From a virus, in IMG/VR virus record IMGVR_UViG_3300043464_000933, positions 1-40,932 of that record: 40,932 nt of DNA. One strand, 5' to 3'. This document shows, piece by piece, positions 1 to 40,932 of the stretch (within the stretch, counting starts at the first letter, position 1; each line of letters begins with the position of its first letter). The notes under the pieces are model-generated. The model saw only the letters and a program-made list of their open reading frames with translations. It was not told where the DNA came from and made no database searches. The position numbers and the translations under genes were made by a program.

Positions 1-127
1 TCACGCATCTTTTGCAGACGATTGATGAATTCGGCTTGCATCTTTGCCCCCGTACCAGGTAGGCCGTGGGTGTCAAACTCTGATGCCTTGAAGTTCTTGG
101 TTTCCCAGCTCATTTCTTTTTCGGTCT
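1..127. repeat. Terminal direct repeat copy 1 (circular-closure overlap)
   Basis: Bases 1-127 are base-for-base identical to 40806-40932. The repeat contains the first 113 nt of the endolysin gene, with a copy of its start codon at 111..113 on the minus strand. Confidence 0.95.
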
Positions 128-187
128 AATTAAACTTGTGGCCAATATAATTAAAATATAAATGAGCCAGATGCTGAAGAGAACCAA

Positions 188-478
188 TTAATGATTTTCG
201 GGGTTACGTCTATCCCTCCACGCCTTGTAGAGGTTTATGCCAGCCGTTCCGCAGCGAAGTATCCCAAGAATTACCGATATTGCGGTGGCTGCAAATACCA
301 TTATAGCGGATAGTTCTTCGTACCCATAAAATGGTACTTCAATTAAAATAAGCTTACTATCAACATACCATGCCCCCCATGCCAGGGTATGGATATACCA
401 ATCTTTCGTCATGTCCATTACAGCGGTTTTGATGGGGCAAATAAAATCTTTTACCTGCCAATATTTCACTTGCAGCAT
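188..478 (-). CDS. hypothetical small membrane protein (96 aa)
   Basis: ATG start verified at 478. There is one hydrophobic helix (LSAIMVFAATAISVILGIL). It overlaps the stop of the upstream ORF and lies just upstream of the endolysin on the circular map. Confidence 0.5.
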   Translation of the reverse strand: MLQVKYWQVKDFICPIKTAVMDMTKDWYIHTLAWGAWYVDSKLILIEVPFYGYEELSAIMVFAATAISVILGILRCGTAGINLYKAWRDRRNPENH

Positions 479-921
479 TCTGGCTTGATGTTTTTAAAGG
501 TGAATCGTACCACTACGAAGAACCTTTGAAAATTAAACTCAACTAAGTTGAAATAGGTGTTGTTTATATTGGAAGCATTAAAATCAAATGCGTCCACCAA
601 TATCTTTTCGTTTGGCGTGAAAGCTCGAATGATTTGGTCGTTGATGTTGTCCTGTGAGGCTACCACCATGGCAATAGTGTAATCATAAAGGCCACGCCTT
701 CTTAACTGTTCCTGCTCGCTTGGTGCGGCAGAATCAACCACGTAGAAGGCTGAACCAGGGAAGCTGTCATCGGCAAAGCAAAGTTCACCTGCATCGTTCA
801 CGTAGCCATTCCTTTGCCCTCCATCATTGTTCTGGATGAACTCCACGCCTTGCCCGAACCACTTGCCATCTGGCTGGGCTTGCTTGTAGATAGATTCAAG
901 GGCTTGGCTTATTTCGTTCAT
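466..921 (-). CDS. hypothetical protein (151 aa), probable virion/neck module
   Basis: ATG at 921 overlaps the upstream stop (ATGA). It is co-directional and tightly packed with the genes downstream of the terminase. No recognisable motif. Confidence 0.5.
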   Translation of the reverse strand: MNEISQALESIYKQAQPDGKWFGQGVEFIQNNDGGQRNGYVNDAGELCFADDSFPGSAFYVVDSAAPSEQEQLRRRGLYDYTIAMVVASQDNINDQIIRAFTPNEKILVDAFDFNASNINNTYFNLVEFNFQRFFVVVRFTFKNIKPECCK

Positions 922-1466
922 CGTAGAATCTTGCTAACAGCTTGATTAATTAAGGTCAAAAAGAACTTGTATTCCTGCTGAGTCGGGCCAAATATACGAC
1001 CAAAACGCTTTTCATTGTACCCTGCAATAACACTTTGTCCGCTGGTGAACCCAACCGCCCACCCATTGCCAGATGGGGCAGTAATAAAAGCCCTAAACAT
1101 TTGGCCAGAAAGGGTTAAATCAATGAAAGCAACCTGCCTGCCCAACTCCCTTCTAAGTTGAATGTAACCGCCTTCAAAGGTTCCTGGGCTTTTGTTTTTC
1201 TTGGAAAACCTTTTAGCAAATTGCCTTTGGTTGGCGTTATCAAAAAAGGCATTTGTAATTGGGCCAAAAGAAAGTTTGCCTGATGAATACTTCCCACCAC
1301 CAATCAAAGCACCTGAACTGTTTAAGCCTCTTTGTTGCACCCTTGTTTGAACTGCTGTCTGGGTTTGCAAAGCTGTAAACCTAAGTAGCTTTTGCCCGTT
1401 TAATAACTCTTTCCAGCGTTGCCTTTCGGCCTGCAAGAATGCCCGTGTGCTGTTGTAAGTTGCCAT
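918..1466 (-). CDS. hypothetical protein, possible head-tail joining / virion morphogenesis protein (182 aa)
   Basis: ATG at 1466 overlaps the upstream stop (TAATG). The C-terminal part (LTLSGQMFRAF...VGFTSGQSVIAGYNEKRFG) resembles the pattern of gp10/gpG-like neck proteins. This is a weak, by-eye assignment. Confidence 0.35.
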   Translation of the reverse strand: MATYNSTRAFLQAERQRWKELLNGQKLLRFTALQTQTAVQTRVQQRGLNSSGALIGGGKYSSGKLSFGPITNAFFDNANQRQFAKRFSKKNKSPGTFEGGYIQLRRELGRQVAFIDLTLSGQMFRAFITAPSGNGWAVGFTSGQSVIAGYNEKRFGRIFGPTQQEYKFFLTLINQAVSKILR

Positions 1467-2473
1467 TACACGGTCATTGATTGGCTGGTAAGGCTTATCT
1501 TCCCTTCGCAGTCGAAGCAGAAGCCTTGTGAGGTGTAATCCATGTTCCTGAGTAGGTCAGGAAGCATAGCGGTCAGCCTGTCGGTGTAGAAGGTTAACAA
1601 TGCTTGGAACTTGTCATTGCCGTTTGTGGCTATGTTGTTGGTGCGGAAGGTAGCCAGCTTAGTTTGAATCAGCTGGATGGCATAGCTAACTTGAAACGCA
1701 TCGGCAAACCTAAGTTTGTTTTGGCAGATGAAGCGATCAATGTCGCACTCAATCTGAATATCTGCCCAGATGCCAGCAGCCGAGCCGCCTATATTGATTT
1801 CGTCAATCGTTGGCAGCATACTCAAGTCAATGTAGGCAGGTCTAACTTGCCAGTCCATACCAGGTACACATGGCTCGTTACAGTACCATTCCCACAGGTA
1901 GCCCCCTGGTGTTTCAATGGTTTCAAGTGCCATGCAGTCAATGCCGATGAATAGCCGCATACTTGCCCAATCCGTTGTAAACACTTCGTCTACTTCAATC
2001 TTGTTCAGACCTGGGGTAAGGGTTAGTATTTCGGTGAACAAAGCCGTGCCATCGTTTGCGTCAAAGATAGTCAGGTTGGAAGGTGCGGCTATCTTAGCGA
2101 ACACAAACACGTTCCTGACACGTATCTGACTGATGTTGGATTGCGGAAGTTCAGCCAACACGCCCCGCCAACGGTTAGAGGGTGCAATGGTGTTGCCTGT
2201 GTTTCGGTAGCGGTCAATGGGCATGGTGCGGAACGCCAACTCATTGAAGTTCATCCTTGCGGACAGCTGGCCGTTAATCTTCTGCCGTAGTTCACGATAC
2301 CCGCTTGCCTGCGTTGAAGTCCATAAGCCAGCCCATCCCTTGGAGTCAGGGGCAATGGCTGGTAATAGTTCCGTGTCGATACCTGGGAGGTCATCAACAT
2401 AGAGGCCAGAGATTGAATCCTCAACCTTGCATTTACGCAGGCCAATGAAGTTGTCTAAGCATTCTGGTAACAT
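1466..2473 (-). CDS. hypothetical protein (335 aa), probable virion protein
   Basis: Long ORF starting 14 nt after the TerL stop, with ATG verified at 2473. No motif recognised. It is too small to be a typical portal. Confidence 0.5.
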   Translation of the reverse strand: MLPECLDNFIGLRKCKVEDSISGLYVDDLPGIDTELLPAIAPDSKGWAGLWTSTQASGYRELRQKINGQLSARMNFNELAFRTMPIDRYRNTGNTIAPSNRWRGVLAELPQSNISQIRVRNVFVFAKIAAPSNLTIFDANDGTALFTEILTLTPGLNKIEVDEVFTTDWASMRLFIGIDCMALETIETPGGYLWEWYCNEPCVPGMDWQVRPAYIDLSMLPTIDEINIGGSAAGIWADIQIECDIDRFICQNKLRFADAFQVSYAIQLIQTKLATFRTNNIATNGNDKFQALLTFYTDRLTAMLPDLLRNMDYTSQGFCFDCEGKISLTSQSMTV

Positions 2474-2478
2474 GGTGG

Positions 2479-2486
2479 CAAATGTA
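2479..2486 (-). promoter_or_regulatory. TACATTTG (-7-type box) 5 nt upstream of the ATG at 2473
   Basis: The minus strand reads TACATTTG-CCACC-ATG inside the 14-nt TerL/335-aa intergenic spacer. No TTTG -33 element lies at the expected distance. Confidence 0.3.
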
Positions 2487-2487
2487 A

Positions 2488-3816
2488 TTAATTTATTGTT
2501 TTGTGCAGACCCTTAAAATTAGCTTGCACCAGATACCTGAACGTGTCAAGGCAGTGGCCTATCTTTGGGTTCTTCTTCTTCCACGGGTCAAGGCTAAACC
2601 CGCTGTCCACCTTGGCCGCCAGTAGGTCATTAATCAACTCAATGTTGCCATCAGGATATAGGCTTTCGCTGTCAGCTTTGGCAAAGAATACCCAATCATA
2701 ACGAACCAATGCCGTGTTGCACATGAATCTGCTATTCTCATGGCTTGCGTTGAATGATGCTATCTTAAGTTGTGAATCGCTTAGGTTCATGGCCTGCTTG
2801 ATTATCTGATAGCCTGATATATTGCCTGATGTAAAAGCAGAACGATTCCCACCGCTTGCATCCCCGTTAATCCAAACCATCTCCGAGCCATAACGCTGGT
2901 CAAGGTACTTGCACATGGTAACAAGGTCATTATGCCTAACCGTTTCCAGCAGGTACACCGTGCCTTCTTTGGTTTCCGTTGGTGTGTGGTCAATCTGCCA
3001 AACCGTGCAGGTGTTCTTAATGTTGAAGTCAAAGGACAGGATAACATCGAACTCTTCAAACATTCCAGGGCTTTGTTCATGGTTGACCATTGCTGCCTTG
3101 TTGAACTTGGGTGCAAACAGGCTCTCTGGGTCTACTTGCCCCCACTCGCCTAAGGTGTAGACTGCATGATAGTAGGGATCAACTTCTGCTAACGAGTTAA
3201 GCCTTGCGATGTATTCAGGGTCAAGAAACTTATTATCAAGGTAAGTGGTCTTTAGCGTCTTAATCTGATCAACCTCATTGCTTGGTGGATGGTCAAAGAA
3301 CCTGCCCTTTAGCCAGTGGGTTTCATTGACAGGGTTGAAGGTTAGCCAGAACCGCTTTGGTTCCTCTGATTGACCTCTGAGCCGCAAGGTTACCTGTGTG
3401 AAGTCTTCAAGGCTAAATTCGTTCACCTCTTCCAGCCATACCTCATTGGCTGGGGCAAGTGATTTGATTTTCTGCTCGTCATCCAAGCCCATCATAATGA
3501 TTGAATTGGTTCCAAAGTTTATTTCAAACCTTGATTCGTAAAACGTCATGTACTGTTCAATCCCCCATTCTCCAGCTAAAGCTTTGGCCTCTGTCCAAAG
3601 GGATTGACGGATGGATGAACGGGTTTTGCGAAAGAAGTAACCCCGATAGTTGTTTCCTGTTACCAACTTGGATAAAAACCTTTGGTGCATGAATGCTGAC
3701 TTTCCTGAACCTGCGCCCCCGTAAAGTATATTGTAGATTCTTGGCTCATCCAAAAAGTCCAGATATACTTCGTTCCACAGGTCAGGATGGGTTACGTCTA
3801 ATTGCATCGGGGGCAA
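2488..3816 (-). CDS. terL: terminase large subunit (PBSX/Terminase_3-like)
   Basis: Walker A motif YGGAGSGKSAF near the N-terminus, about 440 aa, downstream of a small-terminase candidate. The ORF-track start at 3816 is a TTG. The first ATG is at 3807 (MQLDVTHP...) and is the more likely start. Confidence 0.9.
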   Translation of the reverse strand: MPPMQLDVTHPDLWNEVYLDFLDEPRIYNILYGGAGSGKSAFMHQRFLSKLVTGNNYRGYFFRKTRSSIRQSLWTEAKALAGEWGIEQYMTFYESRFEINFGTNSIIMMGLDDEQKIKSLAPANEVWLEEVNEFSLEDFTQVTLRLRGQSEEPKRFWLTFNPVNETHWLKGRFFDHPPSNEVDQIKTLKTTYLDNKFLDPEYIARLNSLAEVDPYYHAVYTLGEWGQVDPESLFAPKFNKAAMVNHEQSPGMFEEFDVILSFDFNIKNTCTVWQIDHTPTETKEGTVYLLETVRHNDLVTMCKYLDQRYGSEMVWINGDASGGNRSAFTSGNISGYQIIKQAMNLSDSQLKIASFNASHENSRFMCNTALVRYDWVFFAKADSESLYPDGNIELINDLLAAKVDSGFSLDPWKKKNPKIGHCLDTFRYLVQANFKGLHKTIN

Positions 3817-3821
3817 AGGTC
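3814..3821 (-). promoter_or_regulatory. GACCTTTG (-7-like box) 6 nt upstream of the TerL ATG at 3807
   Basis: The minus strand reads TTGTTGACCTTTG-CCCCCG-ATG immediately after a terminator hairpin. The nearest TTTG lies only 15 nt upstream, so the spacing is non-canonical. Confidence 0.3.
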
Positions 3822-3824
3822 AAC

Positions 3825-3851
3825 AAAAAACGGCCACAAATTGCAGCCGCC
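3825..3851 (-). terminator. intrinsic terminator between small-terminase candidate and TerL
   Basis: Minus strand GGCGGCTGCAATTTGTGGCCG: a 7-bp stem (two G-U pairs) and a 5-nt loop, followed by TTTTTT. Confidence 0.5.
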
Positions 3852-3886
3852 TTTTACCATGAAACCTAATTGAAAAAAAACAATCC

Positions 3887-4177
3887 CTATTTTAACTTCT
3901 TTGGAAGCACTACGTGGATTTCTGGCAGCACTACATTGTGGTTCTGGCTAACCTTGCCATAAGCCCTATCCAGCAGCAGTTCAGCAGCCCTTGCATCGCC
4001 TTTGATAGCCTTCGCTCGCAAGCCCATCAGGATAGCTTCAGCAGCCGTTTTGCCGTCCTTCTCGTCACCAAGGACGTTGGCAAGTAGTTCCCGCAGTTCG
4101 GGAATCTTGCGGGGTCGGCCATTGGGGTTTCCTGACTGGCCTTTGGGTATCTTTTTGCCATCATGCGGAAATGCCAT
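3887..4177 (-). CDS. small-terminase candidate / DUF5681-like protein (96 aa)
   Basis: Contains the motif KGQSGNPNGRPRK, typical of small proteins encoded directly upstream of TerL in many phages, followed by a helical C-terminus. ATG verified at 4177. Confidence 0.5.
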   Translation of the reverse strand: MAFPHDGKKIPKGQSGNPNGRPRKIPELRELLANVLGDEKDGKTAAEAILMGLRAKAIKGDARAAELLLDRAYGKVSQNHNVVLPEIHVVLPKKLK

Positions 4178-5387
4178 CTTGCGTTTGTTTTGCGTCTGTT
4201 TTCAAATAAGCCTCTCCATTGCGTTTAATGACCAGATTTGGGTCAAGTTTCAGCATCCTATCGACAATCACTTGACAGTATTTTGGGTCGAGTTCCATTC
4301 CGTAACATTTGCGTTTAAGTTGGTGTGATGCTACCATTGTTGTTCCGCCACCTAAATATAAATCAGCAACTAAATCATTATCCTTACCCCATTTATTAAA
4401 AAACCAATTAGCTAATTCAATAGGTTTTTGTGTTGGATGCACTCTACCTTTTGTGTCTTGTGATGGCATACCAAATATACCAGCCCATTTAACTCTTGCT
4501 ATATCTCTCTTATGCTTATTCTTTGACCAACATAACTCAAATGTGCTACCATACATTTTATCGGAACTTTTATCCTCTGCTATATCATCATTACCATTTG
4601 CTCTTTTATCCCATACTATCCAACTGCCATTATTTTTATTAGGAAGCAACTCTGCAAAATAATCGGCACCCCATATAAATATTTCCTTGCAATCATTAAA
4701 ACAAGCAAATATTGTATTAATTAATTCTTCAGTAAAATCTTCGTGGTCTCCTTTTACATTATCATATTTCTTGCCACCAATACCACCCTTAAATATTTCG
4801 CTTTTCATTCCACTATAATCAGCATCTAACTTCATCCCATAAGGAGGGTCAGTAAATACCATATCAGCCTTTTGTCCATTCATTAGCTTTGCCACTTGGT
4901 CGCTATCCGTACTATCCCCACAAAGCAACCTATGTTCTCCTATCTCAAACAAATCACCTAAAACAATATCTGTTTCAATGCCGCCATCAGGAACTGCAAA
5001 ATCATCTTCTTCGGCTTCTGCTTCTTCTTCAAAAACAGGCACATCTAAACCCCACTTTTCTAAATCTTCAGCTTCCCATTCGTTTGCAAGCATATCCCAA
5101 TCCCACTCGCCAAAGCCGACATTATCCTTGACAATAAACTCACGCTGCTTTTCTTCAGGCCAATTGACAACCTCAACAGGTGCTTCCTTCCAACCCGCTT
5201 GCTGCATGGCCTTGAACCGCATATTGCCACCAAGAATAACCATGTCGGCATTAACGACAATCGGCCTGACCTTTGCCATCTCTGGAAAGTCTTTAAGGCT
5301 CTGTACCAGCTTATGGAACTTATCGTCCTTGATAAGCCTTGGGTTGCTTGGGTTTGCTTTGATTGAATTGATTTTAACTATCTGCAT
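4161..5387 (-). CDS. ParB-like N-terminal domain fused to DNA N6-adenine/N4-cytosine methyltransferase (408 aa)
   Basis: N-terminus is ParB-nuclease-like (NPSNPRLI...ILGGNMRFKA). C-terminus carries FTDPPYG, WIVWDK, HPTQKP and LYLGGGTT, the N6_N4_Mtase signature. The methylase half is visibly more AT-rich than the ParB half. Confidence 0.85.
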   Translation of the reverse strand: MQIVKINSIKANPSNPRLIKDDKFHKLVQSLKDFPEMAKVRPIVVNADMVILGGNMRFKAMQQAGWKEAPVEVVNWPEEKQREFIVKDNVGFGEWDWDMLANEWEAEDLEKWGLDVPVFEEEAEAEEDDFAVPDGGIETDIVLGDLFEIGEHRLLCGDSTDSDQVAKLMNGQKADMVFTDPPYGMKLDADYSGMKSEIFKGGIGGKKYDNVKGDHEDFTEELINTIFACFNDCKEIFIWGADYFAELLPNKNNGSWIVWDKRANGNDDIAEDKSSDKMYGSTFELCWSKNKHKRDIARVKWAGIFGMPSQDTKGRVHPTQKPIELANWFFNKWGKDNDLVADLYLGGGTTMVASHQLKRKCYGMELDPKYCQVIVDRMLKLDPNLVIKRNGEAYLKTDAKQTQDGISA

Positions 5388-5392
5388 AAGGT

Positions 5393-5557
5393 CTATTTCT
5401 TTTTCTTAGCCTTTGGCTTCTTGGCCGTCTTAGCTGCCTCCTTGAAGTCCTTTGCCGTTGGGGCATCCTTAGAACCTACCCTGTTCATTTTCTCTCCTGA
5501 CCCTGCTGCAATGCGTTTCTTCTTCGCATTGATGTTGGCATACAATCCTGTTTTCAT
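5393..5557 (-). CDS. small lysine-rich protein (54 aa), absent from the supplied ORF track
   Basis: ATG 5557..5555, TAG 5395..5393. Translation: MKTGLYANINAKKKRIAAGSGEKMNRVGSKDAPTAKDFKEAAKTAKKPKAKKKK. It starts 1 nt (position 5558) after the upstream stop codon and fills an otherwise empty gap. Confidence 0.55.
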   Translation of the reverse strand: MKTGLYANINAKKKRIAAGSGEKMNRVGSKDAPTAKDFKEAAKTAKKPKAKKKK

Positions 5558-5558
5558 G

Positions 5559-5789
5559 TTATGTTCGTTTAAACTTTTTCGCCTTTGACTTAACTGACTT
5601 CTTGCCCACGCACCCCCACGCCTCTCGGCTCAGGTCGTTCGGGCATGGTGGGTTCTTGCACTTCTTGATGCCAGCAGACCTCGCACAGTAGGCATCGCCC
5701 TTGGGTGTGCCAGGTGCGATTGTGTAACCCTTCGCCCCAAACTTAACTGTGCGGTCACCAACCTTTGTTTGAAACTTCTTTTCTGCCAT
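5559..5789 (-). CDS. small basic Cys-containing protein (76 aa)
   Basis: ATG at 5789 overlaps the upstream stop (TAATG). Contains KGDAYCARSAGIKKCKNPPCPNDLSREAWGC and a lysine-rich tail. I cannot name a family with certainty. Confidence 0.6.
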   Translation of the reverse strand: MAEKKFQTKVGDRTVKFGAKGYTIAPGTPKGDAYCARSAGIKKCKNPPCPNDLSREAWGCVGKKSVKSKAKKFKRT

Positions 5790-5926
5790 TACTTCTTTTT
5801 GCGTTTAGCTTTTTTCGCAACACTTAGGGCAATTGCAACTGCTTGCTTCTGTTTAACACCAGACTTCATTTCAGTCTTGATATTTTTACTCACAGTTTTA
5901 GCTGAATATCCTTGTTTTAATGGCAT
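5789..5926 (-). CDS. small lysine-rich protein (45 aa), absent from the supplied ORF track
   Basis: ATG 5926..5924, TAA 5791..5789. Translation: MPLKQGYSAKTVSKNIKTEMKSGVKQKQAVAIALSVAKKAKRKKK. First gene after a promoter-like box. Confidence 0.55.
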   Translation of the reverse strand: MPLKQGYSAKTVSKNIKTEMKSGVKQKQAVAIALSVAKKAKRKKK

Positions 5927-5939
5927 GGCCTTTTTTTTG

Positions 5940-5973
5940 CAAATATAAAACAAAAAGCCGCCTGCAATGCAAA
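5940..5973 (-). promoter_or_regulatory. Bacteroidota-type promoter candidate (TTTG-N22-TATATTTG)
   Basis: The minus strand has TATATTTG at 5947..5940, 13 nt before the ATG at 5926. A TTTG lies 22 nt upstream, and a TTTGCAAA palindrome overlaps the box. Confidence 0.45.
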
Positions 5974-5978
5974 CGGCC
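5947..5978 (-). terminator. intrinsic terminator after the early small-gene cluster
   Basis: Minus strand GGCCGTTTGCATTGCAGGCGGC: an 8-bp stem including two G-U pairs and a 5-nt loop, followed by TTTTTGTTTT. Confidence 0.5.
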
Positions 5979-6021
5979 TTTACAAATGAAACCTTACACT
6001 AAAATTAACCAAAAACCATTT

Positions 6022-6210
6022 TTATTTTCTCAGGATAAAATAACCCCAAATAATTGAGGCTACCAAAATTATTCCAATTGCCAAGCTGCGATAGTCAAGG
6101 CCATGCTTCGAGAAATGGTAGGCAGAATATCCGACCCAAATAATGGCTATCCATATAAGCTCCTTGCCAATGTTCCTGGGCTTGATGAGCGGGTTGTTGT
6201 TATTGTTCAT
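6022..6210 (-). CDS. small two-TM membrane protein (62 aa from the ATG)
   Basis: The ORF-track start at 6228 is a TTG; the first ATG is at 6210 (MNNNNNPLIK...). Two hydrophobic helices: LIWIAIIWVGYSAY and LAIGIILVASIIWGYFIL. Confidence 0.5.
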   Translation of the reverse strand: MNNNNNPLIKPRNIGKELIWIAIIWVGYSAYHFSKHGLDYRSLAIGIILVASIIWGYFILRK

Positions 6211-6502
6211 CCTGATTTGCTTTTTCAATCAAACTTGCAATCACGTGTTCGGCAATGGTGTAGTTTACCAGTTCGTTGGTGTAATCTATGATGCCTGCTG
6301 CATCAATAGCGTGTTGGGCTTGCTCCTTCAGGAGCAGGTAGGGCTTGCCGTCAATCTTGATATCCGTTCCGCAGTAGTGGATTAGCAACGAGAAGCCTCG
6401 TGACTCAATCCATAGATCAGCGGCAATGTGCGGAGCGTAGTGGCGCAGGTATTCACCATCGTGGTTATACGTTGCGAACCAGGTTTTAGGCGTTGTCATC
6501 AT
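6200..6502 (-). CDS. hypothetical protein (100 aa)
   Basis: The likely start is the ATGATG at 6502 (MMTTPKTW...), which overlaps the end of the upstream ORF. The longer track ORF reaches 6550. Confidence 0.5.
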   Translation of the reverse strand: MMTTPKTWFATYNHDGEYLRHYAPHIAADLWIESRGFSLLIHYCGTDIKIDGKPYLLLKEQAQHAIDAAGIIDYTNELVNYTIAEHVIASLIEKANQDEQ

Positions 6503-6698
6503 TTTGTAAAATTTTAATGGTTTCGATGGATGGTTTGGAAGTAGCCTCATAGCTAAACTTCATCTGGCTTAAGCCCAATGGGGCAACAATCTGTGATTGC
6601 ATGGCCAGCTGGTTTAACTCACGAATGAAGGCTGGCATGGAGTCCAGTTCAGCGTCAACCTGGACGCTAAACTGGAAGGTAATGGTGGCTTGGAGCAT
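6486..6698 (-). CDS. hypothetical protein (70 aa)
   Basis: ATG verified at 6698, 1 nt (position 6699) after the upstream stop codon. No motif recognised. Confidence 0.45.
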   Translation of the reverse strand: MLQATITFQFSVQVDAELDSMPAFIRELNQLAMQSQIVAPLGLSQMKFSYEATSKPSIETIKILQNDDNA

Positions 6699-6699
6699 G

Positions 6700-6993
6700 T
6701 TACAGGCTTTTGAAGTAGTTTAAAAGTGAATTAAAATACTTTGTGTAGTATTGTTTTGCATAATCATTCATGTATGCAGGTTTAACACTTTTAGCTTGTC
6801 GAATTGTAGCTGTTTTTATTCCAAAGGTTTTAGCTGCAAAGTCAACAAAAGTTTCAAGTTTGCTGTCGAGCCATTTAATGTCGCAATCCCTAAATTGTCC
6901 TTCATTTAATTGAGAAAGAATTTTTTCAATTGGGCTAACCAATATGGCTTCAATTATGAATTGGTCAATTGCTGCGTTGTTTGTCGTTTTCAT
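6700..6993 (-). CDS. hypothetical protein (97 aa)
   Basis: ATG verified at 6993, preceded by a conserved promoter and leader cassette. AT-rich composition. Confidence 0.55.
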   Translation of the reverse strand: MKTTNNAAIDQFIIEAILVSPIEKILSQLNEGQFRDCDIKWLDSKLETFVDFAAKTFGIKTATIRQAKSVKPAYMNDYAKQYYTKYFNSLLNYFKSL

Positions 6994-7030
6994 TTCCGTG
7001 TGATTTTTGGTTTGTAATTGTAATACGTGG

Positions 7031-7061
7031 CAAAGGTCTAAAATGGTTTCACATTTGCAAA
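7031..7061 (-). promoter_or_regulatory. Bacteroidota sigma-A-type promoter (TTTG-N19-GACCTTTG)
   Basis: Minus strand: TTTG at 7061..7058, exactly 19 nt, then GACCTTTG at 7038..7031. It is part of a cassette repeated at 8759..8797 (35/39 nt identical). Confidence 0.6.
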
Positions 7062-7079
7062 ATTATTTTGCAATTATTT

Positions 7080-7790
7080 TCAACTATTTAAAATTGCCTC
7101 AATCTCAGCCCTGATTGGGTCGAAGTCTGGTTGCCTGATGGCATGGCTCCAAAACTGCTTAACTGGGTTGTCATACAACTCGGTTACAAGTTCTGTGTTG
7201 AGAAAGTTTATAGAGCTGTCACAATCGAATAGCCATGAACCTAAGGCGTTATACTCTGAGAAGGCCGTCTGCTTCTCCATGTACTTCTTGAGCCTGTTAG
7301 CACCCCTGTAGTCATCGACAAAGGCTTTCAAGGATACTGACTTGACAGAAAGGGGCAAACGCCTCATAAACTCGAAGTCTACCTGTTTCTTCCTGAACTT
7401 TTCCGTGGGCTGCTTCCAGCAGATAGCATCTCCAACCAGTTCATAGCGGGTGTAGTACCAAGGCCATGTCTGCGGTTCATATTCCGACATACGTCTGGTA
7501 AACAAGCAGTCTGAATCCATGAACAGAATCTGGCAACTTGGTGTGATATTGAACCGATTGGCAAAGGTTAGCTTGCGCCACTGTTGGCCGATGTAGTCAT
7601 TCTTCCACGGCATGCAGGTAGTAATCTTCAGGTTGTGGTTCTGAAGTTGAAAGTTAGGCATGTCCTGGGCGGGCATTGCCAATTCCAGAATGACATCGCA
7701 TTGATGGTAAACATATTTGTCAATGCTCTGAAGTGACCAAGCCAACCATTCAAGGTCGGCTTGGCTTGAGGTGATGTAGATGGTCAGCAT
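7080..7790 (-). CDS. hypothetical protein, possible nucleotide-sugar transferase (236 aa)
   Basis: ATG at 7790 overlaps the upstream stop (TAATG). The only hint of function is a DxD-like LFMDSDCLF motif after an N-terminal beta-alpha-like segment, so the assignment is weak. Confidence 0.3.
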   Translation of the reverse strand: MLTIYITSSQADLEWLAWSLQSIDKYVYHQCDVILELAMPAQDMPNFQLQNHNLKITTCMPWKNDYIGQQWRKLTFANRFNITPSCQILFMDSDCLFTRRMSEYEPQTWPWYYTRYELVGDAICWKQPTEKFRKKQVDFEFMRRLPLSVKSVSLKAFVDDYRGANRLKKYMEKQTAFSEYNALGSWLFDCDSSINFLNTELVTELYDNPVKQFWSHAIRQPDFDPIRAEIEAILNS

Positions 7791-8467
7791 TAGAATGGCA
7801 GTTCTTCGACTTGTGCAGATTGCATGAAGTTATCAAACTCAGATGCACCAGGGTTCATTGGCGGTATTGGCTGAGCTGCTGGTTCCTTTTGAGCCGCAAC
7901 TGCTTTGGCTGCAAGTGCCTTGTATTCCTTGCTGCTTTCTATTTTTTCCCGAATAAATTGGGGAAGTATTTCGAAGAACATCCAATCGGGGTTGTCATAT
8001 TCCCACTTAACAGTGGGATTGACCTGTGGAGGGCAAACCATTCCCTTGGGCATTGGGGTTATTCCAGCAATTTTTTCATACACGCTGCCCTTCTTGCTGG
8101 TTTCGTGAATGATGTTAAGCATGCAAGGAACGCCTAAAAGCTTAGTAATGTCAAAGCATTTTGCTTCGTCCTCAGTGAAGGCTTTGCCCCTCCAGCTTTG
8201 CAGCATGGCACGAAGCGTTGCCTTTTCGTTCATACTCAGGGTAAACTCTTTGGAAGTCACCATAGGCTGTTCTCCGTTTTCTTCTTTGAACACCCGTAGT
8301 TCAGTTGGAAGTTCCCAACCGATTCTCACTTTGTTTAGGAGTTTCTCCTCGCCCATGATGTTTTCGGTAACTGATCCGATATGGATCATCTGGTAGCATC
8401 TCGCTACATAATTGCCTGCTGGGATTAGTTCCCTCGGCTTGCCTTCGTTTGTTGCGTTAATCGCCAT
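7790..8467 (-). CDS. putative ssDNA-binding protein (DUF669-like, 225 aa)
   Basis: Sits in the replication module. A low-complexity Ala/Pro/Gln linker is followed by an acidic C-terminal tip, ...SAQVEELPF, resembling the D-(I/L)-P-F tip of bacterial SSBs. Confidence 0.45.
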   Translation of the reverse strand: MAINATNEGKPRELIPAGNYVARCYQMIHIGSVTENIMGEEKLLNKVRIGWELPTELRVFKEENGEQPMVTSKEFTLSMNEKATLRAMLQSWRGKAFTEDEAKCFDITKLLGVPCMLNIIHETSKKGSVYEKIAGITPMPKGMVCPPQVNPTVKWEYDNPDWMFFEILPQFIREKIESSKEYKALAAKAVAAQKEPAAQPIPPMNPGASEFDNFMQSAQVEELPF

Positions 8468-8513
8468 ATTGATTTGAAATTAAGTTGCGGTTTGAAAAGT
8501 TTTGAATGGGGCA

Positions 8514-8720
8514 TTAAGCCCCTTGTTTTGTTATTGTAAAGTTTTTTAGCTTTGAATATTGAGCAAGAGTGCCAAAGCTGTTCCTGAAACCGTTTTCGGT
8601 ATACCAGCTTACTTGCTCTACCCTACCAACTTTAATTGAAACACTTGCTCCAATTTTATTTGTAAATGAAATAACATCTCCTTGCTGTATTCCAAAAATG
8701 TTTGTTAATTGAGTTGCCAT
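8514..8720 (-). CDS. hypothetical protein (68 aa)
   Basis: The internal ATG at 8720 (MATQLTNIF...) is preferred, because the conserved promoter and leader cassette occupies 8731..8797, inside the longer track ORF. Confidence 0.5.
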   Translation of the reverse strand: MATQLTNIFGIQQGDVISFTNKIGASVSIKVGRVEQVSWYTENGFRNSFGTLAQYSKLKNFTITKQGA

Positions 8721-8758
8721 TGTCTTTGCGTTTTTGATTTGTAATTGTTTCAACGGCT

Positions 8759-8789
8759 CAAAGGTACAAAACGGTTTCACATTTGCAAA
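8759..8789 (-). promoter_or_regulatory. Bacteroidota sigma-A-type promoter (TTTG-N19-TACCTTTG)
   Basis: Minus strand: TTTG at 8789..8786, exactly 19 nt, then TACCTTTG at 8766..8759. Paralogous to the cassette at 7031..7069. Confidence 0.6.
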
Positions 8790-8819
8790 ACTATTTTAAA
8801 AATAATTATAACTTTTTTT

Positions 8820-9224
8820 TCACCGCCCCCAAACCATCATGGCTGCATCTCTGGCGTGTACGCTGGACTTCTTCATGTAGCCAGTCAATTGATTGAAGTT
8901 GGTCTGGTTCATTTTCAAGCCCTTGATGTTGGCTGGGCTTAGTTCCACGAACTCAATTTTGTAGCTTATGAACACTTCCTTCCAGATGGCAAAGTCACGC
9001 TTTATACTGCCTGCTCCCTGTAGCTTTTCACGGCCTGTGGCTCCAAACCACTTGCGAAGGTTGGGGTTTTCAATGTAAACCTTGATTGTTTCCGTTTCGT
9101 GCAACTTTCGGACCATGTCAATGGCTGCGATGATTGTCAGGGTATGCAGTTCAAAGTCTTTGCGATTTCGGTAAACGCAAAGCCCAGTGTCTGTGCCTGG
9201 GTCAATGGCAATTAGTGTTTTCAT
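8820..9224 (-). CDS. RuvC-like Holliday junction resolvase (134 aa)
   Basis: N-terminal IAIDPGTDTG, YIENP, and C-terminal HARDAAMM match the RuvC-fold catalytic pattern. ATG overlaps the DnaB stop (ATGA). Confidence 0.7.
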   Translation of the reverse strand: MKTLIAIDPGTDTGLCVYRNRKDFELHTLTIIAAIDMVRKLHETETIKVYIENPNLRKWFGATGREKLQGAGSIKRDFAIWKEVFISYKIEFVELSPANIKGLKMNQTNFNQLTGYMKKSSVHARDAAMMVWGR

Positions 9225-10660
9225 CCTTCGTCAAAAAAGCTAAGGTTCTTTTTTTCTTTAAGTATCGAGGCTTTCTCATCAAGGCTAACCTCTTGGTAGT
9301 TGCTTATTAGCTGGCTTGATAGGTTGTAAGTTAGCCAGATTTCTGCAAGTGATCCTGAACGGTTTTTAAGTGGAATGGCTACCAGAAGGTTCTTCGTGTT
9401 GCAATCGCTGTATGTGTTTATGTTGTAGTAGGCTGGCCGATACAATCCAAAGATGATATTCCCGTATTGCTCAATCTCCCCTGAATCACGTAGGTGGCTT
9501 AGGTTAGGTATCTTGTTTGTCGTTTCTTCCACCTTACGGCTCAACTGGCAAAGTAGAATGATTGGCACGTTTAAGTCCTTTGCCGTTTGCTTCAAGACAG
9601 CGCAAACTTCGCCAATTTCGTTGTTACGGTTTGGCATCTTGCTTTTTGAGGCCGATTGAACCATTTGAAGGTAATCAACAAAAAACACTTTACACCCTTG
9701 GTCGTGCATGGCAAATAGTTTTTGCCTGATTTGCTGTTCGTTTGGCCTACTTGTGCTGTCGAAGGTTATGTTAAGCTCGTAGGCTTTGCCAAGTGCTTCA
9801 TTGATTTTGTGTTCTTTGCCTTCCATACCTACGAAACGCTTAATGTCCATCGTGTCCAGCCCTGAGTACATTCCTACAATCCTGTCCATTATTTCACCTG
9901 GACCGTTTACCTTCATCTCCATTGTGAGAAACCCGACACCTACCTTTTCGGCCATCTTGCAGGCCAGGTTGATGGCAAATGCTGTCTTGCCCATCCCTGG
10001 TCTTGCAGCTATGATAATAAGCTCACCAGGTACTGCACCTCCTGTAGCCTCGTTCAATGCCCGATAGCCGTAATCAATTCCTGTAATGCCTTGCTGATTT
10101 TTTCGGGCAAATATTTCTTTGGCCGCCTCTGCTACGGCTTCCTTCATCGTCATCTGGTTACCATTATTCACGCCTTCAAATAATCCGCTGATTGACTTAG
10201 CCGCTTCCTGCATCGCATCAAATGCGTCCGTTTCTGGCTGATAGCAAGACTGTTCAGTTTGCATCGCAATATGAATCAGGCTGCGCTTAATGTAGTGTTC
10301 GTAAATAATCTGGATGTGCTGGTCGATGTGTGCTGAACTGTTTACCCCTCTGGTTAATTGCGTAAGTGCAGACAGGCCGCCAACGGTTTCTAATTGCTTG
10401 TTTTCTTTAAGCTTGGCCATTACGGTTAGCAAGTCAACCTTGCCGCCATCCTTGACAATCTCAACAATAGATTCAGCTATGTGTTGATGTGTATCGAAGT
10501 AGAATATTTCAGGCTTGAATAATCCGCCAGTTGCCTTCATTGCCAGCTTGCTTTCAATTAAGATAGCACCTAATACGGCTCGTTCCAGTTCAATGTCCTG
10601 AGGGGGCATTTTGCCGCCTAATTGCAGTAGCAGGTTTTGGTTTTGATTGTTTTTTCTCAT
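9221..10660 (-). CDS. dnaB: replicative DNA helicase DnaB (479 aa)
   Basis: DnaB N-terminal signature PPQDIELERAVLGAILIE, Walker A ARPGMGKTAFAINLA, and typical length. Confidence 0.9.
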   Translation of the reverse strand: MRKNNQNQNLLLQLGGKMPPQDIELERAVLGAILIESKLAMKATGGLFKPEIFYFDTHQHIAESIVEIVKDGGKVDLLTVMAKLKENKQLETVGGLSALTQLTRGVNSSAHIDQHIQIIYEHYIKRSLIHIAMQTEQSCYQPETDAFDAMQEAAKSISGLFEGVNNGNQMTMKEAVAEAAKEIFARKNQQGITGIDYGYRALNEATGGAVPGELIIIAARPGMGKTAFAINLACKMAEKVGVGFLTMEMKVNGPGEIMDRIVGMYSGLDTMDIKRFVGMEGKEHKINEALGKAYELNITFDSTSRPNEQQIRQKLFAMHDQGCKVFFVDYLQMVQSASKSKMPNRNNEIGEVCAVLKQTAKDLNVPIILLCQLSRKVEETTNKIPNLSHLRDSGEIEQYGNIIFGLYRPAYYNINTYSDCNTKNLLVAIPLKNRSGSLAEIWLTYNLSSQLISNYQEVSLDEKASILKEKKNLSFFDEG

Positions 10661-11469
10661 TTTAACACTTTTCGATTAGATTCCGTTTCTTTTTCATTTT
10701 GTGATTGTCCTGTAAAATTCTTTTCAAAGTTCGTCCTAACCCACCTTTGCAGCCTTAGCGAAGTTGACCAGGTTTTTTCCAAGTTAAACCTGTGCCTTCC
10801 ACTTGCTGCTGGTTCCCTCCAGTAATCGTAGAACGCTCGGCAAATGTCTTTTGTCAACCCTTGAATTTCGCCTGACTCCAAATGGCTTTTAATGTCTGCC
10901 ATTAGTTCTAATTCGCTCCATTGCTTGTAACTTTTTTGGGAGGCAATTTTTGGCGGGGCGGGCGCAATAAATGAATTTTCAGGATTGGTATTTAGGTAAG
11001 GGGTTGGTTCATCATTTGTTGTTTGATTTTCTAAATTTTTAAACTGGGGTGGGTGCGGCAAAAACTCGTTTTTTGCTTCCCCCATATTTTTATTATTAAG
11101 TTTAATATTATATTTAATATTATGTTCGGCATTTTTGCCGATAGGTATAGGCATTTTTGCCGATACCCTCTCGGCATTTTTGCCGATAGGTATAGGCATT
11201 TTTGCCGATAGGTAAATACGCCTTGCATTGCCTTGTTCAATGTTCGGCTCAGAATCTATAAACCCTTCTTTTTTTAAGCACGCTATCCACCTGCTAATGG
11301 TGTCAGCACTCTTTTGATACAGTTCAGCAAAGTAAGAATTGCTTGCCCAGCAGTAGCCTTTTTCGTTGCACAGGCAGGTGATTTCGCCAAAGAGCAACTT
11401 GGCTCCATCTGGGAGGTTGGGGTTATACCTCACATCGGCAGGTATAACAGCGTAATAGGACTTGTTCAT
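10657..11469 (-). CDS. replication initiator / replisome organiser with N-terminal winged-helix (HTH_36-like) domain (270 aa)
   Basis: N-terminus YYAVIPADVRYNPNLPDGAKLLFGEITCLCNEKGYCWASNSYFAELYQKSADTISRWIACLKKEGFI. The linker is encoded by the iteron DNA (SAKMPIPIGKNAE twice). It lies directly upstream of dnaB. Confidence 0.7.
   Translation of the reverse strand: MNKSYYAVIPADVRYNPNLPDGAKLLFGEITCLCNEKGYCWASNSYFAELYQKSADTISRWIACLKKEGFIDSEPNIEQGNARRIYLSAKMPIPIGKNAERVSAKMPIPIGKNAEHNIKYNIKLNNKNMGEAKNEFLPHPPQFKNLENQTTNDEPTPYLNTNPENSFIAPAPPKIASQKSYKQWSELELMADIKSHLESGEIQGLTKDICRAFYDYWREPAASGRHRFNLEKTWSTSLRLQRWVRTNFEKNFTGQSQNEKETESNRKVLK
11084..11210. repeat. candidate origin of replication: AT-rich tract plus four iterons inside the initiator gene
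   Basis: GGCATTTTTGCCGATA occurs at 11128, 11150, 11173 and 11195 (22-23 bp phasing). Each copy contains the palindrome GGCA-N4-TGCC. The iterons are flanked by AT-rich 11084..11126, which includes TTTAATATTAT twice (11101 and 11113). Confidence 0.65.
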
Positions 11470-11478
11470 AAAAACAAA

Positions 11479-11544
11479 CCTCCCCTACCGTTGGCCTGTT
11501 GGTAACACCCAAATTCGGGGGTACAGGTTAATAAGCAGGGGAGG
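11479..11544 (-). other. long imperfect hairpin plus U-tract abutting the initiator start codon
   Basis: CCTCCCCT (11479-86) pairs with AGGGGAGG (11537-44). Nested pairs: CCTGT/ACAGG and ACCC/GGGT. On the minus strand the hairpin is followed by TTTGTTTTT and then the ATG at 11469. Confidence 0.4.
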
Positions 11545-11617
11545 CTGTTAAAGTTTTTCATTTGAATTTTATTAAACCCAGTTACCAATTGGGGGCGTTA
11601 AGCCGTTACAAATATAG

Positions 11618-12493
11618 TTAATTGCGATTGAAAACTATTCTGTCGCTTATGTTTATTGGCATAGGCATCTGTTCTTTATTTTGGTCGTATGAAATCCTTG
11701 CGTTCTGTTTATTCATCAGGTAGTTGTTGAAGGTCTTAACCAGATAGGCATGAAAGTAGGTGGCCTTGATGGTGTTTCTGGTTACCTTTGAGTTTATCAT
11801 CATTGACCTAAATTGTTGAAACGCATGGATTTCTGTACTGCCTCCAAGCAGTTTTTCAAAAAATGTCCTTGCAATTTCATCCGATGAATAATTTTCAAAA
11901 TACATCGCATAGGCTGCTATTTTTGAATTTGTTACCAGATTGTTGAGCAATGCTGCTGTCCTATGTGACCACTTAGTCAGGTCTTGCAGGTAATCAGGTT
12001 TTTTATTGTAAAAATCCAATATATCCTGATTAGTAACTTTATGCACCTTATTAATCGAACCTGAATAGTTGTTTCTTTCGAGCAGTAAAAACAACCTAAT
12101 TGATGCTGCAATGGATGTGTCGTTTTTTACTCCTTGAATAGACAACACATCTGCACCGTTCCTGTTCTTTCCCGTGTCGATGGTGTCAAATACATCATCA
12201 TCAAGGTTGGTCACCAAAAGTATAGGGATAGCTATGTTAGCCTTAACAATGGCATGACAACGATTTTGTCCATCAAGCAACCTGCCAGATTTACTGACCT
12301 TTATGGTTTCTCCGTTATTCTTCCATTTGTTGTTTGTGATTTCATTAGCATAGTGAGCCACTCGGTCAGGTACTAACCTCCTGTTTTGGTGATTCAATGA
12401 AATCAAATAATTGGCGTAATCGGGGTCACAGATAATGTTTTGAGCCACGACCTGTGAATGGTAATTGATTGTTGGTTTTTTCATTTTTAACAT
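11618..12493 (-). CDS. ParB/Srx-like N-terminal domain protein (291 aa)
   Basis: The motif GRLLDGQNRCHAIV (DGQHR-like) lies in the N-terminal third. AT-rich gene. An alternative start, MKKP, is at 12484. Confidence 0.5.
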   Translation of the reverse strand: MLKMKKPTINYHSQVVAQNIICDPDYANYLISLNHQNRRLVPDRVAHYANEITNNKWKNNGETIKVSKSGRLLDGQNRCHAIVKANIAIPILLVTNLDDDVFDTIDTGKNRNGADVLSIQGVKNDTSIAASIRLFLLLERNNYSGSINKVHKVTNQDILDFYNKKPDYLQDLTKWSHRTAALLNNLVTNSKIAAYAMYFENYSSDEIARTFFEKLLGGSTEIHAFQQFRSMMINSKVTRNTIKATYFHAYLVKTFNNYLMNKQNARISYDQNKEQMPMPINISDRIVFNRN

Positions 12494-12768
12494 AACTTTT
12501 GGTTTTGAATTTTCAATTGATTTTCAGCTTCTTTCTTCTCCTTAAAAAACTCAGGCATGAAGTACCTGGCATACCGCTTCTTCTGCCCGACCATGACCAT
12601 CTCAATGGCATGGCCTGCGTTGCGTAAATCCCAAATCCTTGCACTTAGCCGAAAGCAGCCAAATACTTGAAGGGCTTGAATTGGCGTGATGGAGTTGCCA
12701 GTTTTTAAATGGTGCAGGATCATCTCCCTCTGGCTGTGGATGTCCTTTTCTTTTGGTTGTTCAATCAT
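12487..12768 (-). CDS. winged-helix DNA-binding protein (HTH_39-like, 93 aa)
   Basis: ITPIQALQVFGCFRLSARIWDLRNAGHAI matches the helix-turn-helix pattern of that family. It is the first gene of the leftward early operon, next to the divergent promoter region. Confidence 0.55.
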   Translation of the reverse strand: MIEQPKEKDIHSQREMILHHLKTGNSITPIQALQVFGCFRLSARIWDLRNAGHAIEMVMVGQKKRYARYFMPEFFKEKKEAENQLKIQNQKLC

Positions 12769-12784
12769 CGTTTTTAAATTAATT

Positions 12785-12815
12785 TTTGCAAATATAAATC
12801 TGTTTGATAACTTTG
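12785..12815 (+). promoter_or_regulatory. canonical Bacteroidota promoter (TTTG-N19-TAACTTTG), rightward
   Basis: TTTG at 12785-88, exactly 19 nt, then TAACTTTG at 12808-15. The ATG at 12843 follows after 27 nt. Confidence 0.65.
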
Positions 12816-12819
12816 CAAA
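12789..12819 (-). promoter_or_regulatory. canonical Bacteroidota promoter (TTTG-N19-TATATTTG), leftward, fully overlapping the rightward one
   Basis: Minus strand: TTTG at 12819..12816, exactly 19 nt, then TATATTTG at 12796..12789. The ATG at 12768 follows after 20 nt. Confidence 0.6.
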
Positions 12820-12842
12820 AAATAAATTAAATAATTTTACAA

Positions 12843-13067
12843 ATGGAAAAAACCATCAGCCACTTAACCTTGTTTGCGATGTGCAAAAAACACGGGTTTG
12901 CCTACCATAGGGTTAGGCGAAACATTGAACTGCTTGTGTCGCATCTTGACACGGTTACGCAAGATTCAAGGCTCATGATTGAGGACAACGCCAAAAACAA
13001 AAAGCTGTTGACAGCAGCCAATGCACCCAGGTTTTACAAAGATTTAAGAAAAAATGCAACCAATTAA
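12843..13067 (+). CDS. hypothetical protein (74 aa)
   Basis: ATG verified at 12843. First gene of the rightward cassette; it overlaps the start of the next gene. No motif recognised. Confidence 0.45.
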   Translation: MEKTISHLTLFAMCKKHGFAYHRVRRNIELLVSHLDTVTQDSRLMIEDNAKNKKLLTAANAPRFYKDLRKNATN

Positions 13068-13740
13068 AACAACCTATGGCTTTTGGGTAATTGACTCCGA
13101 CCAGTTTATTTCCCGTTGGGCGATTCAGGCAGGCAGGCTTGACCATGACCAAAACCTTCTGCCGCAAATTTTGAAGCACATACCCAAAGGCGGGATTGTA
13201 GTTGACCTTGGAGCCTACATAGGAGACCATACGGTGGCTTACAGCAGGGCTGTAGGCGTTAATGGGCTGGTTTTGGCAGTAGAGCCTAATGATGTGGCTT
13301 TTCGTTGCTTAGAATTGAATTGTGAGGCTTTAGTTTTATCTAATGTTAATTGCCTAAATATGGCAGCTGGCATATCATTGAGCAGCCAAGCAAAAATTGA
13401 TTGGGATGTAAATGTTGACAACCCAGGGGCAAGTAGGATTGTATCTGGTTCAGGGTCAAAAGACCTGTTTTTTTTAAACCAGTATAAAGGCGATGTTGAT
13501 TTTATCAAACTTGACATTGAAGGATGGGAACCTGCCTTTATTTATCAGAATTTTGATTACCTTGCCATGATTCACCCTACCATGGTTATCGAAGTAAACC
13601 ACGGACACCTTGCCCGAGCTGGTTCATCATTTAAGGAACTTTTGGAATTGCTGAATGACTTAGGCTATTCAGTTAGGAACATTTACGAATGGCAGCCGAT
13701 GGAAGGGGATCAGTTTGACATTTTAGCCTATATGCCATGA
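13054..13740 (+). CDS. FkbM-family methyltransferase (228 aa)
   Basis: SAM-binding VVDLGAYIGDHTV, LAVEPN, and the family-typical DFIKLDIEGWE block. Confidence 0.8.
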   Translation: MQPIKTTYGFWVIDSDQFISRWAIQAGRLDHDQNLLPQILKHIPKGGIVVDLGAYIGDHTVAYSRAVGVNGLVLAVEPNDVAFRCLELNCEALVLSNVNCLNMAAGISLSSQAKIDWDVNVDNPGASRIVSGSGSKDLFFLNQYKGDVDFIKLDIEGWEPAFIYQNFDYLAMIHPTMVIEVNHGHLARAGSSFKELLELLNDLGYSVRNIYEWQPMEGDQFDILAYMP

Positions 13741-14402
13741 CCAAAATTAACCTCCTAATTAACTGGTTCAATGAGGCCAAAAAGGAACGAGTGACAGAAT
13801 ATGTCAAGTGCCTAAGCCACGCTGTAACCAACCCAAACATTGACCAGATAATTATTTTGGCCGACAATTCCGTTAGGGTGTTCTTCCCGCCCAGCCCGAA
13901 AATCACAATCCTGAAGTACAAGGGCAAGTTTGAGCGGGTTGAAACGAACGCAATAAAGCCATCCAGACCAAGTGAGTTCAGGCCAACCTACAATGACTTC
14001 ATCCACGCAGCCAACTTTTATGCGGATGCCGAAACAATCAGCATAATTGCCAACACAGACCTAATTTATTCGGGGCTTGAGAAGCTAACTGGTTACACCT
14101 TCAAACCGTTTGAATGCCTTGAATTGAGCCGCTATGAAACCAATGGGGCAATAGTCAACACGGGAGAAGATGCATGGATTTTTAAGGGCAAAATTAACCC
14201 TTCAATGGACGTAGATTTCTACCTTGGGCAACTGGGCTGTGACTGGCTATTCACCAAGCGATTAAGGGAAGCAGGTTATAAGGTCAGGAACGTATCGCAG
14301 GACGTTCACGCCATCCATGTGCATGATTCTAAGGTAAGGAATTACAAGCCCCACAACACGCTATGTGTCGTTGACTTCCACACTAAGCCAGGGAAGTTGT
14401 AG
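13737..14402 (+). CDS. hypothetical protein, possible GT-A-like glycosyltransferase (221 aa)
   Basis: Translationally coupled to the FkbM gene (ATGA). The pattern IIANTDLIY ... GEDAWIF ... GQLGCDWLF...GYKVRNVS...HAIHVH resembles uncharacterised sugar-transferase-like families. Weak assignment. Confidence 0.3.
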   Translation: MTKINLLINWFNEAKKERVTEYVKCLSHAVTNPNIDQIIILADNSVRVFFPPSPKITILKYKGKFERVETNAIKPSRPSEFRPTYNDFIHAANFYADAETISIIANTDLIYSGLEKLTGYTFKPFECLELSRYETNGAIVNTGEDAWIFKGKINPSMDVDFYLGQLGCDWLFTKRLREAGYKVRNVSQDVHAIHVHDSKVRNYKPHNTLCVVDFHTKPGKL

Positions 14403-14412
14403 AGGTCAATAT

Positions 14413-16140
14413 CTACTCAAACAGAGCCACATTAGCCTGATTAATAGTTGCCATGTCAGCGTTGGCAAGAGCCTTCACAGATTCAATTATCTCTGATTCT
14501 TCTATGTCGTTCTCCGTATAATCCTTCAACACCATGTTGATGTACTTATGCAGGTTGGTTGATAGGATGTAGTCAAATTGGGTGCAGCCTCTGTTGTTGT
14601 ATACTAACGTCTTGACCTCTTGACTGAATGGAAGCGGGTCAATTAACTCAGTCAGCTTAACAACATCTTCAACCTGTTCGTTGGTTCCGTACAGCTTCAT
14701 GACGAGATCTCTTTCACGCTGCCTGACTATGATAGGGCTGTGGTTGTCCTTAATTGCTTGGCTGTAGGCCTCACTTGCAGCCTCCATAGTAATCACATCA
14801 AAGCTTTCAGGTATTGAAACGTTTGGCAGCAAATTAGACAATTGCTCATTAGATATGTACGGCATCATTTCAGGATCACGCAAACCTGGTATAGTTCGCA
14901 GGACTATCACAGTTGCAATCTCTGAGTATTTTGATGCCAGATAAAAAGCTACATTGTAGAATAAAGCGTTTATGTCTTGCCTATCATATTCTTTAGCCTT
15001 GCCAGACTGGTTCATGCCCACCTTAACTAGATATTCCAGATTAAGCATAGAAAGGGCATTGAAGCCTGCCTGTTCAACGGCCTGAGTAAACTTATCAATG
15101 AGTTCAACTGGACGCTCTACGTAGCCAGCAGGAGGGTTAGGTAGCTGTATAGGCGTAGTTGCATCAACTGTTGACTTAGGTTGGCCGTATATCAGAACAT
15201 TAAACGGGCTCTCTACCTGCTGGCCTGAACCCTTGCAGGTATTACATATTTCATTAGACCGTTTTCTGTCGTATCCTGTACCCTTGCAATTGGAACATTC
15301 ATGAGTGCTAACCTGCCAATGTTTAGGGTGGGCATGCATTGCCCATATTACACCTAAGTCACTATTTCTTTCAACCAGATCATTGAGGTCTGGAACAATT
15401 GGGTCAATGAGTGATTTGTAAACTGGCTGATTATATTCGTCAAAGTAATCTACAATGGAACCAACTTCAACAAATGGATTTCCTTCTAAGATATATTCTT
15501 GCCTAAGTTGATATTCATCCCGACCAGCTTGTTTTTTGCCTTCTTTTTTAAAGAAGACATACAGGTAGCCCTTGCCGCCTGCATAGACCTCAACCCCTGG
15601 CTTGCCCGTTTCTGGCAGGTAGCCAACTGACTTTTGGACTACAAAGTTTTCTTCGTACCTGTAAAGAACGTTAGGCGAATAAAAAGTAAGTATCTTAGTT
15701 GGATTGTCAACCATTGGCAAAAGCAATGCCCCAGGGTCTTCCATCCACAATTTCAGCAGGTAATCAAATAGGAAGTTTTCAAGGCTCTTGAAGTGGGGTA
15801 TTTCCTGTGTAAGCAGATTTTCAACAGACAGCATTTCGGGATTAACCCCTGTCTTTTGAAAATCATCTTCAAATGAGATACGCCAATCGTTGTTTTGCCC
15901 TATTTTCTGAAATAGCGAAATCAGCTTTTCAATCAGGGATTTGTTCTTTGCCTTAAAATTGTTCCGCCTATAATCCTTCTGCCATTCTTCTTCGTTTGGC
16001 CGAAACGTATTAAGTAACTTCTCAGGATATTCGCCTGTGAAGTGATACTTGCGGTCTTGGTAATTAGTTGACATTGCCTGAACAGAGGGCATAAAAGCCC
16101 CCTGCTCAAGTATTGTCAACACATCTGATGGATTAAGCAT
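14413..16140 (-). CDS. portal-protein candidate with an inserted DnaJ-type zinc finger (575 aa)
   Basis: This is the only ORF of portal-like size outside the tail module. The call rests on size and context only. The track start at 16143 is a TTG; the ATG is at 16140. CSNCKGTG...CNTCKGSG lies at 15223..15297. Confidence 0.35.
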   Translation of the reverse strand: MLNPSDVLTILEQGAFMPSVQAMSTNYQDRKYHFTGEYPEKLLNTFRPNEEEWQKDYRRNNFKAKNKSLIEKLISLFQKIGQNNDWRISFEDDFQKTGVNPEMLSVENLLTQEIPHFKSLENFLFDYLLKLWMEDPGALLLPMVDNPTKILTFYSPNVLYRYEENFVVQKSVGYLPETGKPGVEVYAGGKGYLYVFFKKEGKKQAGRDEYQLRQEYILEGNPFVEVGSIVDYFDEYNQPVYKSLIDPIVPDLNDLVERNSDLGVIWAMHAHPKHWQVSTHECSNCKGTGYDRKRSNEICNTCKGSGQQVESPFNVLIYGQPKSTVDATTPIQLPNPPAGYVERPVELIDKFTQAVEQAGFNALSMLNLEYLVKVGMNQSGKAKEYDRQDINALFYNVAFYLASKYSEIATVIVLRTIPGLRDPEMMPYISNEQLSNLLPNVSIPESFDVITMEAASEAYSQAIKDNHSPIIVRQRERDLVMKLYGTNEQVEDVVKLTELIDPLPFSQEVKTLVYNNRGCTQFDYILSTNLHKYINMVLKDYTENDIEESEIIESVKALANADMATINQANVALFE

Positions 16141-17017
16141 CAACTAATGTGATTGTGATTGGAACCTTAGATTCAAGGCAACCTGAAGCATTTGAAACAA
16201 CAATGTAAACCGTATAAGGTGACAGAGAAGTAGGACACGCACCAGCAGCAGTAAATATTACTGAGCCGTTTTCCAAGTTGTCATCTACAGTTACGCAAGC
16301 TGGCAAAGGTTTGGCGGGGTCTTCCTCCACACTCCACACCAGATTATCAAGCGTCACACCATCGTAAGGACTAACCGCTGTAATTGTTGCAATCTGTACT
16401 GGGTCACCGTTTACCTCCAAAGTAATGGCCTCGCCTGAATAGTCAATATTGCCTTTTTGGATTATTGGGTTAGGGCAAATATTGAAGGTGTTGTCATCGA
16501 AGCAAACCGTTGCAGATGGGATGTATTGAGTAACCCACATTACAATAGCCTGACCCTGAATGTACGTGTTGATGTCCTTCTGGATTACAGGCGCACCCTT
16601 GAAGTTGATTGCATTTCCAGATGCATCCCAAATCACATTGGGAGAAACAAAGTAGAGGTCATATTTATTTGTCTGCCTTCTGAAGTCGTTGTAAAACTGT
16701 ATGTTGTTTACAACGGAAAATTCATCAGCAGTCAAAGTAAATGTATGTGGTCCAGGGTAGCTCTGTTGCCTTCCCCTTCCCAATAGTTCAGCAGTATCTG
16801 GGAGCGGTAGTTCACCATTCACATTTCTTAGAATGATAGCCTCACCGTCTGCCTCTGCCTGAAGGATTGAAGTCATGAATAACTCAACCGTTGTTTTATT
16901 AAGCGTAGTGCTTTTTTTAACAAAGATTAAATCAATGATTCTGCCTTCGTAGTCAACATCGCAGCACTCAATGGAGTAGCATGGATCGATGTTACAATTT
17001 GACGTATTGCAAGCCAT
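16133..17017 (-). CDS. virion structural protein candidate (294 aa)
   Basis: The ATG at 17017 (MACNTSNC...) lies 1 nt after the upstream TGA; the track start at 17068 is a TTG. Cys-rich N-terminus and a beta-rich, Ig-like-looking C-terminus. Confidence 0.45.
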   Translation of the reverse strand: MACNTSNCNIDPCYSIECCDVDYEGRIIDLIFVKKSTTLNKTTVELFMTSILQAEADGEAIILRNVNGELPLPDTAELLGRGRQQSYPGPHTFTLTADEFSVVNNIQFYNDFRRQTNKYDLYFVSPNVIWDASGNAINFKGAPVIQKDINTYIQGQAIVMWVTQYIPSATVCFDDNTFNICPNPIIQKGNIDYSGEAITLEVNGDPVQIATITAVSPYDGVTLDNLVWSVEEDPAKPLPACVTVDDNLENGSVIFTAAGACPTSLSPYTVYIVVSNASGCLESKVPITITLVDA

Positions 17018-17018
17018 T

Positions 17019-19220
17019 TCAGCATTTGAAATTTTGATTTTTGAGAGGCGCAAACCTCTGAGCGACAACTTTGAACTGGCCTATTGTTAACTCGTTATAG
17101 CCTTCCGAACTTGAGTTGTCCAATGGTGTCTCAGTTGTGTATTCCGACACGCAAATATAAATCTTTCCATCAATTATTAGCTTTTCATGTTTAGTTGCAA
17201 AAAACATAGCCTCATGAAACTTGTCAGGCTGCCATGCTGTGTTCACAGTCAATTGCTTGTCTAAGGCTATCTGTCCGAGCCTGTGAACGCCATTGGACTG
17301 CCTGTAACTTGATTCTGTGATTACCTGCTCAGGGTTGCCCATAAACAATTCAAGCCTGTATTTCTGCTTTTGACCTCGCAGATATTCAATACCCCATGCC
17401 CCGTTTTCGTCCGAGAACTCAACCATTTTACTTTCTTCCGACTGGATTTTGAAACTGAAAATATCAGAGATGGCAAGTGGCTCAATCTGGCCAGTAAATT
17501 CATACACCATTAAGCGATAGCAACCTTCCTCAATATCTGCTGGAATATCTACACAGACAAAGGTGTACGGGTTGCAGTCCACGCAATTGCTAACTGATGT
17601 AGTCATCAGGTAGGGCTGCCTGTCAAAGCCTGCTGAAAGCTTCACGCCTTCAAATATCATGGGCTGGAAGGAAGTGATTTGAGGATGGGTTATAAAATCA
17701 ACATAGTCTTTATCAACCTGCCAATTAGGTGTTCCTGTAATCACGCTTCCAGATTCAATTAATAATGCGTCATTATTTATCGCTGCCAAATATTTATAGC
17801 GGTCTGCAACTGGAATTAATACATCCCAAATATCAGACTCGGTTGCTTGCAGAAATGAAACTGGGTAAGCCTGCCTATTAGCTACAATTAGCCCCTGTGT
17901 TGCAGGGATAGAGGTAGCAAGCGTAAATCCAAAAGTGTATTGTTGGCTAACTTCAAAATCAAGGTAGTCTGAATTATTTATTGAATTTGAGGCAAGTATA
18001 ATATTAGTATCAAAAGTATCATATAGATATTGATAGCCAGCTAAAGGATATAACCTGTAAAGCGTAGGGGTTTTTAAGTCATCCTCTAAAAACACAACCC
18101 CCATATTCCACTGATTGAACTCATTAGACAGGTAGCTTATTAGCGACCTTCTTTCTCCATCACTTCCATTTGTCCATGACCAAAATTTAGCAACTGTATT
18201 TAGGCCATAGATAGTTTCGTAAATGCCTGATTCCTGTACGTCAACAAATGAAGAACCAAAATCGGCTATCATAAATGGATAGCCAGTGATAATATCCTCA
18301 TCGCTTGCAAAGTCAGGGCAAATTATTATCTCTATTTCAGGCGTACAGAACACCTCCTCAATATTTTCAAGCCCCAATTCGCTGTAATTGAATTGCACCC
18401 TCCATGTTTCAAACCCGTCCAGGTTTATGTAGCTGGTTAGCGTGATGTCGGTGTTGGAAAAAATCTGGCTAAGTATCAAACCAATTTGGGTCACCTGCGC
18501 CCCTGTTGCTATGTTGCCAAATGGCTGGCCATTAACAGTTGCGAATGCTGTTAAAACAGGCAGGTCTGTAGTTGCCTTGTTGTTGATGAACTTGCGGCTC
18601 AGTTCAGGTCTGGATAATGGGCTAACTACTTCAATTGTAACCACCCTTGACTGGTCAACGGACAAGCCCCCGATATTGGAATTAACAATGTTATTTGATT
18701 CATTGACCAGAGCTACATTGTAATAATAGGTTTCAGCAGGATTCAAGTAAACATTTAAGGACTCTTTTGTTGCCCCTGCGCATATTTCATCCCCCTGCTC
18801 AATTAGCAGCTGGTAGTCTGGATTATATTCGTAATCAGATATGAACGTGTAATCGTAAAATCCTTCTGCCTCAAATCCAGTTTCATCAATTAACTCACTT
18901 ATGAAGTTAGTCAAGGTTGGCTGATGGACGTAGATACGCCATGAGTTAGGGTCTGTAATGCTTAACAGTATGAAATAGTAAGACCAGCCCGTCTTGCCTG
19001 CATTTGGTATAATTTGAAGGCCGTTTACCGTAGTGCTAACTTGCAGCCTGTACCCATTGGCATTGAATAGGCTGGTAGCAAGTAAAAAGTTAAGGCTTGT
19101 AAATTCAGCCGCCAGTGCAACCCTGTTATCAAGGAGGGTTGATATGAACTTGGTGGATGGTCTATTCATACGGCAAATGTAACTAATTAAAATATTTTTC
19201 ACTTTTTGTTTATGTTCCAT
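17019..19220 (-). CDS. large virion structural protein candidate (733 aa)
   Basis: Long beta-rich ORF with no catalytic motif. An alternative start at 19169 (MNRPSTKF) is preceded by TACATTTG-CCGT. Confidence 0.45.
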   Translation of the reverse strand: MEHKQKVKNILISYICRMNRPSTKFISTLLDNRVALAAEFTSLNFLLATSLFNANGYRLQVSTTVNGLQIIPNAGKTGWSYYFILLSITDPNSWRIYVHQPTLTNFISELIDETGFEAEGFYDYTFISDYEYNPDYQLLIEQGDEICAGATKESLNVYLNPAETYYYNVALVNESNNIVNSNIGGLSVDQSRVVTIEVVSPLSRPELSRKFINNKATTDLPVLTAFATVNGQPFGNIATGAQVTQIGLILSQIFSNTDITLTSYINLDGFETWRVQFNYSELGLENIEEVFCTPEIEIIICPDFASDEDIITGYPFMIADFGSSFVDVQESGIYETIYGLNTVAKFWSWTNGSDGERRSLISYLSNEFNQWNMGVVFLEDDLKTPTLYRLYPLAGYQYLYDTFDTNIILASNSINNSDYLDFEVSQQYTFGFTLATSIPATQGLIVANRQAYPVSFLQATESDIWDVLIPVADRYKYLAAINNDALLIESGSVITGTPNWQVDKDYVDFITHPQITSFQPMIFEGVKLSAGFDRQPYLMTTSVSNCVDCNPYTFVCVDIPADIEEGCYRLMVYEFTGQIEPLAISDIFSFKIQSEESKMVEFSDENGAWGIEYLRGQKQKYRLELFMGNPEQVITESSYRQSNGVHRLGQIALDKQLTVNTAWQPDKFHEAMFFATKHEKLIIDGKIYICVSEYTTETPLDNSSSEGYNELTIGQFKVVAQRFAPLKNQNFKC
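19174..19181 (-). promoter_or_regulatory. TACATTTG box 4 nt upstream of the internal ATG at 19169
   Basis: The minus strand reads TACATTTGCCGTATG, 13/15 identical to TACCTTTGCCGCATG at 23070..23084. Confidence 0.3.
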
Positions 19221-19238
19221 AAATTTAATTTACATTTG
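19205..19238 (+). promoter_or_regulatory. promoter candidate (TTTG-N22-TACATTTG)
   Basis: TACATTTG at 19231-38 within a TTTGCAAA palindrome, 20 nt before the ATG at 19259. Confidence 0.5.
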
Positions 19239-19258
19239 CAAAAATAATCAATCAAATC

Positions 19259-19756
19259 ATGAGCAAATCACTTTACGAAATCATCCACGACAAACTTGAA
19301 TTGTTGCAACAAGCAGAAGAATTAGATGGTGACATTTCAGAACTTACCGAGGCATGGGAGTACAACGAGGCCGAGGCCAAAGACAAGGTACAAGCCTACC
19401 TGCAAGTAATTGATTCCTTAGCGTTGGCTAACGAAGGTATAAGGGCAAACATTGACAGACTGGAAACCAAGGTCAACCAGAACCTGAAGGTTATTGAGAA
19501 CTTGCGGTCTAACCTGCTTATGGCAGTTGATAAGTTTGGCAAGTTTAAATATGACGAAGGGATGATGGCAGGCAGGTCGGTCTTTATTCAGCAGCGTCAA
19601 AAGTTAATTACCGATTTTTCTCTTATTGAAGACCAATACAAGTTTGAAAAAATTGAGGTTAAGATTTATACTGCCAAAATTAAGGAAGACTTGAAAAATA
19701 ACATTATGGTTCAGGGTGCTCATTTGGAAGAATCAAAAACCCTTGTAATAAAATGA
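19259..19756 (+). CDS. Siphovirus Gp157-like coiled-coil protein (165 aa)
   Basis: N-terminal SLYEI...ELLQQAEE..DGD, a long coiled coil, and a C-terminal VQGAHLEESKTLVIK ending fit the Gp157/Gam-like family layout. Confidence 0.5.
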   Translation: MSKSLYEIIHDKLELLQQAEELDGDISELTEAWEYNEAEAKDKVQAYLQVIDSLALANEGIRANIDRLETKVNQNLKVIENLRSNLLMAVDKFGKFKYDEGMMAGRSVFIQQRQKLITDFSLIEDQYKFEKIEVKIYTAKIKEDLKNNIMVQGAHLEESKTLVIK

Positions 19757-20409
19757 TGCAATTACGAGTCGACAAAATCTATTACATCAACCTGCGGAAG
19801 TCAGTAACCCGCAACAATGCGGCCAAAGACCACTTTAAGCAAATAGGGCTGGTTGATAAGCATGGCAACCCGCCTGTAAGGTTTGAAGCCTTGACAGCGG
19901 GTGACGCTGACTTTCCAATTAAGGGCAACTTTAGCCAAGGAGAGATAGGATGCTTTGCCAGCCATCGGGCTATCTGGAAGGATATGATTAAAAACAAATA
20001 TCTATCTGTTTTAATCCTTGAAGATGACGCACGATTTGAATTATATCCTGAATTGGATTTTGACACAGTTGATTTGGTTTACATGGTTTATTTTGGATGC
20101 TATGATCACACTAACAAGAAAGCAATTCCAGACACCATTAAACAGGAAAGCGAATTTTGCTTTCAAGTAAATAATGCTTGGCATACACACGCCTATATTA
20201 TTGGTTATCCATTTTTACAAAAGGTTTTAAAAGCTACATCTGAAATGCGAGGCTCAATAGACCAGCACTTAGTTGCCTTGCAGAAACACTATCCAATTCA
20301 TGCCATTATTCCCCAGGTCTGCCATCAGGCCAAATCAAGCATCAGTAACCCGTCCACAATCAAGCACACTATCCAGAACGTGCCTTTGGATATTTCTGAT
20401 TTGATTTAA
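19753..20409 (+). CDS. glycosyltransferase family 25 (218 aa)
   Basis: KIYYINLRKSVTR..., GEIGCFASHRAIWKDMI and LILEDDARF are the GT25 (LPS/LOS beta-1,4-galactosyltransferase-type) hallmarks. Confidence 0.8.
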   Translation: MMQLRVDKIYYINLRKSVTRNNAAKDHFKQIGLVDKHGNPPVRFEALTAGDADFPIKGNFSQGEIGCFASHRAIWKDMIKNKYLSVLILEDDARFELYPELDFDTVDLVYMVYFGCYDHTNKKAIPDTIKQESEFCFQVNNAWHTHAYIIGYPFLQKVLKATSEMRGSIDQHLVALQKHYPIHAIIPQVCHQAKSSISNPSTIKHTIQNVPLDISDLI

Positions 20410-20414
20410 TTCTG

Positions 20415-20447
20415 AACTATCCTGAATTTCAGGATAGTTGCCTTTTT
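20415..20447 (+). terminator. intrinsic terminator
   Basis: Perfect 10-bp stem AACTATCCTG/CAGGATAGTT with loop AATTT, followed by GCCTTTTT. Confidence 0.7.
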
Positions 20448-20477
20448 GGTAATGTGAATTGCTTTGAACTATATTTG
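20445..20477 (+). promoter_or_regulatory. promoter candidate (TTTG-N21-TATATTTG) for the capsid cassette
   Basis: TATATTTG at 20470-77, 34 nt before the ATG at 20512. Confidence 0.5.
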
Positions 20478-20511
20478 CATTTGAAATAATTTTTCACAAA
20501 AAATCGCAAAT

Positions 20512-20886
20512 ATGGAACTGATAAAAGTAATTGGATACAATCGAAGCGGTCAAGTCATTGAAAAGTATCTACCTAAGAAGTTTGTAGAAACTCAAATGAA
20601 GCTGCCTGAAAACAAACGCAGGGGCTTCATGAAGACGGCTAAAAGCCCGCAGGATGCTATTGTAGCAGGCAGCCGTGAATTTAATAACCTTATCACCTTA
20701 GCAGGCGGCCTTGACAAGGTTAAGGAGTTGCTAAATGCTGCCGATGCATCTGTTGCCTCCTTAGCCAACCCTGCATCAAAAGTTGATGTAGTTGAAACAC
20801 CAGCACCCAAGCAGACAAGAACCAAGAAGGTTTCTGTATCCGATAAACTGAAGGCCGAAATTGAAAACCTGACAGGCAATGAATAA
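20512..20886 (+). CDS. hypothetical protein (124 aa)
   Basis: ATG verified. First gene of the capsid cassette. No motif recognised. Confidence 0.5.
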   Translation: MELIKVIGYNRSGQVIEKYLPKKFVETQMKLPENKRRGFMKTAKSPQDAIVAGSREFNNLITLAGGLDKVKELLNAADASVASLANPASKVDVVETPAPKQTRTKKVSVSDKLKAEIENLTGNE

Positions 20887-21751
20887 GGTTGGTGAATTGC
20901 TTATGGATTTTGCCCAGAAGGTTGGGCTTGATCCTGCCGATGAAAGGCTCAAGGCTGTTGCAGGTATTACAACGGAGTTGGACGTTGAGATTGCCGAAAA
21001 AATTACAAAAGGTCTGATGACAGTAGATGCAGCCATTGCCAATGACAGGGTTTATGAGGCTGTCAAGTCAAAGTTCACACCAGGTTTTGAGCAATCATTT
21101 TTTGAGCAAATTTCTTTGATTCTTGACAAGGAGCAAGTAGCAGAAGTGAAAGCCCACAAGGAAACAGGAGCCAGAATGAGGGAAGGCTTGACGAAAGTAA
21201 AAGCCTTGACCGAAAAGCTGAAGGAGGCCAAAACAGATGGTGCGGACAAGGACGCATTGAAGGACTTGCAGTTTAAACTGGCAGCCGCTAACAAATCTGT
21301 TGAAGATTTGAACGCAACAATCCTTAACCAGAAGTCGCAATTCGAAAACCAGTTGAAGGATTATGACCTGGGCAATAAGCTTAATTCATACAGGGATAAG
21401 ATTAACTGGAATGATGCAATTGCCCCTGAACTTAGGGATGTTGTTTTTAAAACATCGCTAAATTCAAAGCTGGCTGAAATTGGCGGGGCTTTGCATTCTG
21501 AAAATGGTTCACTAACTTTGCGGAAGTCTTCCGACACAACCGCCAAAGTGTTTGATAGCAACAACCGTGAGGTAACGCTTGAGTCTTTGGTTTCTCTTGT
21601 AATTCAAGAAAAGGGGCTTGCTAAAACTGGTAACGCAAACCTCCCCAAAACACCAGTGGCACACATACCTGCTATGGCAGGTGATAAGCCAACAAAGGCT
21701 CAGAGTATTAATTTTGCCGCTTTAAACAAAGTTTTGAGCGATGTAAAATAA
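20879..21751 (+). CDS. scaffolding protein candidate (290 aa)
   Basis: Highly helical composition rich in K, E and A, directly upstream of the capsid gene. The call rests on composition and position only. Confidence 0.45.
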   Translation: MNKVGELLMDFAQKVGLDPADERLKAVAGITTELDVEIAEKITKGLMTVDAAIANDRVYEAVKSKFTPGFEQSFFEQISLILDKEQVAEVKAHKETGARMREGLTKVKALTEKLKEAKTDGADKDALKDLQFKLAAANKSVEDLNATILNQKSQFENQLKDYDLGNKLNSYRDKINWNDAIAPELRDVVFKTSLNSKLAEIGGALHSENGSLTLRKSSDTTAKVFDSNNREVTLESLVSLVIQEKGLAKTGNANLPKTPVAHIPAMAGDKPTKAQSINFAALNKVLSDVK

Positions 21752-21802
21752 AATTCCTGACTGCTGTAGTTGGTTACTCCATTACTTTCTTAATCAACTA
21801 TT

Positions 21803-22930
21803 ATGTCAGTTGTAACCAATGGTGCCAATATATGCCCTGCATTATTGCTCACCCTAATGGACGTAATCGGGGAGAACGCAAGCCCTACCAGAGGTTTATC
21901 TGCTGGTGCATTGCTTGCATTACACGACCCCGATAACGTTCGACAAGGCCCAGAAGTGCGATCAATCGCAGAATCTGGCCACATTCGTACCGCCCGTGTC
22001 GCTTTCAAACGTCCTTCAATCATCTCTCAAACTTCTTCATCTGATTCAGGTGGATGTTTTGAAGGTGATCCAAATCCGTATGTAGAGGACACAATTGAAA
22101 TTGACGGATACCGTGAAATTACTGGTTCTGTTGAAATCGAAACCGTCCGTACTTTTTGCCGAGAGTATTCAAACCTTGAGAACTTAGGTCTGAGGCTTTC
22201 CGATAACAAGTCAGTACAAGCCACCTTTGAAAATGGTATGGCTCAAACTTCTTTGTCTGTCATCCGTGAAATCGGCCAATCAATCTTGTTTGACCGAAGA
22301 GCTGTGTTGGAAGGCATTGATAAGGACGTTGTTGACTATTTGGCCGCTAACTACGGTAAGTGGGAAGATGGTTCTAACACCAAGACCTTCACCGTAATGG
22401 GTTCTGATGGTGCGCCAAACAAAGACCAGATTTCAAGAATGCTTCAGCAACTTGGCAATCTGGGCATGATAGGAACACCTATCCATGTAGGTTCTGACAC
22501 GGGAGCACTTGACAGGTTCCTCGCCTGGGAGCGTCAATTCGCAGCTTACTGTTGCCAAGATGGAGGCATTGATTTTGGAGGTATTACTTCCAAGATGGGT
22601 AAATGGTATCGCTCACGCCAGATTACATCTGAAGTGGATGATGATGCTGTTTTCACCTTCTTCCCTGGGCTGGTTAAGTACATCCCATTCCTTAAGAATG
22701 TTGGAAACTTTGGCGTTAAAATCGGTAACACTTGGTTGGCAACATTGCCAGTTCCTGAGGTTCCAGGCTTGACCCTTGACTTCGACATCCGAGAAGATGA
22801 ATGTGAGCGTTCCTACATCTACCGACACAGCCAGAACTTTACCGTTTGGGCTGGTGAAGGTTACTTCAAGACCAATGACGCATTAGAAGGCGTTAACGGC
22901 TTGGTTCTTAGCTCTGCTGTTCAGAGTTAA
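21803..22930 (+). CDS. major capsid protein candidate (375 aa)
   Basis: Position after the scaffold-like gene, size typical of HK97-fold capsid proteins, strong terminator downstream. No direct motif evidence. Confidence 0.55.
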   Translation: MSVVTNGANICPALLLTLMDVIGENASPTRGLSAGALLALHDPDNVRQGPEVRSIAESGHIRTARVAFKRPSIISQTSSSDSGGCFEGDPNPYVEDTIEIDGYREITGSVEIETVRTFCREYSNLENLGLRLSDNKSVQATFENGMAQTSLSVIREIGQSILFDRRAVLEGIDKDVVDYLAANYGKWEDGSNTKTFTVMGSDGAPNKDQISRMLQQLGNLGMIGTPIHVGSDTGALDRFLAWERQFAAYCCQDGGIDFGGITSKMGKWYRSRQITSEVDDDAVFTFFPGLVKYIPFLKNVGNFGVKIGNTWLATLPVPEVPGLTLDFDIREDECERSYIYRHSQNFTVWAGEGYFKTNDALEGVNGLVLSSAVQS

Positions 22931-22987
22931 ACCAATCAGACAGGCATCGGATATTGGATCATCGAGGATGACTTCATTGTCCAATGA
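22931..22987 (+). other. in-frame open extension behind the capsid-gene TAA (18 codons plus TGA)
   Basis: Reads TNQTGIGYWIIEDDFIVQ-stop in the capsid frame and contains no ATG, GTG or TTG. The core is 11/13 identical to the C-terminus of the 578-aa protein (30781..30822). Confidence 0.6.
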
Positions 22988-22993
22988 ACTCAG

Positions 22994-23027
22994 GCAGGAG
23001 GGCATAAAAACCTTCCTGCTTTTTTTT
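22994..23027 (+). terminator. intrinsic terminator of the capsid cassette
   Basis: GCAGGAGGG / CCTTCCTGC: a 9-bp stem with one G-U pair and an 8-nt loop, followed by eight T. Confidence 0.75.
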
Positions 23028-23047
23028 GCCTTATTTTATTAAATATT

Positions 23048-23077
23048 TTTGCACTTGTTAATTATTTTATACCTTTG
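23048..23077 (+). promoter_or_regulatory. promoter candidate (TTTG-N18-TACCTTTG) 4 nt from the ATG
   Basis: TTTG at 23048-51, TACCTTTG at 23070-77, then CCGC and the ATG at 23082. Confidence 0.55.
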
Positions 23078-23081
23078 CCGC

Positions 23082-23408
23082 ATGAAAAGAAAACCATACC
23101 TCGAAGACTTCACCCTGCTTGAAGTAAGTATAAACGGCTGTGAATTTTACATTAACGGCACTGTGGCGTTTGACACCAACCTGCAAGAAGGTTATTTCGA
23201 CTTTGACATACCAGATATTGACATCAAGGAAATCCTTGTGCGTTCTGGCCATTTACAGACCGATAAAGATTTTATCAAGTTCTTCTGGCAGGCAGGTAGC
23301 TTGCAGATTGAAATGGCTATTGGTAAATTTTTAGAAACATATCACAGCAGCCTTCTTGAGGATGAGGCAAACCCTGATGAAATCTATGATAATCAAAAGC
23401 AGGGGTAA
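23082..23408 (+). CDS. hypothetical protein (108 aa)
   Basis: The internal ATG at 23082 (MKRKPYLEDF...) is preferred, because the longer track ORF (from 23049) would run through the promoter. Confidence 0.5.
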   Translation: MKRKPYLEDFTLLEVSINGCEFYINGTVAFDTNLQEGYFDFDIPDIDIKEILVRSGHLQTDKDFIKFFWQAGSLQIEMAIGKFLETYHSSLLEDEANPDEIYDNQKQG

Positions 23409-23461
23409 CGTATGGTGCTTTGCGAAGGCGGGGCTTTTAACCACTAAATTTAATTAGAAAG

Positions 23462-24196
23462 ATGAATGATATATTTAATACAGATGTTTCTTTGAAAACG
23501 GAAACCCCCGCTTTTGCAAAGCACGTGTTACCAGCAGTGCCTTCATCGGAGGTTTATTTAGAAGATTGTGTAACCGCATTAAAACGCTTTTCTGATAATC
23601 ATTTTGATTTGGCAATAGTTGACCCGCCTTATGGGATTGGTGAAAGTAAATCAAACTTTGAAAGTAGGGGTGTAAGTAGTGAGAAATGGAAACGTGGCAA
23701 GCCAAAGATTTATACTAAAAAAGATTGGGATAATGAAGCTCCAAATTCTGAATACTGGAATGAGCTTTTAAGGGTTTCTAAAAATCAAATTGTTTGGGGT
23801 GCAAATCATTTTATAAGCCGATTGCCTTACGATAGTAGTTGCTGGATAGTTTGGGATAAAGACACATCGGGAGATTATGCTGATTGTGAACTTGCTTGGA
23901 CTTCCTTTAAAACTTCAATAAGAAGAATAAAATTAACGTGGAGCGGTTTTAGAAAATGTGAAGTTGTAGATAGATTCCATCCAACGCAAAAACCTGTAAA
24001 ATTGTATGAGTGGGTTTTAAACAAATACGCTACTGAAGGTGATTTGATTTTAGATACTCATTTAGGAAGTGGAAGCAGTAGGATTGCAGCTTATAAAGGC
24101 GGGTTCAACTTTGTAGGATTTGAAATAGACCAAGAATATTATGAGAAACAAGAAAAGCGTTTTAATGACTTTAAGTCACAACTGCGGTTGTTTTAA
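23462..24196 (+). CDS. orphan DNA methyltransferase (N6_N4_Mtase family, 244 aa)
   Basis: IVDPPYGIGE, WIVWDK, FHPTQKP and DTHLGSGSS motifs. Same architecture as the methylase half of 4161..5387. AT-rich, with no adjacent restriction endonuclease. Confidence 0.85.
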   Translation: MNDIFNTDVSLKTETPAFAKHVLPAVPSSEVYLEDCVTALKRFSDNHFDLAIVDPPYGIGESKSNFESRGVSSEKWKRGKPKIYTKKDWDNEAPNSEYWNELLRVSKNQIVWGANHFISRLPYDSSCWIVWDKDTSGDYADCELAWTSFKTSIRRIKLTWSGFRKCEVVDRFHPTQKPVKLYEWVLNKYATEGDLILDTHLGSGSSRIAAYKGGFNFVGFEIDQEYYEKQEKRFNDFKSQLRLF

Positions 24197-24232
24197 CATG
24201 GTCGCTGGCATTGCTGGTAACTAAGATATACC

Positions 24233-24263
24233 CGCAATATTGCGCACTATTTTTACGTAAAAA
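24233..24263. terminator. weak palindromes in the convergent gap
   Basis: CGCAATATTGCG (24233-44) and TTTTTACGTAAAAA (24250-63). The stems are short or AT-only. Confidence 0.25.
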
Positions 24264-24270
24264 CGCAAAC

Positions 24271-27200
24271 CTATTTCTTCACCACCCTGACCCCTCGAAT
24301 TAAATAAACACCCGCAGGCATTTTACTCAGGTCAAATTTAATTCCGTCAATTTCTGTGATTCCATCGGTAGGGTTTGGATAGCCAAATCTGCTAATAGCC
24401 TGCCCACTACACCCTAACAACTCCACCTCACTTACCTGCATGAACGATGTACCTCGAAGCGTTGGGAAGGTCACACGGTATTTCGAGTAGCTAACGGTAT
24501 TGACAAACACTGGCAACACAACCCGCTGCCGTCTGGCTGTGAATAGTGGAACGCTTTCAGTTGCAACTTGAACCCAAACAAAGCCATTCCAGCCTTGCAG
24601 GTTGTAGCTGGCAGGATCACGCTCTGGCGCATCATTGCCAGATGTGATTGATAGTTGAACTACGGGGCTGTGCGTTCTTGGCACGTTGACAATAAAGCCT
24701 GAACCAAGCCCTGTAAAGTTGAGGTACTTAAAGTTCACGCTATTGTCAATAACCCTGTAAGGCTCTTCATTTAGTGGTGGTGGCCTGCTGTCAACTCTGG
24801 AGCCATTGACAATCTCAACCACATCACTTGGCTGTGTTACGTCTACCAATGTGTTGCATGGCTGCGGCTCAACCACTACATTCGGAGCGCAGGCCAATAG
24901 CCTGACTTCAGCTATTTGCATCACACTACAGTTCACACACGACCCACCAACAACAGTAGGGATAATCAAACGATAATGCCTGTAAGCAGTTGAGTTCGTA
25001 AATGCTATTTCCTGAGCTTGGAAGCGAGCTGTAAACAAGGCAACAGCACCAGATGCAATGGCTGTGTAATTCACCCCGTCCAATGAACCTGATAGCTGGT
25101 AAGAACGTGGATCACGTGTTGCTTCGTCATTAGCCGATACCAGCACCAAAGCCCGTACAATTGCCAGCGTGTCTGTGTTAATTGTCAATCCTGAATTTGC
25201 ACCTTGGAAGTTCAAGTACTTGGTGGCTGTGTTGTTGTCGATGGCTTTGGCTACTTCTTCGCCAGCAGGTGAAGTTGTGCCGATGGCCGTTATAGCGTTG
25301 GTAGGCTTTACGATGTTGCGCAAATTGGTAGTGCATGGCTGAACTGGTGGAACAACAATGCTGCAAGTGCGGCTTAAACTATCCGCAGGTGGCGTTCCCA
25401 CACATCCAGCAGGTGAAGCGGTAAAGGTTCGGGTTTGCACACCTGACACGCAGGCTGTCCATGCTGAGTAGGTGAATGAACAAGCAGGAGGTTGAACGCC
25501 ACCCGTTGATAGATTTATGTTGTCCAGGTAGATGTAATTGCCATAAGCAGAACGGCTAACAAATACAAACTGAACTGATGAAGCCGATGGAAGTCCACTA
25601 AGGCTTACCGTTTCCGTTCTCCATTGAGATGCTGTCGGAGTATATGAACTAACAAGGGATGGTGCAGTTGCAAGTTCAGCCCCGCCCTTACGATACACAA
25701 CTTGATAGCTTGTACCGCAATTGAGCAAGGCTAAAATGGTAAGGGTGTCAGCCCTTCCTGTGTATTGAGCATATGCCACATCAAATCTGAGTTGTGAAGC
25801 GGCCACGCCACCTAATGAAATTACAGGTGTGAACAAACTATCAAACCTTCCTGTTGAATTAGGCGAAGGGTAGTTCATCGCTCTTATGCTTTTTGAACTC
25901 GTGCCAAAGCCACCAGCAAGACTTGTTACCGACCAAGTGTTGTCTCCATTCGGATTGATAACTTCCCAGCCTGTTGGTATTGCAGAAGCAGCTTCGAAGT
26001 TTTGGCTAAATGGTGCATTGGTGTTTCCATTCAACCTCACCACGGCATCCTTGCCTGTATGTGTGCAACCGTTTTTAGTCACAGCAACATTGTAGGTTCC
26101 AACAGTAGATGCGCTGGCATTGGGTACGCTTATGCTTTGATTGGTAGAGGTAAAGCCATTTGCCCCAGTCCATTGGTAGGTAGCACCTGTTATACCTGTC
26201 ACGCCTAAATTGATTGTGCCGCCAGCGCAAACCCTTCTGGTTCCTGTTATGCTGTACTCTTCAATCTGATAGCCAGTCAGACAGGTAGCCGTGCTTACCC
26301 TTGACCGCATTAATGTAGATGGCAGCACACCAAACCCTTGTGTGAAGTCTATGCTTCCATTGGTATGGCAATAACTCATGATAGTGCCAGACTGCGGTAT
26401 TCTTGCACCCGTGTAGCATGTAGGTGAACCAAATGGCTCTACAGTTCCGCAAAAATCAATTGGTCTGCGTGTTCCATCAGGCCACAACCATCCACACCAA
26501 TGGGTATGGTTTGAACCTAAGTTGTGACCAATCTCATGGGCAATCACATTAACAGTCCACGAATAAACAGGGAATTGAGAATAATTCAATGCCGCATTAC
26601 TGTATGCAATATTGGTGGCACTTGTTGAGCTGCATAGTGAATTGAGGTAAGCCAAGCCGCCTAAGTTCCCAACTTTCAATGAAATCAGATGTGCGATGTT
26701 GCCATTATAAGTAATGCTTTGAATCCTTGTTCTGAACGCAGTAAGTGCAGCATCGGATGAAGTTCCAGGGTATGGGTCAAGTGTTGTCCAGATATGCAAT
26801 TGGCTCAGATTAACTTGTATCAAATCCCTTGCATACAGCAGCTTTATAATATTAAACACACCATTCACATAGTTGGTAGTGGTTGTGATGTTGCTACCAT
26901 TCTGAATGAAACCCTGATTGTCAATTTCAAAGTAGTTGTTTACAATTCTGCAACCAGCGGATTTGTTGTCATACATTTGCTCTTCCTGCTTGGAATCACC
27001 ATCAGGTGTGTGGCAGTTAAATGGATTCTTTTCTGGCAAACTCATATCGTTGTACACTACATGTAGAGCATTGGTTTTGCCAATGAACTTTCTATCCATC
27101 ACCCCAATGTTGTAGTTTCCGCTTGGAGTAGACACCATACCAAATACTTCGTTTTCAAAAACGCTGATGGCAGCCAGATGGGTAGGCTTACCCGCTACAT

Positions 27201-27516
27201 AGCCTTTGAAGTAAAACCCTTTAGCTGGTTGGCTTGATTTGCCATCCGATGTGGTAACAATAAAATCAGGTGAATGAGGTTCCCACAATTCCAATTCAAG
27301 TTGGCCTATGCCTGCTATGTTTAGCGAAGCCTTTTGGCCTTTGTAGGATTTCAGCAACTCATAACCTTCTTTGTTGAAGTTGAAGTATTGAGCCTGACTT
27401 TTCCAGCCTGCATCTTTGATGCTTTTGTTGGGTTGGAAGATCGGGTTGAGGTTGAAAACTTGGGCTTGTGCCATCGTAGACAGCACAAGCAGGAAGGTGA
27501 TGAGTGTGTGTGTCAT
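24271..27516 (-). CDS. secreted multidomain reprolysin-like zinc metalloprotease with T9SS-type C-terminal sorting signal (1081 aa)
   Basis: Signal peptide MTHTLITFLLVLSTMAQA-Q. HEIGHNLGSNH at 26524..26538. An Ig-like repeat (ATYQWTGANGFTSTNQ...GTYNVAVTKNGC) and a PTGWEVINPNGDNTW module. Two ~150-aa discoidin-like repeats (TKYLNF / FKYLNF ... RDP.SY ... FTAR). C-terminus: YPNPTDGITEIDGIKFDLSKMPAGVYLIRGVRVVKK. Confidence 0.8.
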   Translation of the reverse strand: MTHTLITFLLVLSTMAQAQVFNLNPIFQPNKSIKDAGWKSQAQYFNFNKEGYELLKSYKGQKASLNIAGIGQLELELWEPHSPDFIVTTSDGKSSQPAKGFYFKGYVAGKPTHLAAISVFENEVFGMVSTPSGNYNIGVMDRKFIGKTNALHVVYNDMSLPEKNPFNCHTPDGDSKQEEQMYDNKSAGCRIVNNYFEIDNQGFIQNGSNITTTTNYVNGVFNIIKLLYARDLIQVNLSQLHIWTTLDPYPGTSSDAALTAFRTRIQSITYNGNIAHLISLKVGNLGGLAYLNSLCSSTSATNIAYSNAALNYSQFPVYSWTVNVIAHEIGHNLGSNHTHWCGWLWPDGTRRPIDFCGTVEPFGSPTCYTGARIPQSGTIMSYCHTNGSIDFTQGFGVLPSTLMRSRVSTATCLTGYQIEEYSITGTRRVCAGGTINLGVTGITGATYQWTGANGFTSTNQSISVPNASASTVGTYNVAVTKNGCTHTGKDAVVRLNGNTNAPFSQNFEAASAIPTGWEVINPNGDNTWSVTSLAGGFGTSSKSIRAMNYPSPNSTGRFDSLFTPVISLGGVAASQLRFDVAYAQYTGRADTLTILALLNCGTSYQVVYRKGGAELATAPSLVSSYTPTASQWRTETVSLSGLPSASSVQFVFVSRSAYGNYIYLDNINLSTGGVQPPACSFTYSAWTACVSGVQTRTFTASPAGCVGTPPADSLSRTCSIVVPPVQPCTTNLRNIVKPTNAITAIGTTSPAGEEVAKAIDNNTATKYLNFQGANSGLTINTDTLAIVRALVLVSANDEATRDPRSYQLSGSLDGVNYTAIASGAVALFTARFQAQEIAFTNSTAYRHYRLIIPTVVGGSCVNCSVMQIAEVRLLACAPNVVVEPQPCNTLVDVTQPSDVVEIVNGSRVDSRPPPLNEEPYRVIDNSVNFKYLNFTGLGSGFIVNVPRTHSPVVQLSITSGNDAPERDPASYNLQGWNGFVWVQVATESVPLFTARRQRVVLPVFVNTVSYSKYRVTFPTLRGTSFMQVSEVELLGCSGQAISRFGYPNPTDGITEIDGIKFDLSKMPAGVYLIRGVRVVKK

Positions 27517-27523
27517 GTGTTTG

Positions 27524-27973
27524 TTAATAAAATGTTTTAGCGGTAGCTAACCACCAGTTTGGAAGATTGAAAATATAGGCAATGCTTTGAAAGCAGTTAG
27601 TACTTTTTTCTCCAGAGTAAATTTTTAGCAAAGTAGTCCAGTATTTTGCATCGTAACGATTGCCAAGAATAGTGTAAAACCTGCCTTCATCGAAGCCGCC
27701 CATGTTAATTACTGAAAAAGACCGTTGCATAGTTTTTTGTTCTGCTATCCATTGGTCTAATGTTCTTGTAATATGAAATCCAGAAATAGTGGATTCACAA
27801 ATATACAAGCGTTTATTTGACTCAAACGAGCGAACAAGTTGACAATGGTTGTATTCAGTATTCATTCCTTTTCTTAATAACCACCAAAAAAACTGATTCA
27901 AAATGTTTCCTTTTGTGTTGCGAATAAGAAGGATAGATTTATCTTTAATTTTAGTTAAATCGTCCTGCTGCAT
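27524..27973 (-). CDS. possible permuted papain-like (NlpC/P60-related) hydrolase (149 aa)
   Basis: His-then-Cys order: YNHCQLV...ICEST...STNCFQSIAYIF. The track start at 28015 is a TTG; the ATG is at 27973. Weak, by-eye assignment. Confidence 0.3.
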   Translation of the reverse strand: MQQDDLTKIKDKSILLIRNTKGNILNQFFWWLLRKGMNTEYNHCQLVRSFESNKRLYICESTISGFHITRTLDQWIAEQKTMQRSFSVINMGGFDEGRFYTILGNRYDAKYWTTLLKIYSGEKSTNCFQSIAYIFNLPNWWLATAKTFY

Positions 27974-28322
27974 CTGCCCAAAGAACTTTTTGCTCAAAAA
28001 TATCCCAGTGAACAATAGGCTGTGTTATCAGCGATACATAGTAGTCGAACTCTGTAATAACAGCGTCTTCACTATCTGCATCTACAATGTTGCCTTCTGC
28101 ATCAAGCCACGTGCTTCTGTCAGCAACAAGGCTTACCCATTTTGTGCCAAGCGGGTGTTTGGTAAGCACATCATCGACCATGTGCCACCTTTCTATGCGC
28201 ACACGTAGTTTGACGTGATGCCCGTATTCATTGTCGTTGTCGTAATCCAGCCCGCTATAGTAAGCGTACCTCTCGAAGCCTGTGTCGATTGTGTCGTTTG
28301 AAATTTTTACTGAGTTTTCCAT
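27951..28322 (-). CDS. hypothetical protein (123 aa), possible fibre accessory protein
   Basis: ATG verified at 28322, 1 nt (position 28323) after the upstream stop codon. Acidic. The call rests on context only. Confidence 0.4.
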   Translation of the reverse strand: MENSVKISNDTIDTGFERYAYYSGLDYDNDNEYGHHVKLRVRIERWHMVDDVLTKHPLGTKWVSLVADRSTWLDAEGNIVDADSEDAVITEFDYYVSLITQPIVHWDIFEQKVLWADAAGRFN

Positions 28323-28323
28323 G

Positions 28324-29178
28324 TTAAATTGCTCTTCCGAGACTTGTTTGAAATGCTTGAACTAAATTGTAAAATACTAAAGATTCTCTCGCAGTCAATG
28401 CGCTTCCAAGTGATGCAAAACATATACCTGCATTAGAAGGTATTGGATTTATGCTGCGGGAAAACAATAAAACAGCACTTGTAGGAACTGTTAAAGATCC
28501 ACCAGCATTAGACGCTACCGATATTCCGTTTCTGTAAAGTATTGTACTATTTGAAGCTGGACGAACCCCACAATAAAAGCCTGCTGTTGCAACACCTGAA
28601 CTTAATAGGTCTGTTGCATTTCTCGCATTTATTGTTGCACCTAAAAGCCCAGTTCCAAACCTTGCTATTTGAAAAGCACTACTTGTAACAAGATTTCCAC
28701 TGACCCCCATAACAGCAGTAGAATTGACTGTTGGTGCTACATTGATATACGCAGAAAGATGCACTGAACTTGTATTCGCCTGATTGATACTTGGCGTGTA
28801 AAATGTATTTCCAGCATTTCCTGCTGCACCAGTACTTTTACCTCCATCCTCTGTAAATGTTAATCCCGCTCCTGTCCACGATATTCTAAATGCTGCATCG
28901 GTATCTATTACATTTTTAAGGTTCCATTTGTGAGTTATGGCTGTTGTTCCGCCTAAAAACGGATACATAGCATCCATTTTATCCCAAAGTCCGTTGGCTA
29001 TTAAACTGTAAACAAAGTTGTTGCAGGCATCAATTCTGGCTCTTGAAGCAGCATATCCATCTGCACTCATTGCATTTGCCAACGCCATTACATTCGGATG
29101 TATAGATTCAGGAAACAAACCAAATGTAATATCACCAATAACTTTAACACCGATGCCTTGTATGCTTGTTAATCCCAT
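28324..29178 (-). CDS. tail fibre / receptor-binding protein candidate (284 aa)
   Basis: Beta-rich composition rich in G, S, T, A and N. ATG overlaps the stop of the upstream fibre gene (TAATG). The N-terminus GIGVKVIGDITF resembles the GIGYW.IED.FIV motif. Confidence 0.5.
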   Translation of the reverse strand: MGLTSIQGIGVKVIGDITFGLFPESIHPNVMALANAMSADGYAASRARIDACNNFVYSLIANGLWDKMDAMYPFLGGTTAITHKWNLKNVIDTDAAFRISWTGAGLTFTEDGGKSTGAAGNAGNTFYTPSINQANTSSVHLSAYINVAPTVNSTAVMGVSGNLVTSSAFQIARFGTGLLGATINARNATDLLSSGVATAGFYCGVRPASNSTILYRNGISVASNAGGSLTVPTSAVLLFSRSINPIPSNAGICFASLGSALTARESLVFYNLVQAFQTSLGRAI

Positions 29179-30776
29179 TAGTTTAAAAAAGTTGTCGTTA
29201 CAATTGAAGCAGTGATTGAATTGTCGGCATCTGCTGTAACCCAGTCAGCTTGCAAATCAATGGCAAGTGTGCCAGTGGTATCAATTGAGCCAGAAGTAGC
29301 ACTCACCTGAAAAAAGTTTAACAAATCAGTTCCACTATGATTCAATCTGCCTATGCCCATAAACTGCAAAGTTCCTGTTGCTCCTGCTGTTCTGCAAGTG
29401 AGAGTAAATTCAGCATCGAAAAACACATTGGTAAGTCCACCGTTGTGAGTAAACGTAATTGTACCAACTGCAACACCTCCAATAGTTAGCTTTAATGCAC
29501 AATCTTGACTACCAGTGTCTTGGCTGTAAGTTCCCGACACATAGATTTTTATTGTTTTACCTACTCCAAAAAAATTGGCAGGCAGTGTTGCGCTACCAGT
29601 TAGTGTTCCTAAAAGTGTTGTTGAAGTTGCTGTATTTACTACAGTTACGCTTGAGGTTTGAGCGAATACCCCTAAAGCTGTTAAGTCCGCACTTTTAGTT
29701 AAATTTCCTGATGTGTCAGCCACCAGTAGGCCAGAACTACTGCCCGTTGCAAAGTCAGGGTTTCGTTCTGCGGTAATTATTTTGGTATAACCAGAATCCT
29801 TGCGCATTGTAAGGCTGGTGTTGCTTGACACCGTGTCGCACCAAATGCTACCGTTTGTCGTTCCTGTTATTGTTACACCACTTGTTGGTGTAAGTACCAT
29901 CAAAGGAACTGAGCCTGTGCTTCCAGATATAGCAATTGCAGCTGAAAATGTTTTTATTCCTGCAAATGTTTGCGCCGCTGTCGTTACTACGCCACCAAAA
30001 GAAGCGTCCGCAGGTTGAAGGTTTAGGGTTGTGCCTCCTGTAATTGTTGCACCATTGGCATTTGGGGTAGCTCCAATTGCAGCCATTGTTGTTACGCCTC
30101 CTCCTCCTCCTCCTGCCAACGCCTGACCATTTGCCCGCAAATACCCTGTACACCTCCAGTTGCCACTTCCTTCGCTAACGAATACAGCCACATCACCCGC
30201 AGCAGTTGTTATGTTAGCAGTCGTTGGCAGAATAAGAGAAGTAGCGTTGTGGGTAAGAATTAAAGCACCCGAGAACCTAACAATTCTTACAGCTCCTGCC
30301 TGTGCAGTTCCAAGTGCTGTTATGGTTGTAGTTCCTGTAACTACTACGTAGTTGCCCGTTGCGGCTGCTATATTAGTTGTTCCTGCGCTGGCAATGTCTG
30401 TACCTTTTGCATCATTGACAGTTCCAGTCAATGAACCGCCTGCCAATGGCAGAAATGAACCACTACCCCCCTGAGCGGTAAAGGTGTTGCCTGTTATGTC
30501 ATATTCGCCAAATTCGCCAGTAGTCAGGTTAATAGCTGCGTCTGATATAGCATTAGCAGCCGTTGGAAACACTATTAGAACGTTGGAACTTGGGCCGCCC
30601 GTAAGTTGGTAAATTGTGTTTGTGTCCAAATTGCTGGCTGCAATCAGGGCTTGAATCTGCGCCCGTGTTTGGGTGACACCGAACTTACAAAGGTTTATCC
30701 AGTTGGCAAATTGTGCCTCTGTTGGTGTGTCGCCTGTGTTATAGGCGGCTAAAACTGCATTTCTTGTTGTGCTCAT
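29178..30776 (-). CDS. tail fibre protein candidate (532 aa)
   Basis: N-terminal TGDTPTEAQFANWI motif, followed by long G/T/A/S-rich repetitive beta-type sequence and a Gly6 hinge. Confidence 0.55.
   Translation of the reverse strand: MSTTRNAVLAAYNTGDTPTEAQFANWINLCKFGVTQTRAQIQALIAASNLDTNTIYQLTGGPSSNVLIVFPTAANAISDAAINLTTGEFGEYDITGNTFTAQGGSGSFLPLAGGSLTGTVNDAKGTDIASAGTTNIAAATGNYVVVTGTTTITALGTAQAGAVRIVRFSGALILTHNATSLILPTTANITTAAGDVAVFVSEGSGNWRCTGYLRANGQALAGGGGGGVTTMAAIGATPNANGATITGGTTLNLQPADASFGGVVTTAAQTFAGIKTFSAAIAISGSTGSVPLMVLTPTSGVTITGTTNGSIWCDTVSSNTSLTMRKDSGYTKIITAERNPDFATGSSSGLLVADTSGNLTKSADLTALGVFAQTSSVTVVNTATSTTLLGTLTGSATLPANFFGVGKTIKIYVSGTYSQDTGSQDCALKLTIGGVAVGTITFTHNGGLTNVFFDAEFTLTCRTAGATGTLQFMGIGRLNHSGTDLLNFFQVSATSGSIDTTGTLAIDLQADWVTADADNSITASIVTTTFLN
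29184..29190 (-). other. T TTT TTA slippery heptamer 6 nt before the stop of the 532-aa fibre gene
   Basis: The minus strand reads ACT TTT TTA AAC TAA TG. The heptamer is in X XXY YYZ phase, and the -1 frame runs straight into the 284-aa ORF. Confidence 0.35.
30097..30114. repeat. (CCT)6 trinucleotide repeat encoding the Gly6 hinge of the fibre
   Basis: Six perfect CCT units on the plus strand, which are GGA/AGG units on the coding strand. Confidence 0.9.
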
Positions 30777-30777
30777 C

Positions 30778-32514
30778 TTATGTTACGATAAAAGTGTCTT
30801 CAATAACCCAATAGCCGATGCCCACCAGCAATGGTGGTTGACTTGGGAAATCACCTCCGTCAAGGCAATCCCACGTCCTGCATGATCGGCATAGTTTTTT
30901 TCCCGCTACGCTAACGCTCTGGGCTGCTATTAAATTGTCATCAATCACCCAAAGGTTAGATAGGTCATGTAAGCCTATTGCCGTTGGTTGAACTGTTAAG
31001 TCCTGCCCTCCTGTTCCGTTTTGGTAGGTTAATAGTCGGGTAAAGGATATTGTGTTTAGGTCATCAGAATAGTCAACCTGATAGGATGCTATTTCTCCTG
31101 ATGTTAGCCTTGCAATTGCGATTATCTTATCGTCTAACAATTGAAGTTCAAGCACGTCAAAGTTAGCCGAAACATCAGATTCTGCTGTGAGAAACGTACT
31201 GTCATCAATACGTCTGGCAAAGCACACCAAGCCCAAGTTTGAGCCTACGAAGGCAATTATACCCACAGCGTCCTGAACGTGGCTTGTAAGGCTTGTGAAG
31301 GCCGTGAATGATAGGTCGGTTAGGGTGTTGGTTAATATTCCAGTAGATTGAAAGTAAGCCAGCCTAACATCGCCCGTTCCGTTCCGTTTAACAAACATAA
31401 ACGACTTACCAATGGAAACTGGATAAACTGCAAGCAATTGGTCTAAAACCTGTTGAACCGCTAAAAGTTGTTCAAATGTTTTTCCGTTTGTTATTACTGC
31501 TACACTTGTTAAGGTTGCAGGAGAAACTTGGTTGTATCTTGTTGTTGCAAACCTATATCCTCCTAAAGGCTGCAAACTATAAATATAATCTGGAGATGTA
31601 AATAAAGCAAATACACTTATCCTTTCTCCGTCAACGAACACAGCTGGCTCGTTTGTATTAACAGTCTGCAACCAGGCAAGACTGAAATCAGTTCCTCCAA
31701 CTTGCTTAACCTCTCGCCCTGTTATTGGTTTGTTGCCAATCAGGCACGCATCAATTAACGTTTCGTTGTCAGGGTCAATGATTGTTTGCAGAATGTCTGG
31801 CGTTAGTTTCCCTGGTTGCCAGATACCAATCTGAACATCGTTAAGTGGGTAGATGGTTTGCCCGTTCCTGCTTTTAGCCTTGAATCCTGCAATAGAAGTA
31901 ATAAATGGGTTTTCGTAAATAGAAGGAAACCTTCTAAATGATACCTCACTAACCAGTTGGCCAATGTCATCAAAGGTCAGCAGTATTTGATTCAGGCTTG
32001 AAATCTTTGGTAAAGCCTGAATAGTATTTTGGCTATAAGTAATATCCCAAAAGATTGTGTCAGGCTGCTCACCTGCAAGTAGTTGGTTCAATAACTCAAC
32101 CTCAAGTGGGCTAACTTCTTGGCACTCTATTGGCAAATCGCCAAAGCCCCCAATGATGTCAAGTGAAAAGGAATCAACAACGCCTGAACTCAATTCAAAG
32201 CTGTACATCCAGAACCTATTAACTCCATCATGGTAGTCCGATGTTATCTTCAGGTAGGCACTTGACCCTTCAGCGTTTACAACCTCAACCCTCGCTACGT
32301 AGCAGGACGGGTTGGCCGTGTTGTAGTTATTGATGATTGTCTGTATTGCTGACTGTACGCTGGCAAAGCTTGTAACACCTACCACAATGGCCGATATGAC
32401 GGCCTCGGCTGCTGTTGCCGCTGCTTGCAGGGCTACATCACACCCGTCTGTTTCAGGGTCGATGGCCGTTAGCTTAGTGGTGCAATCAGGATAAAAATCT
32501 GCTAAGAATTTCAT
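30778..32514 (-). CDS. tail-module structural protein (578 aa) ending in GIGYWVIEDTFIVT
   Basis: Tightly packed between two other large tail-module ORFs. No enzymatic motif. The C-terminal 14 aa match the post-stop extension of the capsid gene. Confidence 0.5.
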   Translation of the reverse strand: MKFLADFYPDCTTKLTAIDPETDGCDVALQAAATAAEAVISAIVVGVTSFASVQSAIQTIINNYNTANPSCYVARVEVVNAEGSSAYLKITSDYHDGVNRFWMYSFELSSGVVDSFSLDIIGGFGDLPIECQEVSPLEVELLNQLLAGEQPDTIFWDITYSQNTIQALPKISSLNQILLTFDDIGQLVSEVSFRRFPSIYENPFITSIAGFKAKSRNGQTIYPLNDVQIGIWQPGKLTPDILQTIIDPDNETLIDACLIGNKPITGREVKQVGGTDFSLAWLQTVNTNEPAVFVDGERISVFALFTSPDYIYSLQPLGGYRFATTRYNQVSPATLTSVAVITNGKTFEQLLAVQQVLDQLLAVYPVSIGKSFMFVKRNGTGDVRLAYFQSTGILTNTLTDLSFTAFTSLTSHVQDAVGIIAFVGSNLGLVCFARRIDDSTFLTAESDVSANFDVLELQLLDDKIIAIARLTSGEIASYQVDYSDDLNTISFTRLLTYQNGTGGQDLTVQPTAIGLHDLSNLWVIDDNLIAAQSVSVAGKKLCRSCRTWDCLDGGDFPSQPPLLVGIGYWVIEDTFIVT

Positions 32515-34793
32515 TGCTTCAAAATTAGTGTAAATTCGGTGAAACCTGTATTCCCTGGTTCATTTATTGCCGTCTGAATTATCCCTAAAAATGTCCTGCC
32601 TTGGCTGGTGAATTGAATAGTTTGACCTGGTATGTTTCTTAGCTTGATAAATTCGCAAAGTAATTGCGGAATCGTGAATGTAGTTTGTTCAGGAAAGTAA
32701 GTGGCCTGCCTGATGGGTTCAGAAACATTGGCCTCGTATAAGTCTGCATTCTCGGATATAGGGATGCCAAAGACTTCTGGTACTTGACCTATGGTGGCCT
32801 GACTGGTTAAGGTGCTGTTGTAGGTTCCTGTGCTGAACCTGAAGAAATCATTGCCTGTACCCTTAAGGCTGCCTGCAATCTGACACCAGTTCCAGATTAA
32901 CATTCTGGCAGGGGAAACACGAAGGTTGTAAGCCAAATCCCTGAATGGAAGGTCGCCTGTTACTTCAAACCACCTTTGGCCAGTTGCCTCAACCAAGGCC
33001 AATTCAGAGCAAGTTCCAATTGGCCTTGTGTAACCTGGTGCTGCTGTTGGGTCAGGCTGCCACGGGTCGGTTTCTACTTGTTCCTCCGTATCTATTGCAA
33101 CCGCTTCAGCATTTACGCAGATAATGAATATATTGTTGTCGGTTTTGTAGTCACTTGTTGAATCAAAGAATTGCAAACGTCTGGCAACCTCAATTGAATA
33201 ACCTCCTGCTGTATAGCCTGTGACCAAATCAAGTACGTTGGCTACCGTTGCACCAGGAATAATAAACGTTCTTTTCGTGTTGAACTCATATACCCCATTG
33301 TAGTTTTCAGGCAATGATTGGTCGGTGTAGCCAATCTCAACGCTTGAATATATTTTGTCAATTATTGGCTGCTTTGTGAACGTGTCTACATTGGTGAACG
33401 TTGTCTTTGCTGTTGAGCCGTAAAAGTAGCTAAGGTGTTCAACCCTCACCTTAACAGAAACTCCATCCACCACCTCAATCTGATAGCCCAAACCAAAGAT
33501 TTTAGATAAAGCCTCAAAGCAAGCCTGAAAAGTATCATTAATCGGAAAAACTTGTCCGTTGTCATCAACTGCATTTCGCAAGGCAAGCCCGTTGGTTAAG
33601 AACGTAAGCGAGCCAGCCCCATATTCAGGGTATGGGTAATTAGTTAGGGGGCTGCCAAAGAAGTTTGAAACCAGTATATTTTTTTGGCCGCAAATAGATT
33701 CAAGGATTCGGTTGAGGTATTCGTAAGTGTATTGACCGTAACACGTTGACGGTGGTTCCTGCTTAGTTGCTGAAGCATTTAGGTAAGTTCCTGAAAGTAG
33801 ATTAACTTCGTTGAAATAGGTTTGGCTTAAGGCAAGCCCACGAACCACATAGCGAACAAAATAACCAAGTGCAAAGCCAGGTTCAATAGTGAAGGTTTCT
33901 GAGTAAGTAAATTGAACTACATTAACACCGCCTGAGGTATATTGAATTTCATCTAACAATACAGCCGACAATGTTCCTGATGGGTTAACTACACACCTAT
34001 ACAATTCCGCCCAACGACCACCGATTGCTTCAACAATATCTCCGCAAACCCCTGCAATATTCCTGATTTGAAACAATGCTGTACTATCAATAAATAGTTC
34101 AATGTCAAGATCGGCTGGATTGCTGGAAATGTTGACAAACAAGGCTTGTGAAATATCTTGCCTGACTGAAATAAAGGAGGATAATTCACGGGCTGTTATG
34201 CCTATGGTTGAAAGGTCGTTTTGTTGCGGAGCTAAAACAAAGTTTACCCCATAGAACCCATCATAAGTGTAACCACATTGGCCTAATGTGGTTGGGTCGC
34301 CTGTGATTAATAATTCAACATTGTTATTGATTAGGTAGTTTGCCCGTGCTTGTAATGGCTGACTATGCAGGTCAAACAAATCATTACTAAGTGGCGTAAG
34401 TTCCACCCCCTCCGCATTCGTTTCGTTCCGCAGGTTTATCTTGGTTCCCTTATTGGCTGTGAACTTCTCGGCTATGCCTGAATCCATGATGCCTATAATT
34501 ACATCTTGACCCTCTTCCTGATAAACCTTAAAGTTTAGCACACCAGAATAGCGGTCTATTGCCTGTTGACAGGAGCCGTCCTTGAACCTGACAATATCAA
34601 TTGGAACCAAGGCATTGACAAACCTTTGGTTATATGCCTGCCTGATTATGTCGGCTGCTTTATTTTGGAACGTTACTGTGTCGGAGAAGACAAAGCTAAA
34701 GCCAGCATCAGGCTTGCGCTCAATAGTGAACTGGACGGCATCCCACCCAATAGGTTCGTTTACCTCAATGCCTGAAATGAAGAACTTCCACAT
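32511..34793 (-). CDS. large tail/baseplate structural protein candidate (760 aa)
   Basis: Large beta-rich ORF downstream of the tape-measure region, with ATGA overlap onto the next gene. The call rests on context only. Confidence 0.45.
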   Translation of the reverse strand: MWKFFISGIEVNEPIGWDAVQFTIERKPDAGFSFVFSDTVTFQNKAADIIRQAYNQRFVNALVPIDIVRFKDGSCQQAIDRYSGVLNFKVYQEEGQDVIIGIMDSGIAEKFTANKGTKINLRNETNAEGVELTPLSNDLFDLHSQPLQARANYLINNNVELLITGDPTTLGQCGYTYDGFYGVNFVLAPQQNDLSTIGITARELSSFISVRQDISQALFVNISSNPADLDIELFIDSTALFQIRNIAGVCGDIVEAIGGRWAELYRCVVNPSGTLSAVLLDEIQYTSGGVNVVQFTYSETFTIEPGFALGYFVRYVVRGLALSQTYFNEVNLLSGTYLNASATKQEPPSTCYGQYTYEYLNRILESICGQKNILVSNFFGSPLTNYPYPEYGAGSLTFLTNGLALRNAVDDNGQVFPINDTFQACFEALSKIFGLGYQIEVVDGVSVKVRVEHLSYFYGSTAKTTFTNVDTFTKQPIIDKIYSSVEIGYTDQSLPENYNGVYEFNTKRTFIIPGATVANVLDLVTGYTAGGYSIEVARRLQFFDSTSDYKTDNNIFIICVNAEAVAIDTEEQVETDPWQPDPTAAPGYTRPIGTCSELALVEATGQRWFEVTGDLPFRDLAYNLRVSPARMLIWNWCQIAGSLKGTGNDFFRFSTGTYNSTLTSQATIGQVPEVFGIPISENADLYEANVSEPIRQATYFPEQTTFTIPQLLCEFIKLRNIPGQTIQFTSQGRTFLGIIQTAINEPGNTGFTEFTLILKQ

Positions 34794-34804
34794 TAGGTGC
34801 GAAT

Positions 34805-35659
34805 TTAACGGATTATTTCTTCATAAGCCTCCTTACTTATTGGAAGTAGCCTATGTCTGCAATTATAGCCCCCTAAATAGGTTTTAATGGTTGCCTTGTT
34901 GGTTGCTGGTATTTTGCCATCCCATGTTAAGGCAGCCCAACTTTGAACCTCTTTAGTGGTGAATGCCTTGCCCACCCTTGCCTTGCAGAACGGCCTTGAA
35001 TCTTTGATAGTAGTGCCTGAATAGATCCAGTAGTCAACATCAATATCCGATGTCAGGGTTTCCATGTATGCTCTGTTGAACTGCTCAATTGAATCGTTAC
35101 TAACCTGCTTAACGTAGCGGCTCAACCTTGCCTCCCGTTTGGCATCACCCTTAATGGCCTGCCTTAGTAGCTGGTTCAGGCTTGCCCTGTTGCCCTTTCC
35201 CGTCTGCCAGGTCTTGATGATGTTCTGAATCTGAGCCGTAAAGTTGGCATCCACACCTGCACCTGTCATCAGTTCCAATGTTGTTGCCGTTGCCTGTTGG
35301 GTTAGGGCTTCGCCTAATATCGGGTTGTTCTGAAGGTCAACAAAGGCCGCTGTCAGGTAGTTCCTGGATATTTCGGCCACCTGAATAAACGAGGTTGAAA
35401 CATCAAACAACATGAGTTGGTAATCCCTGTTTAGGGTTACCGCCTCGGTTATCTGGTTGCGTAGGGCTGTTACCTGCTGGTTAGCCAGAATGATGTCAAC
35501 CGCTGAACTGGATGGGTTGATTGTTGCTGTTAGTTCCAACACCTGCTCATACACCGATTCAAGCACTGTGGGCATGCCCTTCTTGATAAGCTTCTGGAGT
35601 TCTTCCATAGCTTCATCAAGTTCCTCTGTGACCCTGTCGATGTAGCGGGGAGTTGGCAT
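34805..35659 (-). CDS. head-morphogenesis protein (Mu F / SPP1 gp7-like, 284 aa)
   Basis: The C-terminal block DSRPFCKARVGKAFTTKEV...YLGGYNCRHRLLPIS matches the family's signature region. Confidence 0.55.
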   Translation of the reverse strand: MPTPRYIDRVTEELDEAMEELQKLIKKGMPTVLESVYEQVLELTATINPSSSAVDIILANQQVTALRNQITEAVTLNRDYQLMLFDVSTSFIQVAEISRNYLTAAFVDLQNNPILGEALTQQATATTLELMTGAGVDANFTAQIQNIIKTWQTGKGNRASLNQLLRQAIKGDAKREARLSRYVKQVSNDSIEQFNRAYMETLTSDIDVDYWIYSGTTIKDSRPFCKARVGKAFTTKEVQSWAALTWDGKIPATNKATIKTYLGGYNCRHRLLPISKEAYEEIIR

Positions 35660-38170
35660 TTAGTTTACAAACTGATTATTTAAGATGACTGAAGTGCGAT
35701 TGCCTGACCTGATGGACTTGCTGAACCCTTTGCCGTCTAAGCTGATGGCGGCAACGGGTAAGGACTTGATGGAACGATTCAGGTCATCCAACTTGCGCTC
35801 AATGCCCCTGCTATTGCTGCCTTTCGTTCTCCCTGATGTCAGGCTCATGTAGTCAAGGACTATCTTAGGTATGTCATCATTCTTGATACCCATATCAAGT
35901 AGGGGCTTGTTTTGCCTTGCAGTCATAACCCTTTCGCCCTTGGATAATCTGGCCATGATGCTGTCGCTGGTTCCAGTTCCTGGTCCTTCAACATATTCCG
36001 TACCCTTAGCGAACTCTGGCATCTTTTGTGCTGCAATAAATCCAATCTGTGCAACAAGCGTTGCCCCAACTATTGCAGCCAAAGGAGGTACAGAAGCATA
36101 CTTTACAATTTGAGGTGCTGCTGTGAAGATTGCATTGGCAATTGCTGCCTGTTGTTCCGCCCTGAATTGCTTCTGTCTAATCTCCCGCTCTTTCACTCTG
36201 AATCTATCTCTTGCCTGTGCCTGCATTTCCTCATTACCTTCAAACATTCTCAGTTGTTCGTCAAACAATCGCTGGCTTGCTGACAACTCAGCAGCCAATG
36301 CTTGCTGGCGAAGATTCATAAATCCATTAAATACTGTCTGTGCTAATTGCAATGACTCTTGCAGGTATAGCATGTTTTCATCAGCAATTCTTTGGTTTGT
36401 TTCAGCTGCTTCTTTTATGTCATCATCCTTGTTTTTCTGTGCACGTTCTTTTTTTTCTTTTTCTGCTTTTTCGTCTATTTTTTGCAATTCTTCGTTAAGG
36501 GTTTCTCGCTTTTTAATACTATCTTGTTGATCTTGTAATCTTTGCTGATTAAACTTTTTAGCTTCTTCAGAAAGGTTATCATATTGGCTTTTGGCCTGAT
36601 TAAATTCATCAGTGTAAAACTTTTGCATTTCTGCCAATATCTGCTTGTTGGCCTCTTTAACATCCAAAATTCTTGACTCTGAATTTTTACCAGCCTCAAC
36701 TAAACCAAGCGCATAAAACCTTTTATCAATATCCAATGCAGCCTGACCAAATTTAGCTTTGATTTCAAGCACCTCAACTTCGTTTTGCATTGTCTGTTGT
36801 GCTGTTGCATCTAAGGCCAATGATAGTTTTTTAAGCCTAATTTGGATTTTCTCTTGCCTTTCCAATTCAGCAATCAGGGCTTGATATTCCTTGGTTAGCC
36901 TTTTTATTCTGTCTGCATCAGATTCTGTTTCTGGGGGTGGTTTATTTAATATAGCCTTTATCATTCCCTCAATTGCCTCTGTTACTTTCTTTGCGGATTC
37001 AAATTGAATGGAAAGGCTTTTATTTAATTCATCGGCTCCTTCAACTGCGTAGCTTTTAGTAATTTTTTTAGCCACTTCCATTCTTTCCTGATATTCGGCT
37101 AAGAAATCATTTAGCACACCAATTTGGTCGGCAGTATCACCAAACTTGCCAGTGATTCTTATTATTTCTTTGATATCCTCGATAATCGGGTCGGCAACTT
37201 TAAAGGCTTCCTTTTCTACAATCTGGTTTATATCTGAGGTAAAAGTAATCAGACCTCCTAAAGCATTATTTGCGTAATCAATGATTAAATCAAATTGACC
37301 TTTTGAGTTTTTGCCTAAAATTTTTAGAAACTCAGTCCAATTTGTTGAAAGAAGGTTTAGCTTTCCAGTTAACGTATCAACATTTTTAGCTGCTTCTTCC
37401 CCAAAAGTCTTTTCCAGTTCAGCCGCAAACTTTGGCAGGAAATCCCTTGATATAACTTGGCCTTGTTCCAGCATCTTCCCCAATGCCTTTTCGGTTACAC
37501 CAATAGAACGGGCTGCAATAGCGAATGAACCAGGCAACCGTTCACCTAATTGCCCCCTTAGTTCTTCTGCCGAAACAGTACCTTTGCTTATCATCTGCGT
37601 GATTGCAAGGAACGCCCCTTGTGATTGTTCAGCACTAAGGCCAAAGGCTGCTACGGCTTTAGTAACCCCTTCAAATATCTTGATGGTATCTTCCTGGCTT
37701 AGGTTTGATGCTTTGGAAGCAGCCGCAAAGCTGGAATAGGTGCGAATAACCGTTTCCAGTTCAAGCCCGTACTTTCTGGTTAAACCCGTTAGATATTGAG
37801 TAACCTTTCCACCCTCGGCCGCACTACCTGATGCGAAGTTAATACGCTTCTGGTATTGCTCCATTTTGGCGGTGAGCATTACCAACTCTTTACCAAAAGC
37901 CAATACAGCACCAACCGAAAAGGCTGCCAATAGTTGCCCCTTAATTCCATCCAAAGCCCCTCCAAACTTTTTGACGGATTGTGTGCTGGACTCAACATTA
38001 CCCTTTACCTGGTTGGTTGATTTTTCAGTTTCCTTACCTAACTTCTTGGCCTGCTCAATAGCATCCTTTTCCGCTTGGGTAAGTTTGTCAAAAGCAGCCC
38101 TTGCACCATCAATGCTTCCTGCTCCTTCAACTTTGTAACTTATTACGATTTCGTCCTGTCTTAATGCCAT
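35660..38170 (-). CDS. tape measure protein (836 aa)
   Basis: Tape-measure core pattern SAEQSQGAFLAITQMISKGTVSAEELRGQLGERLPGSFAIAARSIGVTEKALGKMLEQGQV, followed by a long coiled coil and hydrophobic C-terminal segments. Confidence 0.75.
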   Translation of the reverse strand: MALRQDEIVISYKVEGAGSIDGARAAFDKLTQAEKDAIEQAKKLGKETEKSTNQVKGNVESSTQSVKKFGGALDGIKGQLLAAFSVGAVLAFGKELVMLTAKMEQYQKRINFASGSAAEGGKVTQYLTGLTRKYGLELETVIRTYSSFAAASKASNLSQEDTIKIFEGVTKAVAAFGLSAEQSQGAFLAITQMISKGTVSAEELRGQLGERLPGSFAIAARSIGVTEKALGKMLEQGQVISRDFLPKFAAELEKTFGEEAAKNVDTLTGKLNLLSTNWTEFLKILGKNSKGQFDLIIDYANNALGGLITFTSDINQIVEKEAFKVADPIIEDIKEIIRITGKFGDTADQIGVLNDFLAEYQERMEVAKKITKSYAVEGADELNKSLSIQFESAKKVTEAIEGMIKAILNKPPPETESDADRIKRLTKEYQALIAELERQEKIQIRLKKLSLALDATAQQTMQNEVEVLEIKAKFGQAALDIDKRFYALGLVEAGKNSESRILDVKEANKQILAEMQKFYTDEFNQAKSQYDNLSEEAKKFNQQRLQDQQDSIKKRETLNEELQKIDEKAEKEKKERAQKNKDDDIKEAAETNQRIADENMLYLQESLQLAQTVFNGFMNLRQQALAAELSASQRLFDEQLRMFEGNEEMQAQARDRFRVKEREIRQKQFRAEQQAAIANAIFTAAPQIVKYASVPPLAAIVGATLVAQIGFIAAQKMPEFAKGTEYVEGPGTGTSDSIMARLSKGERVMTARQNKPLLDMGIKNDDIPKIVLDYMSLTSGRTKGSNSRGIERKLDDLNRSIKSLPVAAISLDGKGFSKSIRSGNRTSVILNNQFVN

Positions 38171-38516
38171 CGTCTGTTGTGGTTTGACCTTTCGGATTTT
38201 GTTTTTTGAGTGACTGAGTAATTAGGTGGTAGAGATAGGTTGGCTTTCTAACCAATCTATCATAGTTTCCAACGTGGCCTCCTGTAAGCGCAAGCTCTCT
38301 CTGTGTCCTATCTCCAAGTTGTCTTCTTTGCCAATTCGCAAAAGTTGTGAAAGTAGTGTCTTTTGCATCAGGATTTCCCCCTTTAAATAGAGATGCAAAT
38401 TCTTTTCCAATTCGCTCAAAGAGGGATAAGAACTGTCCACTACTGTTTGCAAAAAAAAAGTGGGTAAGTCCGAACAGGTTTTCCAATGTTGCAGCTTTTT
38501 GTTGGCTGTGTTCCAA
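38127..38516 (-). other. -1 frame ORF overlapping the pre-tape-measure gene; T9 slippery run at 38451..38459
   Basis: The zero frame reads ACT TTT TTT TTG CAA and the -1 frame reads TTT TTT TTT GCA AAC. At 129 codons this is the longest same-strand alternative-frame ORF in the supplied track. It ends 44 nt inside the tape-measure gene. Confidence 0.45.
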
Positions 38517-38995
38517 TCCCAGAACAACGGGTCTTCGTCAATCGTAAAGAAGCGAATAGTAGCAAGTTTCAGCTCGAAGAGCATACCAGTTGAATGGTTG
38601 ACCTGTTCAGATAGTTTGTAGACCAGAATATCCAGTTCAGTAGTTAGTTGCCCCTTTTCCTTTGCGCTACTTGAGCCTGAAATCTTTGCCCGTAGGTCTT
38701 GGAAGGTTGCTATGAAGCCCTTTAGTATTTCTGGGTTAACGGCCAGCTCACGTTCTTTAAACACCTCATAGGCCGTGTAAAACCGCTGAATAGGTATGTT
38801 AACCATAGCATCAAATTGGAAGTAGTCAACACCGCCTGCTGTGAAAGCATGATGAACCAGACCTCTGTAGTCATCTGGCAGCCTGTGGTCTGGATAAGTT
38901 GGCTTGGTGGCCATCTCAACCGTTTCAGTTAGTGTAGATTCTTTCGGTTGCTTTGAGCCAAAAATGATTGATGCCAATGATTGCCAGAACTTCAT
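38222..38995 (-). CDS. tail assembly chaperone candidate (257 aa; alternative start at 38914)
   Basis: Lies immediately upstream of the tape-measure gene and contains the T9 run. The ATG at 38914 (MATKPTY) would remove the overlap with the upstream ORF. Confidence 0.45.
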   Translation of the reverse strand: MKFWQSLASIIFGSKQPKESTLTETVEMATKPTYPDHRLPDDYRGLVHHAFTAGGVDYFQFDAMVNIPIQRFYTAYEVFKERELAVNPEILKGFIATFQDLRAKISGSSSAKEKGQLTTELDILVYKLSEQVNHSTGMLFELKLATIRFFTIDEDPLFWDWNTANKKLQHWKTCSDLPTFFLQTVVDSSYPSLSELEKNLHLYLKGEILMQKTLLSQLLRIGKEDNLEIGHRESLRLQEATLETMIDWLESQPISTT

Positions 38996-39290
38996 AAAAT
39001 GAATTTTGAAAAATTAATCCTGCAAATATAACAATCCAAGTTCCGAAACAATATAGGCAGTAGCCTAAGGGCTTGGCTATCCACATGGTGTGATTATATT
39101 TATCTCGCCCATGATAACGCACCATAACCTTTCGAGCAACCCTTAGAACCTGCGCCATGTACTTTCGGCCTAATGGATGGCTGTAGAATACAAAGTCCAG
39201 CCATCGGGTGAAGGTGGCGGTCAGGAAGGCATAACCAATGAGGGTTATCAATTTACTTTCTTGGCTTGGTCGGCTTCTTTTTGCCGCCAC
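38925..39290 (-). CDS. hypothetical membrane protein (121 aa; start uncertain)
   Basis: The track start is a GTG. Hydrophobic segments: LITLIGYAFLTATF and LGYCLYCFGTWIVIFAGLIF. The first in-frame ATG would give 77 aa. Confidence 0.35.
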   Translation of the reverse strand: MAAKRSRPSQESKLITLIGYAFLTATFTRWLDFVFYSHPLGRKYMAQVLRVARKVMVRYHGRDKYNHTMWIAKPLGYCLYCFGTWIVIFAGLIFQNSFYEVLAIIGINHFWLKATERIYTN

Positions 39291-39311
39291 ATGATGAACA
39301 ACCTTTGTTTC

Positions 39312-39707
39312 TCATATTGATGTTGGATAAGCTGGTGGACAGTTGTTGAATGGATCAATCACCGTGTTGCCTTCTTGGAACCAGTCCGATGACTTGACAT
39401 TCAGGCAGTCATAAACTAAGCTGCCAACGGCAAACTCAATCTTGGTTCCGCAGAGGTCAAGAAACTCAACCTTGATGGTTTTAGACTGCTCAAAAAAACT
39501 ATTAAGGTCGATGTCGATAACCAGTTCAATATAGCCTAACTCGGTGTCCTGGTCGGTTACATGAACGGCCTTAATTCTACCTCTGGCAGTTGTTAGCCTG
39601 ATGTCATTAGTGCCTTCAGGGAAGTAGATAAGCAGGCCATCAGCACAGGCATTGATAGGCTCTGGCAGATCGTAGCAGGTTGGGCAATTGGTTGGTTCGC
39701 AACTCAT
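39312..39707 (-). CDS. hypothetical Cys-rich protein (131 aa)
   Basis: ATG verified at 39707, preceded by TACCTTTG-AATCC. No motif recognised. Confidence 0.5.
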   Translation of the reverse strand: MSCEPTNCPTCYDLPEPINACADGLLIYFPEGTNDIRLTTARGRIKAVHVTDQDTELGYIELVIDIDLNSFFEQSKTIKVEFLDLCGTKIEFAVGSLVYDCLNVKSSDWFQEGNTVIDPFNNCPPAYPTSI

Positions 39708-39712
39708 GGATT

Positions 39713-39720
39713 CAAAGGTA
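39713..39720 (-). promoter_or_regulatory. TACCTTTG box 5 nt upstream of the ATG at 39707 (TTTG 21 nt further upstream)
   Basis: The minus strand reads TTTG-N21-TACCTTTG-AATCC-ATG in the 17-nt intergenic gap. Confidence 0.35.
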
Positions 39721-39724
39721 ATAA

Positions 39725-40108
39725 TTATTTTGTAGCTATTCCAAATCCTATCAGGCCGCCAATAATTGCAGCGATTGGCAACTGAAATTTCAAGGTCTTA
39801 ATTCTGTACTCCAGTTTAACGTTTCGCTTTGCAAGTATGATTGCATTGGCAGATAAAGCTTTGTTCATTTCCTCGCTCACTACCACTTGGTTTTCAAGGT
39901 TTTCAATAAGCTTTGCCTGAACCGCCCTCTGGTCAAGGATGTTTTCAATAAACCCTGAGTGGCCAAATTCATGGGCTATCTCATTGCCTATGGCCAGACT
40001 ATCATAGATTGCTTTCGTTATGCACGTATCAATCTGCCTGTTTGCTTGGCCGTTTGCCGAAACGCTCATTGAAGCGATTAAAAGCATCGCTATTGTTAAT
40101 CCTTTCAT
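39725..40108 (-). CDS. secreted / C-tail-anchored protein of the lysis cassette (127 aa)
   Basis: Signal-peptide-like MKGLTIAMLLIASMSVSANG, a coiled-coil middle and a C-terminal TM segment LPIAAIIGGLIGFGIA. There is no lipobox Cys. The start lies 80 nt inside the upstream ORF. Confidence 0.45.
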   Translation of the reverse strand: MKGLTIAMLLIASMSVSANGQANRQIDTCITKAIYDSLAIGNEIAHEFGHSGFIENILDQRAVQAKLIENLENQVVVSEEMNKALSANAIILAKRNVKLEYRIKTLKFQLPIAAIIGGLIGFGIATK

Positions 40109-40337
40109 TCTCTAAGATTTGAAGTTTTGATTTTAAACTATGGGCATCGGACTTGTAGATGTTCAGGCTGTCCTGTAGTCTATGCACCTTCATCTGATTC
40201 TTAATGAGCTGCTCTGAGTTGGTATGCTCGCCAACCTTGTATGAGGCATAGAAGGCCAAGCCCATGAAGGCTAACAGCAGCACGAAGGCCACGCCTACCA
40301 TTGGAACCAGATTCATTTGATTTTGGCTATCTTTCAT
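40029..40337 (-). CDS. i-spanin-like protein (N-terminal TM plus coiled coil, 102 aa)
   Basis: TM segment LVPMVGVAFVLLLAFMGLAFYA followed by heptad-like helical sequence. Third gene of the lysis cassette. Confidence 0.4.
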   Translation of the reverse strand: MKDSQNQMNLVPMVGVAFVLLLAFMGLAFYASYKVGEHTNSEQLIKNQMKVHRLQDSLNIYKSDAHSLKSKLQILENERINNSDAFNRFNERFGKRPSKQAD

Positions 40338-40548
40338 TGCCTGGTGGGGTTATTCTGAAAATCTTTCTGGCCATATCCACAAACACCAAGGTAAGTGTGG
40401 CATTGACTCCGACCGCCAAGTTATCATTTGCTTGTAATATTTTCATGTATTTTAGCAAGGGAGGCGCAAGGTATGAGCCTAACATTGCCAAACCAACCAT
40501 ACTGAAGGCAAAAACTTGCATAAAGTTTTTATGGTTGTATCTCAACAT
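40327..40548 (-). CDS. holin candidate (73 aa, two hydrophobic segments)
   Basis: VFAFSMVGLAMLGSYLAPPLL and LAVGVNATLTLVFV. It lies 4 nt (positions 40549..40552) downstream of the endolysin gene and has a charged C-terminus. Confidence 0.45.
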   Translation of the reverse strand: MLRYNHKNFMQVFAFSMVGLAMLGSYLAPPLLKYMKILQANDNLAVGVNATLTLVFVDMARKIFRITPPGNER

Positions 40549-40552
40549 TACG

Positions 40553-40918
40553 TCAGTATAGCCACATTACATCGAAGTCAAGGCTCGGGTCGCAGTCAAC
40601 ATGAATGAAAGTCTTTGCAACGCCTATTCGGTTGAATCCTACCTCAATGGCTGCCTGTATTAACTGCATACGTTCACGGCCACTTGTGGCGGCAATATCG
40701 GCAGCCCATCCCCGCAAGTGCGGACTGTTGGTTGCCCCCTTAACCTTTGCGTTGTGCAGTTCGGTTCTAAAGCCTGATGTTATCTTCATTGGCTTGCCAT
40801 ACACGTCACGCATCTTTTGCAGACGATTGATGAATTCGGCTTGCATCTTTGCCCCCGTACCAGGTAGGCCGTGGGTGTCAAACTCTGATGCCTTGAAGTT
40901 CTTGGTTTCCCAGCTCAT
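40553..40918 (-). CDS. endolysin, peptidase M15 (VanY / L-Ala-D-Glu peptidase-like, 121 aa)
   Basis: Zinc-ligand pattern SPHLRGWAAD (H-x6-D) plus the distal FIHVD. Small size typical of M15 phage lysins. Confidence 0.8.
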   Translation of the reverse strand: MSWETKNFKASEFDTHGLPGTGAKMQAEFINRLQKMRDVYGKPMKITSGFRTELHNAKVKGATNSPHLRGWAADIAATSGRERMQLIQAAIEVGFNRIGVAKTFIHVDCDPSLDFDVMWLY

Positions 40919-40932
40919 TTCTTTTTCGGTCT
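40806..40932. repeat. Terminal direct repeat copy 2 (circular-closure overlap)
   Basis: Identical to bases 1-127. Confidence 0.95.

Follow-up and report, generated by a model that had tools for sequence, protein, structure and literature searches.

A conserved stop codon between a phage major capsid gene and an in-frame C-terminal tag suggests read-through to a minor capsid isoform with a putative fibre-docking peptide

Results

Organization of the capsid locus

We analysed a 40,932-nucleotide stretch of DNA from a tailed Bacteroidota phage (IMG/VR record IMGVR_UViG_3300043464_000933, positions 1 to 40,932), referred to here as the window, and the features that concern us are listed in Table 1. 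The capsid open reading frame (ORF), with its stop codon included, occupies positions 21803-22930 of the plus strand. Beyond the TAA, the same frame runs on as ACC AAT CAG ACA and then, from the start of the tag, as GGC ATC GGA TAT TGG ATC ATC GAG GAT GAC TTC ATT GTC CAA, up to a TGA. The 18 codons between the two stops, an open frame that had been pointed out in an initial annotation of this DNA and that proved exact on re-reading, translate as TNQTGIGYWIIEDDFIVQ followed by the stop. They include no in-frame ATG, GTG, or TTG, as had also been stated. In a six-frame scan of the window, the tag was absent from the other frames downstream of the capsid stop. The gene for a tagged 578-amino acid protein is located downstream of a tape-measure gene (35660-38170) and a gene for a 760-amino acid virion protein, and the start of the 532-amino acid fibre-like gene lies one base past the stop codon of this tagged gene.

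Table 1 Features of the capsid and tail loci in the window.
Feature	Position	Strand	Basis
Major capsid protein coding region, 375 codons, HK97 fold (predicted)	21803..22927	+	AF2 model and Foldseek
Conserved, presumably leaky stop codon; TAA in the window, followed by A	22928..22930	+	Stop in all 17 protein variants
Four-codon linker TNQT between stop and tag	22931..22942	+	Invariant within the window's clade
14-codon C-terminal tag GIGYWIIEDDFIVQ, reachable only via read-through	22943..22984	+	Fits tag family; purifying selection
Second stop codon, TGA	22985..22987	+	Makes the tag the very C-terminus, as on every directly tagged protein
Intrinsic-terminator-like hairpin and T-run, closing the head operon	22992..23031	+	Hairpin and T-run at 22992-23021 and onward
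532-aa fibre-like protein; N-terminus MSTTRNAVLAAYNTGDTPTEAQFANWI (~30687-30776) is the anchor motif	29178..30776	-	N-motif HMM
578-aa tail-module protein with tag fused directly (GIGYWVIEDTFIVT at 30781-30822)	30778..32514	-	ORF and six-frame scan

The capsid protein yielded zero family matches in PHROG, Pfam, and NCBIfam; BLAST searches of the capsid region against isolated phages were empty at both the nucleotide and protein levels, and a search for related loci with the capsid as query returned zero confirmed relatives. Its initial designation as the major capsid protein, which had no family match by sequence, was nevertheless confirmed by fold. An AF2 model of the 375-amino acid ORF, built from a 30-sequence alignment, had a pLDDT of 81 and a pTM of 0.80, and the top Foldseek matches for this model in the PDB were phage major capsid proteins (Douge gp8, with an E value of 9e-8, Che8, P22, T5, and phi29). 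A total of 75 PDB matches had an E value of 1e-3 or less, and the best 50 of these 75 were HK97-fold shell proteins, nearly all of them phage capsids. On the basis of this model, the ORF encodes an HK97-fold major capsid protein. The capsid family comprises 157 representatives, and the gene order around the capsid gene is kept in relatives. A 290-amino acid ORF upstream of the capsid gene showed weak, sub-threshold matches to coiled-coil-type Pfam entries, and no scaffold or protease family was found beside the capsid gene.

Conservation of the stop codon and the extension

All 15 protein variants of the window's 90% cluster were 375 amino acids long, both variants of a 57%-identical cluster were 378 amino acids long, and the end position was identical in all 17 variants across these two clades. 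At least 13 contigs obtained from independent samples had a stop codon, either TGA or TAA, followed by the tag, which in every contig continues frame 0 of the capsid ORF. TGA was the usual allele, being found in L004, in L118-L122, and in every contig of the 57% clade, whereas TAA was limited to the window and L117. TAA is normally the tightest stop codon, which counts against read-through in the window itself. In the 57% clade the linker is a single codon (S) instead of TNQT, and a terminator hairpin follows the tag in this clade as well.

Changes within the extension were almost exclusively synonymous. Comparison of the window with L118 revealed six synonymous changes and one I-to-V replacement (pS of 0.89, pN of 0.03), and L004 differed from the window by two synonymous changes. 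The L117 sequence has F in place of Y at the most variable position of the tag. Three synonymous and zero non-synonymous changes separated L123 from L002, and the tags of the window and L002 were identical at 12 of 14 amino acids but at only 28 of 42 nucleotides. A sense-codon allele or fused form of the capsid was absent from a 5.8-billion-protein database, and none of the 150 capsid-family representatives listed possessed a fused tag. The next capsid lineage (P0003; 34% identity, four contigs), which serves as a negative control, ends in TAG, with the tag in no frame.

The initial annotation had asked whether the capsid stop occurs together with an open, codon-conserved extension in related phages, and the 17 variants and at least 13 contigs answer in the affirmative. 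The conserved stop together with near-exclusively synonymous change in the tag refutes two explanations that had been offered for the extension, a base-call error and a recent nonsense mutation, given that the stop is held across two clades and that the stop and tag recur in independent samples. The same pattern supports translation of the extension by read-through, as had been proposed in the form of a minor capsid isoform. Judged from these alignments, purifying selection acts on the extension as a peptide.

No read-through stimulator was identified at the capsid stop. An A at position +4 is common to all stop-plus-tag cases, and it was considered as a special leaky context; we dropped it because TGA-A is frequent at ordinary stops, being present at 7 of the 13 TGA stops of ordinary ORFs in the window. 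A hairpin in the tag RNA was not supported as a stimulator either, being found also in directly fused tags of the same peptide and being absent from the second family described below. This hairpin arises in the capsid tag because of the complementarity of Ile (AUC) and Asp (GAU) codons. A capsid extension produced by a -1 or +1 frameshift, of the type known for T7 10B, A2, and PSA, was rejected on the basis of the frame 0 position of the tag in all contigs.

A second family with the same arrangement

An unrelated family of proteins of 139-166 amino acids (L016 and L128-L130; 55-91% identity) has an equal layout of TGA, three codons, the tag, and a stop. The gene end always reads TYV, TGA AGG T[TA]T GG[TA], GIGEMEIE[DSN]TFVI[AG], and stop, and changes in the tag of this family are mainly synonymous. 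In L130, a fibre gene with the N-terminal motif described below adjoins the stop-plus-tag gene. No third stop-plus-tag family was found among 197 unique tag-like C-termini within 2.84 Mb of fetched loci.

A 14-residue tag at the C-terminus of diverse virion proteins

The resemblance between the capsid extension and the C-terminus of the 578-amino acid tail protein, which the initial annotation had described, was recomputed with the same result: 11 of 13 residues but only 27 of 39 nucleotides are identical, and 7 of the 11 identical residues are specified by different codons. In a six-frame BLOSUM scan of the window with a cut-off of 22, the two tag copies scored 73 and 72 and the next best segment scored 32. 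The match is therefore not due to chance, in agreement with the initial assessment. A looser copy that had been described at the N-terminus of a 284-amino acid ORF (GIGVKVIGDITF) did not hold up: its score was below the cut-off, its F residue is one position late, and it is N-terminal rather than C-terminal. A PSSM scan that covered the window and the loci brought up no further weak tags.

The tags conform to the pattern G-I-G-x-[W/M]-x-I-E-x-x-F-x-[V/I]-x-stop, and in every one of the 197 unique tag-like C-termini the distance from the first G to the stop is 14 residues. At the level of sequence, the tag is a widespread, hitherto undescribed exact C-terminus on unrelated virion proteins of Bacteroidota phages, with about 200 unique cases. 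Its carriers are very diverse and include LysM-like proteins of about 95 amino acids, a baseplate wedge protein of phrog_180, and two larger sizes of protein, with 340 and 1220 amino acids. Many of the tag-bearing contigs come from one large IMG/VR sample (3300045988). Comparison of the tag profile with PDB sequences, including the T4 fibritin foldon, gave nothing meaningful, and no structure or family that covers the tag was found. The 578- and 532-amino acid proteins had zero matches in PHROGs, Pfam, and NCBIfam. A literature search for the tag and N-terminal motif strings yielded no paper.

Linkage of the tag to fibre genes with a shared N-terminal motif

The gene that follows a tag gene often begins with a motif, LKxYFETGDKPTxxQFxDLID, which we designate the N-motif. 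A profile of this motif was built from 26 N-termini. The 532-amino acid ORF matched the N-motif HMM with an E value of 5e-14 and was the sole such ORF in the window; its N-terminus is presumably the partner of both tags of the window. The next gene begins with the N-motif in 27 of 68 tag occurrences, at a gap of -1 to +57 nucleotides, and most tag loci, those of the LysM-like class and of phage fF4 among them, contain an N-motif ORF. In the reverse direction, of the 83 N-motif genes that have an ORF upstream, at least 44 come after a tag-ended gene. Tagged genes of the LysM-like class are followed by a gene for a protein of 280-290 amino acids, with the fibre gene further downstream. The earlier suggestion of a shared docking tag is accordingly supported and, as far as gene order and sequence indicate, can be sharpened: the tag is an exact C-terminal sequence common among proteins whose genes lie immediately upstream of fibre genes.

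Searches of PDB chains with the N-motif profile matched AfpX13 (8uur) with an E value of 0.0026 and Pvc13 of PlPVC1 (9qgo, residues 32-53) with an E value of 0.0041; weaker matches were obtained for All3316 (7b5h; 0.079) and a Pvc13-like fibre (8on5; 0.79). All of these matches lie within N-terminal regions. On the basis of these matches, the N-motif is homologous to the baseplate anchor helices of Pvc13 and Afp13, with modest E values of about 0.003. In a cryo-EM structure, the baseplate wedge protein Pvc12 is contacted in its C-terminal region by residues 29-55 of Pvc13 (PMC12546770), and in about 90% of the loci of extracellular contractile injection systems (eCISs) the fibre genes are located downstream of the genes for their baseplate adaptors, which are homologues of Tail_P2_I or Afp11/12 (PMC12923769). 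Pvc12 contains no recognisable tag. With modest Pvc13 matches and a Pvc12 that has no recognisable tag, contact between the tag and the anchor is suggested by analogy and by gene linkage. P0168 and the 532-amino acid protein had no useful relatives in the PDB by sequence.

Discussion

Leaky termination at the capsid stop probably gives rise to a minor capsid isoform that carries a fibre-docking plug. Most ribosomes would terminate at this stop to yield the 375-amino acid major capsid protein, and a small fraction would read through it, by near-cognate decoding of UGA in most strains and of UAA in the phage studied here, at a level that we can only infer. Read-through would add about 19 residues ending in the tag, which would act as a plug for the anchor helices at the N-terminus of the fibre, here the 532-amino acid protein. 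The same peptide is present on a tail protein beside a fibre gene in many relatives, and capsid read-through therefore probably provides the head with a few fibre-docking sites. If the tag binds the fibre, as the eCIS analogy suggests, and if the C-terminus of the capsid protein is exposed, as this scheme would entail, a few capsid subunits per head would display a docking site and so acquire head fibres, with the stop codon keeping the tagged form sub-stoichiometric. A wider generalization is conceivable but somewhat doubtful: that in Bacteroidota phages a universal 14-residue C-terminal plug, GIGx[W/M]xIExxFx[V/I]x-stop, recruits fibres with the LKxYFETGDKPT anchor to any virion protein, that leaky-stop plugs occur on head-associated proteins in at least two lineages, and that termination efficiency sets the number of head fibres.

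Read-through might be real and selected and the tag might nevertheless serve a purpose other than fibre docking, such as an oligomerisation hairpin, a recognition tag for a chaperone or processing enzyme, or an adhesin peptide for glycans or the cell surface. The alternating hydrophobic pattern of the tag would suggest a beta-hairpin, its carriers differ as much as the LysM-like, phrog_180, 340-residue, and 1220-residue proteins do, the immediate neighbour in LysM-class loci is not the fibre, and known structures and families leave the tag uncovered. We nevertheless regard such a role as unlikely, with the adjacency of tag genes to N-motif fibre genes, counted in both directions, being far beyond chance, most tag loci holding an N-motif ORF, and the homologous segment of the PlPVC1 fibre touching the C-terminal region of a baseplate protein encoded upstream. 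Production of the extension as a free peptide of 13-18 residues, begun at a non-canonical codon, for which the conserved ATC is a candidate, or through re-initiation after termination, and thus unfused to the capsid, is quite improbable. Selection on the peptide shows that the frame is translated, not how, and the ATC that specifies Ile in GIG is kept throughout the capsid clades; the frame lacks ATG, GTG, and TTG, however, and the tag is covalently C-terminal on structural proteins in the roughly 200 other cases. Both stop-plus-tag families also keep the upstream frame and a linker of one to four codons across deep divergence, which argues against a free peptide, since this would need neither.

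We attach very little probability to a non-functional relic, left either by a recent nonsense mutation in a longer capsid gene or as the 3' remnant of a deleted tagged gene. Elsewhere the tag forms an ordinary gene end with a terminator behind it, so that a deletion could leave such a stub, and agreement of frame would arise by chance in one case out of three. Yet the stop and the open extension are kept between clades that are 57% identical, with 17 variants, the peptide is retained despite near-saturation of synonymous sites, the protein database holds neither a sense-codon allele nor a fused form, the same architecture recurs in an unrelated family, and the contigs are not one clonal sequence. 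Slighter still is the chance that the stop is not a stop at all, by virtue of reassignment as in genetic codes 4, 15, or 25, a suppressor tRNA, selenocysteine, or sequencing error. Some Bacteroidota-infecting phages do reassign TAG or TGA, but TAA and TGA alternate at the capsid site, and 44 ordinary ORFs of the window, of normal lengths, end in TAA (26), TGA (13), or TAG (5). The window contains no tRNA gene that could supply a suppressor, the TAA allele of the window and L117 excludes selenocysteine, and the assemblies of JGI, ENA, and Logan, which are independent of one another, are in agreement.

The proposed read-through isoform resembles the A1 protein of the leviviricete phage Qbeta, which arises from a leaky coat-gene stop and an in-frame extension. 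The Qbeta coat stop is followed by A (UGA-A), as is the capsid stop here. A1 is present in the virion as a minor coat isoform with a C-terminal extension and takes part in host interaction, whereas the extended product here is only inferred. Qbeta is a single-stranded RNA phage with a non-HK97 coat fold and an A1 extension that is a domain of about 196 amino acids; we are dealing here with a tailed double-stranded DNA phage and 19 residues ending in a 14-residue tag, and the two extensions have no sequence relationship. Capsid extensions derived by frameshifting have been described for T7 (10B), T3, Lactobacillus phage A2, and Listeria phages A118, A500, and PSA (PMC5009743). These also involve a capsid gene of a double-stranded DNA phage and a major and a minor, C-terminally extended form generated by recoding at the gene end, with the extension thought to be displayed on the head. 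They depend, however, on slippery sites at which ribosomes shift into the -1 or +1 frame, and the added part often consists of Ig-like domains, whereas the extension here is a short docking peptide (by our reading) in frame 0 behind a stop, for which no slippery site is needed.

The anchor of eCIS fibres (Pvc13/Afp13, eBAP1/2) shares with the phage fibres the N-terminal helical motif LKxxF..G..P.Q..F.DLID and the position of the fibre gene directly downstream of the adaptor gene. In eCISs the anchor contacts the C-terminal region of Pvc12/Afp12 (PMC12546770, PMC12923769); the phage adaptors, in contrast, are unrelated proteins that share only the 14-residue terminal tag, and one such tag is placed on a capsid protein through a stop codon. 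phi29 gp8.5 and T4 Hoc offer a functional analogy only, in that they achieve sub-stoichiometric or accessory display of adhesins on the capsid. Each is a protein of its own that attaches directly to the capsid lattice, whereas here the docking peptide would sit in a few capsid subunits by way of recoding.

Only frameshifting is recorded for capsid isoforms of tailed double-stranded DNA phages in a review of recoding (PMC5009743). Read-through at the capsid stop, if it does occur, would extend the capsid-isoform strategy from single-stranded RNA phages to tailed double-stranded DNA phages and would indicate that selection can keep a stop codon as a stoichiometry valve. Should the wider generalization above prove right, it would represent the first case in which a structural gene of a tailed double-stranded DNA phage undergoes programmed stop-codon read-through, and the tag and anchor would form a docking system of two portable parts. 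Products of this kind are cut short by gene callers, and conserved post-stop peptides are therefore invisible in protein databases. The tag could also be a compact handle for phage retargeting or capsid display. The tag and the anchor motif constitute an unannotated, widespread, and very short putative docking pair in Bacteroidota phages, and this pair may serve as an annotation rule for fibre adaptors and fibres in 'dark' phage genomes.

Capsid gene and its in-frame extension

The 375-aa ORF had no match in sequence libraries and no homologue among isolated phages. An exhaustive HMMER search yielded a family of 157 representatives, and an AF2 model based on an alignment of 30 family members (pLDDT 81, pTM 0.80) gave Foldseek matches in PDB that were all HK97-fold phage capsid proteins: Douge gp8 (E 9e-8), then Che8, P22, T5 and phi29. 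The genome is siphovirus-like. Directly upstream of the head genes lies a glycosyltransferase family 25 gene, found likewise in the relatives L001 (737-1402), L117 (7950-8606) and L124 (1091-1666) and kept in every capsid-family relative examined, including those whose capsid is 34% identical. The 1081-aa protein, with reprolysin-like (M12B) zinc metalloprotease and F5/8 type C (discoidin) domains, is a candidate for an unusual virion-associated protease and adhesin.

Features of the window
Feature	Position	Strand	Remark
Glycosyltransferase family 25 gene	19753-20409	+	upstream of head genes
Capsid ORF	21803-22930	+	375 codons, TAA at 22928-30
In-frame extension	after 22930 to TGA 22985-87	+	reads TNQTGIGYWIIEDDFIVQ
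Tag-RNA hairpin	22949-22982		
Terminator-like hairpin and T-run	from 22992		behind extension
1081-aa protein	24271-27516	-	end of tail module
N-terminus of 284-aa ORF	29116-29157	-	reads GIGVKVIGDITF
532-aa ORF	29178-30776	-	N-motif fibre-like protein
578-aa ORF	30778-32514	-	ends GIGYWVIEDTFIVT-stop
Tape-measure gene	35660-38170	-	then tail module including 578-aa protein

The extension contains no in-frame ATG, GTG or TTG. The match claimed in the initial annotation between the capsid extension and the C-terminus of the 578-aa protein was reproduced exactly (11/13 residues, 27/39 nucleotides, seven identical residues with different codons), and in a six-frame BLOSUM scan of the window these two tag copies scored 73 and 72, the next best sequence 32. 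The looser copy proposed for the 284-aa ORF is not supported: it sits at the N-terminus, has neither W/M nor E, lies one residue out of register and fell below the scan cut-off. It is similar to divergent tags such as GIGVWEIGTTFIVQ.

Conservation of the capsid stop

Capsid-stop DNA was compared across at least 13 contigs, which originate in JGI, ENA and Logan samples. The 90% cluster of the window's capsid comprises 15 distinct variants, each of 375 aa, and a second cluster, 57% identical, comprises two variants, each of 378 aa. Within the window's clade, six contigs have TGA as the stop and two (the window and L117) have TAA; in the 57% clade TGA precedes S-GIGYWAIEDDFEVQ, after which come TAA and a terminator. 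Compared with the window, the extension shows two synonymous changes in contig L004, six synonymous changes and I->V in L118 (pS 0.89, pN 0.03; Nei-Gojobori counts), and, in L117, Y->F at the position that varies most in the tag. L123 and L002 differ by three synonymous and zero non-synonymous changes, and the tags of the window and L002 are identical at 12/14 residues and 28/42 bases. Judged from these substitutions, the extension is evolving like coding sequence. In four contigs of the closest capsid lineage beyond these clades (34% identity), the gene ends in TAG and the sequence behind it is unconstrained and tag-free. A fused tag was present in none of the 150 capsid-family representatives listed.

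A base-call error and a recent nonsense mutation had been considered as origins of the stop. Given that the stop is conserved across clades and contigs, that the stop and an open, codon-conserved extension co-occur in both clades, as the initial annotation had asked of relatives, that the extension changes in a coding manner and that no fused form was found, both are excluded. Code reassignment, a suppressor tRNA and selenocysteine were also rejected, given that the site has TAA in some contigs and TGA in others, all three stop codons are in normal use across 44 ordinary ORFs of the window, and the window holds no tRNA gene.

No specific read-through stimulator was found at stop-plus-tag sites. 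An A at +4 is common to all cases but is frequent at ordinary stops too. The tag-coding RNA of the capsid lineages forms a hairpin of 13-20 bp (L002, about 2749-2805), which we discarded as a stimulator: it is a by-product of Ile AUC and Asp GAU codons being each other's reverse complement, it forms equally well where the same peptide is fused directly, and the second stop-plus-tag family has no such hairpin.

Distribution of the tag

When IMG/VR, metagenomes and GTDB genomes were scanned with degenerate DNA patterns, numerous unrelated proteins proved to end exactly in G-I-G-x-[W/M]-x-I-E-x-x-F-x-[V/I]-x-stop, and in every case the stop comes after a stretch of 14 residues that opens with the first G. 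These proteins include LysM-like proteins of about 95 aa, a phrog_180 baseplate wedge protein, and proteins of 167-189, 241, 340, 578 and 1220 aa. Most named sources belong to Bacteroidota (Flavobacterium, Bizionia, Formosa, Chitinophaga and Saprospiraceae prophages, and Flavobacterium phage fF4). The tag is covered by no Pfam, PHROG or NCBIfam model or PDB sequence, and a literature search found no paper describing it.

The LysM-like form is common in Bacteroidota prophages (fF4, MN850656, 27247-27546, locus L047; L102-L116). In such loci the tagged gene is followed by a 280-290-aa protein starting MAR[TS]K.QIK, with an N-motif fibre 2-3 kb beyond, and all proteins are annotated as hypothetical. 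GIGKWKIEDDF[EI]V[ST] tags occur at L101 435-479 and L109 4941-4985, in contigs assigned to MAGs of Pseudomonadales and Bermanella; the tag may range beyond Bacteroidota phages, or else these bins are contaminated. Contig L112 was assigned to a Methanolobus MAG; in length (20,115 bp), tag and neighbouring gene it matches IMG/VR contig 3300028601_000156.

The retrieved loci (2.84 Mb) contained 197 unique tag-like C-termini, and of these a stop precedes the tag only in the capsid family and in the family of L016, a locus from the motif scan with a 139-codon ORF followed by TGA, RFG, GIGEMEIEDTFVIA and a stop. Its homologues (55-91% identity; one cluster of 69 members) all end in ...TYV, and their DNA continues TGA AGG T[TA]T GG[TA], then GIGEMEIE[DSN]TFVI[AG], then a stop, with tag changes mostly synonymous. 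At L130 this gene is flanked by a 659-aa fibre gene and a portal gene (PF04860; 2920-5880) whose intein carries a LAGLIDADG endonuclease.

Linkage of the tag to fibre genes

In 27/68 tag occurrences the next gene, at gaps of -1 to +57 nt, starts M..x..LKxYFETGDKPTxxQFxDLID, and an HMM of this N-motif found an ORF in most tag loci, LysM-class loci and fF4 included. Its sole match in the window was the 532-aa ORF, which starts one base past the stop of the tagged 578-aa gene. In the reverse test, with IMG/VR scanned for FETGDKPT and upstream genes inspected, at least 44 of the 83 N-motif genes with an upstream ORF followed a gene ending in a tag or a divergent tag (for example, GIGDWIIETNFEVQ, GVGYWAIEDNFIVQ and GIGVWEIGTTFIVQ). 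On one viral contig (IMGVR_UViG_2834062395_000001; L165 and L188) the FETGDKPT N-motif recurs in at least four genes, some in tandem, which suggests that multiple fibres compete for one docking site.

A second N-motif subtype, W[FM]xTGxKPTQAQFWASWxSFWHK (L012, L024, L036, L038-L040, L066, L079, L103, L114 and L115), follows genes with another conserved C-terminus, ...NPYRVVLFIEYIG or ...ENRPPYYTLAYII, which we take to resemble a phage tail-collar fibre end. This N-motif subtype and this C-terminus may constitute a parallel docking pair.

The N-motif profile matched four PDB proteins, each in the N-terminal region: AfpX13 (8uur, E 0.0026), Pvc13 of PlPVC1 (9qgo, residues 32-53, E 0.0041), All3316 of a cyanobacterial tCIS (7b5h, E 0.079) and a Pvc13-like fibre (8on5, E 0.79). 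In 9QGO, a map of the "fiber and baseplate-fiber interaction", Pvc13 trimer residues 29-55 (two conserved helices) touch the C-terminal region of the wedge protein Pvc12 (PMC12546770). N-terminal baseplate anchors are the basis of eCIS fibre classes, and eCIS fibre genes lie downstream of adaptor genes (Tail_P2_I or Afp11/12 homologues) in about 90% of loci (PMC12923769).

Proposed mechanism and relation to known systems

The sequence data establish the layout of the locus, the selection on the peptide, the recurrence in a second family and the linkage to fibre genes. We infer read-through of the capsid stop, its level and the inserted residue, together with an exposed capsid C-terminus and tag-anchor contact. 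Most ribosomes would terminate at the stop, and a minority would insert an amino acid and add linker and tag to the capsid protein. Tagged subunits would then present the plug that the 578-aa tail protein also carries, which would let the 532-aa fibre attach to the head in addition to the tail tip. The stop may be retained because tagging every capsid subunit would be harmful or wasteful.

The extension would work like the Qbeta A1 read-through protein, but is unrelated to it and not a member of the A1 group. Frameshift-derived capsid extensions are known for T7, T3, A2, A118, A500 and PSA, and those of tailed phages in the recoding review are exclusively frameshift-derived (PMC5009743). The window's extension would work similarly but does not belong with them: it is in frame 0 and therefore not a frameshift product. 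Literature searches brought up no report of read-through in a structural gene of a tailed phage. The capsid stop and tag would represent a new form of a known capsid-extension strategy.

Follow-up and report, generated by a model that had tools for sequence, protein, structure and literature searches.

In the window analysed here, a stretch of 40,932 nucleotides that probably belongs to an uncultured tailed phage of Bacteroidota with no close cultured relative found, a block of minus-strand tail genes runs from a tape measure gene down to a large protease gene (Table 1). The protease ORF opens with an ATG located 7 nt past the stop codon of the upstream ORF on the same strand, and encodes 1081 amino acids. 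As the earlier note had proposed, it closes the tail block in the window, where the downstream gene is convergent; this does not hold as a conserved property, since the related phage L002 continues with more same-strand genes downstream of the protease. The linkage with the fibre gene was checked in related phages, and the protease was found directly after it in three of them, with synteny placing it directly 3′ of this gene in both L001 and L002. The fibre itself keeps a conserved N-terminal anchor of 106 residues and shares a segment with annotated tail-fibre proteins of Rhizobium phages. Both the homologues of the protease and its leader point to a Bacteroidota host bearing a type IX secretion system (T9SS).

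Table 1. Position of the protease gene, its segments and the neighbouring tail genes in the window.
Feature	Position	Strand	Basis or remark
Tape measure	35660-38170	-	PHROG tape-measure, E 3e-68
Tail module proper	30778..38170	-	PHROG matches
284-aa, 760-aa virion structural and 578-aa proteins, after the tape measure	within 30778..38170	-	virion structural match, PHROG E 5e-54
Upstream genes of the protease operon (fibre and three small ORFs)	27524..30776	-	
Tail fibre, conserved N-terminus, variable C-terminus	29178-30776	-	synteny with L001, L002
Three small ORFs after the fibre	28324-29178, 27951-28322, 27524-28015	-	same operon
Whole gene: pre-pro metalloprotease, lectin modules and mini-tail	24271..27516	-	ORF list
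Sec/SPI-type signal peptide, aa 1-19	27460..27516	-	heuristic check
Pro-region, aa 20-190	26947..27459	-	aligns with pro-regions of bacterial homologues
NPFNC motif, aa 164-168, candidate cysteine switch	27013-27027	-	conserved
Reprolysin/adamalysin-like (M12B-type) catalytic domain	26257..26946	-	Pfam
HEIGHNLGSNH, aa 327-337	26506-26538	-	
Ig-like repeat, aa 421-502	26011..26256	-	Pfam Ig_2 and GhpA (9flp) match
Choice-of-anchor J domain, aa 503-668, MAM-like beta-sandwich	25513..26010	-	NF038128
Cys-rich linker, aa 669-735	25312..25512	-	direct sequence inspection
Discoidin/CBM32-like repeat 1	24862..25311	-	Pfam F5_F8_type_C
Discoidin/CBM32-like repeat 2	24409..24861	-	homology to repeat 1, AF2 and Foldseek
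Short fast-evolving linker, about aa 1037-1046 (dN/dS region 1036-1046)	24379..24408	-	dN
35-residue mini-tail PNPTDGITEIDGIKFDLSKMPAGVYLIRGVRVVKK	24274..24378	-	sub-threshold HMM, hhalign, alignment, dN/dS

Leader, protease and lectin-like modules

The ORF is genuine, and domain searches confirmed the order read earlier from its translation, that is, a Sec signal peptide, a propeptide-sized region, a zinc-protease core, an Ig-like repeat, a "PTGW-type module", two discoidin-like repeats and a C-terminal YPNP...PAGVY...VVKK tail. A heuristic check of the leader (MTHTLITFLLVLSTMAQA, with Q as the following residue) supported its Sec type through a hydrophobic core of 11-13 residues, an A-x-A site and Gln at +1, all of them kept in the phage orthologue P0005 (leader MTHTLTCLLLLLTQVATA, again followed by Q) and in P0173, a protein of an unrelated phage. 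The leader, with a dN/dS of 0.15, appears from its sequence to obey the Q-rule described for signal peptides of Bacteroidota (PMC5837995), and a hydrophobic region followed by Q occurs in 90 of the 116 homologues with an intact N-terminus. In the pro-region, of 170 residues, an [FGH]xC motif is shared by 95 of 120 homologues, and Cys168 in NPFNC may act as a cysteine switch coordinating the zinc.

Five reprolysin-type Pfam models (Reprolysin_5, _3, _2, _4 and Reprolysin) cover aa 198-386 of the catalytic domain, all of them above their cutoffs, the best being Reprolysin_5 (E 1.5e-16; 61.7 bits, cutoff 27), with gathering scores also exceeded by Reprolysin_3 (56.8 against 22.4 bits) and Reprolysin (39.4 against 20.8). 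Adamalysin and acutolysin from the PDB matched at E 5e-8 to 1e-6. The metzincin site is intact, with the HExxHxxGxxH motif followed by a Met-turn (IMSY, aa 379-382), both present in 118 of 120 homologues, and the domain, which its sequence assigns to the reprolysin-type metzincins, is probably an active protease. Its relatives are well over a hundred Bacteroidota proteins with 30-42% identity in the protease region, and nearly all of them carry PF18962 at the C-terminus, exactly where the mini-tail sits in the phage protein.

For the Ig-like repeat, evidence comes from a weak Pfam Ig_2 match (E 0.007) and from aa 428-504, the best of five stretches matched to GhpA of Aureispira (9flp; whole-chain E 1.6e-44). 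The PTGW-type module turned out to be a choice-of-anchor J domain, which matches the NCBIfam model NF038128 over positions 2-161 of 162 (E 5.7e-16; 59.1 bits, cutoff 30), gives a weak MAM match and shows the lowest dN/dS of the gene (0.037), whereas the Cys-rich linker (0.24) evolves faster than the folded domains. Repeat 1 passes the Pfam F5_F8_type_C model (E 5.2e-7; 30.3 bits against 28.2) and matches PDB 7nsn (E 1.4e-14). Repeat 2 is homologous to it (37% identity, E 5e-30), and its AF2 model (pLDDT 78-89) finds the CBM32 modules of NanJ, ZmpB and GH92 with Foldseek (E 1e-7 to 1e-4); a C-terminal BLAST segment of 254 residues including this repeat is about 51% identical to P0005. Both repeats are therefore predicted, from sequence and model, to have the F5/8 type C/CBM32 lectin fold and to bind sugars. 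In other phyla, a discoidin-like module is directly followed by PEP-CTERM tags, indicating that this module precedes sorting tags elsewhere.

The 35-residue C-terminal tail

From the PNP of its YPNP motif (aa 1046-1049) to its end, the tail measures 35 residues, in comparison with 60-80 in 88 homologues, in keeping with the proposal that it derives from a shortened T9SS sorting domain (CTD). The signatures of a CTD end are all apparent in its sequence, namely the PNP start, PxGxY(V/L/I) (here PAGVYLI) and a terminal Lys (here RVVKK), and the residues of these three motifs are invariant or conservatively substituted in the six phage-family sequences aligned. The tail is preceded by a quickly diverging linker (dN about 0.5 in the comparison of window and L001) that has conserved sequence on both sides. 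The DNA pattern of the tail is unique in the window and was matched by none of 100 shuffles.

The earlier note had let its reading hang on a match to T9SS CTD models, and in this regard the outcome was formally negative: the whole protein had no match to these models at E≤1, and the isolated tail fell short of both cutoffs, with 13.4-16.1 bits on TIGR04183 (23 required; model positions 39-57 of 72) and 15.5-18.4 on PF18962 (27 required; positions 46-61 of 75), its matches spanning only 16-19 model positions, whereas control CTDs passed the curated model at 29.7-49.2 bits. Profile comparison by hhalign gave a probability of 82% over 16 columns between tail and CTD, and in a library of 1.84e9 proteins the tail profile matched the full-length CTDs of P0184 (E 3.3e-4) and P0186 (E 6.2e-4), which reach 37.9 and 29.7 bits on TIGR04183, enough to pass. 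Both align with the tail on either side of one gap of 27-31 residues. According to this alignment the tail keeps β1-β2 and β5-β6-β7 of a type A CTD, with the PxGxY and terminal Lys motifs falling in its last 22 residues, and is devoid of the β3-loop-β4 hairpin and of the tip of the β6-β7 hairpin, so the central strands are missing as had been suspected. A seven-stranded Ig-like β-sandwich of about 70-100 residues was not found in the tail, for which AF2 models four short strands (pLDDT 54-69). At the sequence level we consider the tail homologous to T9SS type A CTDs, though below both curated cutoffs.

Four further metagenome assemblies contain near-identical copies of the protease (90-96% identity), and in P0005, at 36% identity, the middle domains have been swapped while leader and tail are kept. 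P0173, the only other carrier of the tail among 1.84 billion cluster representatives, joins an unrelated cargo to a signal peptide and a tail that agrees in length and register, its relatives P0191 and P0192 having full CTDs; in this second lineage the tail-bearing gene follows a large fibre-like ORF. So far, the mini-tail form has been found only in these two unrelated phage lineages. The low dN/dS (0.14 in the tail and 0.06 in the last 22 codons, for a gene value of 0.095), the retention in such a distant orthologue and the recurrence on another cargo suggest that we are dealing with a maintained variant rather than a broken CTD, apparently restricted to phages.

Proposed role and alternative explanations

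At about even odds, we propose that the protein is an extracytoplasmic phage effector, a Sec-exported zymogen that leaves the cell through the T9SS by means of its tail and cleaves a surface target. Judging from the close spacing and shared strand, the gene would be co-transcribed late with the tail-fibre genes, and the pre-pro-enzyme would cross the inner membrane via Sec, with signal peptidase I cutting after AQA and exposing the Gln, as in most secreted proteins of Bacteroidota. Folding and disulfide formation would take place in the periplasm, where the pro-region would keep the enzyme latent, probably via Cys168. The mini-tail may then engage PorV/SprA, allowing the enzyme to reach the cell surface or medium, and such a T9SS-dependent passage of the outer membrane is plausible, with a chance of roughly one half. 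Outside, the two CBM32-like modules and the choice-of-anchor J domain would bind a glycan-bearing surface structure to be cleaved by the metzincin. Most likely, surface glycoproteins on infected cells and debris would be removed or remodelled, and the resulting gain could be receptor destruction, less re-adsorption of progeny, superinfection exclusion or matrix loosening; what the enzyme cleaves and what the phage gains from it, receptor destruction and dispersal included, are purely conjectural.

A structural place in the virion is unlikely for this protein, because tails are assembled in the cytoplasm and a Sec-exported protein is not compatible with that. A virion-associated, depolymerase-like tail enzyme degrading a surface layer at adsorption would explain why three related phages have the gene right behind the fibre gene within the tail module, and would fit the lectin and Ig-like domains common on phage fibres, as well as a match to the PHROG "tail protein" phrog_17517 (E 4.5e-7). 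This match, however, covers the discoidin domain only, and the conserved 106-residue anchor belongs to the neighbouring true fibre, whereas the protease begins with a conserved Sec leader and pro-region like those of bacterial secreted enzymes; a shared N-terminal attachment domain and the lack of an export signal, as in fibres and depolymerases, were not found in it. The 21 Cys of the mature part and the zymogen design also fit an extracytoplasmic protein, so we give the virion enzyme little credence and regard the proposal of a host-secreted, non-structural effector as probable.

How such an exported protein would use its tail is a separate question. One extreme, a functionless CTD remnant decaying on a recently captured host gene, would account for the sub-threshold scores and half-normal length, but the last 22 codons show 7 synonymous versus 2 non-synonymous changes, 26 of the 50 tail-alignment columns are invariant across the 36%-identical orthologues, the same tail recurs on the unrelated cargo, and the tail genes have diverged in step with the protease (46-60% identity), which indicates an old capture; decay is thus hardly credible. 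Less easily dismissed, though still unlikely, is a Sec-exported but T9SS-independent protein staying in the periplasm or outer membrane until lysis, with a conserved tail put to a different use, for example docking without transport to PorV or some other outer-membrane protein, or stability or oligomerisation by strand exchange. In this line, RgpB CTDs can dimerise by swapping their last strand (PMC4804311), and RgpB secretion in Porphyromonas gingivalis is blocked by deleting the β3-loop-β4 hairpin or mutating its Gly (PMC11285876), precisely the hairpin that the phage tail, sub-threshold and modelled with low confidence, does not have. In cryo-EM structures the CTD is folded into a sandwich of 7 strands and buries about 40% of its surface in SprA/PorV (PMC10994853), and a tail comprising half of this fold might bind differently. 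Moreover, no mini-tail turned up when 185,579 bacterial genomes were scanned for its pattern, and the lack of any sequenced bacterial species with this format would be odd for a fully competent signal. Against T9SS independence, all conserved tail positions are canonical CTD motifs, the homologues of both cargos carry full CTDs at the same position, and the last 22 residues of HBP35 are reported as enough for export of a GFP fusion in P. gingivalis (PMC5445135, PMC4804311).

It is conceivable but improbable that the tail is a phage-specific re-engineering of the T9SS signal and more than a shortened version of it. It may be the smallest natural signal that SprA/PorV still accept, kept by phages for economy. 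Alternatively, it may attach to PorV or the translocon but not undergo the normal release or the cleavage by PorU, which would park the protease at T9SS exit sites or jam the T9SS; nascent surface adhesins serving as receptors would then be cleaved or never displayed, resulting in a superinfection-exclusion or anti-re-adsorption device.

Relation to known systems

Phage-encoded T9SS cargo was already reported for Cryophage (Bellas et al. 2020, PMC7468147), Q-rule proteins are described for P. gingivalis phages (PMC10367356), and the huge uncultured phages LR756500 and L007 encode CTD proteins (32.7 bits on TIGR04183 for that of L007); what is new here is a halved tail on a phage protease. As in those Cryophage and huge-phage examples, a Sec- and CTD-tagged enzyme is encoded by the phage and presumably exported via the host T9SS. 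Those proteins, however, are glycoside hydrolases or PA14 proteins and not proteases, those of Cryophage being described with T9SS type A sorting domains, and their genes are variable or flexible, whereas the protease gene is fixed beside the fibre gene. The 22-residue HBP35 signal (Shoji et al. 2011, as cited in PMC5445135 and PMC4804311) resembles the mini-tail in its β6-β7 hairpin, PxGxY and terminal Lys-containing motif, but is an engineered truncation in one species, whereas the phage tail is natural, selected and also keeps β1-β2 and β5.

The minimal recognition by the T9SS translocon is at stake, because a 22-residue fragment sufficed in one P. gingivalis fusion, yet the structures have the whole sandwich bound and export is lost when loops are deleted. 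If our reading is true, the 35-residue tail, which occurs in nature under selection and lacks one defined hairpin, offers a ready test object for the minimal signal, and possibly a compact secretion tag for engineering Bacteroidota. The protease would also join a very short list of phage-encoded T9SS-type cargo, show that genes of this kind can persist in a phage lineage in linkage with the fibre and need not be transient morons, and represent a lectin-guided surface protease with which phages of gliding or T9SS-bearing bacteria remodel the receptor-carrying surface.

Llp of phage T5 and Cor of phi80 and N15 are small receptor-binding lipoproteins encoded beside receptor-binding genes. Like them, the protease is a non-structural protein with a signal peptide encoded beside a fibre gene, for which protection of progeny from receptor or a block to superinfection can be proposed. 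Unlike them, it is a large secreted enzyme that does not co-vary with the fibre C-terminus: window and L001 proteases are 90% identical despite differing fibre C-termini, which argues against a tight coupling to receptor specificity. ZmpB of Clostridium perfringens, an M60-like protease, differs from the phage protein in family, phylum and secretion route and is not phage-borne. Both nevertheless combine a zinc protease with CBM32/F5-8 type C modules directed to glycosylated substrates (PDB 7jnd for ZmpB).

The phage protein shares with the T9SS-secreted M12-family metallopeptidases of Bacteroidota a leader with Q at +1, a pro-region with a conserved Cys, the HExxHxxGxxH site and Met-turn, variable β-sandwich or lectin modules and a C-terminal tag. 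It differs from them in being phage-borne, in its choice-of-anchor J domain plus two CBM32-like repeats and in a 35-residue tail that fails the models, where these relatives have full CTDs of 60-80 residues (TIGR04183 at 49 bits in P0084 and 34 bits in P0006). Examples of this family are the Chryseobacterium "M12 family metallo-peptidase" (P0084) and the Saprospiraceae proteins P0033 and P0046, annotated as "T9SS type A sorting domain-containing protein".

Architecture of the phage metalloprotease

The minus-strand gene at 24271-27516 proved to be a real ORF encoding a metalloprotease of 1081 residues, and the observation made in the earlier note was confirmed, as was the order of domains that it had proposed (leader, propeptide-sized region, zinc-protease core, Ig-like repeat, a PTGW-type module and two discoidin-like repeats), which is correct in view of Pfam, NCBIfam, PDB, repeat and structure comparisons. 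The zinc site (HEIGHNLGSNH) and the Met-turn (IMSY) are both intact and are kept in 118 of 120 homologues, and the nearest solved structures for the catalytic part in a PDB search are adamalysins. The Cys at the NPFNC position of the pro-region occurs in 95 of the 120, and a hydrophobic leader followed by Gln, known in Bacteroidota as the "Q-rule" (PMC5837995), is found in 90 of the 116 homologues with intact N-termini. The Ig-like region matches GhpA, the grappling-hook protein of Aureispira (PDB 9flp), over 5 stretches (E 1.6e-44), and this match together with the many homologues in Saprospiraceae hints at a Saprospiria-like host.

An AF2 model of the second discoidin-like repeat shows a CBM32 lectin fold, with matches that include the CBM32 modules of NanJ, ZmpB and a GH92 mannosidase. 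Moreover, the discoidin-like module (24409-25311, minus strand) recurs at 37-47% identity in proteins of ~220 residues (P0122-P0171, one of them named as from Phycisphaerales), in which the module stands between a signal peptide and a PEP-CTERM tag. It behaves in the manner of a "choice-of-anchor" domain, and no dedicated family model captures it.

Features of the phage genome, of its metalloprotease and of related loci (window positions unless a locus or protein residues are indicated)
Feature	Position	Strand	Remarks
Large terminase	2488-3816		
DNA methyltransferases	4161-5387; 13054-13740; 23462-24196	-; +; +	one fused to a ParB-like nuclease domain
Sec-type leader	residues 1-19		MTHTLITFLLVLSTMAQA then Q
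Pro-region	residues 20-190		holds NPFNC
Catalytic domain	residues 198-386		five reprolysin-type Pfam models above threshold; best Reprolysin_5, E 1.5e-16
Ig-like repeat	26005-26235; residues 428-504	-	after the catalytic domain; resembles Aureispira GhpA repeats
Choice-of-anchor J domain			PTGW module of the earlier note; 59.1 bits, cutoff 30
Discoidin-like repeat 1			passes Pfam F5_F8_type_C
Discoidin-like repeat 2			37% identity to repeat 1, E 5e-30
Extra ORFs between fibre and protease	28324-29178; 27951-28322; 27524-28015	-	window only, none in L001 or L002
Tail fibre	29178-30776; L001 5908-7152; L002 7893-10004	- (window)	
Virion structural protein	32511-34793	-	part of tail module
Tape-measure gene	35660-38170	-	part of tail module
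CTD-tagged phage proteins	L007 1952-3061; L008 2054-3043		LR756500.1 and LR756504.1; phages of 462 and 636 kb

A conserved mini-tail related to type A sorting domains

The last 35 residues of the protease (PNP...PAGVY...VVKK, hereafter the mini-tail) recall the C-terminal sorting domain (CTD) of type IX secretion (T9SS) cargo. The whole protein gave no match at E<=1 to any T9SS sorting-domain model, and the isolated tail stayed below the cutoffs, with 13-16 bits for TIGR04183 (23 needed) and 15-18 bits for PF18962 (27 needed), covering only 16-19 model positions around PAGVYLI, against 29.7-49.2 bits for full-length CTDs, which pass when scanned identically. When the phage tails were compared, profile against profile, with 12 CTDs of bacterial homologues, the probability came to 82%, over 16 columns. 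From PNP to the C-terminus there are 35 residues in every phage copy, compared with 60-80 in 88 bacterial homologues.

An exhaustive HMMER search of 1.84 billion cluster representatives with the tail profile returned two informative groups of matches. One is made of full-length CTDs having both ends of the tail, such as that of P0186, which starts YPNPTNGITTIKG and ends IDLGHLAVGVYLIYIDGEIVKIIKR, and the similar one of P0184; the other comprises the phage protease family itself and a single further protein, P0173. In the joint alignment the mini-tail corresponds to beta1-beta2 plus beta5-beta6-beta7 of a type A CTD, with one block of 27-31 residues and the tip of the last hairpin absent. The missing block is the beta3-loop-beta4 hairpin, within which the RgpB segment IFDMNGRRVATA lies. 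A different reading was rejected, in which ITEIDG would form the beta3-beta4 loop and the tail would stand for the C-terminal sheet beta3-beta4-beta6-beta7; the beta1-beta2 plus beta5-beta7 assignment is preferred because the nearest full CTDs, those of P0184 and P0186, align collinearly on either side of a single gap. The AF2 model of the tail shows four short strands (pLDDT 54-69). The mini-tail is homologous to the type A CTD, yet by score and by the fold criterion it is not a member of that family.

The mini-tail is maintained under selection. When the window gene was compared with its counterpart in the related phage locus L001 (protein 90% identical), dN/dS was 0.095 over the gene as a whole, 0.14 over the tail and 0.06 over the last 22 codons, which hold 7 synonymous and 2 non-synonymous changes, and the 11 residues ahead of PNP evolve very fast (dN about 0.5), a profile that one would expect of a conserved tag carried by a flexible linker. 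A related phage, with tail proteins that share 46-60% identity with their window counterparts, encodes the orthologue P0005. Although this protein is only 36% identical overall and has PKD and fn3 domains in place of the first discoidin repeat, it still carries the leader (MTHTLTCLLLLLTQVATA then Q) and the tail (PNPTDRFTTINGVKFDLSRLPAGVHVIKGVRVIKR), and it retains the last discoidin repeat as well. Among the 50 columns of the tail alignment, 26 are invariant.

Distribution of the tail and its possible role in export

The 1.84-billion-protein search found the complete tail in only two places, the phage protease family and P0173. The latter, of 256 residues, has a classical leader (…LVYG then Q) and a tail of equal length and register (PNPTRGMVDVNGIDYDLTNMPSGVYFIDGIGVVKH), and is encoded by an unrelated phage with a homing endonuclease, a DNA polymerase exonuclease subunit, an exonuclease and a crAss ring-type virion protein; its relatives carry full PF18962 CTDs. 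The gene immediately before that of P0173 encodes 1031 residues and bears a weak tail-trimer signature; its identity as tail fibre was dropped: a weak precomputed PTL_trimer match was all that spoke for it, the local Pfam copy and tblastn giving nothing. At the DNA level, two tail patterns gave zero matches in 185,579 bacterial and archaeal species (one genome each). IMG/VR yielded none in two pattern scans, and a protein-guided scan of it found nothing either; JGI metagenomes supplied just one further copy of the gene, of the L002 type. With fixed spacing and 18-25 specified bases the patterns are strict, so that a zero means "not in this exact format" and the results show the rarity of that format, not the absence of every short tail. 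No other ORF of the window, L001, L002, L003 or L006 has a CTD-like tail.

A CTD-like tail shortened otherwise (GIYNLQGVRMSGDFSRLPAGIYIVDGKKVVKK) was found in P0190, a protein of a bacterial chromosome (locus L009 6001-6282; GCA_000614065.1, BAKG01000009.1), behind a choice-of-anchor J / Cleaved_Adhesin domain and with ordinary chromosomal surroundings. This tail retains beta3-beta4 and beta6-beta7 and gives no match to TIGR04183; as its design is another one, such short tails may be under-annotated in bacteria.

The protease is probably an exported, non-structural effector. That it is an exported enzyme and not part of the virion is argued by the conserved Q-rule leader, the pro-region common to bacterial secreted enzymes, the 21 Cys of the mature part, the lectin modules that directly precede PEP-CTERM tags in other phyla, and the CTD borne at the equivalent position by well over a hundred homologues. 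The interpretation advanced in the earlier note is supported in part: export of the enzyme is likely, and T9SS-dependent crossing of the outer membrane through this tail is about as likely as not. Dependence of export on T9SS through the mini-tail would fit with a tail that is under selection and whose last 22 residues still hold the PxGxY and terminal Lys motifs, a fragment of this length having been reported as sufficient for the export of HBP35-GFP (PMC5445135, PMC4804311), but the tail is devoid of the beta3-beta4 loop required for RgpB export (PMC11285876), the translocon binds the folded sandwich over ~40% of its surface (PMC10994853), and bacteria seemingly do not use the mini-tail format. 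Judging from the architecture, the exported enzyme would cleave glycosylated proteins on the surface of the infected cell or of its debris, guided by its CBM32-like modules.

The protease family itself is a common T9SS cargo of Bacteroidota. In phages, an endoglucanase, a GH39 and a PA14 protein with T9SS type A sorting domains were described for "Cryophage", whose authors regarded phage-encoded T9SS cargo as a unique occurrence (PMC7468147), and Q-rule secreted proteins are known from P. gingivalis phages (PMC10367356). The proteins of loci L007 and L008, which belong to huge uncultured phages, with Q-rule leaders and full-length CTD-like C-termini, are predicted to be further phage-encoded T9SS cargo, the one of L007 (32.7 bits on TIGR04183, which passes) representing a further case beside Cryophage. 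What is new here is a conserved half-size tail, present on two unrelated cargos and apparently restricted to phages, which offers a natural test case both for the minimal T9SS signal and for the use of T9SS by phages.

Genomic setting of the protease gene

The window is a near-complete tailed-phage genome that also codes for a DnaB-type helicase, a replication initiator, a Mu Gam-like protein and three DNA methyltransferases, which in a phage of 41 kb probably have an anti-restriction function; the ORFs tested showed no integrase. Among GenBank phages we found neither a close cultured relative nor a tblastn match to the protease, and only remote relatives of the terminase and structural protein.

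The order tape measure, 284-aa, 760-aa and 578-aa genes, fibre and protease is common to the window, L001 and L002, the protease abutting the fibre gene in both related loci and being separated from it by three small ORFs in the window; its adjoining a fibre gene is firm for the window's lineage only. The protease ATG follows the stop of the ORF ahead of it by 7 nt, and the downstream neighbour is convergent, so the gene closes the tail operon in the window. A promoter and terminator scan around it, in which promoters of Bacteroidota are not represented, did no better than shuffled sequence. The ~106 N-terminal residues of the fibre are kept across related phages (94% and 75% identity) and the remainder is unrelated in each, a pattern suggestive of receptor-binding module swapping; the protease, 90% identical between window and L001 despite their differing fibres, does not seem to track receptor specificity.

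The ORF at 27524-28015 shows a His...Cys pattern (YNHCQLV ... STNCFQS) that recalls permuted NlpC/P60-type hydrolases, although its candidacy as a lysin of this type was abandoned, with no support from Pfam, PHROGs or PDB; an internal ATG (MQQDDL...) is its likelier start, because the listed TTG overlaps the preceding ORF. At the other end of the tail block, a 127-aa ORF (39725-40108, minus strand) starts MKGLTIAMLLIASMSVSANGQ, with what looks like a Q-rule-like signal peptide, and overlaps a 102-aa ORF (40029-40337, minus strand) with a single strong transmembrane segment; at the head of the block, the former may be a second protein for export and the latter may be holin-like. The 576-aa protein encoded at 14413-16143 (minus strand) has a weak match to a DnaJ-type CXXCXGXG zinc finger (E 6e-5, under cutoff), and the block that holds its gene (14413-19220) lies directly downstream of the protease in L002, indicating that window and L002 differ by a genome rearrangement.
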